Assembly (NCBI GenBank): GCA_040954595.2
Contig: CM082591.2
Location: 7,616,047-7,680,046, forward strand
Direction of reading: 5' to 3'
Source of the DNA: Balanoglossus misakiensis
Lineage: Eukaryota > Animalia > Hemichordata
DNA length: 64,000 bases
Part shown: piece after piece, positions 1 through 64,000 of the stretch
How positions within the stretch are numbered: the stretch's first letter is position 1
Layout: every line of letters begins with the position of its first letter
The notes under the pieces: generated by a model
What the model saw: only the letters and a program-made list of their open reading frames with translations
What the model was told of the DNA's origin: nothing
The model's database searches: none
Position numbers and translations under genes: made by a program

Positions 1-3000
1 CCATACCTCCTGGTTCTTTAAACTTTCGCCCTGGCTTTGGACTTTGGCCATCCAGTGTCCTCAATGACCAGTGACCTGTTAGGTGAAACAACGGTCAAAG
101 GTCAAACATGCTATATTGCAATGCATTAGGAATATGCTTGAGTTAGTGTTTTATTGTTCATTTTAACAAGAGAAAACATATTACAAAAGAAACGAATCAT
201 TGCTATGACAACTGAACTACTAAGGGGTAGTTTTTCTACACAATGTTTACAGTGACAAATAACCATGGCAACCAGAGTAACCATGACTTTCTTGAACTAT
301 TTCTTTTTCTCTGCAATATAGCTAGGAGGAAATTTACTTTGTCTCTTTTTGATATTATAATATACATAAAAGACTATCTTATTTAACCATTCAATAGATA
401 TACTATCGTTGATGTTGCCATGGTAACACATTCAAAGAAATCAGTTCAAAAATAATCTTTTACTTGTAACTTTTGACTCAGTAGACATTTCATAACAATT
501 CTTGAACTGAGTTTCAGGGATAATTCTTTGGTCCATTATTTTTAGGAAAAAATGTATGATGGTAGCATTATTGACTGGTAACCATGACAACTGAACCTCA
601 ATGTATTTTGTAAAACATTGGCAATGTGCTAAAGTTAGTGTTTTAATTTAACTTTAAACCTTTTTTTTTTACAAATTTAGCGAGTTATTGCCATGATATA
701 TTTCTGCCAAAGTACTCTATATGTACACATTTTCCAATACCAAGTAACCATGGAAACTGGACAAAATGTTAATATCAGTTAATAATTCTATTTTTGAAAA
801 CAAGTAGCAGAAATATTACCTGAAATTATCACTTTATTTATGGTCTTTGTAACCCATAAAAATGTTCCTATTCAACTGCTCAATGGATTTAGTGACAGTA
901 TTGTTGTCATGGTAACACATCTTAACAGATCAGTACAGGAATAATCTTTGCCTTGTAATTTTGGAATTAGTAGGTCTTACATAAAAATTCTTGAACAATG
1001 TCTCAAGGATCATTGCCTACCTTATACTTGTAGCTTTTCAAACCAGGGCAACAAGACAAACATCAATTTCTGAAACTATTTCTATTGCTTTGCAATATAA
1101 AGAAAAAAGCTATCTGTCATTTTATTGACAGACTATTATAATACAAAGTATTTCTAACTTTATATACTATCTGTAATGTTGTTGTGCCAAAGATTTTGTT
1201 TCTTTTTCCAGCCAACCAGAGATGGTCTGCTTTTCAATCAGTAATTGTCATATTGGTGAACAGAGAAGAATTATCTACTCCTTAGCCGAGAGGGCTGGTA
1301 CTTTCTTTGACCAGGTGAGTATTTTTGTGAATAAACCCTTGAGAAAATTATTGGTGTAAACCTTTCTAACTTTAAGTTTAAAGAATTTATTGGAAAGTAA
1401 AATGTATTGTTGGAAATTTAGTGATATATTTTTTTGCAAGAATATACCCTAACCACTTATATAGTGACATCATTGCAGATGATCTGAGAGATGGAAAACC
1501 TGCAGTTACTTAGGATGAGTCATGATAAATAGTCTGTCTCAACACCACTGGCTGTTCCAGATTGTCACTTGGATAAAAAATTGGTAAGTTCCTAATTTGA
1601 ATTGCCTTTTTTGATTATTTATAATCATAACAAAATTAAAGTTTCTTGATATTGTGGAATATCTACATATGACAATTCCAAAGTCAAATGAAGAAATTGA
1701 ATGATTGTAGCTAGTGGTTGAAATTGTAGAAATTGAGCATTTTCACCCTGGACCAGAGTTGTTTTATTTCTGGCCACTGTAACAAAGAGTGAACCTTTCA
1801 CCCCTTTCTGTTGCATATGGATTCAACCATACCAATCAAAACAGAGGGTTGAACCACTGTTCTGTTTTATATTGCTTTATGCTGTCTGTGTCTGCCAGTA
1901 ATCAGCCTACTTGTACATTGGACATTTACACACAAATTGGCTCATAGCTTTTCTTTTTTCTATTCTGGCACACCTTGATGCTCCATCAAATGCTCTTGCA
2001 GAATTGATCATAACAATCTCATCCACATGATATTGATATTGAGTCAATATCTGCACGCATTTTGATGTTTCTAATTTACAGACAAAAGTCTTCATCAATG
2101 ACCAGACAGCCAATCTATTCTTGCAAAGAATACAAAGTTGAATTCAAAGATGACAAGGTTGGTATCTTCTGACGTTACTTTGTTTATGTTTGATCAAGTG
2201 AAAAGTTTCTTATAATGATTTTGAACTCTCTGAATTGTTGGTGACCAGACCTCTATTCTCATCTTGCCTCATACTTGTAAAAATTTGCGTTGTGATGTCA
2301 AGGTTTCTGGTAAGTGCCATAAATGTTATGTCATCAAGTTTTCTTATATTATACATTTACACACAATGCAGTTTGGTGGTACCGGTAGAAGTCTGGCAAC
2401 CAATGATTCAACATTTACTTGAAGTTTTGAATCAACTGATCCCTTATTATCAACACATGTATTCAACTTATTTTCCAACACTGAGAATGCACATACCTGT
2501 TTTAGAAGGTTTTGCTGAAACACTGGCTCCCTTTGTATCCTCAGATATCTCTTTACTTCCTGTAGTGGAGAGATGTCTTAGACATTAATTTTACAATGTA
2601 CTTGAAGTTTTGAATCAACTGATCCCTTATTATCAACACATGTATTCAACTTATTTTCCAACACTGAGAATGCACATACCTGTTTTAGAAGGTTTTGCTG
2701 AAACATTGGCTCCCTTTGTTTCCTCAGATATTTCTTTACTTCCTGTAGTGGACAGATGACTTAGACATTAATTTTACTTGAAGTTTTGAATCAACTGATC
2801 CCTTGGTATCAACACATGTATTCAACTGTTATTTTCTAACACTGAGATGAAATGCACATACCTGTTTTAGAAGGTTTTGCTGAAACACTGGCTCCCTTTG
2901 TACCCTCAGATATCTCTTTACTTCCTGTAGTCCCTGAATCACCAGCAGTTTCTTTACTTCCACCAAAAGATCTCCTAATCTTGCTGATGACACCTTTGGA

Positions 3001-6000
3001 TTGCTTTTCTTCTGCAAAAGAAAGTGATCAAACAATGAAAATATAGTATAATAATAATAATAATTTATTTATATAGCGTCAGTATCCACAAAAAATGTGA
3101 TCAATGACGCTAAAAGCAAAAGTAACACTACAACAAATGGCTAAAAAGCAGATTTAAAAAGTAAAGTTTTAATATTTGATTTAAAAACAGATAAGTCTGG
3201 TGCCTGGAGAATGTTGAGTGGAAGATTATTCCAAAGAATTGGAGCAGCAACAGTAAAAGCATGATCACCATAACTCTTGGTGCGTGATCGAACAGGGCAG
3301 CTCAGTTTGAACTGATCAGCTGACCTTAAATTGCGACACGGAACATATAGTTTAGTCATGTTAGAAAGATAGATTGGACTAAGTGTATGAATGGATTTAA
3401 AAATGAGAACTAACATCTTAAAAACAATACGCTCTGTAACAGGTAGCCAGTGCAACTGATACAAAATTGGAGTGATGTGACAGGTGATTTTTGAACGAGT
3501 AACAATTCTAGCAGCAATATTCTGAACGCGTTGGATACGGTTGATTGAATACTTCGGGAGCCCAAATAAAAGTGAATTACATGAATCAATTCGAGAAGTA
3601 ATGAATGCATGAACTAATTGCTCTGTAGCAGATTGAGATAAATATTTGCGGATAATCGCAATGCGACGTAAATGAAAAGTGGCAGAGCGGCAGATCTGTC
3701 CAATATGTGGCTTCATTGTCAGACAAGAGTCAAGGATCACTCCAAGGCTCTTAGCCTGACAATGGACGGGAATCAGAGCATCGCCAACACGAATTTCTGA
3801 AATCCCTCTAACAGACAGATCACCCGAAGTACCAGAGAAATAACAAATTCAGTCTTATCATCGTTTAAGCACAAGAAGTTTTCAGACATCCAAAACCTAA
3901 CATCGGATATACAAAGTTCAAGATTCAAAACAGTTCTTGCTGCGTTGTCTTTACTAAAAGACATATAAAGTGAAGAGTCATCTGCATAAAAACTATAAAG
4001 ACAACCATGACTTTGAACTAATTCACCTAATGGAGACGTGTACATATTGAAAAGTATGGGACCAAGAACTGATCCCTGTGGTACCCCAGTGTCGAGTGGA
4101 TAGAAAGGTGATTGGGTGGAATTTACAAGTACACACTGACTACGATAGTGCTGTCAATTAATCTGATTACGTTTGGCTGATATTTAATAGAATGATTTCT
4201 TATTTCTTATGGGATATCTCATTTTCCTCTGTTAAGAATATACCGGGTACTGCTTTCCAACATCAGATTGAATCATTTGGCCAACATTGAATGTTTACTC
4301 ATCTCATTGGATATCTGTGACTGATTTTTCACTATCAAGAATACTAGTATACTATACCATGCTTTCCAACATCAGATTGATGTAAATGTAGTTCCAACTT
4401 TCTAAGTTTGTTATTGACATGTTTTACTGGTGTACCTTTTTCCTTTGTCTTAAATTGTTTTGCTTTGGTTTTCTCTGTCTCAGTTCCATCTCCTTCCGTC
4501 ATCTTGGCCACAGCCTCAGTGTCTTCTTTTCCCATTGTCTCTGGTTGTGGATGTCTGGCTTTCTCTGCTCCTGTTTCTTCTGATGCCATCTCAGGTTGCA
4601 CAGTTGCTGGTTTCACATCTTTTGTAGCCATGGTTACAGGCGATATGTCTCCTGTGTCATCTTTCTTGAGAGGCACATCAGATGGTGTGAGTTTGCCTAC
4701 AAATATTTGTAATTAAATGGTAAGTACTTGGTTATAATTCTTACAACAATGAAAACTTGCATTTTTTTATAATCTATATGAGCTGGAAGATTTTTCTTGA
4801 TGCAGGAATAATCGAAGCAGATTTATATCAATCTCACCTTGTTCAGTTTCCAATTTTGCATCTTCTTCCAGTTGAAGAGTTTTAGCAGTTTTCAGTTGCA
4901 GCTCAGTGTCAGATTGATCATCCTGGATTTTGGATAATTTTGACTTTAGCTCAGTTATGGTTTGTTCTTGTTGTTCAAGTTTAGATTGTAATTCTTGGAT
5001 GTGTCTAGGGTCTGATTCTCTCAATCTTTGCTTCAGGGAAATGACATCCATAAGTTGTGTGGCGGCTACTTTCTCAACACTTGCAAGTTTCAGTTTGTAC
5101 TGCTCTTCTAAGAGTGACTTTTCCTGAAGTGCTTCTTTCAACTGATTCTCTAGAATCATTTTCTCTGTCTGCAGTTTAGTGATTTCTCCAACTAGCTTTC
5201 TCTTATTCTCAACTGACTCAGTCTGCAGTTTAGTGATTTCTCCAACTAGCTTTCTCTTATTCTCAACTGACTCAGTCTGCAGTTTAGTGATTTCTCCAAC
5301 TAGCTTTCTCTTATTCTCAACTGACTCAGTCTGCAGTTTAGTGATTTCTCCAACTAGCTTTCTCTTATTCTCAACTGACTCGGTCTGAATTTTGGACTTC
5401 TCTGTCAGGGCCCCATCCAACTGTTGTTTTAGTTCTTTGAGCTGCTTTGCACTAGCTTCAAAGGGCAGTAAGCTTTTTGCTTGTAAGCTGATAGATTCAG
5501 CTGGTATGGGATGAATTGGTCTGCCATGTAGTGTGATTTCATCTGCCAAATCTGAAATGAAAAAGAATAAAGCTATGAAGCTCAATTTTGTCATTTCTCT
5601 GTTTGGAACTATTTCTAAGACATGTCATGTGTGTGTCAACACACTCCCAGCCTAATTCTTTGTTATGAACGTTGTTAGAGCCATTCGTTTGCTGGGAATT
5701 GCCTTGATACACAAAATCAGGTTTTTAGTCTTGGCACATCCGGCCCTTATCAGATCAAGCTGGTGATGCAGAAACAACAAATGGTGCATGTGTGTAGAAT
5801 ATTATTTTTACTGGACAACCCATAACCAGATATGACTACAACAAAAACATTCTTACGTTATCCCTGTGGTTAAAAAAAGTCAGGGCATTATATTAATCAA
5901 ATTTGTGTCGATTTGGATATAGCTTTCAACAAACTTTTTAAAGATTTCACCTGTCCCGATCTGGCATTTGTGACAGTCGGAAAGTTAACACAAACATCAA

Positions 6001-9000
6001 TTAAAATTTCTGAATTTTTATGACACCTTAAGTGCAGCATGCAAATGTAATGTATCATTATTCCTTTCAAAATTGTGGCCAATGTGATCCAACCAAAATA
6101 TCTGCTGTTGTTTTGTTTGATTATTATTCATATCTGGATCAGAGAAGTTAAAAGATTAACCATGCAATGTGGACTAAAATCCCATAAATGACCAGTTCTT
6201 GACCAAATTAAATCACTTACTTTGTTTCATGGCAGCCTCTTCAATGTCAGAATCTTTTTCTGTTTCCTCCCCTGGTGAAGTCAGGCGTGTTCTCTCAATC
6301 TAAAATTGAAACAAATGAATATATCAAATCCAAATCTAGATGAATTTCAATAGACAGTCATAGTGCAAATCAAATATTTGAGCCATGCAAGAGTTTATCC
6401 CAGTGATGTTGTTAAGAGTTCCCAGAAAGAAACAGCCAAACAATTACAATATCCTTCTCACAGCCATATCAGCTGGGCATCAATCAACATGTAAACGTCA
6501 CTGAAAATAGTAAAGACTTATTTACTATTTGGAAATTTCCCTGCGTGTGTGAAGTTGTGGACAAAGTATGCTGTTGAACATAGCTACATGTGTTGTAGGG
6601 ACATTAGCTGTAAAACTGGCTTCATTTTCGGTATTTTTGTTCTGTGTACCAAATTCAATTTCTTGTCCTACTACAAACAGCAAGGTACTCAGTACTCAGC
6701 TTGTCAAGATATCCTGTATGTGTGTAACAACCATTGTTATTATTGACAAATAAATTCTAGTCCGGACTTGAATTCAAATTTTGCATCATAACAGTGCTGA
6801 TACACATATATGTTGCATTGATAAGCTAAATGCTGGGCATTACAACTAACATCTAAGCATACCTGATTCAGTATTTCATCAACACTTCCCTCTTCTACGT
6901 TGTCACCATATAATTTCAATGGTCCTATTCCCCCACCATCTCCTGAAAGTTAGTAAAATATTCAATGGATTTTGATTTGCATAATTTTATTTCTCTGAAA
7001 GTTTCTTGGGGTTAAAAAAATTTGCAATGCATGAAACTTAAATTATCTTATATGAGTCACAGCTCTAACAAGTTTCATTTTATAGAAATGTAAAATAACA
7101 AACTTCTTAATCAAATCTTATTCTTAATCATAATCTTAATCTGTCACCTGTGTTAATTCAGTATTAAGTATAATTTTCTCCTTCCTCCAAGTGATCAATC
7201 CACACTCTCTTATTCTTTGAATTTGTATTGTTTCTTGGTTGAATCAATATATAGTTTTACGGCAAACCATCTCATCTGACAAGAAAAACTTACTGTTCAG
7301 AAAGAATAGTTCCAGTTCATCAAACCTGGCTTGGTCATATGTTGCTGTCAACTGTAGTGGTATTCCAGCTGTGTTGGCCTCTGTCATTTCATCTGTCATC
7401 AAGATTGGTTCTAATGCCTTGGCTAAACTTCTTGAATCTTCAAGACAGCTTCCCCGCAATCGGTAGAGATTATAAAGTCTACGCATGTTGGCTGTGATTT
7501 GCAGAGACCCTGATTTCATACTGGTTATTTCCACTTCACCCAAATTCTCAGTGCAGACTTTCTTGACTTTCTCAGTGTCATCACCATTGGATACCACATC
7601 AGATGCTCTTCTCTTCAACTGTTGTTTGCAGTTGTTCCAAGCTGTAGATGCTGCCTGTTGCCTTTCCTCATTCTGGCCCTCATTTTCTGCTCGATGTTGC
7701 TGATAGGCAGTTTCATCCAGTTGGGCATGAACTTGAATTGTTGTGTCGGCATGATGATCTGAAGATTTTAGGAAATGGGGCAATACTAAACTCAATCTAA
7801 GACAAAATAATGAGTACGCTTAATTTATCGCCACCCTGGAAAACCATAAGTCATACGGTTTTTGTTAAACTCCGTCTCCCAAGAAAAAAACTTAAATTTG
7901 TAGGGCTTCAAAAATATGTATTGTGGGAAAATCAACAATATATAACCTCACTTGCACTAAACTAAGTTGACTAGTACAGGTACTAAGCACAACAGTTAGA
8001 TTATACAATTACGCAGATGGCCATTGAAAAGTCAATGGGTCAAGGACCTTTACTTTAAGTCTAGGAACATTTTAATCTTGTCAACAGGCGCCACCAAGAA
8101 AGTTGTTTTTATTAATAATTTTGAAATTGTCTCCTACCTGCTGTATTTCTTGTGTCCTTGCCACATGGATCAACTCCTTCTTGTTCCCTCATTCGGTCTG
8201 GTGTCAATAAACTGGCAAATGTGGCATAACTCTTATCAACATCTTCACTCTCCATGAAAGCCTTCTTCAGCTCCTTAGCTTCTTCAAAAGCTAACCTGGT
8301 CTTCTTGACACTCCATATTATCTTCTCTGAAATCTTATCAGATGAGTGTGACACTACAAATTTGTCTGCGTGGTATGGAAAGTATTCCTTGACTAACTCC
8401 CCAAGCTGGGAATATTCATCAGGATAGGTTGGTAGTCCAACTGCTATAGATTCTAAACCGCTATACGGATAGTCCTTGTAGACAGAGACGGGAAGACAAC
8501 TGTGAGATTGTTGAAGTGATGTTGGCAGAGTGCTTGCTGAGTAACCTGAGTAGAGTGTAGGGGTGACATGACTACTCTTCATCTGGTCTTGAAGATGCTC
8601 CAGTTCAGCCTTACCTGCTTGTGGAGAAGCTCCTTGTATTGACCACTTAGGAGGTTTGTGGGAAACATCTTTCAGCTTTTTTGATGCACTTCCAATAGCA
8701 GCTGCCAGTGTCTCACACCTGTCCAAGGCTTCTTGTGTATCAATTTGGCCATACGTCAGTATGTTGTGTGTAGTGACTTTGTCTGGTATGGTTGGGTCTT
8801 TTCTGAAAAAGACTTCTGCAGGTCTGGGGAAAATCTCTGCATGAGGGATCTTGAAAAGTTGCTTTCCAGAATATTCTGCTCGGTATTGGTTTTCAAAGTG
8901 TGCGAACATGCTTGGACCAATTGAAAATATGAGGTCAGCTTCACTGGCCAGCTTTAGCATCATTTCACTAAACTTCCCTGGAGGTAGTTTCAACAGACAG

Positions 9001-10274
9001 TTGCCTTCTTCATAGGCATGGTTGATCATTACAAGTTTTGCATCAGGAAACAATTTTTTTCTGATATTTGCAGCAGCAAATCCAGTTCTTGGAGCATAAC
9101 CAACAACATATTTGATGTTTTGTAGCTGTCTGAGGTGAGGGTAGTAGATTTCATGATATTTCGTCAACCATTTTAAATGTGGCTGATCATCTTCTGGCTC
9201 TGCAGTTCTGTCTTCTTCTTGTTGTTGTGCTGGAATCAATTTAACCCGACACTTGGCAGCATCTGCCTTCTGGTCGTCACTGACTTTGACACCAACAAAT
9301 GTGGAGTAGGCGTTAACAGGTGTTTCTTCTTTGACTTTTCTTGCAGAGAAATCTTGTACAAGAGTTCTGTGAAACCCAGTCAAGCCACAATCTTCTTTGT
9401 TCCAGTCGTCATACACAAATAATACGCCAGGAGGTGGATCTGGAAGATGGAGTTGATGAAGTTTGGCTTCAGGGAAGAGACTTTCGTGGATTGCTTTGGC
9501 TGCATTCTGTGTCTTTGGAGAATATCCGACTACATGTTGGATGTTTGTCAGTTCCTTCAGTCCAGGGAAGTATGTATCATGGTGAACAAGCCAGTTTATT
9601 ACAGGGGGGTCTTCATGAGGATCCAATCTCTTGTCTCTTACAGCTGGGATCAAAGTAGCACCAACACTCTCTGCATCTTTCTTTTGTTCTTCACTCACTT
9701 CAACTTCAAGGGTAGTACAGTTGAATTCAGAAACTTCATCTGGCTTCAGTTTTTCTTCTCGAAATTCAGTGACAAGTTTGTTAGTTGGTGTTGTTGTCTG
9801 ATCTTCTGATTCTGTCTGCCAGGTTTGCATGACCATTAATGCTGCCACAGGTGGTGGGTCAGGAAGACTGAGTTGGTAAAGTTTGGCTTCAGGGAAGAGA
9901 CTTTCATGAATTGCTTTGGCTGCAGTGTGTGTCTGTGGAGAATATCCGACTACATGTTGGATGTTTTGCAGCCCCTTCAAGTCTGGGAAGTATGTACCAT
10001 GGTGAACAAGCCAGTGTACTCCAGGGGGGTCTTCATGAGGATCCATCCTCTCGTCTCTTATAGCTGGGATCAAAGTAGCATCAACACTCTCTGCATCTTT
10101 CTCTTGTTCTTCACTAACTTCAACTTCAAGGGTAGTACACAGGAATTCAGAAACATTCTCAGACTGGAGTGTGTTTTCTTTGAGATGTTTGATTATAGCT
10201 TGAGTTGGTTGGGAGGTTTTTGCCTCCTTGTCCCATGATTTCAATACAACCAGTGCTGCAGATGGTTCTGACAT
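1..10274 (-). CDS. Paralogue A (3' end runs off the window): GT half-domain repeats + GT4-like glycosyltransferase + TRADD-N-like + coiled coil + NHL protein. Predicted exons 10274-8138, 7758-7294, 6942-6863, 6299-6221, 5551-4838, 4696-4436, 3011-2862, 2742-2680, 2559-2497, 75-<1
   Basis: Every predicted intron has GT..AG ends and compatible phases (1,1,0,1,1,1,1,1,1). Exons coincide with ORFs 8112-10274, 7244-7795, 4767-5594 and 4344-4676. Near-identical to copy B. The last exon starts GHWSLRTLDG, as the NHL exon of copy B does. Confidence 0.85.
2405..2935. repeat. Three ~180-bp tandem units, each ending in the same exon 3' end and donor (two units in copy B, about 34920-35265)
   Basis: Recurring gaagttttgaatcaactgatccc...cacatacctgttttagaaggttttgctgaaac...cttcctgtag. 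Confidence 0.9.
3048..4145 (-). mobile_element. 5'-truncated L2/CR1-group LINE fragment in an intron of copy A
   Basis: GVPQGSVLGP at about 4060-4090, YADD motif, C-terminal HITPILYQLHWLPV...APILWNNLP, and a (TAT)n tail at about 3050. Confidence 0.9.
5166..5387 (-). repeat. Four perfect 54-bp coding repeats (TESVENKRKLVGEITKLQ) in the coiled-coil exon; single unit in copy B
   Basis: Visible in the DNA and in ORF 4767-5594 (275 aa) versus ORF 37096-37761 (221 aa). Confidence 0.95.
8138..10274 (-). CDS. Large exon of copy A: two ~140-aa repeats followed by a GT-B (GT4-like) domain
   Basis: 720-aa ORF with the repeated core TTLEVEVSEEQxKDAESVxATLIPA...HVVGYSP, which is homologous to the core domain's STFVGVKVSDDQKADAAKCRVKLIPA...YVVGYAP. 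C-terminal SGLESIAVGLP. Confidence 0.85.
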
Positions 10275-10424
10275 AATTACATTCCTGCTGGGAAGAAGTA
10301 TACCAGTATACAGTACGGTATAATACTGCTGTACCGGTAGGTGATGGTGAAATTTGTTTCAGGGAAAACTTGACAGTATGTAATTAGTATTGTGACATAT
10401 TCATGACTATCTATACTGAGTAGT

Positions 10425-10470
10425 GATTGGCTAACCAAAATGAATATGCATAAGATGGCATATATAAGGG
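10425..10470 (+). promoter_or_regulatory. Putative Pol II promoter in repeat A (reverse CCAAT 'gattgg' and TATA 'tatataag')
   Basis: Motifs are conserved in A1 and in A2 (about 27199-27242). Confidence 0.4.
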
Positions 10471-11333
10471 GTCTACCCAGGGTACCATGTGTGCCTTATC
10501 ACAGCGTAGTGGGACAGACAGCTGAAAGTATCACAACCTCGCTCGTCATCACAACCTTACTATATGGCTACGAAGCAACCTACAACGACAAAAGTCGTTA
10601 CGGTGCTGCAGACACGTATTATCACTACCTCCACGGTGACAAGAATGTCAACGATTAGAGTGGCCACGCCCTCAGTAACTTTACCCATAGTGACAGTTTC
10701 AACGTCAGGTGCCACGACAATGTCGGCTGGAGCGTCAACTACAATGGCCAGTACTGAACAGAGAGCAAATGCGGTAAGTCTCATTTGTATACCCTCTAAT
10801 GTACCCTGATATTTCGGTATTACACAAGCTGCTTGGTAGTCTCTGATATCTTCATTGAGACTTGCGGAATGCAAGACATCACGTCGGTAGTGATATTAGT
10901 TCGTCCCCATGTAGAATGATAAGGTATGGGTTTGACGAGAGTTGATGTGCTGACAGGCACGGAGAAGTTGGGTAGACGATAATAATGTAATAAGATACAT
11001 GAGGTTCGTCCCCTGAAGCACATGGTACGTAGAGAAAAGAGGGTAGACGATATGTAGTTCGTCCCCGGGTTTATGTGCGACATAAGAAGTTTTGGTTGAC
11101 GAAAGTAGAGTTCGTCCCCATGTTAACTGACTCGAGAAGAGAAGAGACGAGAGAGGAAGAAAGGAAAGAAATTACATGAAAGAAAAAAGCTGACGTGGCA
11201 TGGGAAATGTGCCCAATTTGAATATTTGAAATACAGATGAGTACATGGTAATGAGATAGTATGATGTAATGAACGAAATCAACAGGTGGTTTGGTGACCG
11301 TAGCAATTCCACCAGTACGTATACAATGGTGAC

Positions 11334-11815
11334 GTGTCACTTCTGTTTTCACAGGTAGGACAAGTTGTTGGTAAAGATGTGCCAGGACCCTCAGGGGGAG
11401 ACGCCCGAACTTCGCTACAGTTGGCAAACGATAGATTTGAGAGAGAGTTAATGGAGCTGAGACTGTATGCGGAACGAGATGCCGCAATTTTCAACGCTGA
11501 GGAAGCACTCGCTCGTCTACAAATGGTCGCCGACACTGCGTTTGATGTCAGACACCCGGACTATCCGAAATATATTGCAATGATGCGAGCCCTAAGAAAG
11601 GAAAGAAATTCTGAGGGCACTGCCACAAATGTTGTTGGCCCTGATTGGGTCGGGGGGAACACGCGAAAATCATAGAAAAAATCGCAAAAGTTAAGAAGGC
11701 AATAGGGAGTGGTACCCTGATGGAGCAACGTAAGACGAGAAACAGAATGAGATGTTGGAGATGCCACATACTGCTGCAGGGCTGGGCACATCGCTCAAAA
11801 TTGTTATGTGAGAGA
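11334..11815 (+). pseudogene. Gag-like ORF1 remnant of the PAT-like element with a CCHC zinc knuckle
   Basis: Removing one base near 11768 restores C-H-Y-C-C-R-A-G-H-I-A-Q-N-C (CX2CX4HX4C). Confidence 0.65.
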
Positions 11816-12368
11816 CGATGGATAGGATAGAACGAGGAGAAGTTACAGAGATAGAGACAGAAAATAGAAAATGAGTTATGCGAAGTGAAGGCGACGTACA
11901 GGTTGAAATCTGAACTTGCACTTTGTTCCATTCTTCACTGTAAATGATTCAATATACCGCTGATCAAATGTTTTCTAAGCATGAATAGTCTCCTGTTTAT
12001 TGTACGAATGTGCACGTTGGATAGATGCATTATATTTGGTAAAGCTAAGAAACAAGGATTTTGTGAAACGTATCCAGGAAAGGCGTGACTGGGGGAAGGA
12101 CCCTCATTCTAATTACATTCCTTCCTGTTAACCAGGCGGGGTTTTCACCCTATGCCATGTAGGTTAATAAGAGCTGAATCCCATCCCAGAATTTGATACT
12201 GGATAAAGATCAACCCTAGTGAAATGTTCTGTCCCGTTGTAGGTATACACCCCTGACATTCCAGAATGGGAGAAGGTGATACACCTGGACCCGAATGCCG
12301 CCTATCTTGAACACCTGTCAAGGGAAGTTAAATATGTTGCTTAGAACGGTTCTGCAGCGCCCTCATCG

Positions 12369-14419
12369 GTGATACCCCATCCGAAACACGTATTAGATAA
12401 CGGACTGCGAGTATCGGTTAAACAGCTAAGATTTCGAGACCCAGATTATTTTCTAGCCGGAGGGGTTCATACACAGAAAGAAAAATGGTTTGGTATACTT
12501 AAAGATCAAGATAACGAGAGACAAGTGGGGAGGTGGATAGAGAATGGCGTATCAGTTTTTGACTTCATCAAACCCTTTAGTGGCGAAATATGTGGTGTTG
12601 AATATGATTGTAGCTTTCCTCCAAGTAAATACCTCCCTAACAATCTGAATTGTCGTGGATATAAGGATTTTATTTCATCTACGATACTGGATAGAAACAA
12701 ATCCGGGGCCCTGGAAATTTGGGGCAGAGTTGGCAAGGTACCACCACCCTATATTGTAATGCCGCTAACGATCGAACCGACAAAACCCCGACTCTGTCAC
12801 GATCAGAAATATTTAAATAATTGGATCAAAGACATGCCTTTCAAATTGGAACTGGTCACTTATCTGCCTAGGTATATGGGGAAAAATCACTACCAGACAA
12901 AAATACATGACAAGAGTGGTTATGACCATGTTTTCCAAGTAGAGCCCTAATGGGGATACAGTGGGGTGGATTTTGGTACGTACCAACGACCCTCCCATTC
13001 GGCTGGAAATGTTCGCCATACATATACCAAACAATAGGCTTACCTGCAATGAATGAAGTTCGGAGATGTGGTGTACCGTCTAATCTTGATATCGATGATA
13101 GACATGCAGGGCAACTGGTAATGAATCACGGTATGAGTGACTTCGAGAAAGCAGAGGCTGCCTGTTTCATAATGTGTTATGTTATGATAGAGTTGGGCTA
13201 CACACTTGGGCTAAGTAAATGTATTCTCCAACCAACGCAAATTTTAGAGTATCTAGGTTTTGGTGTGGACACTCAGAGGATGGTTTTTACGATACCAGAA
13301 CCAAAAAAGCACAAGTTTGGAAAGCTTAGAGAATCTCTACTTAAAAGAAAGAGTGTCAGTGTTACCACCCTTCAACGTTTTCTGGGAAAATGTGTTTCAT
13401 TCACCTTGGCGGTACCAGTAGCAAGATTATTTGTGAGAAGGGTTGCCAAAGCCATAGCTACAGCACATAGCAGTAGCTCACAGATACCACTAACCGGGGC
13501 CCTACGTAAAGAGATAGCAGATTGGAGGAGAATTGATACCGGCAAGGATTGGGCGCGATGGAGAACGGAGAAACACGTAGAAATCTCGCTAGTAAGTGAT
13601 GCCTCACTGGGAGGATGGGGCGGTATTGTACGTACATCGGGAAGGGAAACAGTTGGCGACTATTGGCCCCATGGGTTGAGAAAAAAATCTATCGCATATA
13701 AGGTAGTCATAGCACTTAAAAATGTTCTTAGTGCCCATAGAGATATAGTTAGTAACACTAGGGTTAAGGCACAGGTGGATAATAAAGTTGCAGTGCACGG
13801 CTGGAAGAATATGGGCACACGAAATATGGAGGTTAATGATGCATTGTACCAACTGTACGAGATGGTGGATGACCTAAACATCATACTTGACATTGACTAT
13901 ATTGCATCGGCTGACAACCCTGCTGACGGTCCATCACGTAGACTGTCAGCGATGGATGCTCACCTCCTCCCGATATATTGGGATCGAGTAGAAAATGAAT
14001 TTGGTGATCATACAGTAGATTTAATGGCCCTTGACTCCAATGTACAGAAAAATAGGGACGGGCGCCCCTTAAAACATTACACACCATGGAGGACTCCCAA
14101 CTCATCAGGTGTTGATGTATTCGCACAAAGCCTACAAAGGGAAAATTGTTATGCATTCCCACCATTTAACATGATTGGCCCCATACTTAAATTTCTACAG
14201 GACGAACGAGCGTTGGTGTCCATGATCGTACCACAACTGTCGCCATGTTTATATTCGTGGCCTATAGTAGAAAATCAGGCTCTAAGGATGATCAAAATAG
14301 CACGTGCAGGAGATAAAGTCTGGGAGGTTCCCACAAAAATGGGCTATTGGGAACCAGTGCCAGCCCTGTACGATGTCTGGCTGTGCCGTATCCATTTCGG
14401 CTTGCAACAATACGGCTGA
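12369..14419 (+). pseudogene. Reverse transcriptase / RNase H / DNA adenine methyltransferase-like ORF of the PAT-like element (frameshift near 12950)
   Basis: TLPFGWKCSP; DIDD at the YxDD position; RNase H motifs SDASLGGWG, VDNK and NPADGPSR; MT-like HTVDLMA...NCYAFPPF. Confidence 0.9.
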
Positions 14420-14744
14420 ATGTGGAATACAAATAATATTTTAATGAAAGTACAGGAACGCATCTCATTAAAACGAGATATAACGAAATTATGAAGATGA
14501 AGTGGGAAATGTTACAGGGACAGGGTTTAGAATATTAAATAACCAATGTATGACGACACAGTGTGATCATTGGTGTATAATTGTAGACAAATTTGTAGAA
14601 ATAGCATGAGTTGTGACAATGTACCAAATGTTCAAAGCGGCTACCACATGCGGTCCGAAAGATAGTGTTTGTTAAATAATAAAGTTGTATTACCAATAGT
14701 ACTCATTGTCTTGTTTTCATGATAATTTGTTAACAGAGGGACAT

Positions 14745-15921
14745 GCTGATGGTAGGTACCCCACGACTATGGTTACCGGCAGAGCAATTTAGGGAATGCC
14801 ACTACCCAAATGATGTTAACTTTAACTTCTGCCAGCAATAATGTGGAACAAGACGTCTTGCTGACGTCTGTGAGGCAGAGCGCCCTCAGCCTTCACCAGT
14901 TGATATTGAAGCCCTCGATACGAGAATAGCAGAACTTCAAGGTAAACTTCAAGCGACGCCATATACACAACGAAAGTCTAAACTTCAATCCGAGTTCGTG
15001 GTATTCCTTTGAAGTATTGAACCCCCAAAGACGATTACCTCAGCTACACCGAAAGATGTGCTTAGATTCCTCGTATGGAAAGATAAGAGCGGTCGTACTG
15101 TAGTACATGATGGACCCTGCTCACGTTCAGACCCATGCCTGTGTCCGAACCGACTCGCCTTCAAAACAGTGGATTCATATATCGGCCAACTGAGATCAAT
15201 CTTTGAAAAGGAGGGTAGAAGAGGTGAATGGAATGCTAGGTTTGGTTTTGGAAACCCAGCTGCTGATAAGACAGTTAAACAATACTTAAAGATAGTGACG
15301 GAGGAACAAATGAAACAGAATGTAATACCAAAGCAGGCAATTCCTATAACAACAGAAACAGTTGAGAATATAGTTAAGTATATCAACTCGCAACTAGAAA
15401 GGTTTCCAGATATCGACCCATGCCATGCATATATATTGGCAAGAGACAGGGCTTTGTTTCTTACATTGCTATTCACAGGGAGCAGAGCAGGAGATTTGCT
15501 AATTGTTAACACAGATAACATAATAAATCTTCCTAATAGCGGGCTCCTTATCAATCATGTATGGGGTAAAACTCTACGAGATGGTAAAACGAGACCTTGT
15601 GCGATATTTACGAATGAAAATACTTTAATATGCCCTGTTACAGCACTGACTGAGTATGTTGAAATGACACAATCACTTTAGTATCAGTCTCAACCCAGGT
15701 TTTCTCTTTCGTTCAACTACTAGAGATGAGAAAATAGAAAATATTTCTTTGTCAACCAATGCCGCCAATTCTAGGTTGAGATTTTACTGTGGAAAGATAG
15801 GAATGTACCAGGGGGAGACTGTACACAGTTTCCGTAGTGCCTGTGTCATCGCGTTGGCCATGTTAGGATCATCAGTACCAGAGATAATGCAACATGTAGG
15901 GTGGTCGCAGGAGTCCACTGC
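14745..15921 (+). pseudogene. Tyrosine recombinase of the PAT-like element, 5' part (stops/frameshift; cut by an insertion)
   Basis: N-terminal Cys motif CHYPND..FCQ, then GSRAGDL, WGKTLR, HSFR and HVGW. Confidence 0.9.
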
Positions 15922-16007
15922 TATGGGGTGAGAACACCGCCAAAAATAGCTTATGTCTTTATTTGGTAGTTTTCTCATCATTATTATGTTATTATGTCAT
16001 TATTTGG

Positions 16008-16608
16008 CCATTACCTTGGCCATTATTTGGTTCGCTCGACATTACCTCGACATTACCTCGGTCATTATTTGGTTCGCTCGACATTACCTCAACATTACCT
16101 CGGTCATTATTTGGTTCGCTCGACATTACCTCGACCATTACCTCGGCCATTATTTGGTTCGCTCGACATTACCTCGACCATTACCTCGGCCATTATTTGG
16201 TTCGCTCGACATTACCTCGACCATTACCTCGGCCATTATTTGGTTCGCTCGACATTACCTCGACCATTACCTCGGCCATTATTTGGTTCGCTCGACATTA
16301 CCTCGGTCATTATTTGGTTCGCTCGACATTACCTCGGTCATTATTTGGTTCGCTCGACATTACCTCGACCATTACCTCGGCCATTATTTGGTTCGCTCGA
16401 CATTACCTCGACATTACCTCGGTCATTATTTGGTTCGCTCGACATTACCTCGACCATTACCTCGGCCATTATTTGGTTCGCTCGACATTACCTCGACATT
16501 ACCTCGGTCATTATTTGGTTCGCTCGACATTACCTCGACCATTACCTCGGCCATTATTTGGTTCGCTCGACATTACCTCGACCATTATTTGGTTCGCTCG
16601 ACATTATC
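16008..16608 (+). repeat. Modular minisatellite in the left TIR (19-bp CATTATTTGGTTCGCTCGA plus 11/12-bp CATTACCTCG(N)N modules)
   Basis: Directly visible, with 31-, 42- and 43-bp composite periods. Confidence 0.95.
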
Positions 16609-16918
16609 TGACCTGCTTTATTATTTGAACTCTTGCTCGGTACCCAGAATTCATTGCACAAAATGGCGACGGTATGAAAGTTTCGCAGGCCGTGGCCGAC
16701 GACAGTCTTGTAAACAGCACGCGTGGGTAAACAGTCAGGCCTCGAACTTAACGCCGGCCCACCGGCCCCGGGCCGGTAAATATTTATAGTGGGCCGGTTA
16801 TTTTCACATCTTGTCGGCCCAATTGGGCCGGTGAATATACACAAATAAATCAGTAAAACATACTGCAGAATCAATATTCTATTGTAAAAGTTATTTAGAA
16901 AGAAAGATTTCAAGAAAA

Positions 16919-19900
16919 ATTAAAGCTGCAAGCAGCATTGAAGGGGCCCAAGCATAGAGTTAATAACCATTAGAATCCATTCAGGGTTGTACCATTCAAA
17001 TGGCATTGCGTAGGCTGTATTTGCTCTCGATGTTGAGATATGGGGAAGTAGGCAACCACCTGAAATGCATGTCCTACAAGTACAAACACAACAACCAAAG
17101 GTGAACTTCTCCGTTGTAAGTACTTCAGTAAGTACTTCAAAGGTCAGGTGAGGGTACCCAAAAATTAGGATTCTTATATGGTTCATATTCAAGACAACGG
17201 AAAATCCTCGCCCTTTGGGTTGGTCAAATTATATATGGCCATAATAATGAGTTTCGCAAGTAAGTTACAGGTGGCCCCAGGAATTTAGCATTTCATGACG
17301 CAGAGGGTCCTACCCTACCCCTCCAAACACCTGGCTATATATGATGTGCATGCTAACATATGGAAAGCAGGTCAATGGACACCTGAGGTCACCCAAATAT
17401 TTGACAAATATTTTTTATTCCTGTTTATGTCATGTGCAACAAATCCTACATTTGCAGCCCTTTCACTTTGCCTACCATTAGGTATGCACATAATACATGA
17501 ATCAAGCAAATGTCACAGGTATCCCCCTGTATTTGGCATTTCATGATAGTTTCATCCCTCCAAATACCAAAGCTGCACCTGTACAACGTGCTGAGATATG
17601 GCACTGTACGACAGAGGTCATCCAAATCACCTTATACATTTGGGCAAAAACCAACTGACACTTACATTCGTCCCTGTGGAACAAAAACCACACATATCGC
17701 CCTGTTGGTTAGTGTCCAATTAAATGTACAAAATCAATGACTTAGGCAGGTGCAACAGGTGACCCCGCCTTTGGTATATCATTATGGTCCCATCCGTATA
17801 TCCCCCCCCCCTCCCACCACGCCAAAGCTGCATGCATCTGCTGTTATTCACTAAGCAAAAGTAGGTGAAATGTCACATAAGGTCGCCCACAACTTGACAG
17901 GAAAACGGACTTCATATTGATCCATGTGCAACAAATACCACGCTAGCATCCCTTTCATTGACCCCACAATTACGCATGCACATAATAGAGTTACGCAGGT
18001 ACGGTGTCACAGGTGACCCCCGAATCGGGCGTATTATTTTGGTCCCATACAGCTGCATGAAGCTGCGTGCCATTACGGGCGACCTGATAACCCCCACGGC
18101 GACCTGCGGGCCGACCCCCATACTGAACATCCAGTTGCAACGTCACGACTGAAGTAGGAACTTTTGAACGGCAACGAAGCCTGATCTCTGATTATTGCTG
18201 GTACCATACTCCCTTCGTGCAAGAAAATCACTGGTCTGCTTACGTATTTCAGCCAATTCCCCGAACTACTATCCACTACATGTGACTACCATGCTAATGA
18301 TGAAACCTCCCACAACATTAGCGACTGAGGGTCAAAGTCCGCTGCCGCATTACATTGAATGTTAACCAGTGTAGCCGGGTCTGCGTAGACACATTTGAAC
18401 GGCAACAGCTAACAAACTCAGCGTAATTCAATAAAACGCCCTAACACAGCCTGAACTCCGATAATGTGTTGTCCCAAAATTCATTCCGTGGAAAATAATC
18501 ACTGGTCTGTTTACGTATTTCAGCCGATTTTCCAAGGACTACTGCAACCCGCCTGCTAATGAGATCTCCACAACATTACGTAATGACGTTCAAAGTCCGA
18601 TGCCTCAGTGTTCGTCCTCAGCCCACCAAAAAATGCGGAAAATATTACAAAAATCTTCTTCTCAAAATCAACGTGGCCTAGGACCTTGAAATTTGGCACA
18701 GGGGATTTTGGCCACATGGTCTACAAAAATCGCGAAAAGAATGTACATGCCCCCATTAACGTGCAAATTAGGTCAATTTGAAAATTTCGCTCGATTATAG
18801 CCACCAAGTCACGTGACTAATTACAAATTCAAAGGGCAGGTGCACCAGTACTCATAGGCCCCAATCACCGTGCCAAATTTCAAGGTCCTAGGCCACGTCG
18901 ATTTTGAGAAAAACGGGAGCAAAAAAACGACTCAAGAAGAAAGAAGAAATATAGCTGCAAGCAGCGATGACGGGCACAAGCTTAAGCCGAAGGTCAAAGG
19001 TCATATGTGGTCACCCAAAATTTGGGCAAAAAGTTTTGACCCCCATACTAGTCCAGGTCCAACAGAAACCTGACCTCTAGCCCTATTGGTTTGTCTGAAA
19101 TTAGATATGCACATAATTAATGATGTAAAGTGTAAGACTCCATTAATAGTTCGATCCATCCAAACACAAATGCTGTACCTGTTCTGGATGCCAAGATATA
19201 GCAAAGTAGGTCAAAGGTCACCTGAGGTCACCCAAAATGTGGGCATAATTTTTGACCCCATACTGATCCATGTCCCACAAGAACAAAACCTCTAGCCCTA
19301 TTGGTTAGCCTGGAATTAGGTATGCACATAATTAATGAGATATGCAGGTGTCACTGGTGACCCCAATTTTGTCTTTTCAATTTTAGTCACAACCCTCCAA
19401 ACGCCAAGTCTGTACCTGCTGTGGATGCCGAGATATAGGAAAGTAGGTCAAAGGTCACCTGAGGTCACCCAAAATTTGGGCAATTTTTTTTTACCCTATA
19501 CTGGTCCATGTCCCACAAGCACAAAACCTCTAGCCCTATTAGTTAGCCCAGAATTAGGTATGCACATAATTAATGAGTTAAGCAGGTGTTACAGGTGAGC
19601 CCAAAATTTTGCCTTTTATTTTGGTCCCATTCTGCTCATGGGCCAATAGAGAGTCACAGTACAGGACCATTGCACAGATGTGGACATAGCATCATAGCTT
19701 AACTATAGAAAGTATAGGCCTATGGCTGGGTCCAAAAAATATGAAATATAACATTTAAAAATCTTCTTCTCAAAATTGACTTGGCCCAGAGCCTTGAAAT
19801 TTAGCATGTAGGACACTGACCATATGGTCCGCAAAATGATTGCACAGAATTTTGATATCGTCATTCATATGCAAATTAGGCCCATTTGAAAACTTTGCCC

Positions 19901-22900
19901 ATATATGGTCATCAGGTCATGTGACTAATTACACATTCACGAGGGTACTGCACGAGCTCTCATAGACCTGCACCATTGTGCCAAGTTTGAGATTTGTAGG
20001 TTCAGCCGTTTTCAAGATCTACCTGAGCAAAAAAACTACACAAGAAAAAAAAAAAAAAAATATAGCTGCAAGCAGCGATGACGGGCACAAGCTTAAGCCG
20101 AAGGTCAAAGGTCATATGTGGTCACCCAAAATTTGGGCAAAAAGTTTTGACCCCTATACTAGTCCAGGTGCAACAGAAACCAGACCTCTAGCCCTATTGG
20201 TTTGTCTGAAATTATATATGCGCATAATTAATGATGTAAAGTGTAAGACTCCATTAATAGTTCGATCCATCCAAACACAAATGCTGTACCTGTCCTGGAT
20301 GCCGAGATATAGGAAAGTAGGTCAAAGGTCACCTGAGGCCACCTGAAAGTTGAGCAAAAAATTTTGACCCCATACTAGTCCAGGTCCAAGAAAAACCAGA
20401 CATCTAACCCTATTGGTTCGCCTAGAATTAGATATGCACATAATTAATGAGGTAAAGTATAAGGCTCCATTAGGAGTCACAACCCTCCAAATGCCAAAGC
20501 TGTATCTGTGCTGGTTGCCGAGATATGGTAAAGTAGGTCAAAGGTCACCTGAGGTCACCCAAAATTTGGGCAAAAATTTTTGATCCCATACTGGTCCATG
20601 TTCAACAAAAATCAAACCTCTAGCCATATTGGCTAGCCTGGAATTAGGTATGCACATAATTAATGAGATATGCAGGTGTCACAGGTGACCTTCAATTTTG
20701 TCTTTTCAATTTTAGTCACAACCCTTCAAACGCCAAGTCTGTACGTGCTGTGGATGCCGAGATATAGGAAAGTAGGTCAAAGGTCACCTGAGGTCACCCA
20801 AAATTTGGGCAAAAAATTTTGATCCCATACTGGTCCATGTCCCACAAGAACAAAACCTCTAGCCCTATTAGTTAGCCTGGAATTAGGTATGCACATAATT
20901 AATGAGTTAAGCAGGTGTTACAGGTGAGCCCAAAATTTTGCCTTTTATTGTGGTCCCATTCTGCTCACGGGCCAATAGAGAGTCACTATACAGGACCATT
21001 GCACAGCCAACGTGGACATAGCGTGATAGCTTAACTATAGAAAGTATAGGCCTATGGCTGGGTCCAAAAATATGAAAAATAAAAAAATCTTCTTCTCAAA
21101 ATAGACTTGGCCCACGGCCTTGACATTTGGCATGTAGGACACTGACCACATGGTCCGCAAAAATCGCTAAAAGAATTTTGATATCTCCATTCATATGCAA
21201 ATTAGGCCCATTTGAAAATTTTGCCCATATATGGTCATCAGGTCACATGACTTATTAAACATTCACGAGGGTACTGCACCAGCCCTCATAGGCCTGCACC
21301 ACTGTGCCAAGTTTGAGATTTGTAGATTCAGCCGTTTTCAATATCCTGTTGGGCAAAAAAACGACACAAGAAAAAAAAAAAAAAGATGATAGCTGCAAGC
21401 AGCGATGACGGGCACAAGCTTAAGCCGAAGGTCAAAGGTCATATGTGGTCACCCAAAAATTGGGCAAAAAGTTTTGACTCCCATACTAGTCCAGGTCCAA
21501 CAGAAACCAGACCTCTAGCCCTATTGGTTTGTCTGAAATTAGATATGCACATAATTAATGATGTAAAGTGTAAGACTCTATCAATAGTTCGATCCATCCA
21601 AACACAAATGCTGTACCTGTTCTGGATGCCGAGTTATAGGAAAGTAGGTCAAAGGTCACCTGAGGCCATCCGAAAGTTTAGCAAAAAATTTTGACCTCAT
21701 ACCAGTCCAGGTCCAACAAAAATCAGGCCTCTAACCCTATTGGTTCGCCTAGAATTAGATATGCACATAATTAATGGGGTAAAGTATAAGGCTTCATTAG
21801 GAGTTTCATGCCTCCAAATGCCAAGGCTGTATCTGCGCTGGTTGCCGAGATATGGTAAAGTAGGTCAAAGGTCACCTGAGGTCACCCAAAATTGGGCAAG
21901 AAATTTTAACCCCATACTGGTCCATGTTCAACAAAAATCAAACCTCTAGCCCTATTGGCTAGCCTGGAATTAGGTATGCACATAATTAATGAGATAAGCA
22001 GGTGTCACAGGTGACCCCTAATTTTGTCTTTTCAATTTTAGTCACAACCCTCCAAACGCCAAGTCAGTACCTGCTGTGGATGCCAAGATATAGGAAAGTA
22101 GGTCAAAGGTCACCTGAGGTCACCCAAAATTTGGGCAAAAATTTTTGATGCCATACTGATCCATGTCCCACAAGAACAAAACCTCTAGCCTTATTAGTTA
22201 GCCTGGAATTAGGTATGCACATAATTAATGAGTTAAGCAGGTGTTACAGGTGAGCCCAAAATTTTGCCTTTTATTGTGGTCCCATTCTGCTCACGGGCCA
22301 ATAGAGAGTCACTGTACAGGACCATTGCACAGCCGACGTGGACATAGCGTCATAGCTTAACTATAGAAAGTATAGGCCCATGGCTGGGTTCAAAAATATG
22401 AAAAATAAAAAAATCTTCTTCTCAAAATAGACTTGGCCCACGGCCTTGACATTTGGCATGTAGGACACTGACCACATGGTCTGCAAAAATCGCTAAAAGA
22501 ATTTTGATATCTCCATTCATATGCAAATTAGGCCCATTTGAAAACTTTGCCCATATATGGTCATCAGGTCACATGACTAATTAAACATTCACAGGGATAC
22601 TGCACCAGCTCTCATAGACCTACACCATTGTGCCAAGTTTGAGATTTGTAGGTTCAGCCGTTTTCAAGATCTACCTGAGCAAAAAAACTACACAAGAAAA
22701 AAAAAAAAAAAAATATAGCTGCAAGCAGCGATGACGGGCACAAGCTTAAGCCGAAGGTCAAAGGTCATATGTGGTCACCCAAAAATTGGGCAAAAAGTTT
22801 TGACTCCCATACTAGTCCAGGTCCAACAGAAACCAGACCTCTAGCCCTATTGGTTTGTCTGAAATTAGATATGCGCATAATTAATGATGTAAAGTGTAAG

Positions 22901-24152
22901 ACTCTATCAATAGTTCGATCCATCCAAACACAAATGCTGTACCTGTTCTGGATGCCGAGATATAGGAAAGTAGGTCAAAGGTCACCTGAGGCCATCCGAA
23001 AGTTTAGCAAAAAATTTTGACCCCATACCAGTCCAGGTCCAACAAAAATCAGGCCTCTAACCCTATTGGTTCGCCTAGAATTAGATATGCACATAATTAA
23101 TGGGGTAAAGTATAAGGCTTCATTAGGAGTTTCATGCCTCCAAATGCCAAGGCTGTATCTGCGCTGGTTGCCGAGATATGGTAAAGTAGGTCAAAGGTCA
23201 CCTGAGGTCACCCAAAATTGGGCAAGAAATTTTAACCCCATACTGGTCCATGTTCAACAAAAATCAAACCTCTAGCCCTATTGGCTAGCCTGGAATTAGG
23301 TATGCACATAATTAATGAGATAAGCAGGTGTCACAGGTGACCCCTAATTTTGTCTTTTCAATTTTAGTCACAACCCTCCAAACGCCAAGTCAGTACCTGC
23401 TGTGGATGCCAAGATATAGGAAAGTAGGTCAAAGGTCACCTGAGGTCACCCAAAATTTGGGCAAAAATTTTTGATGCCATACTGATCCATGTCCCACAAG
23501 AACAAAACCTCTAGCCTTATTAGTTAGCCTGGAATTAGGTATGCACATAATTAATGAGTTAAGCAGGTGTTACAGGTGAGCCCAAAATTTTGCCTTTTAT
23601 TGTGGTCCCATTCTGCTCACGGGCCAATAGAGAGTCACTGTACAGGACCATTGCACAGCCGACGTGGACATAGCGTCATAGCTTAACTATAGAAAGTATA
23701 GGCCCATGGCTGGGTTCAAAAATATGAAAAATAAAAAAATCTTCTTCTCAAAATAGACTTGGCCCACGGCCTTGACATTTGGCATGTAGGACACTGACCA
23801 CATGGTCTGCAAAAATCGCTAAAAGAATTTTGATATCTCCATTCATATGCAAATTAGGCCCATTTGAAAACTTTGCCCATATATGGTCATCAGGTCACAT
23901 GACTAATTAAACATTCACAGGGATACTGCACCAGCTCTCATAGACCTACACCATTGTGCCAAGTTTGAGATTTGTAGGTTCAGCCGTTTTCAAGATCTAC
24001 CTGAGCAAAAAAACTACACAAGAAAAAAAAAAAAAAAAAAAAGATGAAAAACCCCAGTAATACCAATAGGGCACAAGCCTGCTTGGCTTGTGCCCTAAAA
24101 ACTCCAGCAATAACAGAAGGGGACCAAGCGCCGGAGGGCGCTTGGTCCCCTA
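16919..24152 (-). mobile_element. Helentron-type non-autonomous element (HINE/DINE-1-like), family A: body 16919-18947, 5' end 24098-24152, split by the family B array
   Basis: 5' hairpin GGGGACCAAGCG..CGCTTGGTCCCC, 3' subTIR GGGCCCCAAGC with GCTGCAAGCAGC palindrome, insertion into a poly-T run without TSD, second copy at about 50937-52985. Confidence 0.75.
18948..24097 (-). mobile_element. Head-to-tail array of four HINE family B units (starts about 18949, 20060, 21388, 22713) with a single 5' hairpin at about 24068-24096
   Basis: Each unit begins atagctgcaagcagcgatgacgggcacaagc and contains ~220-240-bp internal repeats (ggtcaaaggtca). Hairpin AGGGCACAAGCC..GGCTTGTGCCCT. Confidence 0.8.
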
Positions 24153-24878
24153 AAAACAAAGTTTTGTGTCTTTATATGCCGTTTTTTCTTATTTTATCGA
24201 AGATATAATCGGCCGTCAACGCGCTGGCTGGGTTACGCGATTAAAGTTCATTGATTGATATGTAAATTAGGAGAAGCCAACGTACGCGCGCGTTGGTGAA
24301 CCCGACCTGACCCCTTCCACCCCATGCCCAGGCCATGCGCTCACTGCGTAAGCGTGTCTAAATATAGCTCGGATATATTTGCATAAATTACTGCTTTGTT
24401 CTTCTGAAGTTTGCCTGATAGAATAAAAATGAGTCTTAAAGTTTGGGTTTACTAAAACTTAGAAGGAAGTTTGTACTTAGTGTGCCATCAAAGTGGGAAA
24501 GGAAAGGAAAGACAAGGACACTGCTGCCAGGAGTCTAATACATCCAAGATGGACCAGAGAGCAGTGAATAATTCATGTATTTTTCCAGAACACCTATAGT
24601 CAGCACATGACATTACATACTTGAAAAGGGAAAATTTTTAAATCAAAACATTTCAGCTGATCCTGCTGATATTTTTTTTCAAAATGCATTTCTCATACCT
24701 TGCACTGGTGCGATTTGATATAATACACAATAAATTCCATCACCAATATAGCAGTAAAACACGGGATACAAAATCTGAGATGTCTTAGGATGTTTTTGAA
24801 CTAATCCGTAACCATTTTCTAAGAATGATAGATCTGAAACTGAAATTCTGAATTTGGTCATCCTGGGGAAAATACAGA

Positions 24879-25048
24879 ATATATTTGTGGTGGGCCATTT
24901 ATGTGTGTGGGGCCAAATTTTAATACTAAATTTAAACGGAGTGTCTATTGACACGTGCGTGTCAATAGACACTCCGTTTAAATTTCGGCCTTTAAATTTA
25001 GTATTAAAATTTGGCCCCACACACATAAATGGCCCACCACAAATATAT
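24879..25048. repeat. Nested palindrome in the core of the foldback element
   Basis: Outer arms of about 58 bp (atatttgtggtggg...tttaaa) around an inner hairpin cggagtgtctattgacac-gtgc-gtgtcaatagacactccg. Confidence 0.92.
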
Positions 25049-25537
25049 ATTATGCATGGGGTGGAAGGGGTCAGGTCGGGTTCACCAACGCGCGCGTACG
25101 TTGGCTTCTCCTAATTTACATATCAATCAATGAACTTTAATCGCGTAACCCAGCCAGCGCGTTGACGGCCGATTATATCTTCGATAAAATAAGAAAAAAC
25201 GGCATATAAAGACACAAAACTTTGTTTTTTTTCTTGAAATCTTTCTTTCTAAATAACTTTTACAATAGAATATTGATTCTGCAGTATGTTTTACTGATTT
25301 ATTTGTGTATATTCACCGGCCCAATTGGGCCGACAAGATGTGAAAATAACCGGCCCACTATAAATATTTACCGGCCCGGGGCCGGTGGGCCGGCGTTAAG
25401 TTCGAGGCCTGACCGTTTACCCACGCGTGCTGTTTACAAGACTGTCGTCGGCCACGGCCTGCGAAACTTTCATACCGTCGCCATTTTGTGCAATGAATTC
25501 TGGGTACCGAGCAAGAGTTCAAATAATAAAGCAGGTC

Positions 25538-26580
25538 AGATAATGTCGAGCGAACCAAATAATGGTCGAGGTAATGTCGAGCGAACCAAATAATGGCCGA
25601 GGTAATGGTCGAGGTAATGTCGAGCGAACCAAATAATGGTCGAGGTAATGTCGAGCGAACCAAATAATGGCCGAGGTAATGGTCGAGGTAATGTCGAGCG
25701 AACCAAATAATGACCGAGGTAATGTCGAGCGAACCAAATAATGACCGAGGTAATGTCGAGCGAACCAAATAATGGCCGAGGTAATGGTCGAGGTAATGTC
25801 GAGCGAACCAAATAATGACCGAGGTAATGTCGAGCGAACCAAATAATGACCGAGGTAATGTCGAGCGAACCAAATAATGGCCGAGGTAATGGTCGAGGTA
25901 ATGTCGAGCGAACCAAATAATGACCGAGGTAATGTCGAGCGAACCAAATAATGGCCGAGGTAATGGTCGAGGTAATGTCGAGCGAACCAAATAATGACCG
26001 AGGTAATGTCGAGCGAACCAAATAATGACCGAGGTAATGTCGAGCGAACCAAATAATGGCCGAGGTAATGGTCGAGGTAATGTCGAGCGAACCAAATAAT
26101 GGTCGAGGTAATGTCGAGCGAACCAAATAATGGCCGAGGTAATGGTCGAGGTAATGTCGAGCGAACCAAATAATGACCGAGGTAATGTCGAGCGAACCAA
26201 ATAATGACCGAGGTAATGTCGAGCGAACCAAATAATGGCCGAGGTAATGGTCGAGGTAATGTCGAGCGAACCAAATAATGACCGAGGTAATGGTCGAGGT
26301 AATGTCGAGCGAACCAAATAATGGCCGAGGTAATGGTCGAGGTAATGTCGAGCGAACCAAATAATGACCGAGGTAATGTCGAGCGAACCAAATAATGACC
26401 GAGGTAATGTCGAGCGAACCAAATAATGGCCGAGGTAATGGTCGAGGTAATGTCGAGCGAACCAAATAATGACCGAGGTAATGTTGAGGTAATGTCGAGC
26501 GAACCAAATAATGACCGAGGTAATGTCGAGGTAATGTCGAGCGAACCAAATAATGGCCAAGGTAATGGCCAAATAATGAC
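25538..26580 (-). repeat. Same minisatellite, inverted and longer, in the right TIR
   Basis: Reverse complement of the left array, about 1.04 kb versus about 0.6 kb. Confidence 0.95.
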
Positions 26581-26660
26581 ATAATAACATAATAATGATG
26601 AGAAAACTACCAAATAAAGACATAAGCTATTTTTGGCGGTGTTCTCACCCCATACACTGC

Positions 26661-26820
26661 TTCATATTACATGCAAATGTCTAAAGTCATGCTCCCATTC
26701 TCTCCCGCGGTACGACTACAACAAGAGGCAGTGGCAGATGTACACGGTGTATATAAAACATGTAACGAACTAAAGGGGGCCTCAGTGGCTTTCCCCTCGA
26801 CGGAGAATAAGTTTCAATAG
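26661..26820 (+). pseudogene. Tyrosine recombinase 3' part carrying the predicted catalytic Tyr
   Basis: Removing 15922-26660 restores HVGWSQESTASYYMQMSKV...NKFQ*. Confidence 0.88.
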
Positions 26821-29800
26821 GCACCAAGTTTTAGGACCAATAAGTTGACGGATATCAGACAAAAGGAGATGTTTTGAAAGCGTTATAATTGCGTACATAA
26901 GTGAATAAACACAGAAGCCATCCCAATATAAAGAATCCTGACAATATGTTCATATTAAGATGGTGTCCATCGGTATGGTAAATGTAGTGGCCAGGAAAAG
27001 GAAAAGTGTGTATGTATATGTGTGGGGTGCGTGGGAGGAAATGGGTCGATGATGAGGATTGGAGAGAAGTGTGTCCTTGGATATGGAGATATTAAGAAAA
27101 TATCGTAGAGGCACGAGACACTCGACCATTCCACTACTCCTTAATCAATCAAGACACCACTACACAGTGTAGATACGGAGCTATCTATACTGAGTAGTGA
27201 TTGGCTAACCAAAATGAATATGCATGAGATGGTATATATAAGGGGGCTACCCAGGGTACCATGTGTGCCTTATCACAGCGTTGTAAGACAGATAGCGCCC
27301 TCCCACCCACCCGAGGTTACGCATCGAAGATTATGGTATACCATTCAGCAAGTTGTGATGACGAGCGAGGAAAACACACGCCGTCACCGTGGTCAACATC
27401 CGACTCAACACAAGACACTCGACCATTCCACTCCTTAATCAATCAAGACACCACTACGCAGTGTAGATAGGGAGCTGCGTACTCTACCGGTATACTACGT
27501 GATATGACATGATTGTAAAGCAGCTCCCTAAAGGTCAAATGAGGTCACAGTCAGTGTAAAGCCAGGCCACAACATGAAGGATTAAATATTAACCATAGTC
27601 TGCATGTTGCATCATGTCCTACTCTGATTGGCAGAATAGTTGGCGCTTAATCGGAAGTGGCCTGACCAGAGGTTCCGTTAGATTTTTTTCTATGCGTACT
27701 TCAATATGCATTCATAATTTACTTTGCGTAAAATGTATCAAAATTGCATAGGAAGTTGAAAGCCTGTAACAGAACACCACCGTACAGTGTTGCAAAGTTT
27801 AATCTGTAATGTTGCCTGAGTGAAAATTGCAACATTTCTGTGCGTAAATGTAAAGTTACCTGCGCGTCCAGTTATTTTTAGCTTGTAAACCTTGCCTATA
27901 CAATTTCCTTATCTCTAGTGGCTAGAGTCAATACGTACTGGTGTACGCGTCCATCCTTGTCTTTGCGTAATTATGGTCAGAAAGGCGTAAAATATGCAGG
28001 ATTTTGCGTTAACGGAACCACTGGCCTGACTATAAATAATAATTCTCATACAGTGGTCGACAGAATTACAAAATGAGGGATTATTCTGCCAGGGATGTTG
28101 AACAAATGGAAGTTCATATATGAAAGTTCTAATGCCTTCAACAGTGTACATACATTAAAACAGAAGTTTGGAGTGTATGAAGCAAAGGAAATTAATTGTT
28201 CAGATATTCAAATCAAGAAATGTCTGAACTATAGAGTGCGTTGAATTTTAGGGTTTGACTAATCGGACCTGCACTTTTGAAATGATCAACTTCAATACAA
28301 GAACATACCTGTTGACAGCTGTAACAGAGCAGCTGAACCTCCCACAGGACACGGCTTGTTTCCAGGTAGATTAATAAATGCACAGATCCACAAATTTTGG
28401 AGGAAGTTGATTCTCATCAGGCAAAATCAGCAGAAAATCCTGGAGTTCAGTTATGGGCGTACAGGAGTGCTGCGTGCGGGTTGTCATGTGATATCTGTGT
28501 TGTACCCTGGTACATATTGACAGAGTCAGGACACAGTCAAAGTTCATTCGCTATCACCAACGTTCAGTTTGTGATACTTCCAAAAAAGGAGACTACTTAA
28601 TGTCAAAGCAGGGTTTTTTTAGTTTGTTGCCATGGCTTTCAAGTTTCAGACGAGCTGTGACTGCATGTGGAACAGTGATCTAAGTACAACCAGCTAGAAC
28701 TGCCCAGTGACATGGAAAGATTTGATTCTCAACACCACTGTAGCCTATATTAGTGGAGCGGCCAAACCCTTATTTTCATAGCGATTGTGCATTTTGTGAT
28801 AAAAGCACCAAACTTGGCTCAGATGTGTGTTAATGTGTACTAAACAAATTCAGATAGCGAGCCACTAAATATCTGTTGATGAGTTTCCGTGGCAACCAAT
28901 TTTTCAAAATGGCCACCAATGCAGATAATTTCACCCACCAAATAACAACTGTAAACACCAAAATAAATTTAGATTACTATATTTGATACAAGGAACTGTG
29001 GAAAGAATGATTTGCAAAGATATTATGGCTACTAAACTACTTATAGAGGTAGGTAAGTTATCAAAACACAATTTAAAGGCGCAACTTTTAATCCCTTTGT
29101 TCTCGGATTAATAGGTGTCTATGGTCAAACATTAGGCTAATTGCGATATTTTTAATAATCTGTCACTGTATGTGTATGTCATGATAATACAGAGAATATA
29201 CAAGTATACTATCAAAGTTTTGAAGTTGTTTACAAAATTCTGAAAAAAAGGAGACGTCATTAATGTATGAGATCAGGTAATATTATACAATATCCAACCT
29301 ATTTTTTATGCATGAAACCCACCAAATAGTGGTTTCTTACTGGCAATCAGAGAATGTTATGTCTGTCAATCTAACACACATTACATTCATCTCCAAGGCC
29401 ATCACCAACATCTGATGTAACAGAGGCTCTGATTGGATGGTGATCTCATATTCTGGTTATCAGTCATTAAAATAGCCAATCATAATTTATGATGCTGATT
29501 TGCCTCTACCAGTGTCTATTATCAGAGTGTGGTGCATAATTATCAAACTGTGTCTTTGGTCAGTCAACTGCATGCTCAAGATGATTGCCATCATCTTGTA
29601 CATACCGGTAAATAAGACAAAACAATTTTCAAGTTTTAACTCCTGCAATCACAGTGGATCAGCAAAACTTCCTTCAAATGATCTCTGTTGCTATTTTCGC
29701 TGCTGACATCAAAATCAGTGGTCTCAAAATCCCATTTGGACCTTATTTCAACAACTTCCTTGACCTCACCCTTTAAAAAAATGACTGTTTCCATGACAAC

Positions 29801-30464
29801 CTGATATTGGAATGAATCAAGCAAAATGCCAAAGAAGATATCTTGCCATGTTGACAAAATACTGTAGTCTGTAGTGTACTGTTTATGTGTATTCAAAAGA
29901 GTTTTATGTAACTATAGTGATGTAGGTGTTATGTGTTTGTCAGGGTATTTCTGGTGTATACATGTAAACATGATTGAGAGAAAAAATGACCAGATTTTAA
30001 ATAATTGCGATCACATGCATGTTGAGACATTACCAATATAGACAAAACAGCTGCACACCGTGTAACTTTATAGAACACAAGTTGTATTAATAACGTCACA
30101 TGATGATCGTGTTATTAAATATTGCATGATGAAAAATGATGCTGTTTACCTCAGTATTTTTGTGTCTGGCTACAACATCCCATGATGCACTGCTGCATGC
30201 ATATACATTGTACATAGAACTGTACATATATTCACATACACTTGTTATTACTAGGCATACAGACTACATCAGGACCTATGACATTTATCAGCAGGGCACT
30301 GTACATAATCTTAAATAACAAGCAAGTGTAAAAGGCAGTTACAATTTCAAGTGATATTTCCTTTATGGATGGTAGACAACATGTCTCTAATGAAAACAGC
30401 TTAAGTTTAAATTTAAATTTATTTAGACACAAAAAGTCATTTACTTGCACTACAATGATTTGGT

Positions 30465-30895
30465 GTTATCTGAAAATCTTGCAGTACCATTTCATCAAGT
30501 TTACCTTTGTGAAAACTTGATCTTGATTGCAAATTCAAGAACATAACGAGAACAGGATATTTACAATATCAAATAGAGAGCAATACATACTAAAATATAT
30601 GCCTCAAATGAATATATTTCTCAAGGTCCATATGTACATTTTTACGCTGACAAAAACCTGCTATGTTCAACAATGCGAAAAAGGCAACGAGAATATTTAT
30701 ACTACAGTTCCCATTTCATCAAGTTTACATATTAAAGTTTGTGAAAAGTTTATCTTGCTAGCAAATTCAAGAACATACCACAATATTTACAATATCAAAT
30801 AGAGAACATGATTATTTACAATAACGCCTAAAATATGTCTGAAATGAATATATTTCTCCAAGTTCATACATACATTTTACGCTGACGAAAACACA
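30465..30895. repeat. Diverged ~225-bp tandem duplication downstream of the copy B stop codon
   Basis: ccatttcatcaagtttac...gcaaattcaagaacata...tttacgctgac occurs twice. Confidence 0.8.
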
Positions 30896-31164
30896 CTTTA
30901 CCGTATGTCAATGTTCGTGAAGCACAATCGATTCCTATTCCTGATAGCAGAAATAGTCATAGCGCCCTCTGCCGTTTAAGTCCAGCTCCCCCCTCGTTCA
31001 TTGAACTGTGCGCCCTCAACACAGTTCAAAACAAATGGCAGTAAAACTAAAAGATTACCGGTCGCGCATCCTTTCTTCATATATATTTGAAATAACAATT
31101 ATTTTGGACTATCGAATGGAAATATTTACAGATCACAATACAATATATATCTCTGGCGATTTAC

Positions 31165-31673
31165 AGGTAAGTTTTTAGAATTATTTTGCACACATAAATT
31201 GATGAAACGCCTTCATCCTTTCGGATGCAATGGAGATCTGATGGGAAGTGGACTGTGTACATCATAACTTTCAGACCCCTCCATGCCAAAATTCATGAAA
31301 AAAAAACGAGTAAAAATATTCCAAAACGACTCAGATTTGGATTGTTTATACTTGTAACATGAAGCGACTGTAGACTGAAATATTATATTTCCAAAATGGT
31401 CTTTGTAAATGTGGAAAAAAGAACCCAATTTTTGATTGTTTACATGCCAAGTTGACAAAATGCATTCAGTTTCAAACAGTCTTGTCTCAAAATCCCTCAA
31501 AATAAACTGCAAAAATTACTCAAAACACCCTCAGTTTATTTTGCCTACACTCAGTACATGTAGCGACTGCACCTACAATTAATTTCTGTTCTGAATTTTA
31601 CTTCAAAATGTGGAAAATAACTCCAAAAATTGTGAAAGTGACATTGGTTCAGTTTGAACTTTGTTGCCATGGC
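31165..31673. repeat. Unclassified dispersed repeat, second copy at about 49658-50127
   Basis: Colinear similarity from agaattatttt..cacataaattgat to tttgttgccatggc. Confidence 0.8.
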
Positions 31674-31769
31674 ATGCGATCAATCGTAAATTTATCGCCG
31701 CAGCCTCTAATTTTTTTCCCGAATTTCACTGTTTTTGATGTCGTGTTGACATGTATTTCATGGTGGTGT

Positions 31770-32587
31770 TTATGTCTGCTTGTAGAATACTTTGATTTGG
31801 TGGCTGTTCAACTCTCCAACAGCAATTCTGTCACCGCTGACTGCAAGGAACCAAGGGCTACTCACCTCCCCTTCAAATAAGTGACAGATCCACTCTCCAT
31901 CAAATCTCCATTTCACAATCCTATGATTCAACAAATCACACACAAACAAATTATCGTCGTCATCGACGTCAATGCTGCGTGGCCACAACAGCTGACCAGG
32001 ACCTGAACCATACACACCAAATTGATACAAGAATTTCAATTCAGCATCAAAACACTTGATGCAATGATTGTCACCGTCAGACACCATGATGACATTCTTA
32101 CTGTTGACCACCACAAAGAATGGCCTATTGAATTGTGTTTGGCCAACACCTTGACCACCAACCTCTGCAACATACTGACCATCTTGGGTGTACTTGAGTA
32201 GCCGATGACCTTCGACCTCAGTGACCAAAACAAATCCATTCAGTAGAGCGATGCCCCTGACATCGACGCCTGCAGGTAGAATAATTATTCTAAGAATTTT
32301 ATTGTTTTGATCACAAACAACAATTTGAGAGTTTCCACCATCACTTATGAAGTAGATGTTGTCATGGGAGACAGCTACATCCCGTGGCTGGAATGGCTTT
32401 GCAAACTGACCATCAAAACTTCCCAAGACTTTGTCACAGGTGTAATCTTGATTCAGTATCTGTACAACCCTGTTGCCTCGGCCACACACCACCAGTTTGT
32501 CACCATGGAACACCATACCTCTTGGGTTTTTAAACTTTCGCCCTGGCTTTGGACTTTGGCCATCCAGTGTCCTCAATGACCAGTGAC
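31770..32587 (-). CDS. Terminal exon encoding a six-bladed NHL-repeat beta-propeller (TRIM2/3/71-type NHL)
   Basis: Repeats FKNPRGM, FQPRDVAV, DVRGIAL, FNRPFFVVV, LLWPRSIDV and VSSPWFLAV, with D-x-x-N-H-x-I motifs and G-x-G-x-G-Q turns. Confidence 0.9.
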
Positions 32588-35500
32588 CTATTAGGTGAAA
32601 CAGAGGTCAAAGGTCAAACATGTTATACCCTATTGAAATGCATTAAGAATATGCTAGAGTTAGTGTTTTATTGTTCATTTTAACAAGAGAAAACATATTA
32701 CAAAAGAAACGAATCATTGCTATGACAACTGAACTACTAAGGGGTAGTTTTTCTACACAATGTTTACAGTGACAAATAACCATGGCAACTAGAGTAACCA
32801 TGAGTTTCTTGAACTATTTCTTTTTCTCTGCAATATAGGTAGGAGGAAATTTTCTTTGTCTCTTTTTTGACAGCTTTATTATAATATACATAAAAGACTA
32901 TCTTATTTAACCATTCAATAGATATACTATTGATGATGTTGCCATGGTAACACATTCAAAGAAATCAGTTCAAAAATAATCTTTTACTTGTAACTTTTGA
33001 CTCGGTAGACATTTCATAACAATTCTTGAACTGAGTTTCAGGGATAATTCTTTGGTCCATTATTTTTAGGAAAAAATGTATGATTGTAGCATTAGTCACT
33101 GGTAACCATGACAACTGAACCTCAATGTATTTTGTAAAACATTGGCAATGTGCTAAAGTTAGTGTTTTAATTTAACTTTAATTAAACCTTTTTTTTTTAA
33201 ATTTAGTGAGTTATTGCCATGATAGATTTCTATACTCTATATGTACACATTTTCCAATACCAAGTAACCATGGAAACTGGACAAAATGTTAATATCAGTT
33301 AATAATTCTATTTTTGAAAAACAAGTAGCAGAAATATTACCTGAAATTATCACTTTATTTATGGTCTTTGTAACCCATAAAAAATGTTCCTATTCAACTG
33401 CTCAATGGATTTAGTGACAGTATTGTTGTCATGGTAACACATCTTAACAGATCAGTACAGGAATAATCTTTGCCTTGTAATTTTGGAATTAGTAGGTTTT
33501 ACATAAAATTCTTGAACAATGTCCCAAGGATCATTGCCTACCTTATACTTGTAGCTTTTCAAACCAGGGCAACAAGACAAACATCAATTTCTGAAACTAT
33601 TTCTATTGCTTTGCAATATAAAGAAAAAAGCTATCTGTCATTTTATTGACAGACTATGATAATACAAAGTATTTCTAACTTTATGTACTATCTGTAATGT
33701 TGTTGTGCCAAAGATTTTGTTTCTTTTTCCAGCCAACCAGAGATGGTCTGCTTTTCAATCAGTAATTGTCATATTGGTGAACAGAGAAGAATTATCTACT
33801 CCTTAGCTGAGAGGGCTGGTACTTTCTTTGACCAGGTGAGTATTTTTGTGAATAAACCCTTGAGAAAATTATTGGTGTAAACCTTTCTAACTTTAAAGAA
33901 TTTATTGGAAAGTAAAATGTATTGTTGGAAATTTAGTGATATATTTTTTTGCAAGAATATACCCTAACCACTTATGTAGTGACATCATTGCAGATGATCT
34001 GAGAGATGGAAAACCTGCAGTTACTTAGGATGAGTCATGATAAATAGTCTGTCTCAACACCACTGGCTGTTCCAGATTGTCACTTGGATAAAAAATTGGT
34101 AAGTTCCTAATTTGAATTACCTTTTTTGATTATTTATAATCATAACAAAATTAAGGTTTCTTGATATTGTGGAATATCTACATATGACAATTCCGAAGTC
34201 AAATGAAGAAATTGAATGATTGTAGCTAGTTTTTGAAATTGTAGAAATTGAGCATTTTCACCCTGGACCAGAGTTGTTTTATTTCTGGCCACTGTAACAA
34301 AGAGTGAACCTTTCACCCCTTTCTGTTGCATATGGATTCAGCCATACCAATCAAAACAGAGGGTTGAACCACTGTTCTATTTTATATTGCTTTATGCTGT
34401 CTGTGTCTGCCAATAATCAGCCTACTTGTACATTGGACATTTACACACAAATTGGCTCATAGCTTTTCTTTTTTCTATTCTGGCACACCTTGATGCTCCA
34501 TCAAATGCTCTTGCAGAATTGATCATAACAATCTCATCCACATGATATTGATATTGAGTCAATATCTGCATGCATTTTGATGTTTCTAATTTACAGAAAA
34601 AAGTATTCATCAATGACCAGACAGCCAATCTATTCTTGCAAAGAATACAAAGTTGAATTGAAAGATGACAAGGTTGGTATCTTCTGATGTTACTTTGTTT
34701 ATGTTTGATCAAGTGAAAAGTTTCTTATAATGATTTTGAACTCTCTGAATTGTTGGTGACCAGACCTCTATTCTCATCTTGCCTCATACTCGTAAAAATT
34801 TGCGTTGTGATGTCAAGGTTTCTGGTAAGTGCCATAAATGTTATGTCATCAAGTTTTCTTATATTATACATTTACACACAATGCAGTTTGGTAGTACCGG
34901 TAGAAGTCTGGCAAACAATGATTCAACATGTACTTGAAGTTTTGAATCAACTGATCCCTTATTATCAACACATGTATTCAACTTATTTTCCAACACTGAG
35001 AATGCACATACTTTTTTTAGAAGGTTTTGCTGAAACACTGGCTCCCTTTGTATCCTCAGATATCTCTTTACTTCCTGCAGTGGAGAGATGACTTAGACAT
35101 TAATTTTACTAGAAGTTTTGAATCAACTGATCCCTTGGTATCAACACATGTATTCAACTGTTATTTTCTAACACTGAGATGAAATGCACATACCTGTTTT
35201 AGAAGGTTTTGCTGAAACACTGGCTCTCTTTGTATCCTCAGATATCTCTTTACTTCCTGTAGTCCCTGAATCACCAGCAGTTTCTTTACTTCCACCAAAA
35301 AATCTCCTTGTCTTGCTGATGACACCTTTGGATGGCTTTTCTTCTGCAAAAGAAAGTGATCAAACAATGAAAATATAGTATAATAATAATAATTATTTAT
35401 TTATATAGCGTCAGTATCCACAAAATATGTGATCAATGACGCTAAAAGCAAAAATACAATACAACAAATGGCTAAAAAACAGATTTAAAAAGTAAAGTTT

Positions 35501-38500
35501 TAACATTTGATTTAAAAACAGATAAGTCTGGTGCCTGGCAAATGTTGAGTGGAAGATTATTCCAAAGAATTGGAGCAGCAACAGTAAAAGCACGATCACC
35601 ATAACTCTTGGTGCGTGATCGAACAGGGCAGAGTTTGAACTGATCAGCTGACCTTAAATTGCGACACGGAACATATAGTTTAGTCATGTTCGAAAGATAG
35701 ATTGGACCAAGTTTATGAATGGATTTAAAAATGAGAACTAACATCTTAAAAACAATACGCTGTGTAACAGGTGGCCAGTGCAACTGATACAAAATTGGAG
35801 TGAGTAATGTGACAGGTGATTTTTGAACGAGTAACAATTGTAGCAGCAATATTCTGAACACGTTGAATACGGTTGGTTGAATACTTCGGGAGCCCAAATA
35901 AAAGTGAATTCGAGAAGTAATGAATGCATGAACTAATTGCTCTGTAGCAGATTGAGATAAATATTTGCGAATAAGCGCAATGCGACGTAAATGAAAAGTG
36001 GCAGAGCGGCAGATCTGTCCAATATGTGGCTTCATTGTCAGACAAGAGTCAATGATCACTCCAAGGCTCTTAGCCTGACAATGGACGGGAATCAGAGCAT
36101 CGCCAACACGAATTTCTGAAATCCCTCTAACAGACAGATCACCCGAAGTACCAGAGAAAATAACAAATTCAGTCTTATCATCGTTTAAGCACAAGAAGTT
36201 TTCAGACATCCAAAACCTAACATCGGATATACAAAGTTCAAGATTCGAAACAGTTCTTGCTGCGTTGTCTTCACTAAAAGACATATAAAGTGAAGAGTCA
36301 TCTGCATAAAAACTATAAAGACAACCATGACTTTGAACTAATTCACCTAATGGAGACGTGTACATATTGAAAAGTATGGGACCAAGAACTGATCCCTGTG
36401 GTACCCCAGTGTCGAGTGGATAGAAAGGTGATTGGGTGGAATTTACAAGTACACACTGACTACGATAGTGCTGTCAATTAATCTGATTACGTTTGGCTGG
36501 TAATGGAATGATTTCTTATTTCTTATGGGATATCTCATTTTCCTATGTCAAGAATCTACCGGGTACTGCTTTCCGACATCAGATTGAATCATTTGGCCAA
36601 CATTGAATGTTTACTCATCTCATTGGATAGACTGTGACTGATTTTTCGCTATCAAGAATACTAGTATACTATACCATGCTTTCCAACATCAGATTGATGT
36701 AAATGTAGTTCCAACTTTCTAAGTTTGTTATTGACATGTTTTACTGGTGTACCTTTTTCCTTTGTCTTAAATTGTTTTGCTTTGGTTTTCTCAGTCTCAG
36801 TTCCATCTCTTTCCGTCATCTTGGCCAAAGCCTCAGTGTCGTCTTTTCCCATTGTCTCTGGTTGTGGATGTCTGGCTTTCTCTGCTCCTGTTTCTTCTGA
36901 TGCCATCTCAGGTAGCATTGATGTTGGTTTCACAGGCTCATCTTCATCTTTTGTAGCCATGGTTACAGGTGATATGTCTCCTGTGTCATCTTTCTTGAGG
37001 GGCACATCAGATGGTGTGAGTTTGCCTACAAATATTTGAAATTAAATGGTAAGTACTTGGTTATAATTCTTACAACAATGAAAACTTGCATTTTTTTATA
37101 ATCTATATGAGCTGGAAGATTTTTCTTGATGCAGGAATAATCGAAGCAGATTTATATCAATCTCACCTTGTTCAGTTTCCAATTTTGCATCTTCTTCCAG
37201 TTGAAGAGTTTTAGCAGTTTTCAGTTGCAGCTCAGTGTCAGATTGATCATCCTGGATTTTGGATAATTTTGACTTTAGCTCAGTTATGGTTTGTTCTTGT
37301 TGTTCAAGTTTAGATTCCAACTCTTGGACGTGTCTAGGGTCTAATTCTCTCAATCTTTGCTTCAGGGAAATGACATCCATAAGTTGTGTGGCGGCTACTT
37401 TCTCAACACTTGCAAGTTTCTGTTTGTACTGCTCTTCTAAGAAGGACTTTTCCTGAAGTGCTTCTTTCAACTGATTCTCTAGAATCATTTTCTCTGTCTG
37501 CAGTTTAGTGATTTCTCCAACTAGCTTTCTCTTATTCTCAACTGACTCGGTCTGAATTTTGGACTTCTCTGTCAGGGCCCCATCCAACTGTTTTTGCAGT
37601 TCTTTGAGATGCTTTGCACTAGCTTCAAAGGGTAGTAAGCTTTTTGCTTGTAAGCTGATAGATTCAGCTGGTATGGGATGAATTGGTCTGCCATGTAGTG
37701 TGATTTCATCTGCCAAATCTGAAATGAAAAAGAATAAAGCTATGAAGCTCAATTTTGTCATTTTTCTGTTTCGAACTATTTCTAAGACATGTCATGTGTG
37801 TGTCAACACACTCCCAGCCTAATTCTTTGTTATAAACATTGTTAGAGCCATTAGTTTGCTGGGAATTGCCTTGATACACAAAATCAGGTTTTAAGTCTTG
37901 GCACATTCGGCCCTTATCAGATCAAGCTGGTGATGCAGAAACAACAAATGGTGCACAGTGTAGAATATTATTTCTACTGGACAACCCATAACCAGATATG
38001 ACTACAACAAAAACATTCTTACGTCATCCCTGTGGTTAAAAAAAAAGTCAGGGCATTATATTAATCAAAATTGTGTCGATTTGGATACTTTCAACAAACT
38101 TTTTAAAGATTTCACTTGTCCCGATCTGGCATTTGTGACAGTCGGAAAGTTAACACAAACATCAATTAAAATTTCTGAATTTTTATGACACCTTAAGTGC
38201 AGCATGCAAATGTAATGTATCATTATTCCTTTCAAAATTGAGGCCAATGTGTTCCAACCAAAATATCTGCTGTTGTTTTGTTTGATTATTATTCATATCT
38301 GGATCAGAGAAGTTATAACCATGCAATGTGGACTAAAATCCCATAAATTACCAGTTCTTGACCAAATTAAATCACTAACTTTGTTTCATGGCAGCCTCTT
38401 CAATGTCAGAATCTTTTTCTGTTTCCTCCCCTGGTGAAGTCAGGCGTGTTCTCTCAATCTAAAATTGAAACAAATGAATATATCAAATCCAAATCTAGAT

Positions 38501-41500
38501 GAATTTCAATAGACAGTCATAGTGCAAATCAAATATTTGAGCCATGCAAGAGTTTATCCCAGTGATGTTGTTAAGAGTTCCCAGAGAGAAACAGCCAAAC
38601 AATTACAATAGCCTTCTCACAGCCATATCAGCTAGGCATCAATCAACATGTAAACGTCACTGAAAATAGTAAAGACTTATTTACTATTTGGAAATTTCCC
38701 TGCGTGTGTGAAGTTGTGGACAAAGTATGCTGTTGAACATAGCTACATGTGTTGTAGGGACATTAGCTGTAAAACTGGCTTCATTTTCAGTATTTTTGTT
38801 CTGTGTACCAATTGCAATTTCTTGACCTACTACAAACAGCAAGGTACTCAGTACTCAACTTGTCAAGATATCCTGTATGTGTGTAACAACCATTGTTATT
38901 GTTGACAAATAAATTCTAGTCCGGACTTGAATTCAAATTTTGCATCATAACACATATATGTTGCATTGATAAGCTAAATGCTGGGCATTACAACTAACAT
39001 CTAAGCATACCTGATTCAGTATTTCATCAACACTTCCCTCTTCTACGCTGTCACCATATAATTTCAATGGTCCTATTCCCCCACCATCTCCTGAAAGTTA
39101 GTAAAATATTCAATGGATTTTGATTTGCATAATGTTATTTCTCTGAAAGTTTCTTGGGGTTAAAACAATTTGCAATGCATGAAACTTAAATTATCTTATA
39201 TGAGTCACAGCTCTAACAAGTTTCATTTTATAGAAATGTAAAATAACAAACTTCTTAATCAAATCTTAATCATAATCTTAATCTGTCACCTGTTTTAGTT
39301 CAGTATTAAGTATAATTTTCTCCTTCCTCCAAGTGATCAATCCACACTCTCTTATTCTTTGAATTTGTATTGTTTCTTGGTTGAATCAATATAGTTTTAT
39401 GGCAAACTATCTCATCTGACAAGAAAAACTTACTGTTCAGAAAGAATAGTTCCAGTCCATCAAACCTGGCTTGGTCATATGTAGCTATCAACTGTAGTGG
39501 AATTCCAGCTGTGTTGGCCTCTGTCATTTCATCTGTCATCAAGATTGGTTCTAATGCCTTGGCTAAACTTCTTGATTCTTCAAGACAGCTTCCTCGCAAT
39601 CTGTAGAGATTATAAAGTCTACGCATGTTGACTGTGATTAGCAGAGACTCTGATCTGATATTGGTTATTTCCACTTCACCCAAATTCTCAGTGCAGACTT
39701 TCTTGACTTTCTCAGTGTCATCACTGTTGGATACCACATCAGATGCTCTTCTCTTCAACTGTTGTTTGCAGTTGTTCCAAGCTGTAGATGCTGCCTGTTG
39801 CCTTTCCTCATTCTGGCCCTCATTTTCTGCTCGATGTTGCTGATAGGCAGTTTCATCCAGTTGGGCATGAACTTGAATTGTTGTGTCGGCATGATGATCT
39901 GAAGATTATAGGAATTGGGGCAATATTAAACTCAATCTAAGACAAAATAATGAGTACGCTTAATTTATCGCCACCCTGGAAAACCATAAGTCATACGGTT
40001 TTTGTTAAACTCCGTCTCCCAAGAAAAAACCTTAAATTTGTAGGGCTTCAAAAATATGTATTGTGGGAAAATCAACAATATATAACCTCACTTGCTCTAA
40101 ACTATAGTTGACACTTATACTGGTAGTACAGGTACTAAGCACAACAGTTAGATTATGCAATTACGCAGATGGCCATTGAAAAGTCAATGGGTCAATGTCC
40201 TTTACTTTAAGTCTAGGAACAATTGAACCTTGTCAACAGTCGCCACCAAGAAAGTTGTTTTTATTAATAATTTTGAAATTGTCTCCTACCTGCTGTATTT
40301 CTTGTGTCCTTGCCACATGGATCAACTCCTTCTTGTTCCCTCATTCGGTCTGGTGTCAACAAACTGGCAAATGTGGCATAACTCTTATCAACATCTTCAC
40401 TCTCCATGAAAGCCTTCTTCAGCTCCTTAGCTTCTTCAAAAGCTATCCTGGTCTTCTTGACACTCCATATTATCTTCTCTGAAATCTTATCAGATGAGTG
40501 TGACACTACAAATTTGTCTGCGTGGTATGGAAAGTATTCCTTGACTAACTCCCCAAGCTGGGAATATTCATCAGGATAGGTTGGTAGTCCAACTGCTATA
40601 GATTCTAAACCGCTATACGGATAGTCCTTGTAGACAGAGACAGGAAGACAACTGTGAGATTGTTGAAGTGATGTTGGCAGTGTGCTTGCTGAGTAACCTG
40701 AGTAGAGTGTAGGGGTGACATGACTACTCTTCATCTGGTCTTGAAGATGCTCCAGTTCAGCCTCACCTGCTTGTGGAGAAGCTCCTTGTATTGACCACTT
40801 AGGAGGTTTGTGGGAAACATCTTTTAGCTTATTGGTTGCGCTTCCAATAGCAGCTGCCAGTGTCTCACACCTGTCCAAGGCTTCTTGTGTATCAATTTGG
40901 CCATATGTCAGTATGTTGTGTGTAGTGACTTTGTCTGGTATGGTTGGGTCTTTTCTGAAAAAGACTTCTGCAGGTCTGGGGAAAATCTCTGCATGAGGGA
41001 TCTTGAAAAGTTGCTTTCCAGAAAATTCTGCTCGGTATTGGTTTTCAAAGTGTGCGAACATGCTTGGACCAATTGAAAATATGAGGTCAGCTTCACTGGC
41101 CAGCTTCAGCATCATTTCACTAAACTTCCCTTTTGGTTGTTTGAACAAACAGTTGCGTTCTTCATAGGCATGGTTGATCATCACTAGTTCTGCATCAGGA
41201 AACAATTTTTTTCTGATATTTGCAGCAGCAAATCCAGTCCTCGGAGCATAACCAACAACATATTTGATGTTTTGTAGCTGTCTGAGGTGATGGTAGTAGA
41301 TTTCATGATATTTCGTCAACCATTTTAAATGTGGCTGATCTTCTTCTGGCTCTGCATTTCTGTCTTCTTCTTGTTGTGCTGGAATCAATTTAACCCGACA
41401 CTTGGCAGCATCTGCCTTCTGGTCGTCACTGACTTTGACACCAACAAATGTGGAGTAGGCGTTAACAGGTGTTTCTTCTTTGACTTTTCTTGCACAGAAA

Positions 41501-42843
41501 TCTTGTACGAGAGTTCTGTGAAACCCAGTCAAGCCACAATCTTCTTTGTTCCAGTCGTCATACACAAATAATACTCCAGGAGGTGGATCTGGAAGATGGA
41601 GTTGATGAAGTTTGGCTTCAGAGAAGAGACTTTCATGAATTGCTTTGGCTGCATTCTGTGTCTTTGGAGAATATCCGACTACATGTTGGATGTTTGTCAG
41701 TTCCTTCAGTCCAGGGAAGTATGTATCATGGTGAACAAGCCAGTGTACTCCAGGGGGGTCTTCATGAGGATCCATCCTCTCGTCTCTTACAGCTGGGATC
41801 AAAGTAGCATCAACACTCTCTGCATCTTTCTTTTGTTCTTCACTCACTTCAACTTCAAGGGTAGTACAGTGGAATTTAGAAACTTCATCTGGCTTCAGTT
41901 TTTCTTCTCGAAATTCAGTGACAAGTTTGTTAGTTGGTGTTGTTGTCTGATCTTCTGATTCTGTCTGCCAGGTTTGCATGACCATTAATGCTGCCACAGG
42001 TGGTGGATTGGGAAGTTGGAGTTGGTGAAGTTTGGCTTCAGGGAAGAGACTTTCTTGAATTGCTTTGGCTGCAGTGTGTGTCTGTGGAGAATATCCGACT
42101 ACATGTTGGATGTTTTTCAGTTCTTTCAGCTTTGGGAAGTGGATACTGTGGCTGGCAAACCAGTGTACTCCAGGGGGGTCTTCAGAAGGATTCAACCTCT
42201 CGTCTCTTATAGCTGGGATCAAAGTAACATCAACACTCTCTGCATCTTTCTCTTGTTCTTCACTAACTTCAACTTCAAGTGTAGTACAGTACGATTGAGA
42301 AACTTTCTCTGACTTCAGGGTTTCTTCTCGAACTTTTGTGACAAGCTGATGAGTTGGTGTTGTTGTCTGATCTTCTGATTCTGTCTGCCAGGTTTGCATG
42401 ACCATTAATGCTGCCACAGGTGGTGGATTGGGAAGTTGGAGTTGATGAAGTTTGGCTTCAGGGAAGAGACTTTCTTGAATTACTTTGGCTGCTTTGTGTG
42501 TCTGTGGAGAATATCCGACTACATGTTGGATGTTTTTCAGTTCTTTCAGTCTAGGGAAGTATGTATCATGGTGAACAAGCCAGTGTACTCCAGGGGGGTC
42601 TTCATGAGGATCCAATCTCTTGTCTCTTACAGCTGGGATCAAAGTAGCATCAACACTCTCTGCATCTTTCTCTTGTTCTTCACTAACTTCAACTTCAAGG
42701 GTAGTGCAGAGGAATTCAGAAATGTTCTCAGACTGGAGTGTGTTTTCTTGGAGATGTTTGATTATAGCTTGAGTTGGTTGGGAGGTCTTTGCCTCCTTGT
42801 CCCATGATTTCAATACAACCAGTGCTGCAGATGGTTCTGACAT
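31770..42843 (-). CDS. Paralogue B, complete, about 1677 aa: 3 GT half-domain repeats + GT4-like domain + TRADD-N-like + coiled coil + NHL beta-propeller. Predicted exons 42843-40290, 39898-39434, 39090-39011, 38458-38380, 37718-37167, 37025-36753, 35343-35194, 35074-35012, 32587-31770
   Basis: Exon lengths 2554+465+80+79+552+273+150+63+818 = 5034 nt form one open frame with GT-AG splice sites. Motifs include ADLIFSIGP and SGLESIAVGLP (GT-B), SESLLITVN (TRADD-N-like) and F-x-x-P-x-[GD] NHL blades. Confidence 0.85.
35378..36465 (-). mobile_element. Same L2/CR1-group LINE fragment in copy B
   Basis: Same insertion site with different frameshifts/indels, so it inserted before the duplication. 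Confidence 0.9.
40290..42843 (-). CDS. Large exon of copy B: three 420-bp (140-aa) repeats followed by a GT-B (GT4-like) domain
   Basis: 859-aa ORF. Antisense shadow ORFs start at 41596, 42016 and 42436, exactly 420 bp apart. Confidence 0.85.
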
Positions 42844-44864
42844 ATTTATATTCCTGCTGGGAAGAAATATATAGTACAGGGGTACAGTTGAATGTAAACA
42901 TAAGACTTTGACTATCTGTATGTAAGCAAGCCCTTGAAATACTTGTCAACATGTACCGTATGTTGACGACTCTTTCTAGAAAGGAATTCAATTGTATTTC
43001 TTAATTGATCACCAATATTGTGCAGTAAATACCTGTCACTTGAAAGAATTTGTATTTCAGTTAAAACAAATTTGTTATTATGAGAAGTCGACCAGTGGTT
43101 GTGGTGATGATGTGAGGGTGTGTCATTTGTATCACTTTTTAAAGAATGAACAAATTAAATGCAGTTCCTTCAGTGGATGTAGGGTATATGTGATGTGACA
43201 CCGTATTACAGACAGCTCCCTAAAGGTCAAATGAGGTGTAAAACCAGACCACAACATGTACGATTAAATATTAACCTTACTCTGCATGATAGTATCATGT
43301 GTACGTATTGATTGATAGAAAAGTTGGAGCTTAATAATTAAAGACAGCTCCCTAAAGGTCAAATGAGGTCACAGTCTGTGTAAAACCAGACCACAACATG
43401 TACAATTAAATAAGGGTTAACCTTACTCTGCATAACCATGTCTTCGTATTGATTGATAAAAAAGTTTGAGCTTAATAATCATAATTGCGCGGCCTTAAAA
43501 AACAAATTGTCTCAATCTTACAGTTGTCGACAGAATTTCAAAGTAGAGTTATAGTCGAATTTTATTTAGATAGAATTCAGTCTGTGATGCCAACAAAGAA
43601 TTTGAAGACATTGAATTTGAGGGGTAGACGGCTGTTGAAATGGTCACTTCTGTCAATAAAATACTCTACCTACTTCAGTCTGTAAAAAAGTGGACAATTT
43701 CTCACAAGAAATGGCTTTGTTTCTAGGAACCTTACACTTTATAAATGCACAATCTCCACAAACTGTCATGAAACTAAGATAGTGCTCACACACGAGGCAA
43801 AATCATCTCTATGAGTTTGGTTCTATAGGCTTTACGTGAGTACTGCGTGTGGTTGTCATGTGATACCTGTTGTTGTACACCAAAAAAAACGAGAACATAC
43901 AGTTAATATTTTGTATGCCCTATAGCATTACTGCATTGGTGAAAATAATTGTCCCTTTTATGATTATTGCTAATGAAGTTGTTTACATTGATGAATCATA
44001 GACGTTGTTTAGTCTCCGATTAATTCAAATCAAGAAAAGTGTAGTGACTTATTTTCAGTAGAATTCTGTTTAGGATGTGTTTCTGTTATATGAAGAAATT
44101 GTTGAGTTTCGTCCATGGGCCGGTGCACAATTCTTCTTGCTCTAATAATATGATAAAAGAAAAATTTAAATATTGCGACCACAGAGGTAATATCGAGCAC
44201 TAAAAATTAAGTATGCTAATGAGCGCCAGTCGGCGTATTGGTTAGTCTCATGTTGTCTCGTGAGATCTCTCTCTCAACTCTCGTTGCCTCGTGTTGTTGC
44301 ATTCATAACGTTATTCCGTTCACGTAAAAGACTTCGCGTTTTTTACGTGGAGATAGGTGTTTTTACGTTAGTTGCAAACGTGAAAAAGTTTCTTATTTTG
44401 GGCAACAAAAAATCATATTATCTACGAAATATGTGTATGCCTTGTTAGCTTGATATCTCATTGTAACAAACGCATTTATTTCTTTTTAGTCATTTTATGT
44501 GAAATTTGGTCATCAATTTGTATGGTCGCCCGATGTTTGAATCCATAGTTGCAGTGCAGCGACACGGTGTAACGATGTACACGCTCAAAATTCGAATCCA
44601 TAGTGCGCGTGCCACACAAACAGACGTTGACATGAAGCCAAACTCTTTTCCACCCGAACGTCTAACGCGAACGCGAACGTGGGTTCTACGCGTCCACATT
44701 CACGTAAAACGTGTAGCCGAACCTGTCTATTGAGACCGCCATCGACATTGATCCTGTTCGCACATACTGTGTCAACACCAAACAATCTCCATATGTCAAA
44801 GCCTTTTACCGCCATCACCCATTACGACTGACATTAGACACAGGAGCGGAGACAAACATGATAA

Positions 44865-45384
44865 GGGTGACGCTTTTTTTTTATTTGTTTCTCATCTCCA
44901 GAGGAATAGTCAGGCAGGGCGGGCGGGCGAAATGAAAAAAAAAACGTGTACCAAAACAAAACCTGTTTCAGTTCCATGTTTTATCCATACAAACAAATGT
45001 GTGGGCCTATTTGTTTCTGTTCAATGTTCTGGCTGTTCAGTCATTGCAATTTCTTATCTTTCAGTCCAGTGTTTTATGCTCTCTGTCCTTTTAGTCACTA
45101 TAATTTCTTGTCTTTCACTTTAATGCTCTTTCCTTTCATTCTCTACAATTTCTTCCCTTTCCTCCGGCCTCGATGGCTTCAGCCATGGTCCGACACGACC
45201 GCCATGATGAATATGACGTCATATTTGCAAAATCTCACAATTAGCCGTTGGGGGCGCTGTTGCTAGGATGGTCGCCTCAGGCTCAGAGTCGGCGCAAATA
45301 AAACAGTTTTTTTTATTTTCATGTCGGAGCAGAAATTTACGGTCGGTCGGGAGATGAGAAACACAGAAAATAAAAACGTCACCC
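44865..45384. mobile_element. PIF/Harbinger-type MITE inserted in the Gypsy protease
   Basis: TIR GGGTGACG...CGTCACCC with subterminal tttctcatctcc/ggagatgagaaa, TAA TSD. Removal restores DTGAETNMIKAST. Confidence 0.8.
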
Positions 45385-47675
45385 TAAAGGCATCCACTGT
45401 GAAATACATCGGTGCACCAATACAAACAAGCACATAATGGGCATTTCAAGCTGATGGGATAACACCATTAAGTGTTAATGGCGAAACACACATCGTTCTA
45501 GCCAGAGGTGACATCGAACTTAAACTTGATGCACTAATAGTTGAAGAGCCTGACGTTGACGTCCTAGCAGGCACGCCGTTTATGACGGAAAACGATATAT
45601 CCGTCCGCCCAGCAAAAAGTCAAGTGACAATCAAAGGTGTATAATATAGATGTCACACGATACGGCCACACCACCAACCTATCAGAAACACAGGCCGTAC
45701 GTCGCACACAATCATTCGTGTTACGATCACCACCCTTGTCGACAGTTGTATTGCCTGGCGAATACCTGGAAGTAGCTGTACCCCAGTGATAGACCCAGAA
45801 GGTACATTAGCTATTGAGTCCAGATGTGATTCAGACAGTTCTAAACACAAGCCAGTACGTGCAGGTATGTGGCCAAAACCGAGCGCATCATAGAAGCTGT
45901 CGCAGGCAAAGTACGTATATACCCGGTACAACGAGTCTACTGAGCCCAGAAGACTTTGTCGATCGCAACGACCACTTCTGTCAGGTTCGCTACGTGACCC
46001 CGCCTAATATCACTAAGCCTGATATAAGCGTTCCGATCACTACGCACATTCCCCCCAACAAAAAAACAATAGTGGATTATTCGAGCACAGTCCAGTTAGA
46101 CCCAGACAACATAATACCGGAATCAGACTGTTCCGCAACCTCCTACGCGAGTATGACAGCATCTTCAACCCGTCCATTGAGTGTTACAATGGAGCGAAAG
46201 GTGACTTCAAATCCACTGTCAACATGGGTCCGGTCGAACTACCACAGAGAAAAGGAAGAGTGCCTCAATATTCCCGCGACAAACTCATCGAATTACAAAA
46301 CAAATTCGACGAACTTGAAGCAATGGGAGTCTTCAAAACCCAGAAGCTGCAGGCATCACTGTGGAATACCTAAACCCATCCTTCCTTGTCAAAAAGCAAT
46401 CAGGTGGCTTTCGTCTAGTAACAGCATTTGCAGACGTCGGTCGTTACAGTAAACCACGACCGTCGCTGATGCCAAACGCAGATTCCACCCTTCGTACACT
46501 CGTCAGGTGGAAGTATATCATCACATCAGATTTGACAAACGCATTCTACCAGATCCCGCTCACAAAACAGTCAATGAAATATTGCGGAGTAGTAACACCA
46601 TATCGCGGTGTCCATGTTTACACCCGATCAGCTACGGGTATGCGTGGATCAGAAACACTAGGCGACCTTATTCAAGAGGGTGTGGTCACAAAGATCGCAG
46701 GTGACATGTACTGTGGTGGCGATTCACCCCAAGACCTTCTACCGGTACACAACTGGGAAAGAGCCCTCCAAGCCCTAAGTCAATGCAACCTCCGCTTAGC
46801 TGCATCAAAGACAACCATTTGTCCAAAATCAACAATGCTTCTTGGCTGGATCTGGCAAGGAGGTGAGATTTCCGCCAGCCCGCATCGCATTGCCACACTA
46901 TCCACATGCTCCCCACTGGACACAGTTCATGGCATCCGCTCATTCATGGGTGCATACAGAGTATTGAGTCGTGTCATCAAGGGCTGCTCACATCTCTTGA
47001 CTCCATTAGAATCAGCTATAACAGGCAAGATGTCACAAGACAAAATTGTATGGTCTGATGAGCTCCTTCACAAGTTTCACCATGCACAACAATCTCTAAA
47101 GCACAACAAGACCAATGTACTCCCCCAACCGACTGACCAGTTATGGATTGTTACAGATGAATCTGTTACAAAACATGGAATCGGTGCCACACTGTATGTA
47201 ACACGCAACTCGGTGATATATCTCGCCGGATTCTTCAGCGCTAAACTACGTAAACACCAACTCATGTGGTGTGGCTACGTATGCGTGATAGAAGCACTTT
47301 GCATTGCCGCTGCTATAAAGCACTTCAGCCCATTCATCAAACAGTTCGACCACCAGGTGTGCGTCCTCACGGACAGTAAGCCCTGTGTACAAGCTGTCGA
47401 CAAGCTCTGCAGAGGAGAGTTCTCAGCCAGCCCACGAGTTACGTTCTTTTTGTCAATTGCGAGCAGATACCAGGTCGCTTTACGCCACCTCGCTGGTTCT
47501 GCCAACGTACCCTCTGATTTTGCAAGTCGCAATGCCCCTAGCTGCGAAGATCCCAAATGTCAGATATGCTCATTCATCATTCGTATTGAAGATTCTGTCG
47601 TCAGATCTACTTCCGTCAGCGACATTGTGAATGGGAAACATCGTCTCCCCTTCACAAGAAGATCAGCGTAGTTAA

Positions 47676-47883
47676 AGGGGAAATCCAGCCTAGCTGATTT
47701 CTACATAATTTGGTAGCTTTGAGGTCACTCTTTCAGAATAAAACATATTCGCCATGTATATTAGTCTCGCGATTTTTTACAGAATCGAGGGAAAGTTGGC
47801 AGAATTTCCAATATGGCGTTTACTGTAATTTGAATCATGGGAAAAAAGCGCCAGGACCCACTTCCGCCCACCAGCGTGGTTAA
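47676..47883. mobile_element. Truncated Kolobok-like insertion in the Gypsy pol
   Basis: Starts TTAA-AGGGG and is flanked by cagcgt(a/g)gttaa. The pol frame resumes as [11 protein letters not shown]. No right TIR. Confidence 0.5.
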
Positions 47884-48102
47884 GCACCCAATCAGAGTGT
47901 CCGGATCTTTGTCGTGTTCACGCTCACCTATCACAGGGAACGCGACCATCTAAGAAACTCACTAACATCAAGGATGTGAAGAGATACCTCGGCGTCACCA
48001 CTATAGCAAAAAACGGAATGTTAGTAGTCAAACACAATGCCCCTTTTTGCCCAACACAAGATTTCATCGTTGTTCCCAGAGCCGTTCTTGATGGTCTATT
48101 AA

Positions 48103-48678
48103 AGGGCACATGTCATGCTTTGAAAAGTTTTCATTTTTCCACGTCAAAAGCTCACCTAGGGTACCTGTCTATGCATTGCCTATTGTGTCAGTTCCGAAAA
48201 ATGTGCGCGAATGCCGGAATTTGCCCCCTTTTTTCATGCCTGTGATCAGGGAGCCACTTCGCACTCGAGCCAGGCGAAGGTATTTGCATATGGACAAACA
48301 AGTACACTACGTCCTAGTGTACCATTCTGCTAACAGTAAAGTGTAATTAGCAGTCCATGAGTAATTAAGTCCCCAGACAAAGACAAGCTATATAAACAGT
48401 GTTCAAAGCAAAGGAAGCCCTTGCCTCACATTACAGGCAGAGGATTTACGAAGGTGTGAAAGACTATTTGTCCACATCAAGATAAGTCTTCGACTGAACT
48501 TCGAAAAGCCGAAAAAACTCGACTGAGTTGGGTTAGGGGTACACGCCCACCTGCCGCTTTTACTTGCCTGTTATCTAAGCACAGCGGGCAAAACGCATTG
48601 CAAGATAGTAACATACGTTAACTTTAAGACCCAAATAGTGATTTTACGCGTGGTTGTATAGGGCATGACATGGGACCT
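48103..48678. mobile_element. Kolobok-type MITE with TTAA TSD in the Gypsy integrase zinc-finger region
   Basis: TIR AGGGCACATGTCATGC / GCATGACATGGGACCT (14/16 match). Removal restores VLDGLLTAIHIKLDHPSKHQL. Confidence 0.85.
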
Positions 48679-50509
48679 TTAACTGCAATACATATCAAGC
48701 TTGATCATCCATCCAAACACCAACTCAAGCTCATCATGAAGCGCCATTTCTATGCCCTTGACATTGATAGGTCCATAGAATCTGTCTCCGAGGCATGCCA
48801 CATATGCGCCTCCTTAAAGAAACTGCCCAACAGCCTAAGCTGAGCAAACAACAGAAGACCCCCCAGAAGTTGTTGGTATTAACTACGCGGCTGATGTCCT
48901 CAAGCGCAGTCGACAACTCATCCTTGTCCTCAGTGAAACTACAACTTCTTACAAATCAACATGCATCATCGAGAATGAAAACCATGTTACACTTCGCGAC
49001 AGCCTTGCACATATGTGCATAGAGCTACGTCCACTAGACGGCCCACATGCCATCATTCGCATTGACCCCGCACCAGGATTCATGGCACTCCGCAATAATG
49101 AAACTCTCCACCATTTGCACATATTCATCGATATAGGCTGCATAAAGAACCTTACCAAAAAGCCAGTTGCAGAAAAAGCCATCTATGAGCTGGAAGAAGA
49201 GCTCCTTCGCCAAGAACCTGGTGGCGATTCTGTCAGTCCACTTAACCTGGCTATAGCTACAGCACGACTTAACTCCCGCATTAGGAGCCGTGATTTATCT
49301 GCCCGGGAAATGCTGACACAGCGAAACCAGTTCACCAATGACAAGATCCAACTTTCTGATCGTGAACTGATTAGCAAACAACTCGAACAGCGCATTATCA
49401 ACCACCCGTACAGCCAGCTACCCAAGTCCAGAAACAAAACTGCTCACCAGAATGACATCAAGGTTGGCGAATTAGTGTATTTGCATGCAGATAATCACAT
49501 GCTCGTAGCCGATACTTGGTTGTCGCCATTGATGGCGATTGGTGCTTCATCAGGAAATTTGCTGGATCCCAACTTCGTGCATCTTCTTACAAGATCAAGA
49601 TCAGGCTCAGCGAGTGTTACAGTGTACCCTGGGTTATTACATATACAACAAGTACCAGTAGAATTATTTTCACACATAAATTGATAAATCGCCTTCATCC
49701 TTTCGGATGCAACGGAGATCTTATGGAAAGTGGACCGCACATCATAACTTTCAGACAGCTCCATGTCAAACTTCATGAAAAAACGAGTAAAAATTCTCCA
49801 AAATGACTCAAATTAGGATTATTCATATTTGTTACATGAAGCGACTGTAGACTGAAATATTTTTTTTTCCAAAAGAACCAAAGTTTTGATTGTGTACAGA
49901 CCAAGTTGACGGAATGCATTCAATTTCAAACAGTCTTGTCTCAAAATCCCTCAAAATAAACTGTAAAAATATTTCAAAACAGCCTTAATTTATTTTGTCA
50001 ACACTCAGTACATGTAGCGACTGCACCTACAATTAATTTCTGTTCTTAATTTTTCTTCAAAATGTGGAAAATAACTCCAAAAATTATGAAAGTGACATTG
50101 GTTCAGTGTGAAGTTTGTTGCCATGGCCATAACATGTAGTTATATACATGTACAGTTATTCTATGATTGACAGATTGATACTGTGGAAGGGCAGTGGAGC
50201 CTGGAAGGTCAAATGAGGTCACACCGCGACAATATGTATGGTTTAAATGTTAACTATACTATATGATACATTAACACCATGTCCAAATATAATTGACAGA
50301 ATAGCTAAACCTTAATCTAAATTCTGTTATCATTACTTAAAGGTGTGTGATCACAATCTATTCTTTGGTACCTTGTTATCTTATCAAATATTTGCAGTGT
50401 GCAGACCACAGTTACCAGCAGCATTATCATTGTATTTGTAAAGTTTAGGTTTTAAATGAACCATCAAAAGTGTTCTTGGGAGAAATATGTTGAAATGTCA
50501 ATCATTACT

Positions 50510-53152
50510 CAGGGCTCGAATTTAAATTTTTTGAGTGGTATCCTACTTGGGCTACCATTTCCCAAAGTTGGTAGCCATAATTGGTAGTCCACAAATATCG
50601 CCACATTATACAGTTCATGTGACAATGTCACTTCTAACTTTGTACTAGTCATGAGGAAACTGGTGTTCATCAATGCATTTTAACCACAATGGAAAATTTA
50701 GTAATACAGTGGTTCCCTGCCGGTATGTCTTATGTCAGAGTACAGTACTACACACTACGCTCGGCCAGCTGGTTGGCCTCAAAGATTATTGACTAATATG
50801 TTGCAAGTATTTTTATCAACATACTCAAACGACCTAATCAAGATATGCAAATTAGGTAAAGACGCACACAAAAGAGCAGAGGACGCAGTTTGTGGTTTCA
50901 TTGCGTCCCCAGAGACCAAGCAACTGCAAGGAAATAATTAAAGCTGCAAGCAGCATTGAATGGGCCCAAGCATAGAGTGAATAACCATTAGACTCCATTC
51001 AGGGTTGTACCATTCAAATGCGTAGGCTGTACTTGCTCTCGATGTGGAGATATGGGGAAGTAGGCAACCACCCGAAATGCATGTCCTACAAGTACAAACA
51101 CAACAACCAAAGGTGAACTTCTACGTTGTAAGTACTTCAGTAAGTACTTCAAAGGTCAGCTGAGGGTACCCGAAATTGGGCCAAAAATTAGGATTCTTAT
51201 TTGGTTCATATTCAAGACAATGGAAAATCCTCACCCTTTGGGTTTGTCAAATTAGATATGGCCATAATAATGAGTTACGCAAGTAAGTTACAGGTGGCCC
51301 CAGGAATTTAGCATTTCATGACGCAGAGGGTCCTACCCTACCCCTCCAAACACCTGGCTATATATGATGTGCATGCTAACATATGGAAAACAGGTCAATG
51401 GACACCTGAGGTCACCCAAAAATTTGACAAAAAATTTTCATTCCTGTAAGTGTTTATGTCATGTGCAACAAATCCTACATTTGCATCCCTTTCACTTAGC
51501 CTACCATTAGGTATGCACGTAACACATGAATCAAACAGGTGTCACAGGTATCCCCCTGTATTTGGCATTTCATGATAGTTTCATCCCTCCAAATACCAAA
51601 GCTGCACCTGTACAACGTGCTGAGATATGGCACTGTACGACAGAGGTCATACAAATCACCTTATACATTTGGGCAAAAAGCAACTGACACTTACATTCGT
51701 CCCTGTGGAACAAAAACCACACATATCGCCCTGTTGGTTAATATAAAATTAAATGTACAAAATCAATGACTTAGGCAGGTGCAACAGGTGACCCCGCCTT
51801 TGGTATATCATTATGGTCCCATCCGTATATCCCCCCCCCCCCCCCCCACCGCCAAAGCTGCATGCATCTGTGAAATGTCACATAAGGTCGCCCACAACTT
51901 GACAGGAAAATCGGACTTCATATTGATCCATGTGCAACAAAAACCACGCTAGCATCCCTTTCATTGACCCCACAATTACGCATGCACATAATTGAGTTAC
52001 GCAGGTGTCACAGGTGACCCCCGAATCGGGCGTGTTATTTTGGTCCCATACAGCTGCATGAAGCTGCGTGCCATTACGGGCGACCTGATAACCCCCACGG
52101 CCACCTGCGGGCCGAACCCCATACTGACCGTCCAGTTGCAACGTCACGACTGAAGTAGGAACTTTTGAACGGCAACAAAGCCTGATTTCTGATTATTGCT
52201 GGTACCATACTCCCTTCTTGCAATAAAATCACTGGTCTGCTTACGTATTTCGGCCAATTTCCCGAACTACTATCCACTACATGTGACTACCATGCTAATG
52301 AAACCTCCCACAACATTAGCGTCTGAGGGTCAAAGTCCGCTGCCGCATTACATTGAATGTTAACCAGTGTAGCCGGGTCTGCGTATGCACATTTGAACGG
52401 CAACAGCTAACAAACTCAGCGTAATTCAATAAACGCCTAACACAGCCTGAACTCCGATAATGTGTTGTCCCAAAATTCATTCCGAGGAAAATAATCACTG
52501 GTCTGTTTACGTATTTCAGCCGATTTTCCAAGGACTACTGCACCCGCCAGAAGTGAGTACCCTGCTAATGAGATCTCCACAACATTACGTAATGACGGTT
52601 AAAGTCCGATGCCCTAATGTTCGTCCTCAGCCCACCAAAAATGTGAAAAATATTACAAAAATCTTCTCAAAATCGACGTGGCCTAGGACCTTGAAATTTG
52701 GCACAGGGGATTTTGGTCATATGGTATACAAAGTTTGAGAAAAGAATTTAAATGCCGCCATTAACGTGCAAATTAGGTCAATTGAAAATTTCGCTCAAAT
52801 ATAGCCACCAAGTCACGTGACTAATTACAAATTCAAAGGGCAGGTGCACCAGTATTCATGGGCCCCAACTACCGTGCCAAGTTTCATAGGCGTAGGTCCA
52901 GGGATTTTTGAGAAAAACGGGAGCAAAAAAACGACTCACGAAGAAAGAAGAAAAACTCCAGCAATAACAGAAGGGGCCCAAGTGCAGCCACTGAAGCTCG
53001 CTAATGATACTGCGATCAATGAACGGCGCATCGTACGGACTGAAAAATTGCAGTTGCCCGAGTGGGCTACCAAAATTGGAAAATGGTAGCCCTAAGACAG
53101 GTTTTTGGTAGCCCCTGATCCTGGGGCTATAGCCCGTTCATTTCGAGCCCTG
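50510..53152. mobile_element. hAT-like non-autonomous element containing a HINE family A copy
   Basis: TIR CAGGGCTCGAA / TTCGAGCCCTG, subterminal ggctac/gtagcc motifs, 5-bp flanking repeat TTACT. Confidence 0.7.
50937..52985 (-). mobile_element. HINE family A, second copy, without the family B array and with a truncated 5' hairpin
   Basis: Colinear with 16919-18947 joined directly to 24098-24128. Confidence 0.85.
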
Positions 53153-53589
53153 TTACTTATTTATCAAAATTGACCTGCAGTGCATTTAAAAATAAGTGTC
53201 ATTCTTTCATTTCCATGTCTGGAAGGTAGCATATGTGACAGCATTAAAAAAAATGATAAAAAATAAAGTTGCTTTCATTATTATTTCCAAGCTTCAGTAT
53301 TAATAAATCATATATGTGGCCAGATCAATTAATTCAAATCAATAAAAATCGCGTCAAGGACACAGTGGTCCCATTGAGAGATTACACAAGAAAAAGTCTA
53401 CACCGGAGTACATGGCCATATACGGGTACAGACAGACAGACACACACACACACATAGAGAGAGATCAATGGGCATGCAAACACTGACTGACCCATAAGCT
53501 GCCAATGGCATATGTACTGTACATACACTGAATAGAACAGCTGGCCTCTTGAAAACTTAGCCAGTTATGTAATCATTCAGGAATTTGCT

Positions 53590-53939
53590 GTGTATATAAA
53601 CAACTCAATAAAGTAAATACACACCACTTCCCAAAGCAAGCTGACCAGTAGTTCTTGAGTTACTGAGTTTTGACCAAATTCTCATTTTTCCAGCTAATTT
53701 GCATATTTTTGGCAATGACAACTTCATTTGAACAAACTCCCATCTACAGCCCAGCCTGCATCTGCACACCAAATATCGAGGTCATACACGCAGTGGTTTT
53801 CAAAATTTTGATGTGGACGGACATACAGACAGACATACATCCATACATACATACATACATACATACATACATACATACAGACGCAACCGATCCCATAAGG
53901 TTCCATGGTATATAGGCCTATACCAATGGGACCTAAAAA
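53590..53939 (-). mobile_element. 5' end of another HINE/DINE-1-like element with an (ACAT/ACAG)n microsatellite
   Basis: Microsatellite at 53817-53882, then hairpin ggttccatggtata..tataccaatgggacc followed by taaaaa. Confidence 0.6.
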
Positions 53940-56589
53940 TCTTCAAGAATTACATGGTATTTCTGATGTAATTTTACTTTTTTACATAAATCGGTAGGTC
54001 TAATACTGATCCACATCTTGATTAATACGTCTTGGCAGATATGGTGCATAATCACCCCAAAATAGCACTTTTCTGAATGAGTTCACAGCTTAACAAATAG
54101 GTGTCAACAATGCAGATGGCTGTTTTTCTCAGTTTGCATTTTCGCTGCTCTTGACAACTTCAGAAGAATTTAGCTTCGCTCTGCGTGGGCCGAATTTGCT
54201 CAAATTTTAACAGGGGATTGTGTATGACCCATCCAACAAAACAGATTTTTTTTGGTCGATAGAGTGTCCCTGGCGGGAATAAACACTGATTCAATACAAC
54301 CCACTGTGAATTTGATCAAATTTTCTAAAAATCTAACGTTCAAACGCTGTTACTCCTCAATGGAAGCAGATAACGCAAAACAAAATTACAGTTTTTTTTT
54401 GCACGTGTACTCTAGTTTCGAATGACATATTAAGATGCATAATGCATGGTCTACTTTTTTACCTAAATTAAATTGAATGACATAATATCAAAAAATGTTT
54501 TTTTTTAACCCCAAAACGCCTCGATTTCCGTTGCAACTCAAACAAAAGTTCAAAAACTCAGCTTCCAGAATGTATATGGTTTATGGGGGTTTTAATTTTG
54601 TCTTTGATAAGAAATAGGCCTCTGAAAAAGTCTCGACGGTTTCATGTAATGCCACCTTAATTTTGTAACAGAGTGGTTGATTCCTTCACAAGGTAGAACT
54701 TCAATGCATGGTTCACTGCCAAAGCTACAGTAGGTTCAATTGTCATAAACTGGAGAGTCTGGTTCCAAGTACCACAGAGCTGCTCAGTACTTGTCACATA
54801 CCTGTGTTGTAGATGTGATATCAGAGTTTGGAATCTCTTTGCCACCACCCATTTACAACATGTCACCTACCAGGGTTATATGTATTCAGTGTATCCAGTT
54901 AAAAAACAAGATAATAAATCATCAGCTCCAGTAGAACATACCTCTCAAAACGGTTGTTGCGGAGTGGTTGATTCCTTCCCTAGTTAGAGCTTCAATCCAG
55001 GTACATCTGAAATAAGTGATATTAGTCGCATGTAAATACATGTATATTGGTATTCACAATATTCACAATATTCTGGTCATCTTTCAAGCCAAGAAAAGTT
55101 TGGACACTGAATTGTTAAGTTATTTCCAATAGAATTCTTTAAAGGTGTGTTTCTGTTACATGAAAATGAAAAAGGTGTGGCTTTAGTTGGAGGACTGAAA
55201 GAAAAAGACAGAAAATCACACCAAGTTCAATGCAACATTACCTCTTAGTGTTGTAACAGATAAGTTGATTCCTTCACCAGGTAGAAATTCTGTCCTGAGG
55301 CACACAACTGTATCAAGAGCTCTGCAGGTGACATGATCACCGGAATAAAATGGCAGAAAAGTCACTGAGTCAGATTTTTTGTACCTCGAGATACCAAGCA
55401 CGATTGTCATGTGATCTGAGTAAATATCTGTGTTGTACATCTAGTCTGGTCTCTGTCAAAGTTCAACTGACATCGTCCATTTAGAACATGTCAGCTATTG
55501 AAGTTCAGTTATTAACTTAGAAAATGTTTCACTGCAACTAACTAAATAATTATCAAATGTTTTAAATATTTTTTGGTGACTGGAACTCTGTCATCTTCTA
55601 TTCAATTCAAATATATTTCTTTCTGTTGGATTTCCATATAATGTGTGTTAACAGGACAGTTGGATATATGAGGTAAAGGTCAGATAAGGTCTATTGCAGA
55701 TAAAGCCAGTTGCAACAGTTAAGGATGTACGTGCAGAACATAACTGATAAAGAGTGCATGTGTGTCTTTTTTCCGTAGGATTACATTGATAATTGCTGGA
55801 AAACAAACTACTATTTTCACAAAATATTACACATAGCTCAGTCATGTAAAAATAGATTCATTGGTCAAATAAAATTGTGTGGTCACCGCGCTCTATTTTG
55901 CGATAAATTTTGTTAACAGTTTTACCTATAGAAAAACCATTGGTGGAAAATGCTGAGTCAGCAGTTTTCTTCTATTATTGACTAAATTCATGGTTCTGTA
56001 TTTTCATAACAAGTGCGGTGACCCTATTTCTGACAAGATTCCAAATTGACAACAACAGGTATGAATAATGCCAACAAGTAGAGTATTAATGGTTTATTTT
56101 TTGCAATGAATCAAGTAGTACCTGAAATATTCACATATTCACCAAATCAAAGGTGCCTGGTCTCTTTCATAAATGTAAAAAATTAAGGTTTTGATTAATT
56201 GTACTTTGCCATGAAAGGATTGAAGTCTGTCACCTGAGGGGGGGGGGGATAACTGTGTTAGCGCGGGGTTTTGAAATTTATTAGCCACTGTAGCTAATAG
56301 TTTCATTTTTTGATTAGCCACAAGAAGATTTCATTAGCCACACTTTTTTTTACAAAAATATTGTTTCTCGTGTGAATTTTCATCTTGTTGTGCATGTACA
56401 TTAAATTAAAAAGTCAACACATTTCTCTCGTGTTTGCAGAGTTTTATTTCCAATATTCAATGAACATTCATACAGTATTCCACTCTACAATTATGCATCA
56501 ATGTCCTTTTCATTTAACAAAGAGGTGATTTTTTTCTACATGGGAAGCAACATTTTCAACAGATTTAAGGATGCTGTCTACATCACAAT

Positions 56590-57480
56590 CATCATTCTGC
56601 AAGGAAGCATTGTGCCTTTCTACTCTAGTCATCATATTAGAGAAAGCAGATCTAGTCCTTCATGTTAATCCACACATGAAATGCCGACTCTTTGCATAGC
56701 CTTACACAATCTTGCTAACAACCCAATGGCATCAGCTGCAAAGTATGTCATGGCAATAAACTGGTATATGTTGCAACTCGTTTTAACATCCCTGCTGCTA
56801 AATATTTGTGGTTCGAATCCTTTGAAATTTGTACTAACCATGAAATTACACTGTCTAAGCAACCAACAAGAGCATCTACACAATCACTGAATGAAAGCCA
56901 TCGAGTGAAAAACACTTGTTTGATTTTTTTGGCTGCCGATTCACCATGAGCAGCTTTGCTCATTCCAAGCATTCTGAGTAATTTAGGCGAAAAACTTTTA
57001 ACAATTTACCATCTCATTCAGGTCACGTATGTATTTAATCAGGTATGGCACCTGATTTGCTGCTTTCTCACTTGCAAGTGCTAGTCTATGTGCCAACCAA
57101 TGATTTGCAACAAGAAAAGGGTTGTGTTCTCTAAATCTGGTTGTAACACCTGTTTTCACTCCCCTCATGACACTTGCTCCGTCCGTGGCAAGACATATTA
57201 AATTGGCAGGATTGAGTTGTTTATCAACCAAAAGACTAGAAATGACGTCATAAATATCTAAAGCAGTACAACCCTCTAATTTATTCACACTTAGAAAATG
57301 TGATTCCACTTCGCCATCTACATTTACAAATCTAACATAAATCATCAAAGTGGTAAAGATGACATGCCTCATCTAACTGTACTGCATACACTTTGAATGG
57401 ACAGTTTTTAATGTTAGATAAAACCTCCTTCTCAATGACGGTCTTGATCGAATCATAGAAATCATCCAGACACTTGTGAT
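56590..57480 (-). pseudogene. hAT transposase relic (ZNF862/DUF4371-like)
   Basis: Motifs ATDGASVMRG, HWLAHRLALA and TRWLS; fragmented by stops and frameshifts. Confidence 0.85.
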
Positions 57481-58084
57481 GCGTGTAGTAATATTTAGAC
57501 CCATGCTCCAGAAGTTGCGAAGATTCACACCCCCGTGGTCATTTTATAAAAATGAAATTGATAATCACTCATCTTTTTTTCATTCTTCCACTGTTAGATT
57601 TGCTGCCAGCAAACCAGTCTTGCAGCGTGATATGAGAAGTGCAACTTCTTCGGCATATGGCAAGGTCAAAGATAGTATTATTGCCCAGTTACGGACAGCG
57701 GTATACTATGGCCAAAGAGCAGTTGTCTACTAGGAAAATGGAAGCTTTGATGGAGCTGCAGGTATTAAATGTAGGTGGTGGGTTTATGGGCTTTAGCCTT
57801 ATTTAATCTATAAATTCTGTTTTTGTTCTTCAGACTGTCATGCATAATATGTGTTACATAAATATTTCTGTCTATTCATTTTCATTTTCTTATCCAATCA
57901 CAAATACCGTTTTACATCTCCCTTCAAACTCATTGCCCTGTCCTGGGTATTGACCTGACCACCTCATGCAGTTAAAATGACCTATGACCTTGGTAGTTTG
58001 ACCCTTGACTTGTCATGGTAGTTGGTTCATGACAATATCATCAGGGCAAGGTGGCTAACCCAGAACATTGTTTTTCACATCTAA

Positions 58085-61000
58085 ACCAGACAGAATGATT
58101 ACTATAACTTTGGGTTGGCATTAATTACACAGTGCAAAGACATGTCGTATATGTCAAATGGCAGAAAGGAAGATTCTGGTAAAGGGGAATTTACTTGTAT
58201 TTCAAATGAAGGGCGAAGTGTTGTAGACTATGTACTTGTATCACGAGATTTATTCTCCAGTGTAATGTCATTTTCGGTACCGATACGAGATGAATCGGAC
58301 CATTTACCTGTATGTTGCACCTTCAAAGTAAATATTCAATATAAGTGTAAAGTACACAGTAGTACTCTAGTCAAAACTGTACGTTGGCGAAATGAATATA
58401 GTTGTTACAAGAATTCAAAGAAAACCTCAGCTCTGGCGAAAATAGAGATTTTTTGCATAACTTGCGGTTTGTAAATGACCTGGGCGTTAACGATGATGTT
58501 GAGGGGGTGACGCATGTTTTGAAAAGTGCAGCGAAAGATATGTTTTCTTTGGTTAGACGAAATCACAGAGATTACCACTGCAGAATGGATTGGTTTGATT
58601 CTGAGTGTTCGAAGTCAAACACAAACATGCGGAAAAGTTTACAGAGATTTCGTAACTCAGGTTTAAAAAAAGATTTTGATAATTATAAGAGGGAAACAAG
58701 TTGTTATAAAAACTTGACACGCTGTAAAAAGCGAGAATATGACGAGAAAGAACAGGTTTTAGGCTGCATTCACAAACACCTCTGGAGGGGGGGGGGCGGG
58801 AGAATTCAATTTTTTTTACCGCTAATTTTCACATGCCCCCCTTCCAAACTGCCAATATTTTCAAATCCCCCCCTTCCGAACTGCCAAAATTTTGAAATCC
58901 CCCCCCATTTTCTTTCACAGAGCAAAACACATCACCTATCTATCTTGTAAAAAGAAAAACAGCACTCCCATGAAAAGAATTTGAAACTGATTTTTCCCCT
59001 CATCAGTGGGTATTAAAACTGAACATTGCTTTTATTTTTTAAGTACATATATTTGTATTCTGTGTTGGGAGACATTGTAAACCGATAATTGAAGGGGGTG
59101 GGTTTGGGAGGGGGTGTCCCCCTCCCACGTAAGAAAATTTTCTAAAATACAGAGCTCAAAGCTGCATTTTAATGAACCCGGCAAAAGCAAATTAACTCAA
59201 CTACCGGTATGTTGGGGAGGACAAATTTAACCGTCGCCGCTCAAAGTTATCATGGGGTGGGGGCAAGTCCCCTGACCTGGGACACTAGATAAACCAGTCA
59301 ATGATTGAAAGGTGTTGATGAATGGAGGGGGTGGGTGTGGGAGGGGGTGTCCCCCTCCCACATTAGAAAATTTTGTAAAATAAAGGGCGCGAAACTGCAT
59401 TTTTGTGGACTCAAAATAAATATTTAGTCGTTAAAGTTTACAAGTCCCCCCCTTTCAGTCCCTAAATTATTTCAAATCCCCCCCCTTACATACCCTTAAT
59501 TTTTTCAAATCCCCCCCCTCAATTCTCCTGCCCCCCCCCCCTCCAGAGGTGTTTGTGAATGCAGCCTTAATAAGAAGAAATATGACAGATGAAAAGAGTA
59601 TTTGGAGTGTAATTAAATTAAGGAAACGTGGTCATCGGCAGCACGGTTTAATATCACTGGACGAATGGCTGACATATTTTCGACGCTTTTTGAAGTGTCA
59701 GTAGAGGATACAACCTTAAATTCAGTTTTTATAAGCGAACTGGATAAGTTCCTAAATGAGTTTGATCCATTACATGAGTCGATAAATGGTAATTTAATGT
59801 TCTCGAATATTTTGAATGGTATGATTACTGATGATTAGATTCTGAAGGCCATAAGTAAGCTTAATAAGAACAATAAATCAGCAGGGCCTGATATGTTAGT
59901 AGCAGAATTCTTTAAGAATTCAACAGATATTCTGTTACCCTTCCTAAATAAATTGTACAATGTTATTTTTGATCAGAGTGTGTTCCCAAGGAGTTGGGCA
60001 ATTGGTACAATTGTGCCTATTTTCAAGAAAAATGATCCAAGCAAACCTGATAATTTATAGAGCTATTACACTGCTAAGTGTTTTTCGTAAAATTTTCACG
60101 AGTGTTCTTAACGAACGCATAAAAGAGTGGGCAAATCTGAGCGAGTCTATCCCAGAATGCCAAGCGGGGTTTCGTAAAGGCTATTCAATGGTGGACCACT
60201 TTTTTACATTATACGCAATAATCCAGAAATCGCTACTGGGCAGAGGAAAGAAATTGTACTGCCTTTATATTGATTTTGAGAAAGCGTTCGACTCTGTTGA
60301 CAGAACCTGCCTTTTGTATAGACTTGCCTTGGATGGCATTGACGGGAAAATGTATGAAATGCTGAAAGCTATGTATGCCGATGTGAAAGCCAGTGTGAGG
60401 GTTGCTGATGTTACTTCAGATCTGTTTGATTTGCAGAAGGGCGTTCGTCAAGGCTGTTTGTTAAGTCCGATTTTATTTAGCTTTTATATAAATGAGCTTG
60501 TAAAGGTGTTGGAGAATTCTGGATTAAGCGGAATTCAGTTACTTCCAAATGATGCTCTCCAGTTATTTCTTTTATTATATGCTGACGATATTGTTTTGTT
60601 TTCAAACTCAGTTGTTGGCTTAAAAAGACTTACTGAAATCCTGTATGATTTTACTGTGAAATGGAAAATGAAGGTTAATTTATCAAAAACAAAAGTGGTT
60701 GTATACAGGAAAGGCGGGTACCTTAGTAGATATGAGCGTTGGTTTTTCGGTGGACAAGAGCTAAAAGTTGAAAGCGCCTACGAATATCTTGGTCTAGTTA
60801 TTTCTACCAAAATTTCATTAGCGGTAACTACGAAAATTATGGCTGTAAAAGCCAGGAAAAAATGTTTACACTTGGAAAATATATTAAGAACATGAAATAC
60901 TTACCTCCAGAAATGTATTTTAAAATTTTTGATGTTTTTATTTTACCCTTACTTAGTTACGGGTCAGAAGTATGGGGATTTCAACCATATGAACATTTGG

Positions 61001-61914
61001 AAAGAGTTCACTCATTATATTGCCGGCGATTTTTAGGTGTGTCAAATAGCACACCAAGATGTACAGTTCTGGGAGATTGCGGTAGATTACCTTTATTCTG
61101 TTATTATGTAAAAAGATGTGTTAAGTACTGGATCCATATACTAGAAATGTCAGAGTCACGACTTCCACATAAAGCATACAAAATGTTACTTGAAAAAGAC
61201 AAACAAGGAAAACATACATGGGCTACCGATGTGACAAATTTGTTGTTTTGTTATGGCCTAGGGCACGTGTGGCTAAATCAAGGTGTAGGTAACACAGATA
61301 TTTTTCTGTCAGAATTTATAACAAGAGTAAATGATGTAAAAAGGCAGGAATGGTGGTCGGATGTAAGTACAAATGAGAAAACAAACTATTACAGGAATTT
61401 CAAAACAGATTTAACACTTGAACTGTATATTTCATGTATTGATTTTTTCAAGTATCGCCGAGCCTTGGCAAGATTTAGATGTGGAAGCCATCGACTAGAA
61501 ATTGAAACTGGGCGTCACAGACAAATAGACAAGGTGTTGAGGATCTGTAAATTTTGTCAGAAAGATATAGAAGATGAATATCATTTTCTGTTAGTATATG
61601 CCCTTTCTGGAATTTTTTGAGGAAAAAGTACCTGCCATGTGAATTTTACAGGTCACCTTCCCTATACTCTTTAAAAACTTTAATGGAGACAAAAGATGTA
61701 AATCAAATCAAGAATTTAGCTTTATTTATCTTTCATGCGTTCAGAGTTAAAGAAGCAGAGTGTGCGTTAGAATTGGTTGGTTGTTTGTTTGTTTGTTTGT
61801 TCTTCTTTCCTCATGATATGTTATTATAATTCAGTCTTAGGACGGTGTCACTTGAACGACTTCAAGATTCTGTATTCATATAAGGGGCCGGAGGCCTACA
61901 TTATGCATAAATAA

Positions 61915-61946
<32 letters not shown>
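58085..61946 (+). mobile_element. 5'-truncated RTE-X-like LINE (APE C-terminus, RT, C-terminal Cys/His motif, (ATT)n tail)
   Basis: SVVDY...SDHLP; QAGFR, DFEKAFD, GVRQGCLLSP, YADD; RICKFC..EDEYHFLL; AATAAA followed by (ATT)n at about 61908-61946. Confidence 0.88.
58762..59566. mobile_element. PIF/Harbinger-type MITE inserted in the LINE
   Basis: TIR GGCTGCATTCACAAACACCTCTGGAGGGGG and TTA TSD (58759-58761, 59567-59569). Confidence 0.88.
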
Positions 61947-61947
<1 letters not shown>

Positions 61948-61949
61948 TA

Positions 61950-62091
61950 AGCAATAAAACACCCCCAGCCATGGTATACCACGAGATTTTGACCAGTGCA
62001 CGACATATACGCACGAGCGATAGCGAGTGCGTATATGGAGTTGAACTGGTCAAAATCGAGTGGTATACCATGGCTGGGGTGTTTTATTGCT
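61950..62091. repeat. ~140-bp imperfect palindrome, possibly the end of a non-autonomous Crypton-like element
   Basis: agcaataaaacacccc..agccatggtataccac...gtggtataccatggctggggtgttttattgct. Confidence 0.7.
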
Positions 62092-62379
62092 ATTATATTA
62101 TGCCGGTATATTGAAACTTGGCATAAAACATTTTAAAAAGGCATTTTCTTTGACTATGATATATGACTGTGGTATATGGCTAATATATCACGGTCACGTG
62201 TCGTGTCTCGACCAATCAAATAGCGTGATTTACACCATCAATATACTGGTATAATATAATTTAATTTATTTCATATACTATGTTCACAACTGCTATGCTC
62301 CCATCAACTGGGAAACTGAATGATTGAACTTTCTGTTTGAATAATTCATGTATTTTTTTGCTACCACCTACACTGCTAT

Positions 62380-62690
62380 AGTCAGCACATGACAGTATAT
62401 ACTTGAAAATGGATAACTTTTTATCAAACCACTTCAGCTGATCTTGAATGCTGTCTGATATTTTTTTTTCAAAATGTATTTCTTTCACTTCTAGACTAGT
62501 ACTTCTACTTGCACTGTTTTTTTTCAAAACCCATTTCTCATAGCTTGCACTGGTGCAATTTGATATGACAATACACAATGAATTCCATCAGTATAACATA
62601 AGATACAAAATCTGAGGGGGAAATGACAGAATATATTTGTGTGAGGCCATTTGTGTGTGCGGGCCATTTTTAAGACTAAATTTAAAACAG
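62380..62690 (+). repeat. Dispersed repeat homologous to the foldback-element core (about 24590-24935)
   Basis: Shared ctatagtcagcacatgac..tacttgaaaa..cagctgatc..ttgcactggtgc..aatatatttgtg..ggccattt. Confidence 0.75.
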
Positions 62691-62953
62691 TTATCAGAGC
62701 CCTTGACAAGTGGTTTTTTCCCCTGCCAAGCAACCACCTTATCAAGCTTCATTCAATATTACATGAGCAAAACAGTTCAGCATTTCACCTAGGTGTTTGC
62801 AAATTGTTCCTTTCACCCATATACCAAACCACTGTTCTCCAAACATGCTGCTCAATAATCATCCACTACACACTGAGAGAGCACCAAGTGTCCTTGACGC
62901 TATTTTTTTATTTCTTTTTAATATCGAATCATTATTATTTTCAACAACAACAA

Positions 62954-62986
<33 letters not shown>

Positions 62987-63626
62987 GAGATCGAGCGCCC
63001 TGTGCTTTGGAGAGCTGAACAAGAAACCATGGTTGATACTCAGAAAAAAATACTGGAAAAAATAGTCAAAACAGATTATGCCGGTAGTGCATGTACTGAT
63101 TGTACACAAAAGTAGTTGGGCCAAAGGGCTCAGTTACAGGTCAGAGTTCATTAGTGAAAAAATGAAATTCTACTTTGAAACCTTACATGTTTTATTTTCT
63201 TGTCAGATGTCAATAAGTCTCACCACAACATAATGAATGAACACGAGAGTGAAAAAAACTCACCAAAATGAATAATCAGTCTTTACCATTTATTCAGTTT
63301 GGGCGAGATTTTACTCGCATAATTGCTACATATGGGATGGAAGTTGTGTGTGGTCAAACCTTGATTCACTATATATCCACATGTAGAATAATATAAACAT
63401 TGTCTTGTATCAAACATAATTAATGAAAAAAAGGCAGCGAGAGAGAGACTTTGTCCCTTTAATCTTGCTGCTAGAAGGATTTGGAATTCTCATGGTTTGT
63501 CCCATCCCAATAGCAAACATTCCCAATATCCCGTCTTATATTTGGTTTTACCCATTTGATACCCTCTGTGCCTACAACTAATGTTTGTGTAAACTTAATC
63601 TGAAAAATAAAATTCTGTTTCCATTA

Positions 63627-64000
63627 GGCTGCATTCACAAACACCTCTGGAGGGGGGGGGGGGGAGAATTCAATTTTTTTTACCGCTAATTTTCACATGC
63701 CCCCCTATACAACCTGAAATATTTTGAAATCCCCCCCTTCCGAACTGCCAAAATTTTGAAATCCCCCCCCCCATTTTCTTTCACAGAGCAAAACACATCA
63801 CCTATCTATCTTGTAAAAAAGAAAAACAGCGCTCCCATGAAAAGAATTTGAAACTGATGTTTCCCCTCATCAGCGGGTATTAAAACTGAACATTGTTTTT
63901 ATTTTTTAAGTATTTGCAAATTCTGTGTTGGGAGACATTGTAAACCGAGAATTGAAGGGGGTGGGTTTGGGAGGGGGTGTCCCCCTCCCACGTAAGAAAA
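63627..64000. mobile_element. Second copy of the same Harbinger-type MITE (runs off the window)
   Basis: TTA followed by the same TIR and a colinear interior. Confidence 0.88.

Follow-up and report, generated by a model that had tools for sequence, protein, structure and literature searches.

Two minus-strand genes of the hemichordate Balanoglossus misakiensis, designated A and B, encode a 140-residue unit that is repeated in front of a glycosyltransferase (GT) core of the GT4 type. The preferred reading, with a probability of about one half, is that these units are duplicated, putatively self-folding fragments comprising strands b1 to b5 of the GT N-lobe, which form putative non-catalytic binding surfaces on the likely pseudo-enzyme head of a predicted immune protein. 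The GT4-conflict proteins, to which the cores belong, make up one of the largest immune-type expansions of marine invertebrates that still await an explanation, and they have been assumed to be glycosylating effectors. The locus represents a clade in which the standard donor site has been lost and to which a repeated sub-lobe piece, predicted to fold alone, has been added.

Gene layout in the window

The window is the whole stretch of 64,000 nucleotides that was analyzed. This animal DNA has introns and transposons and contains a tandem duplication, with positions 1 to 10,302 and 32,513 to 42,871 being about 96% identical. Each duplicate carries a minus-strand gene with a long exon for the units and the GT core, followed by exons that encode the TRADD-N-like domain, the coiled coil, and the NHL propeller (Table 1). 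The splice sites of both genes were read from the sequence alone, and in gene A, a GT donor following 8138 would terminate the exon with the units and the core. The predicted order in the protein is units, GT4, TRADD-N-like domain, coiled coil, and NHL, and the product would be an intracellular immune protein, a role predicted from the domain context following PMC8195603. Genes A and B may be paralogues or uncollapsed haplotypes; the number of units differs under either assumption.

Table 1 Positions of genes A and B and of their parts in the window
Feature	Position	Strand	Remarks
Gene A ORF	8112-10274	minus	2 in-frame units before the GT core
Unit A1	9849..10268	-	Position-1 head type; 140 aa, strands b1 to b5 of the GT4 N-lobe
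Unit A2	9429..9848	-	Position-2 head type; 97% identical to B3
Gene A GT4-conflict core	8138..9428	-	Complete GT-B fold (model)
Gene A exon 2, TRADD-N-like (DEDD2 type)	7294..7758	-	Predicted from splice sites and iterated profile
Gene A coiled-coil exon	4860..5551	-	Ends approximate; contains the 54-nt repeat
Gene A NHL exon, start part	1..75	-	Continues beyond the window; matches the start of the gene B NHL exon
Gene B ORF	40264-42843	minus	3 in-frame units before the GT core
Unit B1	42418..42837	-	Position-1 head type
Unit B2	41998..42417	-	Additional copy: position-2 head, position-1-like tail, 26 private changes
Unit B3	41578..41997	-	Position-2 head type
Gene B GT4-conflict core	40290..41577	-	97.6% identical to the gene A core
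Gene B TRADD-N-like exon	39434..39898	-	3' end set by analogy with gene A
Gene B coiled-coil exon	37190..37720	-	Ends approximate
Gene B NHL beta-propeller exon	31770..32587	-	PF01436, E = 9e-20

The iterated profile of exon 2 reached residues 332 to 451 of XP_019640446.1 (E = 1.9e-20), a protein annotated with TRADDN-DEDD2 in file 4 of PMC8195603. Pfam gave no match to TRADD-N in exon 2, and the protein atlas returned nothing usable for this exon. The X1 and X2 contigs, from one sample of one study that may itself be the source of the window, cover both genes with many short variants; one of the contigs listed bridges the unit-core junction of gene A, and none listed spans the whole unit array. 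The coiled-coil exons differ in the number of an 18-residue (54-nt) repeat, with about two more copies in A (5109-5432) than in B (37438-37599).

Upstream of gene A, positions 10407-10522 are repeated at 27181-27296 with 94% identity, a weak similarity to the upstream DNA of gene B picks up again at 27409-27651, and the X1 and X2 contigs part from the window sequence at 10408. The 5' region of gene A probably contains a 16.8-kb insertion or duplication. Retroelement ORFs at 12345-15681 encode a reverse transcriptase (weak Pfam match) and an ALOG domain that precedes a likely tyrosine recombinase; the element is presumably DIRS-like. A long inverted pair of 31/43-nt satellite units (15922-16919 and 25228-26654, 99% complementary) flanks a 1.33-kb tandem array (18600-24040), inside which are subrepeats of 216 to 239 nt. 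Remnants of LINE-type reverse transcriptases are located in the last intron of genes A and B and near the right end of the window, and an LTR-type pol remnant at 45.8 to 49.7 kb; the spans of these remnants are 3141-3848, 35472-36473, 45811-49684, and 59948-61620.

The units and the core

All five units are exactly 420 nt (140 residues) long, in frame, and intact, with a unit-to-unit DNA identity of 76 to 97%. An initial annotation of the locus had counted two extra copies in A and three in B and had assigned them to the start of the GT core, and both statements held. The three units compared are 34 to 38% identical to core residues 1 to 136 (BLASTP E values of 4e-23 to 3e-25), and Pfam finds three PF20706 stretches in A and four in B. 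All the nearest named proteins to the unit region are from Ptychodera flava (39 to 49%). An assembly artefact as the origin of the units was rejected, since they differ by 3 to 24% and recur in P. flava proteins. A penicillin-amidase identity, which came from protein atlas clusters with low recognition (1866), was rejected because the homology to the core is far stronger.

The extent of the unit needs to be considered separately from its origin. A unit comprises strands b1 to b5, 140 of the approximately 200 residues of the N-lobe (about 70%), so that the N-terminal half-domain of the initial annotation was correct with respect to the lobe concerned but too large. The seven strands of a complete N-lobe, with b6-b7 and the cleft loops, are not found in the unit, which stops where the catalytic His of the core would sit; this His is absent. 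The core-typical residues His302, Arg312, Gly398, Asn418, and His419 are replaced in the units, with the core-specific His302, Asn418, and His419 missing from nearly all of them. The units have a conserved set of their own instead, a Cys in b2 (33/33) and a His each in b4 and b5. A unit without b6-b7, without the Asn-His of b5, and without the cleft-facing residues of the b1 loop therefore probably does not possess a core-type acceptor pocket, and the claim that the substrate-recognition lobe had been multiplied was overstated.

In an AlphaFold model of the GT exon of gene A (29 sequences, pLDDT 83.4, pTM 0.68), each unit forms five strands, its helices correspond to those of core residues 283 to 418, and the N-lobe of the core extends from b1 at 283 through b6 and b7 at 478-481. 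A single unit modeled separately (40 sequences, pLDDT 87.7, pTM 0.83) also has five strands and is predicted to fold on its own. This model could be aligned to residues −1 to 138 of MshA (Z 6.4) and 1 to 126 of HepE (Z 6.6), as units align with the first 125 to 150 residues of GT-B enzymes. The GT rows of the fold search (Z 6.3 to 7.3) were tied with the unrelated Rossmann-like folds ETF, CARF, USP, and RCK, and Foldseek with the unit gave no match at E ≤ 0.001. Structure prediction of a single unit, which the initial annotation had proposed, thus yielded a folded domain resembling GT-B enzymes without setting it apart from other Rossmann-like folds, and assignment of the unit as a GT N-lobe fragment rests on sequence homology and not on fold specificity. 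A short Pro-rich linker separates each unit from the next module. The prediction of a complex between unit A2 and the core, with no alignment used and an uncertain partner fold, scored 0.00 and does not count for or against an interaction.

The number of units in relatives, a survey also suggested by the initial annotation, was determined in several searches. The first two returned 27 P. flava proteins, 25 with one unit and 2 with two, and a sole Saccoglossus match without a unit; both had been queried with the unit region and were therefore biased toward unit-bearing proteins. With a profile, 1.84 billion representatives were searched and 162 matches at E ≤ 0.001 obtained, the best 150 of which were taken. 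In a scan of 168 proteins, the matches listed included 144 near-complete cores, at least 36 of them with a unit directly in front. These 36 were the two genes of the window and 34 P. flava proteins, 32 with one unit and 2 with two; three units occurred among the matches listed only in gene B. No unit was present in front of the named Glandiceps cores (5 looked up) and those of several P. flava relatives; five unit-less records were uninformative, with the N-terminus cut off. The tandem copies examined in Branchiostoma were whole GT4 domains, but the sensitivity of the profile is low for coral and amphioxus N-lobes, so that partial repeats there may be missed. The unit is neither recent nor confined to this locus: a P. 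flava subfamily has one copy fixed throughout, and two copies exist there, too.

Other arrangements were observed outside this group. In another GT4-conflict clade, P0073 and P0079 contain a whole extra N-lobe of about 200 residues before a complete GT, and their relatives P0066 and P0102 contain two whole GTs each. This clade, which is also without canonical GT4 motifs, is likely an independent route to an extra N-lobe plus a GT. In P0056 from Glandiceps talaboti, the same type of degenerate GT4 and TRADD-N-like head is joined to a protein resembling PARP14, which has RRM, KH, Macro, WWE, and PARP domains.

The core of gene A (residues 280 to 695) was modeled as a GT-B fold with two Rossmann lobes and could be superimposed on BshA and MshA over about 360 residues (Z 29.7 and 29.6, rmsd 3.6 to 3.9). 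A PDB sequence search with the core gave nothing meaningful, and a family profile search gave NHL proteins and glycogen synthase, weakly. The His at the end of b5 and the Gly-Gly loop have functional roles in GT4 enzymes. An Arg and a Lys bind the donor pyrophosphate in these enzymes, which also possess an EX7E motif (PMC8760489, PMC3898925), with one Glu of EX7E being expendable in some GT4s (PMC8760489).

The motifs were counted in the cores among the matches listed. The Arg site is Gln in 31 and Arg in 0 of the 36 unit-bearing cores, compared to Arg in 45/45 cores of a canonical clade, and the first Glu is present in 3/36 versus 45/45 cores, which reflects that the canonical clade was selected on this Arg and the first Glu. 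The Gly-Gly pair was found in 0/36 versus 41/45. The unit-bearing cores kept the second Glu (36/36; Glu608) and the b5 His (34/36; His419), and 35/36 had an Asp or Glu one position after the site of the first Glu (Asp601 in A). In gene A, His419 and Glu608 are retained, but the Arg site is Gln510, the first Glu site is Lys600, and Gly-Gly is Cys-Gly. An Arg519 is close to the Lys site in A and B and is variable in relatives. The A and B cores consequently have neither the donor-pyrophosphate Arg/Lys pair nor the EX7E motif of a catalytic GT4, whereas two other unit-bearing cores, P0032 and P0040, kept a basic residue plus Glu. In the surrounding 56-row clade (FastTree support 100), the 20 unit-less cores, including those from Saccoglossus and Glandiceps, never combined Arg with the first Glu, and 4 of these 20 had a basic residue with an acid. 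The onset of motif erosion thus predates the unit. The Arg/Lys and EPFG motifs are also missing from at least three more GT4-conflict clades (21, 8, and 5 rows), and degenerate GT4 domains may therefore be common in this family.

Judged from these residues, the core is predicted, at slightly better than even odds, to be a non-catalytic pseudo-enzyme. Retention of the second Glu, the His, and the neighboring acid, together with the dispensability of one Glu in some GT4s, would be compatible with altered catalysis or plain nucleotide binding. The conserved His419, Glu608, and Asp601, the complete GT-B fold, the dN/dS of the core (0.26), and the binding of the acceptor by the N-lobe in GT4s (PMC3898925) would agree with an active glycosyltransferase with an altered donor site, to which the units recruit or present the acceptor by avidity. 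Such an enzyme is unlikely, as A and B have lost the Arg, the first Glu, and the Gly-Gly pair, and the units are without b6-b7 and the cleft-facing residues.

Origin and exchange of the units

A tree was calculated from 33 units and 29 core fragments; P0030, with a split core, was excluded. The units and cores formed the two sides of one branch (support 98/89), and a unit was 38% identical to its own core and 40% to other cores. A single old origin of the units follows from this one group and from a unit being no closer to its own core. The first 40 residues of a unit (“head”) and the last 100 codons (“tail”) had different histories. The heads of A1 and B1 clustered with unit 1 of the P. flava proteins P0003 and P0004 (89/92), but the tails of all five units of the window formed one clade (99/99). 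The tail data rejected the position-1 grouping (AU p = 1.7e-7). The head data did not reject a clade of window units only (AU p = 0.30), which makes the proposed age of the second unit probable rather than proven.

The A1 head is 61% identical to that of unit 1 of P0004 and 34% to that of A2. In the same unit pairs, dS was 0.05 to 0.24 in the tails versus about 1.2 between head types, and this contrast is hard to account for other than by conversion. Homogenization of the last 100 codons among the window units, with the first 40 retaining their position identity, is thus statistically supported. In B2, 53/56 diagnostic sites up to nt 103 were of the position-2 type and 9/11 thereafter of the position-1 type (permutation p = 5e-5), a chimera of head 2 and tail 1 as expected from unequal crossover between tails. 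The mosaicism between paralogues and its explanation by unequal crossover or conversion, both proposed in the initial annotation, could therefore be substantiated by the tail clade and the B2 switch; the generic incompatibility tests on the tails, with 20 informative sites, were weak (PHI-like p = 0.047, neighbor similarity p = 0.22). The peptides from which the mosaicism had been deduced, IRDERMDPHED in A1 and VRDKRLDPHED in B1 and A2, were correct, and VRDERMDPHED in B3 completes the reciprocal pattern. This A1-B3/B1-A2 pairing comprises just three sites, all within 7 nt (chance 0.001). Compared to B1, A1 contains two private divergent tracts (9/30 nt and 8/30 nt; background, 2.4%), and the private changes of B2 are clustered in patches, which suggests donors outside the window. 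Copy number probably varies by unequal crossover, and duplication, crossover, and conversion are ordinary mechanisms.

The following series of events can be proposed. The motif counts on the tree show that the acorn-worm GT4 clade lost the canonical donor-binding set before the units arose. A single duplication of the initial 140 codons of the GT exon would then have taken place, in a lineage shared with P. flava as the tree indicates, and the second unit is probably older than the split from P. flava, in agreement with the clustering of the heads. Unequal crossover between homologous tails would have generated the third unit of B, and conversion would continue to even out the tails around position-specific heads; both of these last events have statistical support. 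The locus clearly illustrates how conversion can homogenize part of a repeat while another part is spared.

Selection, putative function, and comparison with known systems

In 24 one-unit P. flava proteins (276 pairs), identity was 60% for the units, 63% for b1 to b5 of the core, and 51% for the remaining core. This similar conservation of the units and the corresponding part of the core indicates purifying selection on the units, which are not hypervariable. The head is the most variable part of the unit, with 51% identity of unit heads versus 58% of core heads. The dN/dS values of the window tails, from few sites, were 0.42 to 0.86 versus 0.26 for the core, as would be expected of surplus copies under relaxed selection. 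Positive selection was not indicated, with none of the pairwise dN/dS values exceeding 1. It is very unlikely that the units serve as decoys or baits to which pathogen inhibitors of the GT4 N-lobe bind and which diversified in an arms race. The predicted function of the family in anti-invader conflict (PMC8195603), the patches in B2, the tracts in A1, and the greater variability of unit heads would agree with baits, but the units are 33 to 40% identical to the core to be mimicked, with no conversion toward it, and conversion from unseen paralogues can account for the patches.

Alternatively, one unit might cap the core structurally or regulate it, for instance, as a stand-in for the neighboring N-lobe of a GT4 oligomer, with the second and third copies being near-neutral products of crossover. 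This possibility is doubtful but should be considered, as 32 of the 34 unit-bearing P. flava cores among the matches listed carry exactly one unit, tail dN/dS in the window exceeds that of the core, Pro-rich linkers separate the modules, and the full-length model reached a pTM of 0.68. Nevertheless, both species retain two distinct head types, the heads escape a conversion that extends to the very end of the tails, and all five units are intact at an identical length.

The loss of donor residues from the core and the core-like conservation of the units argue against simply more acceptor binding for an enzyme. Since the units are conserved and not hypervariable, they are read as folded domains that provide binding or scaffolding to a sensor-type head rather than as extra acceptor pockets. 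The GT module would bind a nucleotide or a molecule of the host or invader in place of sugar turnover, the units would provide an adjoining surface for protein contacts, the specificity of which would be determined by the head (b1-loop-a1), and TRADD-N plus the coiled coil would relay the signal. An extension of this binding-surface reading, speculative and rather improbable as a whole, is that an acorn-worm immune GT4 became a non-catalytic sensor and, in ptychoderids, a receptor array of variable length made from a sub-domain fragment of its fold, with a constant 100-residue scaffold homogenized by conversion, position-specific 40-residue recognition heads, and reshuffling between paralogues through recombination. 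If true, a deuterostome would have reached germ-line receptor diversity by a new route. The core, one unit, and head swaps are constructs for asking whether an enzyme or a sensor is present.

For this known family, neither a sub-lobe repeat of variable number nor a degenerate active site was found described before. GT4 plus TRADD-N proteins of cnidarians, amphioxus, and hemichordates, with GT4+GT4 architectures, are listed in PMC8195603 (Kaur et al. 2021), which treats GT4 as a catalytic effector. Ptychodera is absent from its supplementary files as searched by keyword, its passages as searched mention neither partial lobes nor a loss of motifs, and some of its GT4+GT4 entries could hide partial copies. 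Searches of the literature outside subscription papers gave no description of partial N-lobe repeats or motif loss in the acorn-worm GT4 clade.

The A and B cores agree with the GT4-conflict profile PF20706 (131.9 and 151.6 bits, respectively; cut-off, 26) over profile positions 1 to 374 of 385, and the family shows a lineage-specific expansion in a hemichordate here as well. With their TRADD-N-like and NHL fusion, as read from the splicing in the sequence, both genes resemble metazoan proteins composed of GT4, TRADD-N (DEDD2 clade), and a variable C-terminal domain; the order GT4, TRADD-N, and beta-propeller is that of XP_019644604.1 (PMC8195603, file 4). Unlike the tandem copies examined in Branchiostoma, which are whole GT4 domains, they carry partial N-lobes in front (one to three in the clade), and unlike the GT4s of PMC8195603, the unit-bearing cores have lost the canonical Arg/Lys, EPFG..E, and Gly-Gly. 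With the retaining GT-B enzymes of CAZy GT4 (BshA, MshA, PimA, and WaaG), the cores share the two-Rossmann fold over about 360 residues (Z 24 to 30), the b5 His, and the second Glu of EX7E, but they are 9 to 13% identical to these enzymes, have no pyrophosphate-binding Arg and a displaced first Glu, and are combined with extra N-lobe fragments and fusions to an immune adaptor and a propeller. The closest counterparts are P0003 and P0004 of P. flava, with two units and a core each, position-matched head types, and sister cores (local support 99); P0004 possesses the full architecture including NHL. In contrast to the window units (tails 73 to 91%), the units of P0003 and P0004 are 52 to 58% identical in the tail, without recent homogenization, and neither protein contains three units as gene B does.

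Follow-up and report, generated by a model that had tools for sequence, protein, structure and literature searches.

Four mobile elements of three known kinds lie nested one within another in a 64,000 nt stretch of Balanoglossus misakiensis DNA (here, the window). A PAT-like retrotransposon (10407–27476) contains a foldback element (15922–26654), HINE-A lies in the left arm of the foldback, and HINE-A in turn contains four HINE-B units. The initial annotation had described four nested levels, and all of them, with the junctions it named, are present in the sequence. Its element labels were upheld: PAT-like, IS3EU-type ends and HINE anatomy. A 6 bp TSD, long perfect inverted ends and an independent uninterrupted copy in X1 and X2 together place the arrangement beyond chance; X1 and X2 are runs of one public sample from one study and the sole source of read and contig evidence, and none of the stretch was found in the contigs of run X3. 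The reading we consider probable is a nest in which the foldback likely arrived after the retrotransposon, and in which the HINE-B array likely comprises at least three separate family members and may have come ready-made inside HINE-A.

The outer element, on the forward strand, is a decayed ALOG-type tyrosine-recombinase retrotransposon, recognised by its split direct repeats, its empty host site and its RT/RNase H relatives. Repeat A1 (10407–10522) is 94% identical to A2 (27181–27296) over 116 nt, with 3 differences in a 101 nt core, a clock with which 5% is still compatible. Repeats B1 (27112–27182) and B2 (27409–27476) correspond to each other in the same way, and the A1...B1-A2-B2 layout of PAT-like elements was found in 4 of the 20 relatives with enough flank. 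An RT-RNase H-methyltransferase ORF (12300–14419) is frameshifted near 12930, tblastn of P0001 matching in two frames, and RVT_1 was found in 25/25 aligned members. After the RNase H, the C-terminal 156 aa are predicted to fold like adenine N6-methyltransferases (model pLDDT 93). Top matches in the fold comparison were a cap adenosine N6-methyltransferase (E = 3e-4, TM 0.68) and KsgA; sequence searches with this domain (Pfam, PHROG, PDB) gave no match. The ALOG domain and most of the catalytic domain of the tyrosine recombinase follow at 14780–15921 (Pfam ALOG, E = 1e-19; PHROG integrase, E = 6e-4; translation), and its C-terminus, with the YY motif, was recovered at 26661–26820 by translation after excision of the foldback. 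In contigs of both X1 and X2, the empty host site is joined at a shared CT with no TSD, as in other PAT-like elements. A paralogous gene copy at 32513–42871 was rejected as an empty site within the window, as its intron has diverged and does not align.

The PAT-like placement rests on repeat layout and domains, and PMC6681497 describes the PAT-like group as not monophyletic. A DIRS-like assignment (inverted terminal repeats plus ICR) does not suit termini that are direct split repeats, and a Ngaro-like element, as defined in PMC9210276, would be without a methyltransferase domain, but a methyltransferase fold was found here. The PAT-like, ALOG-carrying class of Iyer and Aravind 2012 (PMC3537659; order DIRS) shares the A1...B1-A2-B2 layout without TSD, the RT-RNase H followed by a methyltransferase-fold domain, and a recombinase with an N-terminal ALOG domain; it likewise includes a decayed copy in a marine animal. 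Unlike that class, the element here has a 112 nt A2-B2 spacer with a C-run tract (27298–27312, forward strand; four G-runs on the minus strand); the tract lies just before B2 and is also present in 7 of 8 relatives. A further difference is a 19 nt inverted repeat linking the 5′ region (10539–10557) to the spacer (27353–27371). It is the longest such match, the maximum in 500 shuffles being 14. Being internal and present in 0/4 relatives, it was rejected as a conserved ICR-like trait of a DIRS/PAT hybrid and is regarded as family-specific. A contig end at 10537 suggests that it is kept within this retrotransposon's own family.

The foldback is a non-coding DNA element with ends TATGG..CCATA, and the terminal 39 nt on either side are perfect reverse complements of each other. 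Both copies of the reported TSD, CACTGC, were found on the forward strand (15916–15921 and 26655–26660), and uninterrupted relatives have a single copy. The left arm is split into an outer part (15922–16919, forward strand), with a 31/43 nt minisatellite at 16008–16613, and an inner part (24152–24327, forward strand) that is identical (176/176) to 25054–25229 reversed. The right arm (25054–26654, minus strand) has a minisatellite at 25534–26568. The centre (24328–25053) includes a piece of another dispersed repeat (24565–24936; 79–83% identical to 62338–62686), ending in an 80 bp hairpin (24879–25048). One X1 contig covers 24283–24806 with 3 differences. The insertion interrupts the recombinase gene after the H-x-x-W motif and before the YY motif. 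As originally claimed, in-silico excision restores an open frame across the junction; it runs from the one motif into the other, and the relatives also have YY. The restored frame is local only, as the recombinase gene, including 14780–15921, and its neighbours bear other stops and frameshifts. The uninterrupted recombinase with one CACTGC is present in X1 and X2 contigs. With IS3EU/GingerRoot (PMC10045372, PMC12730594), the foldback has in common TA..TA termini (TAYGG..CCRTA), a 6 bp TSD and long inverted repeats. It differs in its foldback-like build, with arms of 1.2–1.6 kb that contain a minisatellite, and in that no IS3EU-type DDE transposase ORF was found within it. TSDs of 6 bp are also made by hAT6.

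HINE-A, on the minus strand, is in two parts: a body with the 3′ end (16920–18949; subTIR and stem-loop at 16925–16953) that is 96% identical to 50936–52953, and a 5′ end with its hairpin (24097–24151), which occurs at another site in X1 and X2. A second copy in the window (50936–52982, minus strand; 4.0% diverged, with the outer half of the 5′ hairpin missing) is without HINE-B and serves as a proxy empty site for the array; HINE-A without HINE-B was also found in X1. HINEs are defined by subTIRs at both ends, a 5′ hairpin and a 3′ stem-loop (PMC4067079), all of which were found here (subTIR match 10/11 for HINE-A and 10/10 for HINE-B). The T-run target, the lack of a TSD and the variable terminal T, seen as 3 A before another flank in contigs, also fit. 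HINE/DINE-1 non-autonomous Helentrons (PMC4067079; oyster Cg_HINE in PMC7492417) share the 5′ subTIR in a hairpin, the 3′ subTIR with stem-loop, central tandem subrepeats, the T-run target, no TSD and the variable terminal T. In contrast to these, we found a whole-element array of unlike units with one 5′ hairpin between them, and HINE-A and HINE-B subTIRs that differ though the bodies are 64–75% alike.

It had been proposed that every empty site can be rebuilt from within the window. The junctions of the foldback and the retrotransposon are base-exact, while the HINE-A site is fixed to within 2 A and the HINE-B site to within 3 A, which is normal for Helentrons. HINE-A is flanked by 5 + 5 A, compared with the uninterrupted run of 8 A at 25225–25232 in the right arm (a gain of 2 T over this proxy empty site), and the HINE-B array by 3 + 5 A, compared with 5 in the second HINE-A copy (a gain of 3 T). 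The uninterrupted 16-mer reported in that copy exists, but at 52947–52962, one base from the 52948–52963 given.

The array (18950–24096, minus strand) had been treated as one level; it instead records several events. It has four HINE-B bodies and four 3′ ends, one 5′ hairpin and three different junction types. Unit B1 (18950–20060) is the most diverged and has a 216 nt internal deletion, B2 (20061–21388) keeps GATG of the 5′ region, B3 (21389–22713) differs from B4 at 3 of 1307 sites and is identical to it over the last 1000 nt, and B4 (22714–24096) is the sole unit with a 5′ hairpin (24069–24096). B1, B2 and B3 differ by 5–6% (B1/B2 67/1086, B1/B3 56/1084, B2/B3 64/1306). Each pair is more than twice the 1.4% that separates the outer element from its relatives (p = 3e-9, 1e-5 and 2e-5, respectively), so these units are not products of duplication at this locus since the outer element inserted. 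A tail of the B2 type was found in at least four other contigs, and the B4 alleles at three sites are a family minority. The units resemble distinct variants already circulating within a very abundant family, and the array is likely to represent at least three further events, whether at this locus or at another. Summed X1 contig depth, which is not copy number, was approximately 5e4–1e5 for HINE-B, 470 for the foldback and 130–140 for the retrotransposon. Simple unequal crossover would presumably have given B3/B4 a copy of an existing junction and a B2-type tail, neither of which was seen.

Containment was correctly read in the initial annotation, but its unambiguous insertion order is firm at one step only. 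The sequences point firmly to arrival of the retrotransposon before the foldback, because the unique parts of the foldback arms differ at 1 of 605 sites (0.17%; inverted arms can be homogenised by conversion), while the retrotransposon copy differs from seven listed X1 pieces at 69 of 4953 sites (1.4%) and is broken several times. The distances of the two elements to copies in the sample (3/548 for the foldback and 69/4953 for the retrotransposon) are not significant alone (p = 0.11). Both termini are retained in the foldback and in HINE-A alike, so each of the two could have transposed together with the elements inside it, and HINE-A with HINE-B, or the foldback with HINE-A, may have arrived in this way. 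A fragment of a further repeat is already present in the foldback centre, and another foldback copy has it too. No contig bridging HINE-A and HINE-B, or the arm and HINE-A, was seen among the pieces listed; X1 is without cover at 24186–24253. The nest fixes which element is inside which, and a time order only for the retrotransposon before the foldback.

Three transposition chemistries had also been invoked, the DDE and rolling-circle ones being deduced from end structure only. The retrotransposon would have entered by tyrosine-recombinase crossover of a circular copy at the CT common to both ends, the foldback would have been mobilised by an IS3EU-type DDE transposase supplied in trans, and HINE-A and HINE-B would have inserted by rolling-circle transposition with Helentron proteins acting in trans. 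New HINE-B copies would have entered T-runs immediately after the 5′ hairpin of the resident element, in the order B1 to B4. All four HINE-in-HINE junctions lie at such a T-run, though HINE-A has 12 T-runs and HINE-B 13. Private sites fall from 37 in B1 to 24 in B2 and 16 in B3/4 (925 columns; p = 0.013), as would be expected if the array grew from its 5′ side, though such counts can mirror source subfamilies rather than time in place. The extra hairpins might have been lost if a composite transposed again, starting at the innermost 5′ end and reading through the inner 3′ ends, in which case the array was built elsewhere. Alternatively, homology might have fused an incoming copy to the 5′ end of the resident, which could have happened at this locus.

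A series of four single insertions at this locus, the array having expanded in place from a single HINE-B copy, would fit the containment, the empty sites at each level and the lack of a bridging contig among those listed. We think this unlikely, as B1–B3 are 5–6% apart in a nest whose foldback arms differ by 0.17% and whose outermost element is approximately 1.4% from its relatives, and as the junctions differ among units; amplification in place is already contradicted. Entry as one rolling-circle concatemer of 5′-truncated units, as proposed for tandem Helitrons, would account for head-to-tail units with intact 3′ ends and for the closeness of B3 and B4, and tandem truncated Helitrons are described in PMC5148889 and PMC7492417. 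One circle should, however, give identical units and junctions; the divergence of three of the four units and the distinct B2|B3 junction make a concatemer quite improbable. The identity of B3 and B4 over 1000 nt, the abundance of HINE-B and the lack of any read spanning the array could also indicate that similar HINE-B copies or haplotypes were wrongly joined during assembly, making the array, or the B3/B4 pair, in part artefactual. Given that the outer junctions match their empty sites to the base, and that B1, B2, B3 and the B2|B3 junction are distinct, we regard an artefact as very unlikely. The nest with an array of separate HINE-B members is therefore preferred.

Every part is a new representative of a known kind, and nests and Helitron self-insertion are already described. 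PMC5148889 describes Helentron-like elements that inserted into their own kind close to the 5′ end, and composites that moved again. In that paper, on self-inserted composite Helitrons of Fusarium, and in PMC5932611, on tandem TEs formed by double insertion, elements likewise insert within or next to a related copy, close to its 5′ end, with stacked or common termini; there, several 5′ ends accompany one 3′ end, whereas here four 3′ ends accompany one 5′ end. We tentatively suggest, as a possibility we would not yet favour, that where a related element is already resident, Helentron-type elements preferentially insert in the T-run immediately following its 5′ hairpin. An incoming element from a different family would keep its hairpin, leaving HINE-A and HINE-B stacked, and one of the same family would use the resident's. 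Arrays would then grow on the 5′ side by adding unlike members of the family, and would remain able to move as a single unit.

The nest is a clean teaching case yet an ordinary one, with every part in a described group and nested insertions common. It cautions that where inner elements retain both termini, position within a nest does not reveal the sequence of arrival. For this marine invertebrate, the nest is a snapshot of three recently active transposon classes. Two leads may carry more weight. One is the positionally conserved C-run tract before repeat B2, which would give a testable handle on the copying of split-repeat retrotransposons. The other is the building of HINE arrays from unlike units with a single 5′ end; the tentative reading above, if true, would turn dispersed HINEs into satellite arrays by transposition, in a polar manner.

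Self-comparison of the window, the element junctions and in-silico excision agree that the nested elements described in the initial annotation are real. From the outside in, they are a PAT-like YR retrotransposon (10407–27476), a foldback element (15922–26654), HINE-A (16920–18949 and 24097–24151) and an array of HINE-B units (18950–24096). Self-comparison also located the split direct repeats of the retrotransposon, repeat A1 (10407–10522) matching A2 (27181–27296) and repeat B1 (27112–27182) matching B2 (27409–27476). The best named relative of its polyprotein (54% identity) belongs to the acorn worm Glandiceps talaboti, suggesting that the DNA comes from a marine invertebrate. The predicted fold of the 156 residues C-terminal of RNase H (pLDDT 93) has adenine N6-methyltransferases as its structural matches (E=3e-4, TM 0.68; fold comparison). 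As split repeats and a methyltransferase domain are described as setting PAT-like elements apart from Ngaro (PMC7192593, PMC9210276, PMC6681497), we regard the outer element as PAT-like. The recombinase also matches a PHROG integrase (E=6e-4) and carries an ALOG domain (Pfam, E=1e-19), which places the retrotransposon in the class described in PMC3537659.

The gag-like region of the window copy is broken and its RT-RNase H ORF is split over two frames. Copies of this ALOG-type retrotransposon in contigs of one public sample (sequencing runs X1 and X2; window 10160–16005) have indels relative to the window copy where its frames break, and less decayed copies are therefore likely to exist. This differs from the account of the class in PMC3537659, where the animal copies reported are all inactivated. 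Metagenome contigs supplied 80 related loci, and the whole A1...B1-A2-spacer-B2 layout was found in four of the 20 that had enough flank (39 loci examined). A 19-nt inverted repeat (10539–10557 and 27353–27371), beyond chance expectation, joins the 5′ region to the A2-B2 spacer. It was absent from all four relatives examined, and seems to be kept within the window's own retrotransposon family.

A C-run tract at 27298–27312, 95 nt before repeat B2, forms four G-runs on the minus strand. Starting from 31 related loci with a recombinase match and at least 700 nt of tail, a repeat pair was found in eight; L002, which belongs to a tandem array, was then set aside, and L018, from the 39-locus layout survey, was brought in. 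Seven of these eight PAT-like loci (L006, L012, L015, L018, L024, L044 and L060, two of which are 80% alike) have a tract of at least 11 C in 16 nt located 33–59 nt before B2, against a background of 54/3000 random 230-nt draws. The sole exception, L029, may not have a true B pair. The distance from tract to B2 is short and nearly fixed. Going by motifs, the tract might form a G-quadruplex in the first strand of cDNA, or might act as a GC/CACCC box; it is a candidate cis-element in the copying of split-repeat retrotransposons.

One contig in each of X1 and X2 passes directly from the left host flank to the right with the retrotransposon absent, the join being the CT found at both of its ends (in X1, 141 letters, no differences). 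These contigs show a genuine empty site for the retrotransposon, in addition to those in the initial annotation. Nothing matching the window was found in run X3. As the flank is part of a multi-copy gene, the contigs possibly derive from a paralogue instead of this locus. A segmental duplicate of approximately 10 kb (1–10302 and 32513–42871; 96%) holds this GT4-conflict glycosyltransferase gene, its two copies having unlike numbers of a 420-nt coding repeat, and contig depth suggests a large gene family. The nest lies approximately 115 nt upstream of an apparent splice acceptor of the gene's big exon. Elsewhere in the window are a minus-strand ORF with NHL repeats (31770–32606), a decayed LTR-retrotransposon-like pol region with RT, RNase H and integrase-like frames (45811–49684), a 142-nt palindrome (61950–62091) and LINE-type RT fragments at 35472–36473 and 58402–61620. 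The latter is broken near 58758–59570 by an element with inverted ends of approximately 50 nt, a second copy of which begins at 63624.

The foldback is flanked by two copies of CACTGC, and its ends, TATGG..CCATA, agree with those of IS3EU elements, given as TA..TA with a TSD usually of 6 bp (PMC10045372) and as TAYGG..CCRTA (PMC12730594). As the foldback has no coding capacity, it is the ends alone that point to an IS3EU-type element. When it is removed in silico, the frame is open from the recombinase H-x-x-W motif through to the YY motif, bearing out the earlier claim of a restored frame, and the retrotransposon copies in X1 and X2 run uninterrupted across the insertion point. The foldback arms differ at 1/605 unique sites, whereas the window retrotransposon differs from X1 copies at 69/4953 letters (seven pieces among the matches listed, leaving out the piece with host flank) and has several further breaks besides the foldback insertion. 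We firmly conclude that the foldback inserted into a retrotransposon copy already resident. The arm minisatellites (15998–16613 and 25534–26578) share unit types and start and end patterns and differ in unit number and length (about 600 versus 1030 nt); with the unique arm sequence almost identical, their turnover appears fast. In the foldback centre is a piece of an unclassified dispersed repeat (24565–25048; 79–83% to 62338–62686), the end of which folds back against the right arm in a hairpin with 80-bp arms.

HINE-A and HINE-B are both on the minus strand, and each has a subTIR in its 5′ hairpin, a 3′ subTIR and a stem-loop, short and common to the two, as in the HINEs of PMC4067079. HINE-A has cut the 8-A run of the foldback arm to 5+5, and HINE-B has cut the 5-A run of HINE-A to 3+5. 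As the surplus A/T can be put down to the variable number of terminal Ts described for HINEs (PMC4067079), these cut points are fixed only to within 2–3 bases. Thus, the claim that every junction is reconstructable holds for the foldback between its CACTGC copies, and for the HINEs only to that resolution. An uninterrupted HINE-A is present in X1. The 5′ end of HINE-A was also found at a different site in X1 and X2.

The four HINE-B units, B1 (18950–20060), B2 (20061–21388), B3 (21389–22713) and B4 (22714–24096), differ at 6.2% (B1/B2), 5.2% (B1/B3), 4.9% (B2/B3) and 0.23% (B3/B4) of sites. The first three distances are more than twice that between the retrotransposon and its relatives (p 3e-9 to 2e-5), which misfits duplication in place after the retrotransposon arrived; the weaker clock of the retrotransposon's A1/A2 repeats (3/101) is, alone, compatible with local duplication. 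Variants like the tail of unit B2 occur in at least four X1 contigs. Private differences fall from 37 in B1 to 24 in B2 and 16 in B3/4 (p=0.013; 925 columns outside the 216-nt internal deletion in B1). One 5′ hairpin is common to the four bodies, and B2 retains four 5′-region letters that B1 and B3 lack. Each of the four HINE-in-HINE junctions falls within the T-runs that come first behind the 5′ hairpin, although T-runs of at least five number 12 in HINE-A and 13 in HINE-B; the count was made after the fact, and the longest run is located there. We conclude that the array is more than a single event.

Containment therefore does not give the unambiguous insertion order originally proposed: retrotransposon before foldback stands, and the times of arrival of HINE-A and HINE-B are not fixed by it, as foldback and HINE-A keep both ends and the array is not one event. 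With both ends intact, either could have moved with cargo. Carriage of cargo is visible here in the other repeat's piece in the foldback centre, and in an X1 foldback contig, with no listed link to this locus, that covers arm and centre with three differences. No contig spanning the HINE-A/HINE-B or arm/HINE-A junction of a composite at another locus was found among the X1 and X2 pieces listed.

HINEs are found within other repeats (PMC7492417), and Helitron self-insertion with re-mobilised composites (PMC5148889), terminator bypass (PMC4067079) and double insertion as a route to tandem elements (PMC5932611) have been described. In this array, dissimilar HINE-B copies probably inserted successively behind the 5′ hairpin of a resident. 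Nesting in place would be expected to leave stacked hairpins, as seen for HINE-A with HINE-B. Their absence among the HINE-B units points to one of two routes: re-mobilisation from the innermost hairpin with inner 3′ ends read through, by which the array would have been built elsewhere, or joining led by homology, or the repair of a gap, at the 5′ end of the resident, a route possible at this locus.

Follow-up and report, generated by a model that had tools for sequence, protein, structure and literature searches.

The DNA analysed here, a 64,000-nt stretch of Balanoglossus misakiensis (the window), carries on its minus strand, at 31770..42843, a locus for which a preliminary description proposed a glycosyltransferase (GT)-armed immune receptor. 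The locus raises two questions: whether its modules form one protein, and whether the GT part is a weapon or a binding module. Nine exons, all introns between them bounded by GT..AG, join into a single open frame with a predicted coding length of 5034 nt (1677 aa and a stop) and no internal stops, in agreement with the frame first proposed, and are predicted to be spliced into one transcript. Exon 1 (42843-40290; aa 1-851) encodes three copies of a GT N-lobe (strands 1-5) and then a full GT-B domain, with four PF20706 stretches. Exon 2 (39898-39434; aa 852-1006) encodes a likely TRADD-N domain whose strand 1 leads into a long helical insertion. It is followed by a linker in exon 3 (39090-39011), whose junction FFLN/RDGGG is continuous in 5/5 aligned Ptychodera flava proteins, and an acidic linker in exon 4 (38458-38380). 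Exon 5 (37718-37167; aa 1060-1243) likely encodes a coiled coil, as first described: weak Pfam coiled-coil matches fall below cut-off, the hydrophobic period peaks at 3.6, and the stretch has a homologous counterpart in P. flava. Exons 6 (37025-36753) and 7 (35343-35194) are of low complexity, and a P. flava isoform, P0026, skips the stretch matching exon 6. Exon 8 (35074-35012) is 63 nt long, duplicates the end of exon 7 and can be included or skipped without loss of frame, and exon 9 (32587-31770; aa 1406-1677) holds the entire NHL propeller in one phase-1 exon. An additional 5′ exon is likely, because an AG acceptor lies immediately upstream of the ATG and is kept in both tandem copies of the gene. 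No signal peptide or membrane segment was evident on looking over the sequence, and the protein is presumably cytosolic.

In accordance with the first description, the Pfam scan of the exons detected no NACHT or NB-ARC NTPase in the window protein. RING and B-box matches were likewise absent from the five of nine exons scanned (the other four are linkers of 21-50 aa), and a six-frame motif scan of 10300-31700 and 42900-64000 gave neither. Filamin was matched neither in the window exons scanned nor in relatives; a low-complexity linker sits before the NHL. Nor did the window yield a DED exon.

The second copy (copy A, 1..10274, minus strand, ATG at 10274) has the same orientation as the copy described above (copy B), is ~96% identical to it, uses the same splice sites and stays open up to the edge of the window, which cuts it off 75 nt into the NHL exon. 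The copies differ in repeat number, with two N-terminal N-lobe repeats in A and three in B, four 54-nt coiled-coil units against one, and two 63-nt exons against one. All five exon indels between them are divisible by 3, compared with 6/24 in introns, so that reading frame is preserved more than chance would allow. A broken LINE-type reverse transcriptase (35472..36473, minus strand) lies in intron 6 of both copies, outside the protein.

The homologue search identified 45 clusters, all of them P. flava RefSeq models, named 'uncharacterized' or after low-complexity look-alikes. A further, word-limited search with alignment returned only P. flava proteins (19/19 matches, 1326-3785 aa), and tblastn of relative P0040 against plasmids gave no matches. 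The family shares the module order and the motif erosion described below (for example XP_070561900.1, P0012, and XP_070557111.1, P0002), with identities to the window protein of 45-54% in the GT, 39-52% in exon 2 and 51-65% in the NHL. It differs in usually having one extra N-lobe rather than three, in its longer repeat linkers, and in the presence, in some members, of a TPR, NB-ARC-TPR or DED module or of a further domain ahead of the coiled coil. The expanded, variable family that had been proposed is supported.

These relatives bear on whether the locus is an artefact, either because the NHL exon belongs to a different gene from the GT part or because the assembly has strung two haplotypes of a single locus together as A and B. 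The NHL is missing from 28 of the 45 clusters, whose models stop before it, and RefSeq models are themselves predictions; divergence between A and B introns is just 2.2%, which is within the range of alleles in marine invertebrates. Against this, GT, exon-2 domain and NHL occur in one chain and in the same order in 17/45 clusters (16 genes, P0026 being an isoform of P0002), two of these relatives have several annotated isoforms, and exon 9 has no start codon of its own while its acceptor phase fits the upstream exons. Isoform breakpoints in P. flava coincide with the window's exon 5/6 and 6/7 junctions. The upstream flanks of A and B match in short patches only (77-89%), unlike alleles. An artefact is improbable, and the earlier proposal that one gene joins GT and NHL is supported.

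The GT region comprises N-lobe repeats 1-3 (41581..42843, minus strand; aa 1-421, 139-140 aa each) and a GT4-conflict GT-B domain with an eroded donor site (40339..41580, minus strand; aa 422-835). PF20706 (GT4-conflict) was matched over four stretches with an E of 3.6e-44 and 151.7 bits, compared with a curated cut-off of 26. The structure model is a complete two-lobed GT-B fold (pLDDT 84.6) closest to GT4 enzymes, both by Foldseek (BshA, E 6e-12) and by VIA (Z 28.4, rmsd 3.7, 365 aligned). The fold and GT4 kinship claimed at the outset therefore hold; the Pfam family then named, Glycos_transf_1, has no match at E<=0.1 in the protein. The N-lobe repeats, with a period of 420 nt in exon 1, are 33-37% identical to the GT N-lobe and 70-77% identical to one another. 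P. flava relatives mostly have one extra N-lobe, and three have two. Some relatives also carry more decayed GT copies, such as the N-terminal copy of P0033.

The donor site was compared with a bacterial PF20706 protein that has intact GG, GR..K and EGFG..E motifs, the animal comparators being from Ptychodera only. Four canonical residues are replaced in the window GT: C436 for Gly, Q649 for Arg, K739 for Glu and P742 for Gly. The first Gly of the GG loop (C436-G437 in the window), which is within the 85-90% consensus of the published family alignment, and the pyrophosphate Arg of the C-lobe (Q649) are each found in 0/38 P. flava rows; the first Glu of EX7E (K739) is kept in 1/38, and the Gly following it in the E-x-F-G loop (K739-D-Y-P742) in 2/38. 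H558, R658 and E747 are retained: the second Glu of EX7E (E747) is present in 38/38 rows and the N-lobe His (H558) in 37/38, and an acid (D/E) stands one place after the lost Glu in 38/38. The pyrophosphate Lys position is R658 in the window and R or K in 21/38 relatives, in a register taken from a distant alignment. No significant match to the GT came out of sequence searches of the PDB; the best one, to glycogen synthase, gives the same gapless register and is itself weak (E 0.047), and another had E 0.12. In GT4 enzymes the C-lobe Arg and Lys bind pyrophosphate, and some of these enzymes can dispense with one Glu of EX7E (PMC8760489). Mean identity is 50% in the C-lobe compared with 67% in the N-lobe, and the donor-lobe family PF13692 is matched by 3/43 relatives compared with 100% of members of the two nearest cnidarian Atlas clusters.

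The same receptor might nonetheless carry an active GT, in which a rebuilt donor site, with D740 replacing the lost Glu and a non-standard donor or acceptor, serves to glycosylate molecules of the invader or the host once the NHL has bound, the extra N-lobes serving as extra acceptor-binding sites. An active effector is the model of the preliminary description and of Kaur et al., who predicted GT4 as an effector (PMC8195603). It is favoured by the complete fold and its Z of 28 to GT4 enzymes, by the near-invariance of H558, Y738, D740, Y741, G745 and E747 in relatives, and by the dispensability of one EX7E Glu noted above for some GT4s. Set against it are the joint disappearance of four canonical positions, including the pyrophosphate Arg and GG, the faster divergence of the donor lobe than of the acceptor lobe, and the still more decayed copies of some relatives. 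A crude pN/pS between A and B of 0.24-0.31 in the GT is compatible with a constrained domain, whether enzyme or binder. Since four donor-site residues are lost, an active effector is not supported and appears rather unlikely; judged by these residues, the GT probably does not work as an ordinary enzyme and may well have lost catalysis.

Exon 2 had been called TRADD-N-like. When its model was compared with 48,161 structures by VIA, TRADD-N ranked first (Z 5.8, rmsd 4.2, 109 aligned), with SEA-like and RRM-like folds as runners-up within 1 Z; Foldseek gave TRADD-N the highest probability (0.91) at rank 2 (E 0.033). By eye, against the published alignment, the model has the strand-GS-strand hairpin, helix and second helix, the hairpin dipeptide being GS in copy A and ES in copy B. 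There was no TRADD-N Pfam match at E<=10, in a Pfam set that may lack an invertebrate TRADD-N model, and no usable Atlas match. The exon-2 profile touched a typical-looking TRADD-N stretch in P0033 at an E of 0.76, which was not counted. Weak NCBIfam/Pfam matches to DUF4659 and LegC3 were rejected as helical noise. With moderate scores, exon 2 is likely a TRADD-N domain.

The NHL propeller of exon 9, matched by PF01436 at E 7.5e-20 as expected from the first description, is closest among solved structures to the NHL domains of TRIM71 (E 8e-40), Thin and TRIM2/3 (range E 1e-40 to 1e-29). Its ligand face is hypervariable among acorn-worm relatives. Mean entropy over 13 rows is 2.06 bits at 30 top-face positions, picked after the alignment had been seen, compared with 0.87 bits at the 222 other positions and 1.07 bits at 36 bottom-loop positions. 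All 14 RNA-contact residues of zebrafish LIN41, counted by hand, fall on top-face motif positions (14/14), and the NHL is predicted to bind a ligand there.

The NHL is also a swappable one-exon tail, exchanged among paralogues. Of the GT-tree clades put to the test, 3/3 are rejected by the NHL data (p-AU 0.0001, 0.007 and 0.02); these clades had been picked after the trees had been seen. The coiled coil stays with the GT-exon-2 chassis in 11/45 relatives without NHL, and alternative architectures comprise a TPR tail (P0004), an NB-ARC and TPR tail (P0011; the only NB-ARC match among the 45, weak at E 2e-4 and below cut-off) and a protein that begins with a DED (P0049). Because the coiled coil belongs to the chassis, filamin is absent, and the NHL is a separate exon with a discordant tree, the suggestion that a TRIM-NHL protein had its RING and B-box replaced is not supported.

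A regulator outside immunity, be it an RNA-binding NHL protein of the TRIM71/Brat type or a structural scaffold, whose family grew within a transposon-rich region through developmental or neutral causes, would suit both the closest solved NHLs and the seven Arg/Lys among the window's 30 top-face positions. It would not account for a ligand face that varies among paralogues, for a tail interchangeable with TPR and NB-ARC-TPR or a relative with a DED, or for the absence of RING, B-box and filamin, and is very unlikely.

Taken together, the eroded donor site, the likely TRADD-N and the variable propeller face point, with a probability of roughly 0.55, to an intracellular GT4-TRADD-N-class immune receptor whose NHL would recognise, whose likely coiled coil and TRADD-N would cluster and recruit, and whose GT fold would bind rather than catalyse. 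The sensor and immune roles first proposed remain probable. A foreign ligand, RNA or protein, would dock on the top face of the NHL, tethered by a flexible linker, coiled coils would gather several chains, and TRADD-N would bridge to Death-fold adaptors, recruiting signalling partners. The repeated N-lobes may add avidity for a conserved partner or a sugar-phosphate ligand.

The decay of the donor lobe, alongside conservation and multiplication of the acceptor lobe, leads to a more tentative and less probable extension: that in acorn worms a bacterially derived GT4 effector was turned into a pseudo-enzyme receptor module, giving a two-headed sensor with TRADD-N output and no NTPase switch. One end would carry shuffled NHL/TPR cassettes that read variable ligands; at the other, the stacked N-lobes of the GT would serve either to sense sugar-phosphates or as an integrated decoy. 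If true, animals would possess an NLR-like receptor family into which a pseudo-glycosyltransferase has been integrated. Immune-type proteins of corals, amphioxus and acorn worms show expansions of GT4 domains, for which an enzymatic effector role is predicted; no test of that prediction, and no experimentally characterised GT4-TRADD-N member, was found in the literature examined. With an intact fold, an eroded donor site and a multiplied acceptor lobe, the subfamily offers a natural contrast that makes the alternative of GT4 weapon or binding module testable against intact cnidarian or bacterial relatives. Its one-exon NHL cassette, with a hypervariable face swapped among paralogues, is a candidate for a diversified repertoire of receptors in a deuterostome that lacks adaptive immunity.

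Among known systems, cnidarian GT-NLRs, reportedly described by Hamada et al. in 2013, are said to combine GT4, NACHT and LRR. The window protein resembles them in its N-terminal GT4-conflict domain and C-terminal repeat sensor, and the Atlas clusters nearest to its GT are cnidarian GT4-conflict (score 0.98-0.99). It lacks their NTPase switch, and those clusters all match Glycos_transf_1 while it does not. With TRIM-NHL proteins (TRIM71/LIN41, TRIM2/3, Thin, Brat) it shares the type of NHL propeller and an upstream coiled coil. It departs from them in having no RING, B-box or filamin, in a coiled coil that belongs to the GT chassis at least 160 residues from the NHL, and in a diversified ligand face where theirs is conserved. 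The architecture is not unprecedented, as had been supposed. GT4-TRADD-N proteins of hemichordates, cephalochordates and cnidarians are predicted counter-invader proteins (Kaur et al. 2021, PMC8195603), with coral expansion, LRRs named as the usual tail and GT4 predicted to be active; the supplement lists GT4, TRADD-N and beta-propeller in Branchiostoma belcheri (XP_019644604.1, 1071 aa) and GT4, TRADD-N, coiled coil and AIG. The term 'NHL' is absent from the main text and two architecture supplements searched, and a literature search, with subscription papers mostly outside it, found no description of the NHL-tailed subfamily. By domain order the window protein is a variant of this published class, whose immune function is predicted. 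Like the metazoan DEDD2-clade members (PMC8195603), it places GT4-conflict ahead of TRADD-N and ends in a variable repeat module at the C terminus, and it shares with the class the inclusion of hemichordates, lineage-specific expansion and a retrotransposon-rich setting. What sets this subfamily apart from the class as described is its eroded donor site, its one to three additional N-lobes, the helical insertion within its TRADD-N and its NHL tail, present in an expansion of at least 16 genes.

Copy B, the gene under study, is a real gene. As the preliminary description had proposed, nine exons on the minus strand (42843-40290, 39898-39434, 39090-39011, 38458-38380, 37718-37167, 37025-36753, 35343-35194, 35074-35012 and 32587-31770), whose predicted splicing rests on homology, joined in the window into one open frame of 1677 aa with GT..AG at all introns. 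Copy A, its tandem copy (10274-1), was about 96% identical, retained every splice site and stayed open up to the window edge. All five exon indels between the copies were multiples of three, versus 6 of 24 intron indels, and crude pN/pS values, based on few changes, were 0.24-0.36 for the GT lobes and coiled coil, 0.55 for exon 2, 0.69 for the N-terminal repeats and 1.45 for a low-complexity linker. Intron divergence of just 2.2% would suit joined haplotypes, which, like a split gene, are improbable; the upstream flanks matched in patches alone (77-89%), which tends to favor true paralogues despite the similar introns. Both copies conserve a polypyrimidine-CAG acceptor that precedes the ATG by 10-13 nt (42843-42875; 10274-10302), and the similarity between them stops there. 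An extra exon, untranslated or coding, likely lies upstream of the first coding exon in A and B.

A DIRS/Ngaro-like tyrosine-recombinase retroelement (10332-27492), with RT, ALOG domain and split direct repeats (10407-10522/27181-27296 and 27112-27182/27409-27476), has a TACCGGTA site on either side and lies some 45 nt upstream of the acceptor of the first coding exon of copy A, whose expression it may affect. Nested within its recombinase gene is a 10.7-kb foldback-like element (15922-26654) with a 6-bp target duplication (CACTGC) and inverted arms of about 1 kb that are 99% complementary and consist of a 43-nt minisatellite open in several frames. A 1.3-kb tandem array and another pair of inverted repeats (24152-24327/25054-25229) lie inside this element, part of which is found again at 50927-52953. 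Upstream of copy B lie a disrupted pol region of an LTR-type retrotransposon (RT, RNase H; 45811-49684) and a broken LINE RT (58085-61620), both on the plus strand, and a short transposase-like fragment recognized by eye on the minus strand (56748-57372).

The earlier reading of the large exon as a GT-B enzyme fold was borne out by structure prediction. A Pfam profile search matched exon 1 to GT4-conflict (PF20706) in four stretches (E 3.6e-44), and the GT model (aa 422-835; pLDDT 84.6) is a GT-B fold nearest to GT4 enzymes (BshA, E 6e-12 by Foldseek; Z 28 by VIA). Residues 1-421 repeat the N-lobe of the GT three times, each unit sharing 33-37% identity with it; copy A has two such repeats and most Ptychodera flava relatives one. 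Since the last ~306 nt of every repeat in both copies (41577-42709; 9428-10165) are 89-93% alike while the first parts are divergent, unequal crossing-over or conversion among repeats is suggested. The proposed TRADD-N-like domain held up in part: for the exon 2 model (pLDDT 90), TRADD-N ranked first by VIA (Z 5.8, rmsd 4.2, 109 aligned) and led on Foldseek probability (0.91, E 0.033), and the exon 2 hairpin, compared by eye, is similar to the GS motif of the TRADD-N alignment in excerpts of PMC8195603, but unrelated alpha/beta folds lay within 1 Z and Pfam gave no TRADD-N match in exon 2. On its predicted structure exon 2 is likely TRADD-N, and weak evidence makes exon 5 a likely coiled coil.

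As an intact comparator, tblastn supplied a Rhizobium plasmid protein, a strong PF20706 member (E 3e-68) carrying GG, GR..K and EGFG..E motifs. At these places the window GT has C436, Q649, R658, K739, P742 and E747, identical in both copies, and a weak but gapless glycogen synthase match gave the same EX7E-loop register. The motifs were tallied in 38 of 43 P. flava relatives, leaving out P0012-P0014 (two N-lobes), the isoform P0026 and the two-GT P0033. The first Gly (0/38), Arg (0/38), first Glu (1/38) and loop Gly (2/38) are lost; the second Glu and the acid beside the lost Glu (38/38 each) and His (37/38) are retained, and the C-lobe Lys position holds Arg or Lys in 21. Excerpts of PMC8760489 link the first Glu of EX7E with the donor sugar, the second with ribose and the C-lobe Arg and Lys with pyrophosphate, and treat one Glu as expendable in some enzymes; in the N-terminal part of the GT4 alignment rows of PMC8195603, GG lies within the 85-90% consensus. 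Mean identity among 12 relatives was 50% for the C-lobe, the least conserved module, and 67% for the N-lobe. In active GT-B enzymes the C-lobe is usually the more conserved of the two. Because donor-site residues are lost and module conservation runs opposite to that usual in active enzymes, catalysis has likely been lost or much altered; that the GT is active with a rebuilt donor site is possible but doubtful. The Rhizobium protein (L001, 3755-7696), annotated 'cobalamin-dependent protein', combines its intact GT4-conflict domain with B12-binding and radical SAM domains, and its gene adjoins an integrase and an IS3 transposase.

Three word-limited homologue searches returned 45 clusters, all P. 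flava RefSeq models, with GT identity reaching 54%, which points to another acorn worm as the probable host. GT, exon-2 domain and NHL shared a single chain in 17 of the 45; 11 lacked NHL and combined GT, exon 2 and coiled coil, 9 had GT and exon 2, 7 GT alone and 1 GT and coiled coil. Many of the shorter relatives finish in repeats and may be truncated gene models. In all five relatives aligned, the exon 2/3 junction (FFLN/RDGGG) is uninterrupted and NHL homology begins at the start of window exon 9; isoform P0026 lacks the stretch corresponding to exon 6. An unnamed alpha/beta-looking domain of ~110 aa between the exon-2 domain and coiled coil (P0050, 636-760), for which Pfam gave no match, is present in 8 of 44 relatives (P0050, P0022, P0031, P0006, P0004, P0037, P0033, P0040), and the start of exon 5 in the window gene retains its C-terminal end alone. 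P0033 has two GT-TRADD-N-like units, the EX7E loop of the first GT being even more decayed, and at the end of P0037 is a LINE RT that may be an intronic element taken into the gene model.

Exon 9 proved to be a complete NHL propeller, as had been claimed, nearest among solved structures to TRIM71, Thin and TRIM2/3. Variability was measured in 13 aligned rows, from the window and from 12 relatives whose modules are nearly complete. Mean entropy was 2.06 bits at 30 positions beside the blade motifs, picked once the alignment had been seen, versus 0.87 at the other 222 and 1.07 at 36 loop positions on the opposite face. By hand count in the 6fpt alignment, 14 of 14 zebrafish LIN41 RNA-contact residues (from excerpts of PMC5908797) fall on the same motif positions. 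From these alignments the face looks like a diversified sensor, and a non-immune NHL regulator seems unlikely. In both the GT and the exon-2 tree the window falls together with P0012 (XP_070561900.1) and P0018 (99/97), a grouping absent from the NHL tree; AU tests with NHL data rejected all three GT-tree clades tested (p 0.0001, 0.007 and 0.02), which were selected with both trees already seen, two NHL branches being long. GT domains with TPR or NB-ARC-TPR tails nest among NHL-bearing ones, and one relative starts with a DED.

Our preferred reading, given a probability of roughly 0.55, is a cytosolic receptor whose NHL would bind foreign RNA or protein, with chains clustered through the coiled coil. 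TRADD-N would provide the link to Death-fold adaptors. The GT fold, together with its stacked N-lobes, would bind a conserved partner or sugar-phosphate, no sugar being transferred.

In excerpts of PMC8195603, GT4 stands ahead of TRADD-N in cephalochordates, hemichordates and cnidarians and is proposed as an effector; among the rows listed in its supplement, one Branchiostoma belcheri entry combines GT4, TRADD-N and a beta-propeller of unstated type. The window gene likewise has GT4 followed by likely TRADD-N and belongs to this known class, whose function is predicted. The suggested derivation from TRIM-NHL proteins fails, because their RING, B-box and filamin are absent and the coiled coil is part of the GT chassis. 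GT-NLRs were reportedly described in corals by Hamada et al. in 2013. Among Atlas clusters, the nearest contain cnidarian GT4-conflict proteins, all of which still match Glycos_transf_1. A literature search of titles and abstract openings found nothing on an acorn-worm GT4-NHL family, eroded GT4 sites within the family or N-lobe repeats. New relative to the known class are the expanded NHL cassette and its hypervariable face, the erosion of the donor site and the multiplication of the N-lobe.
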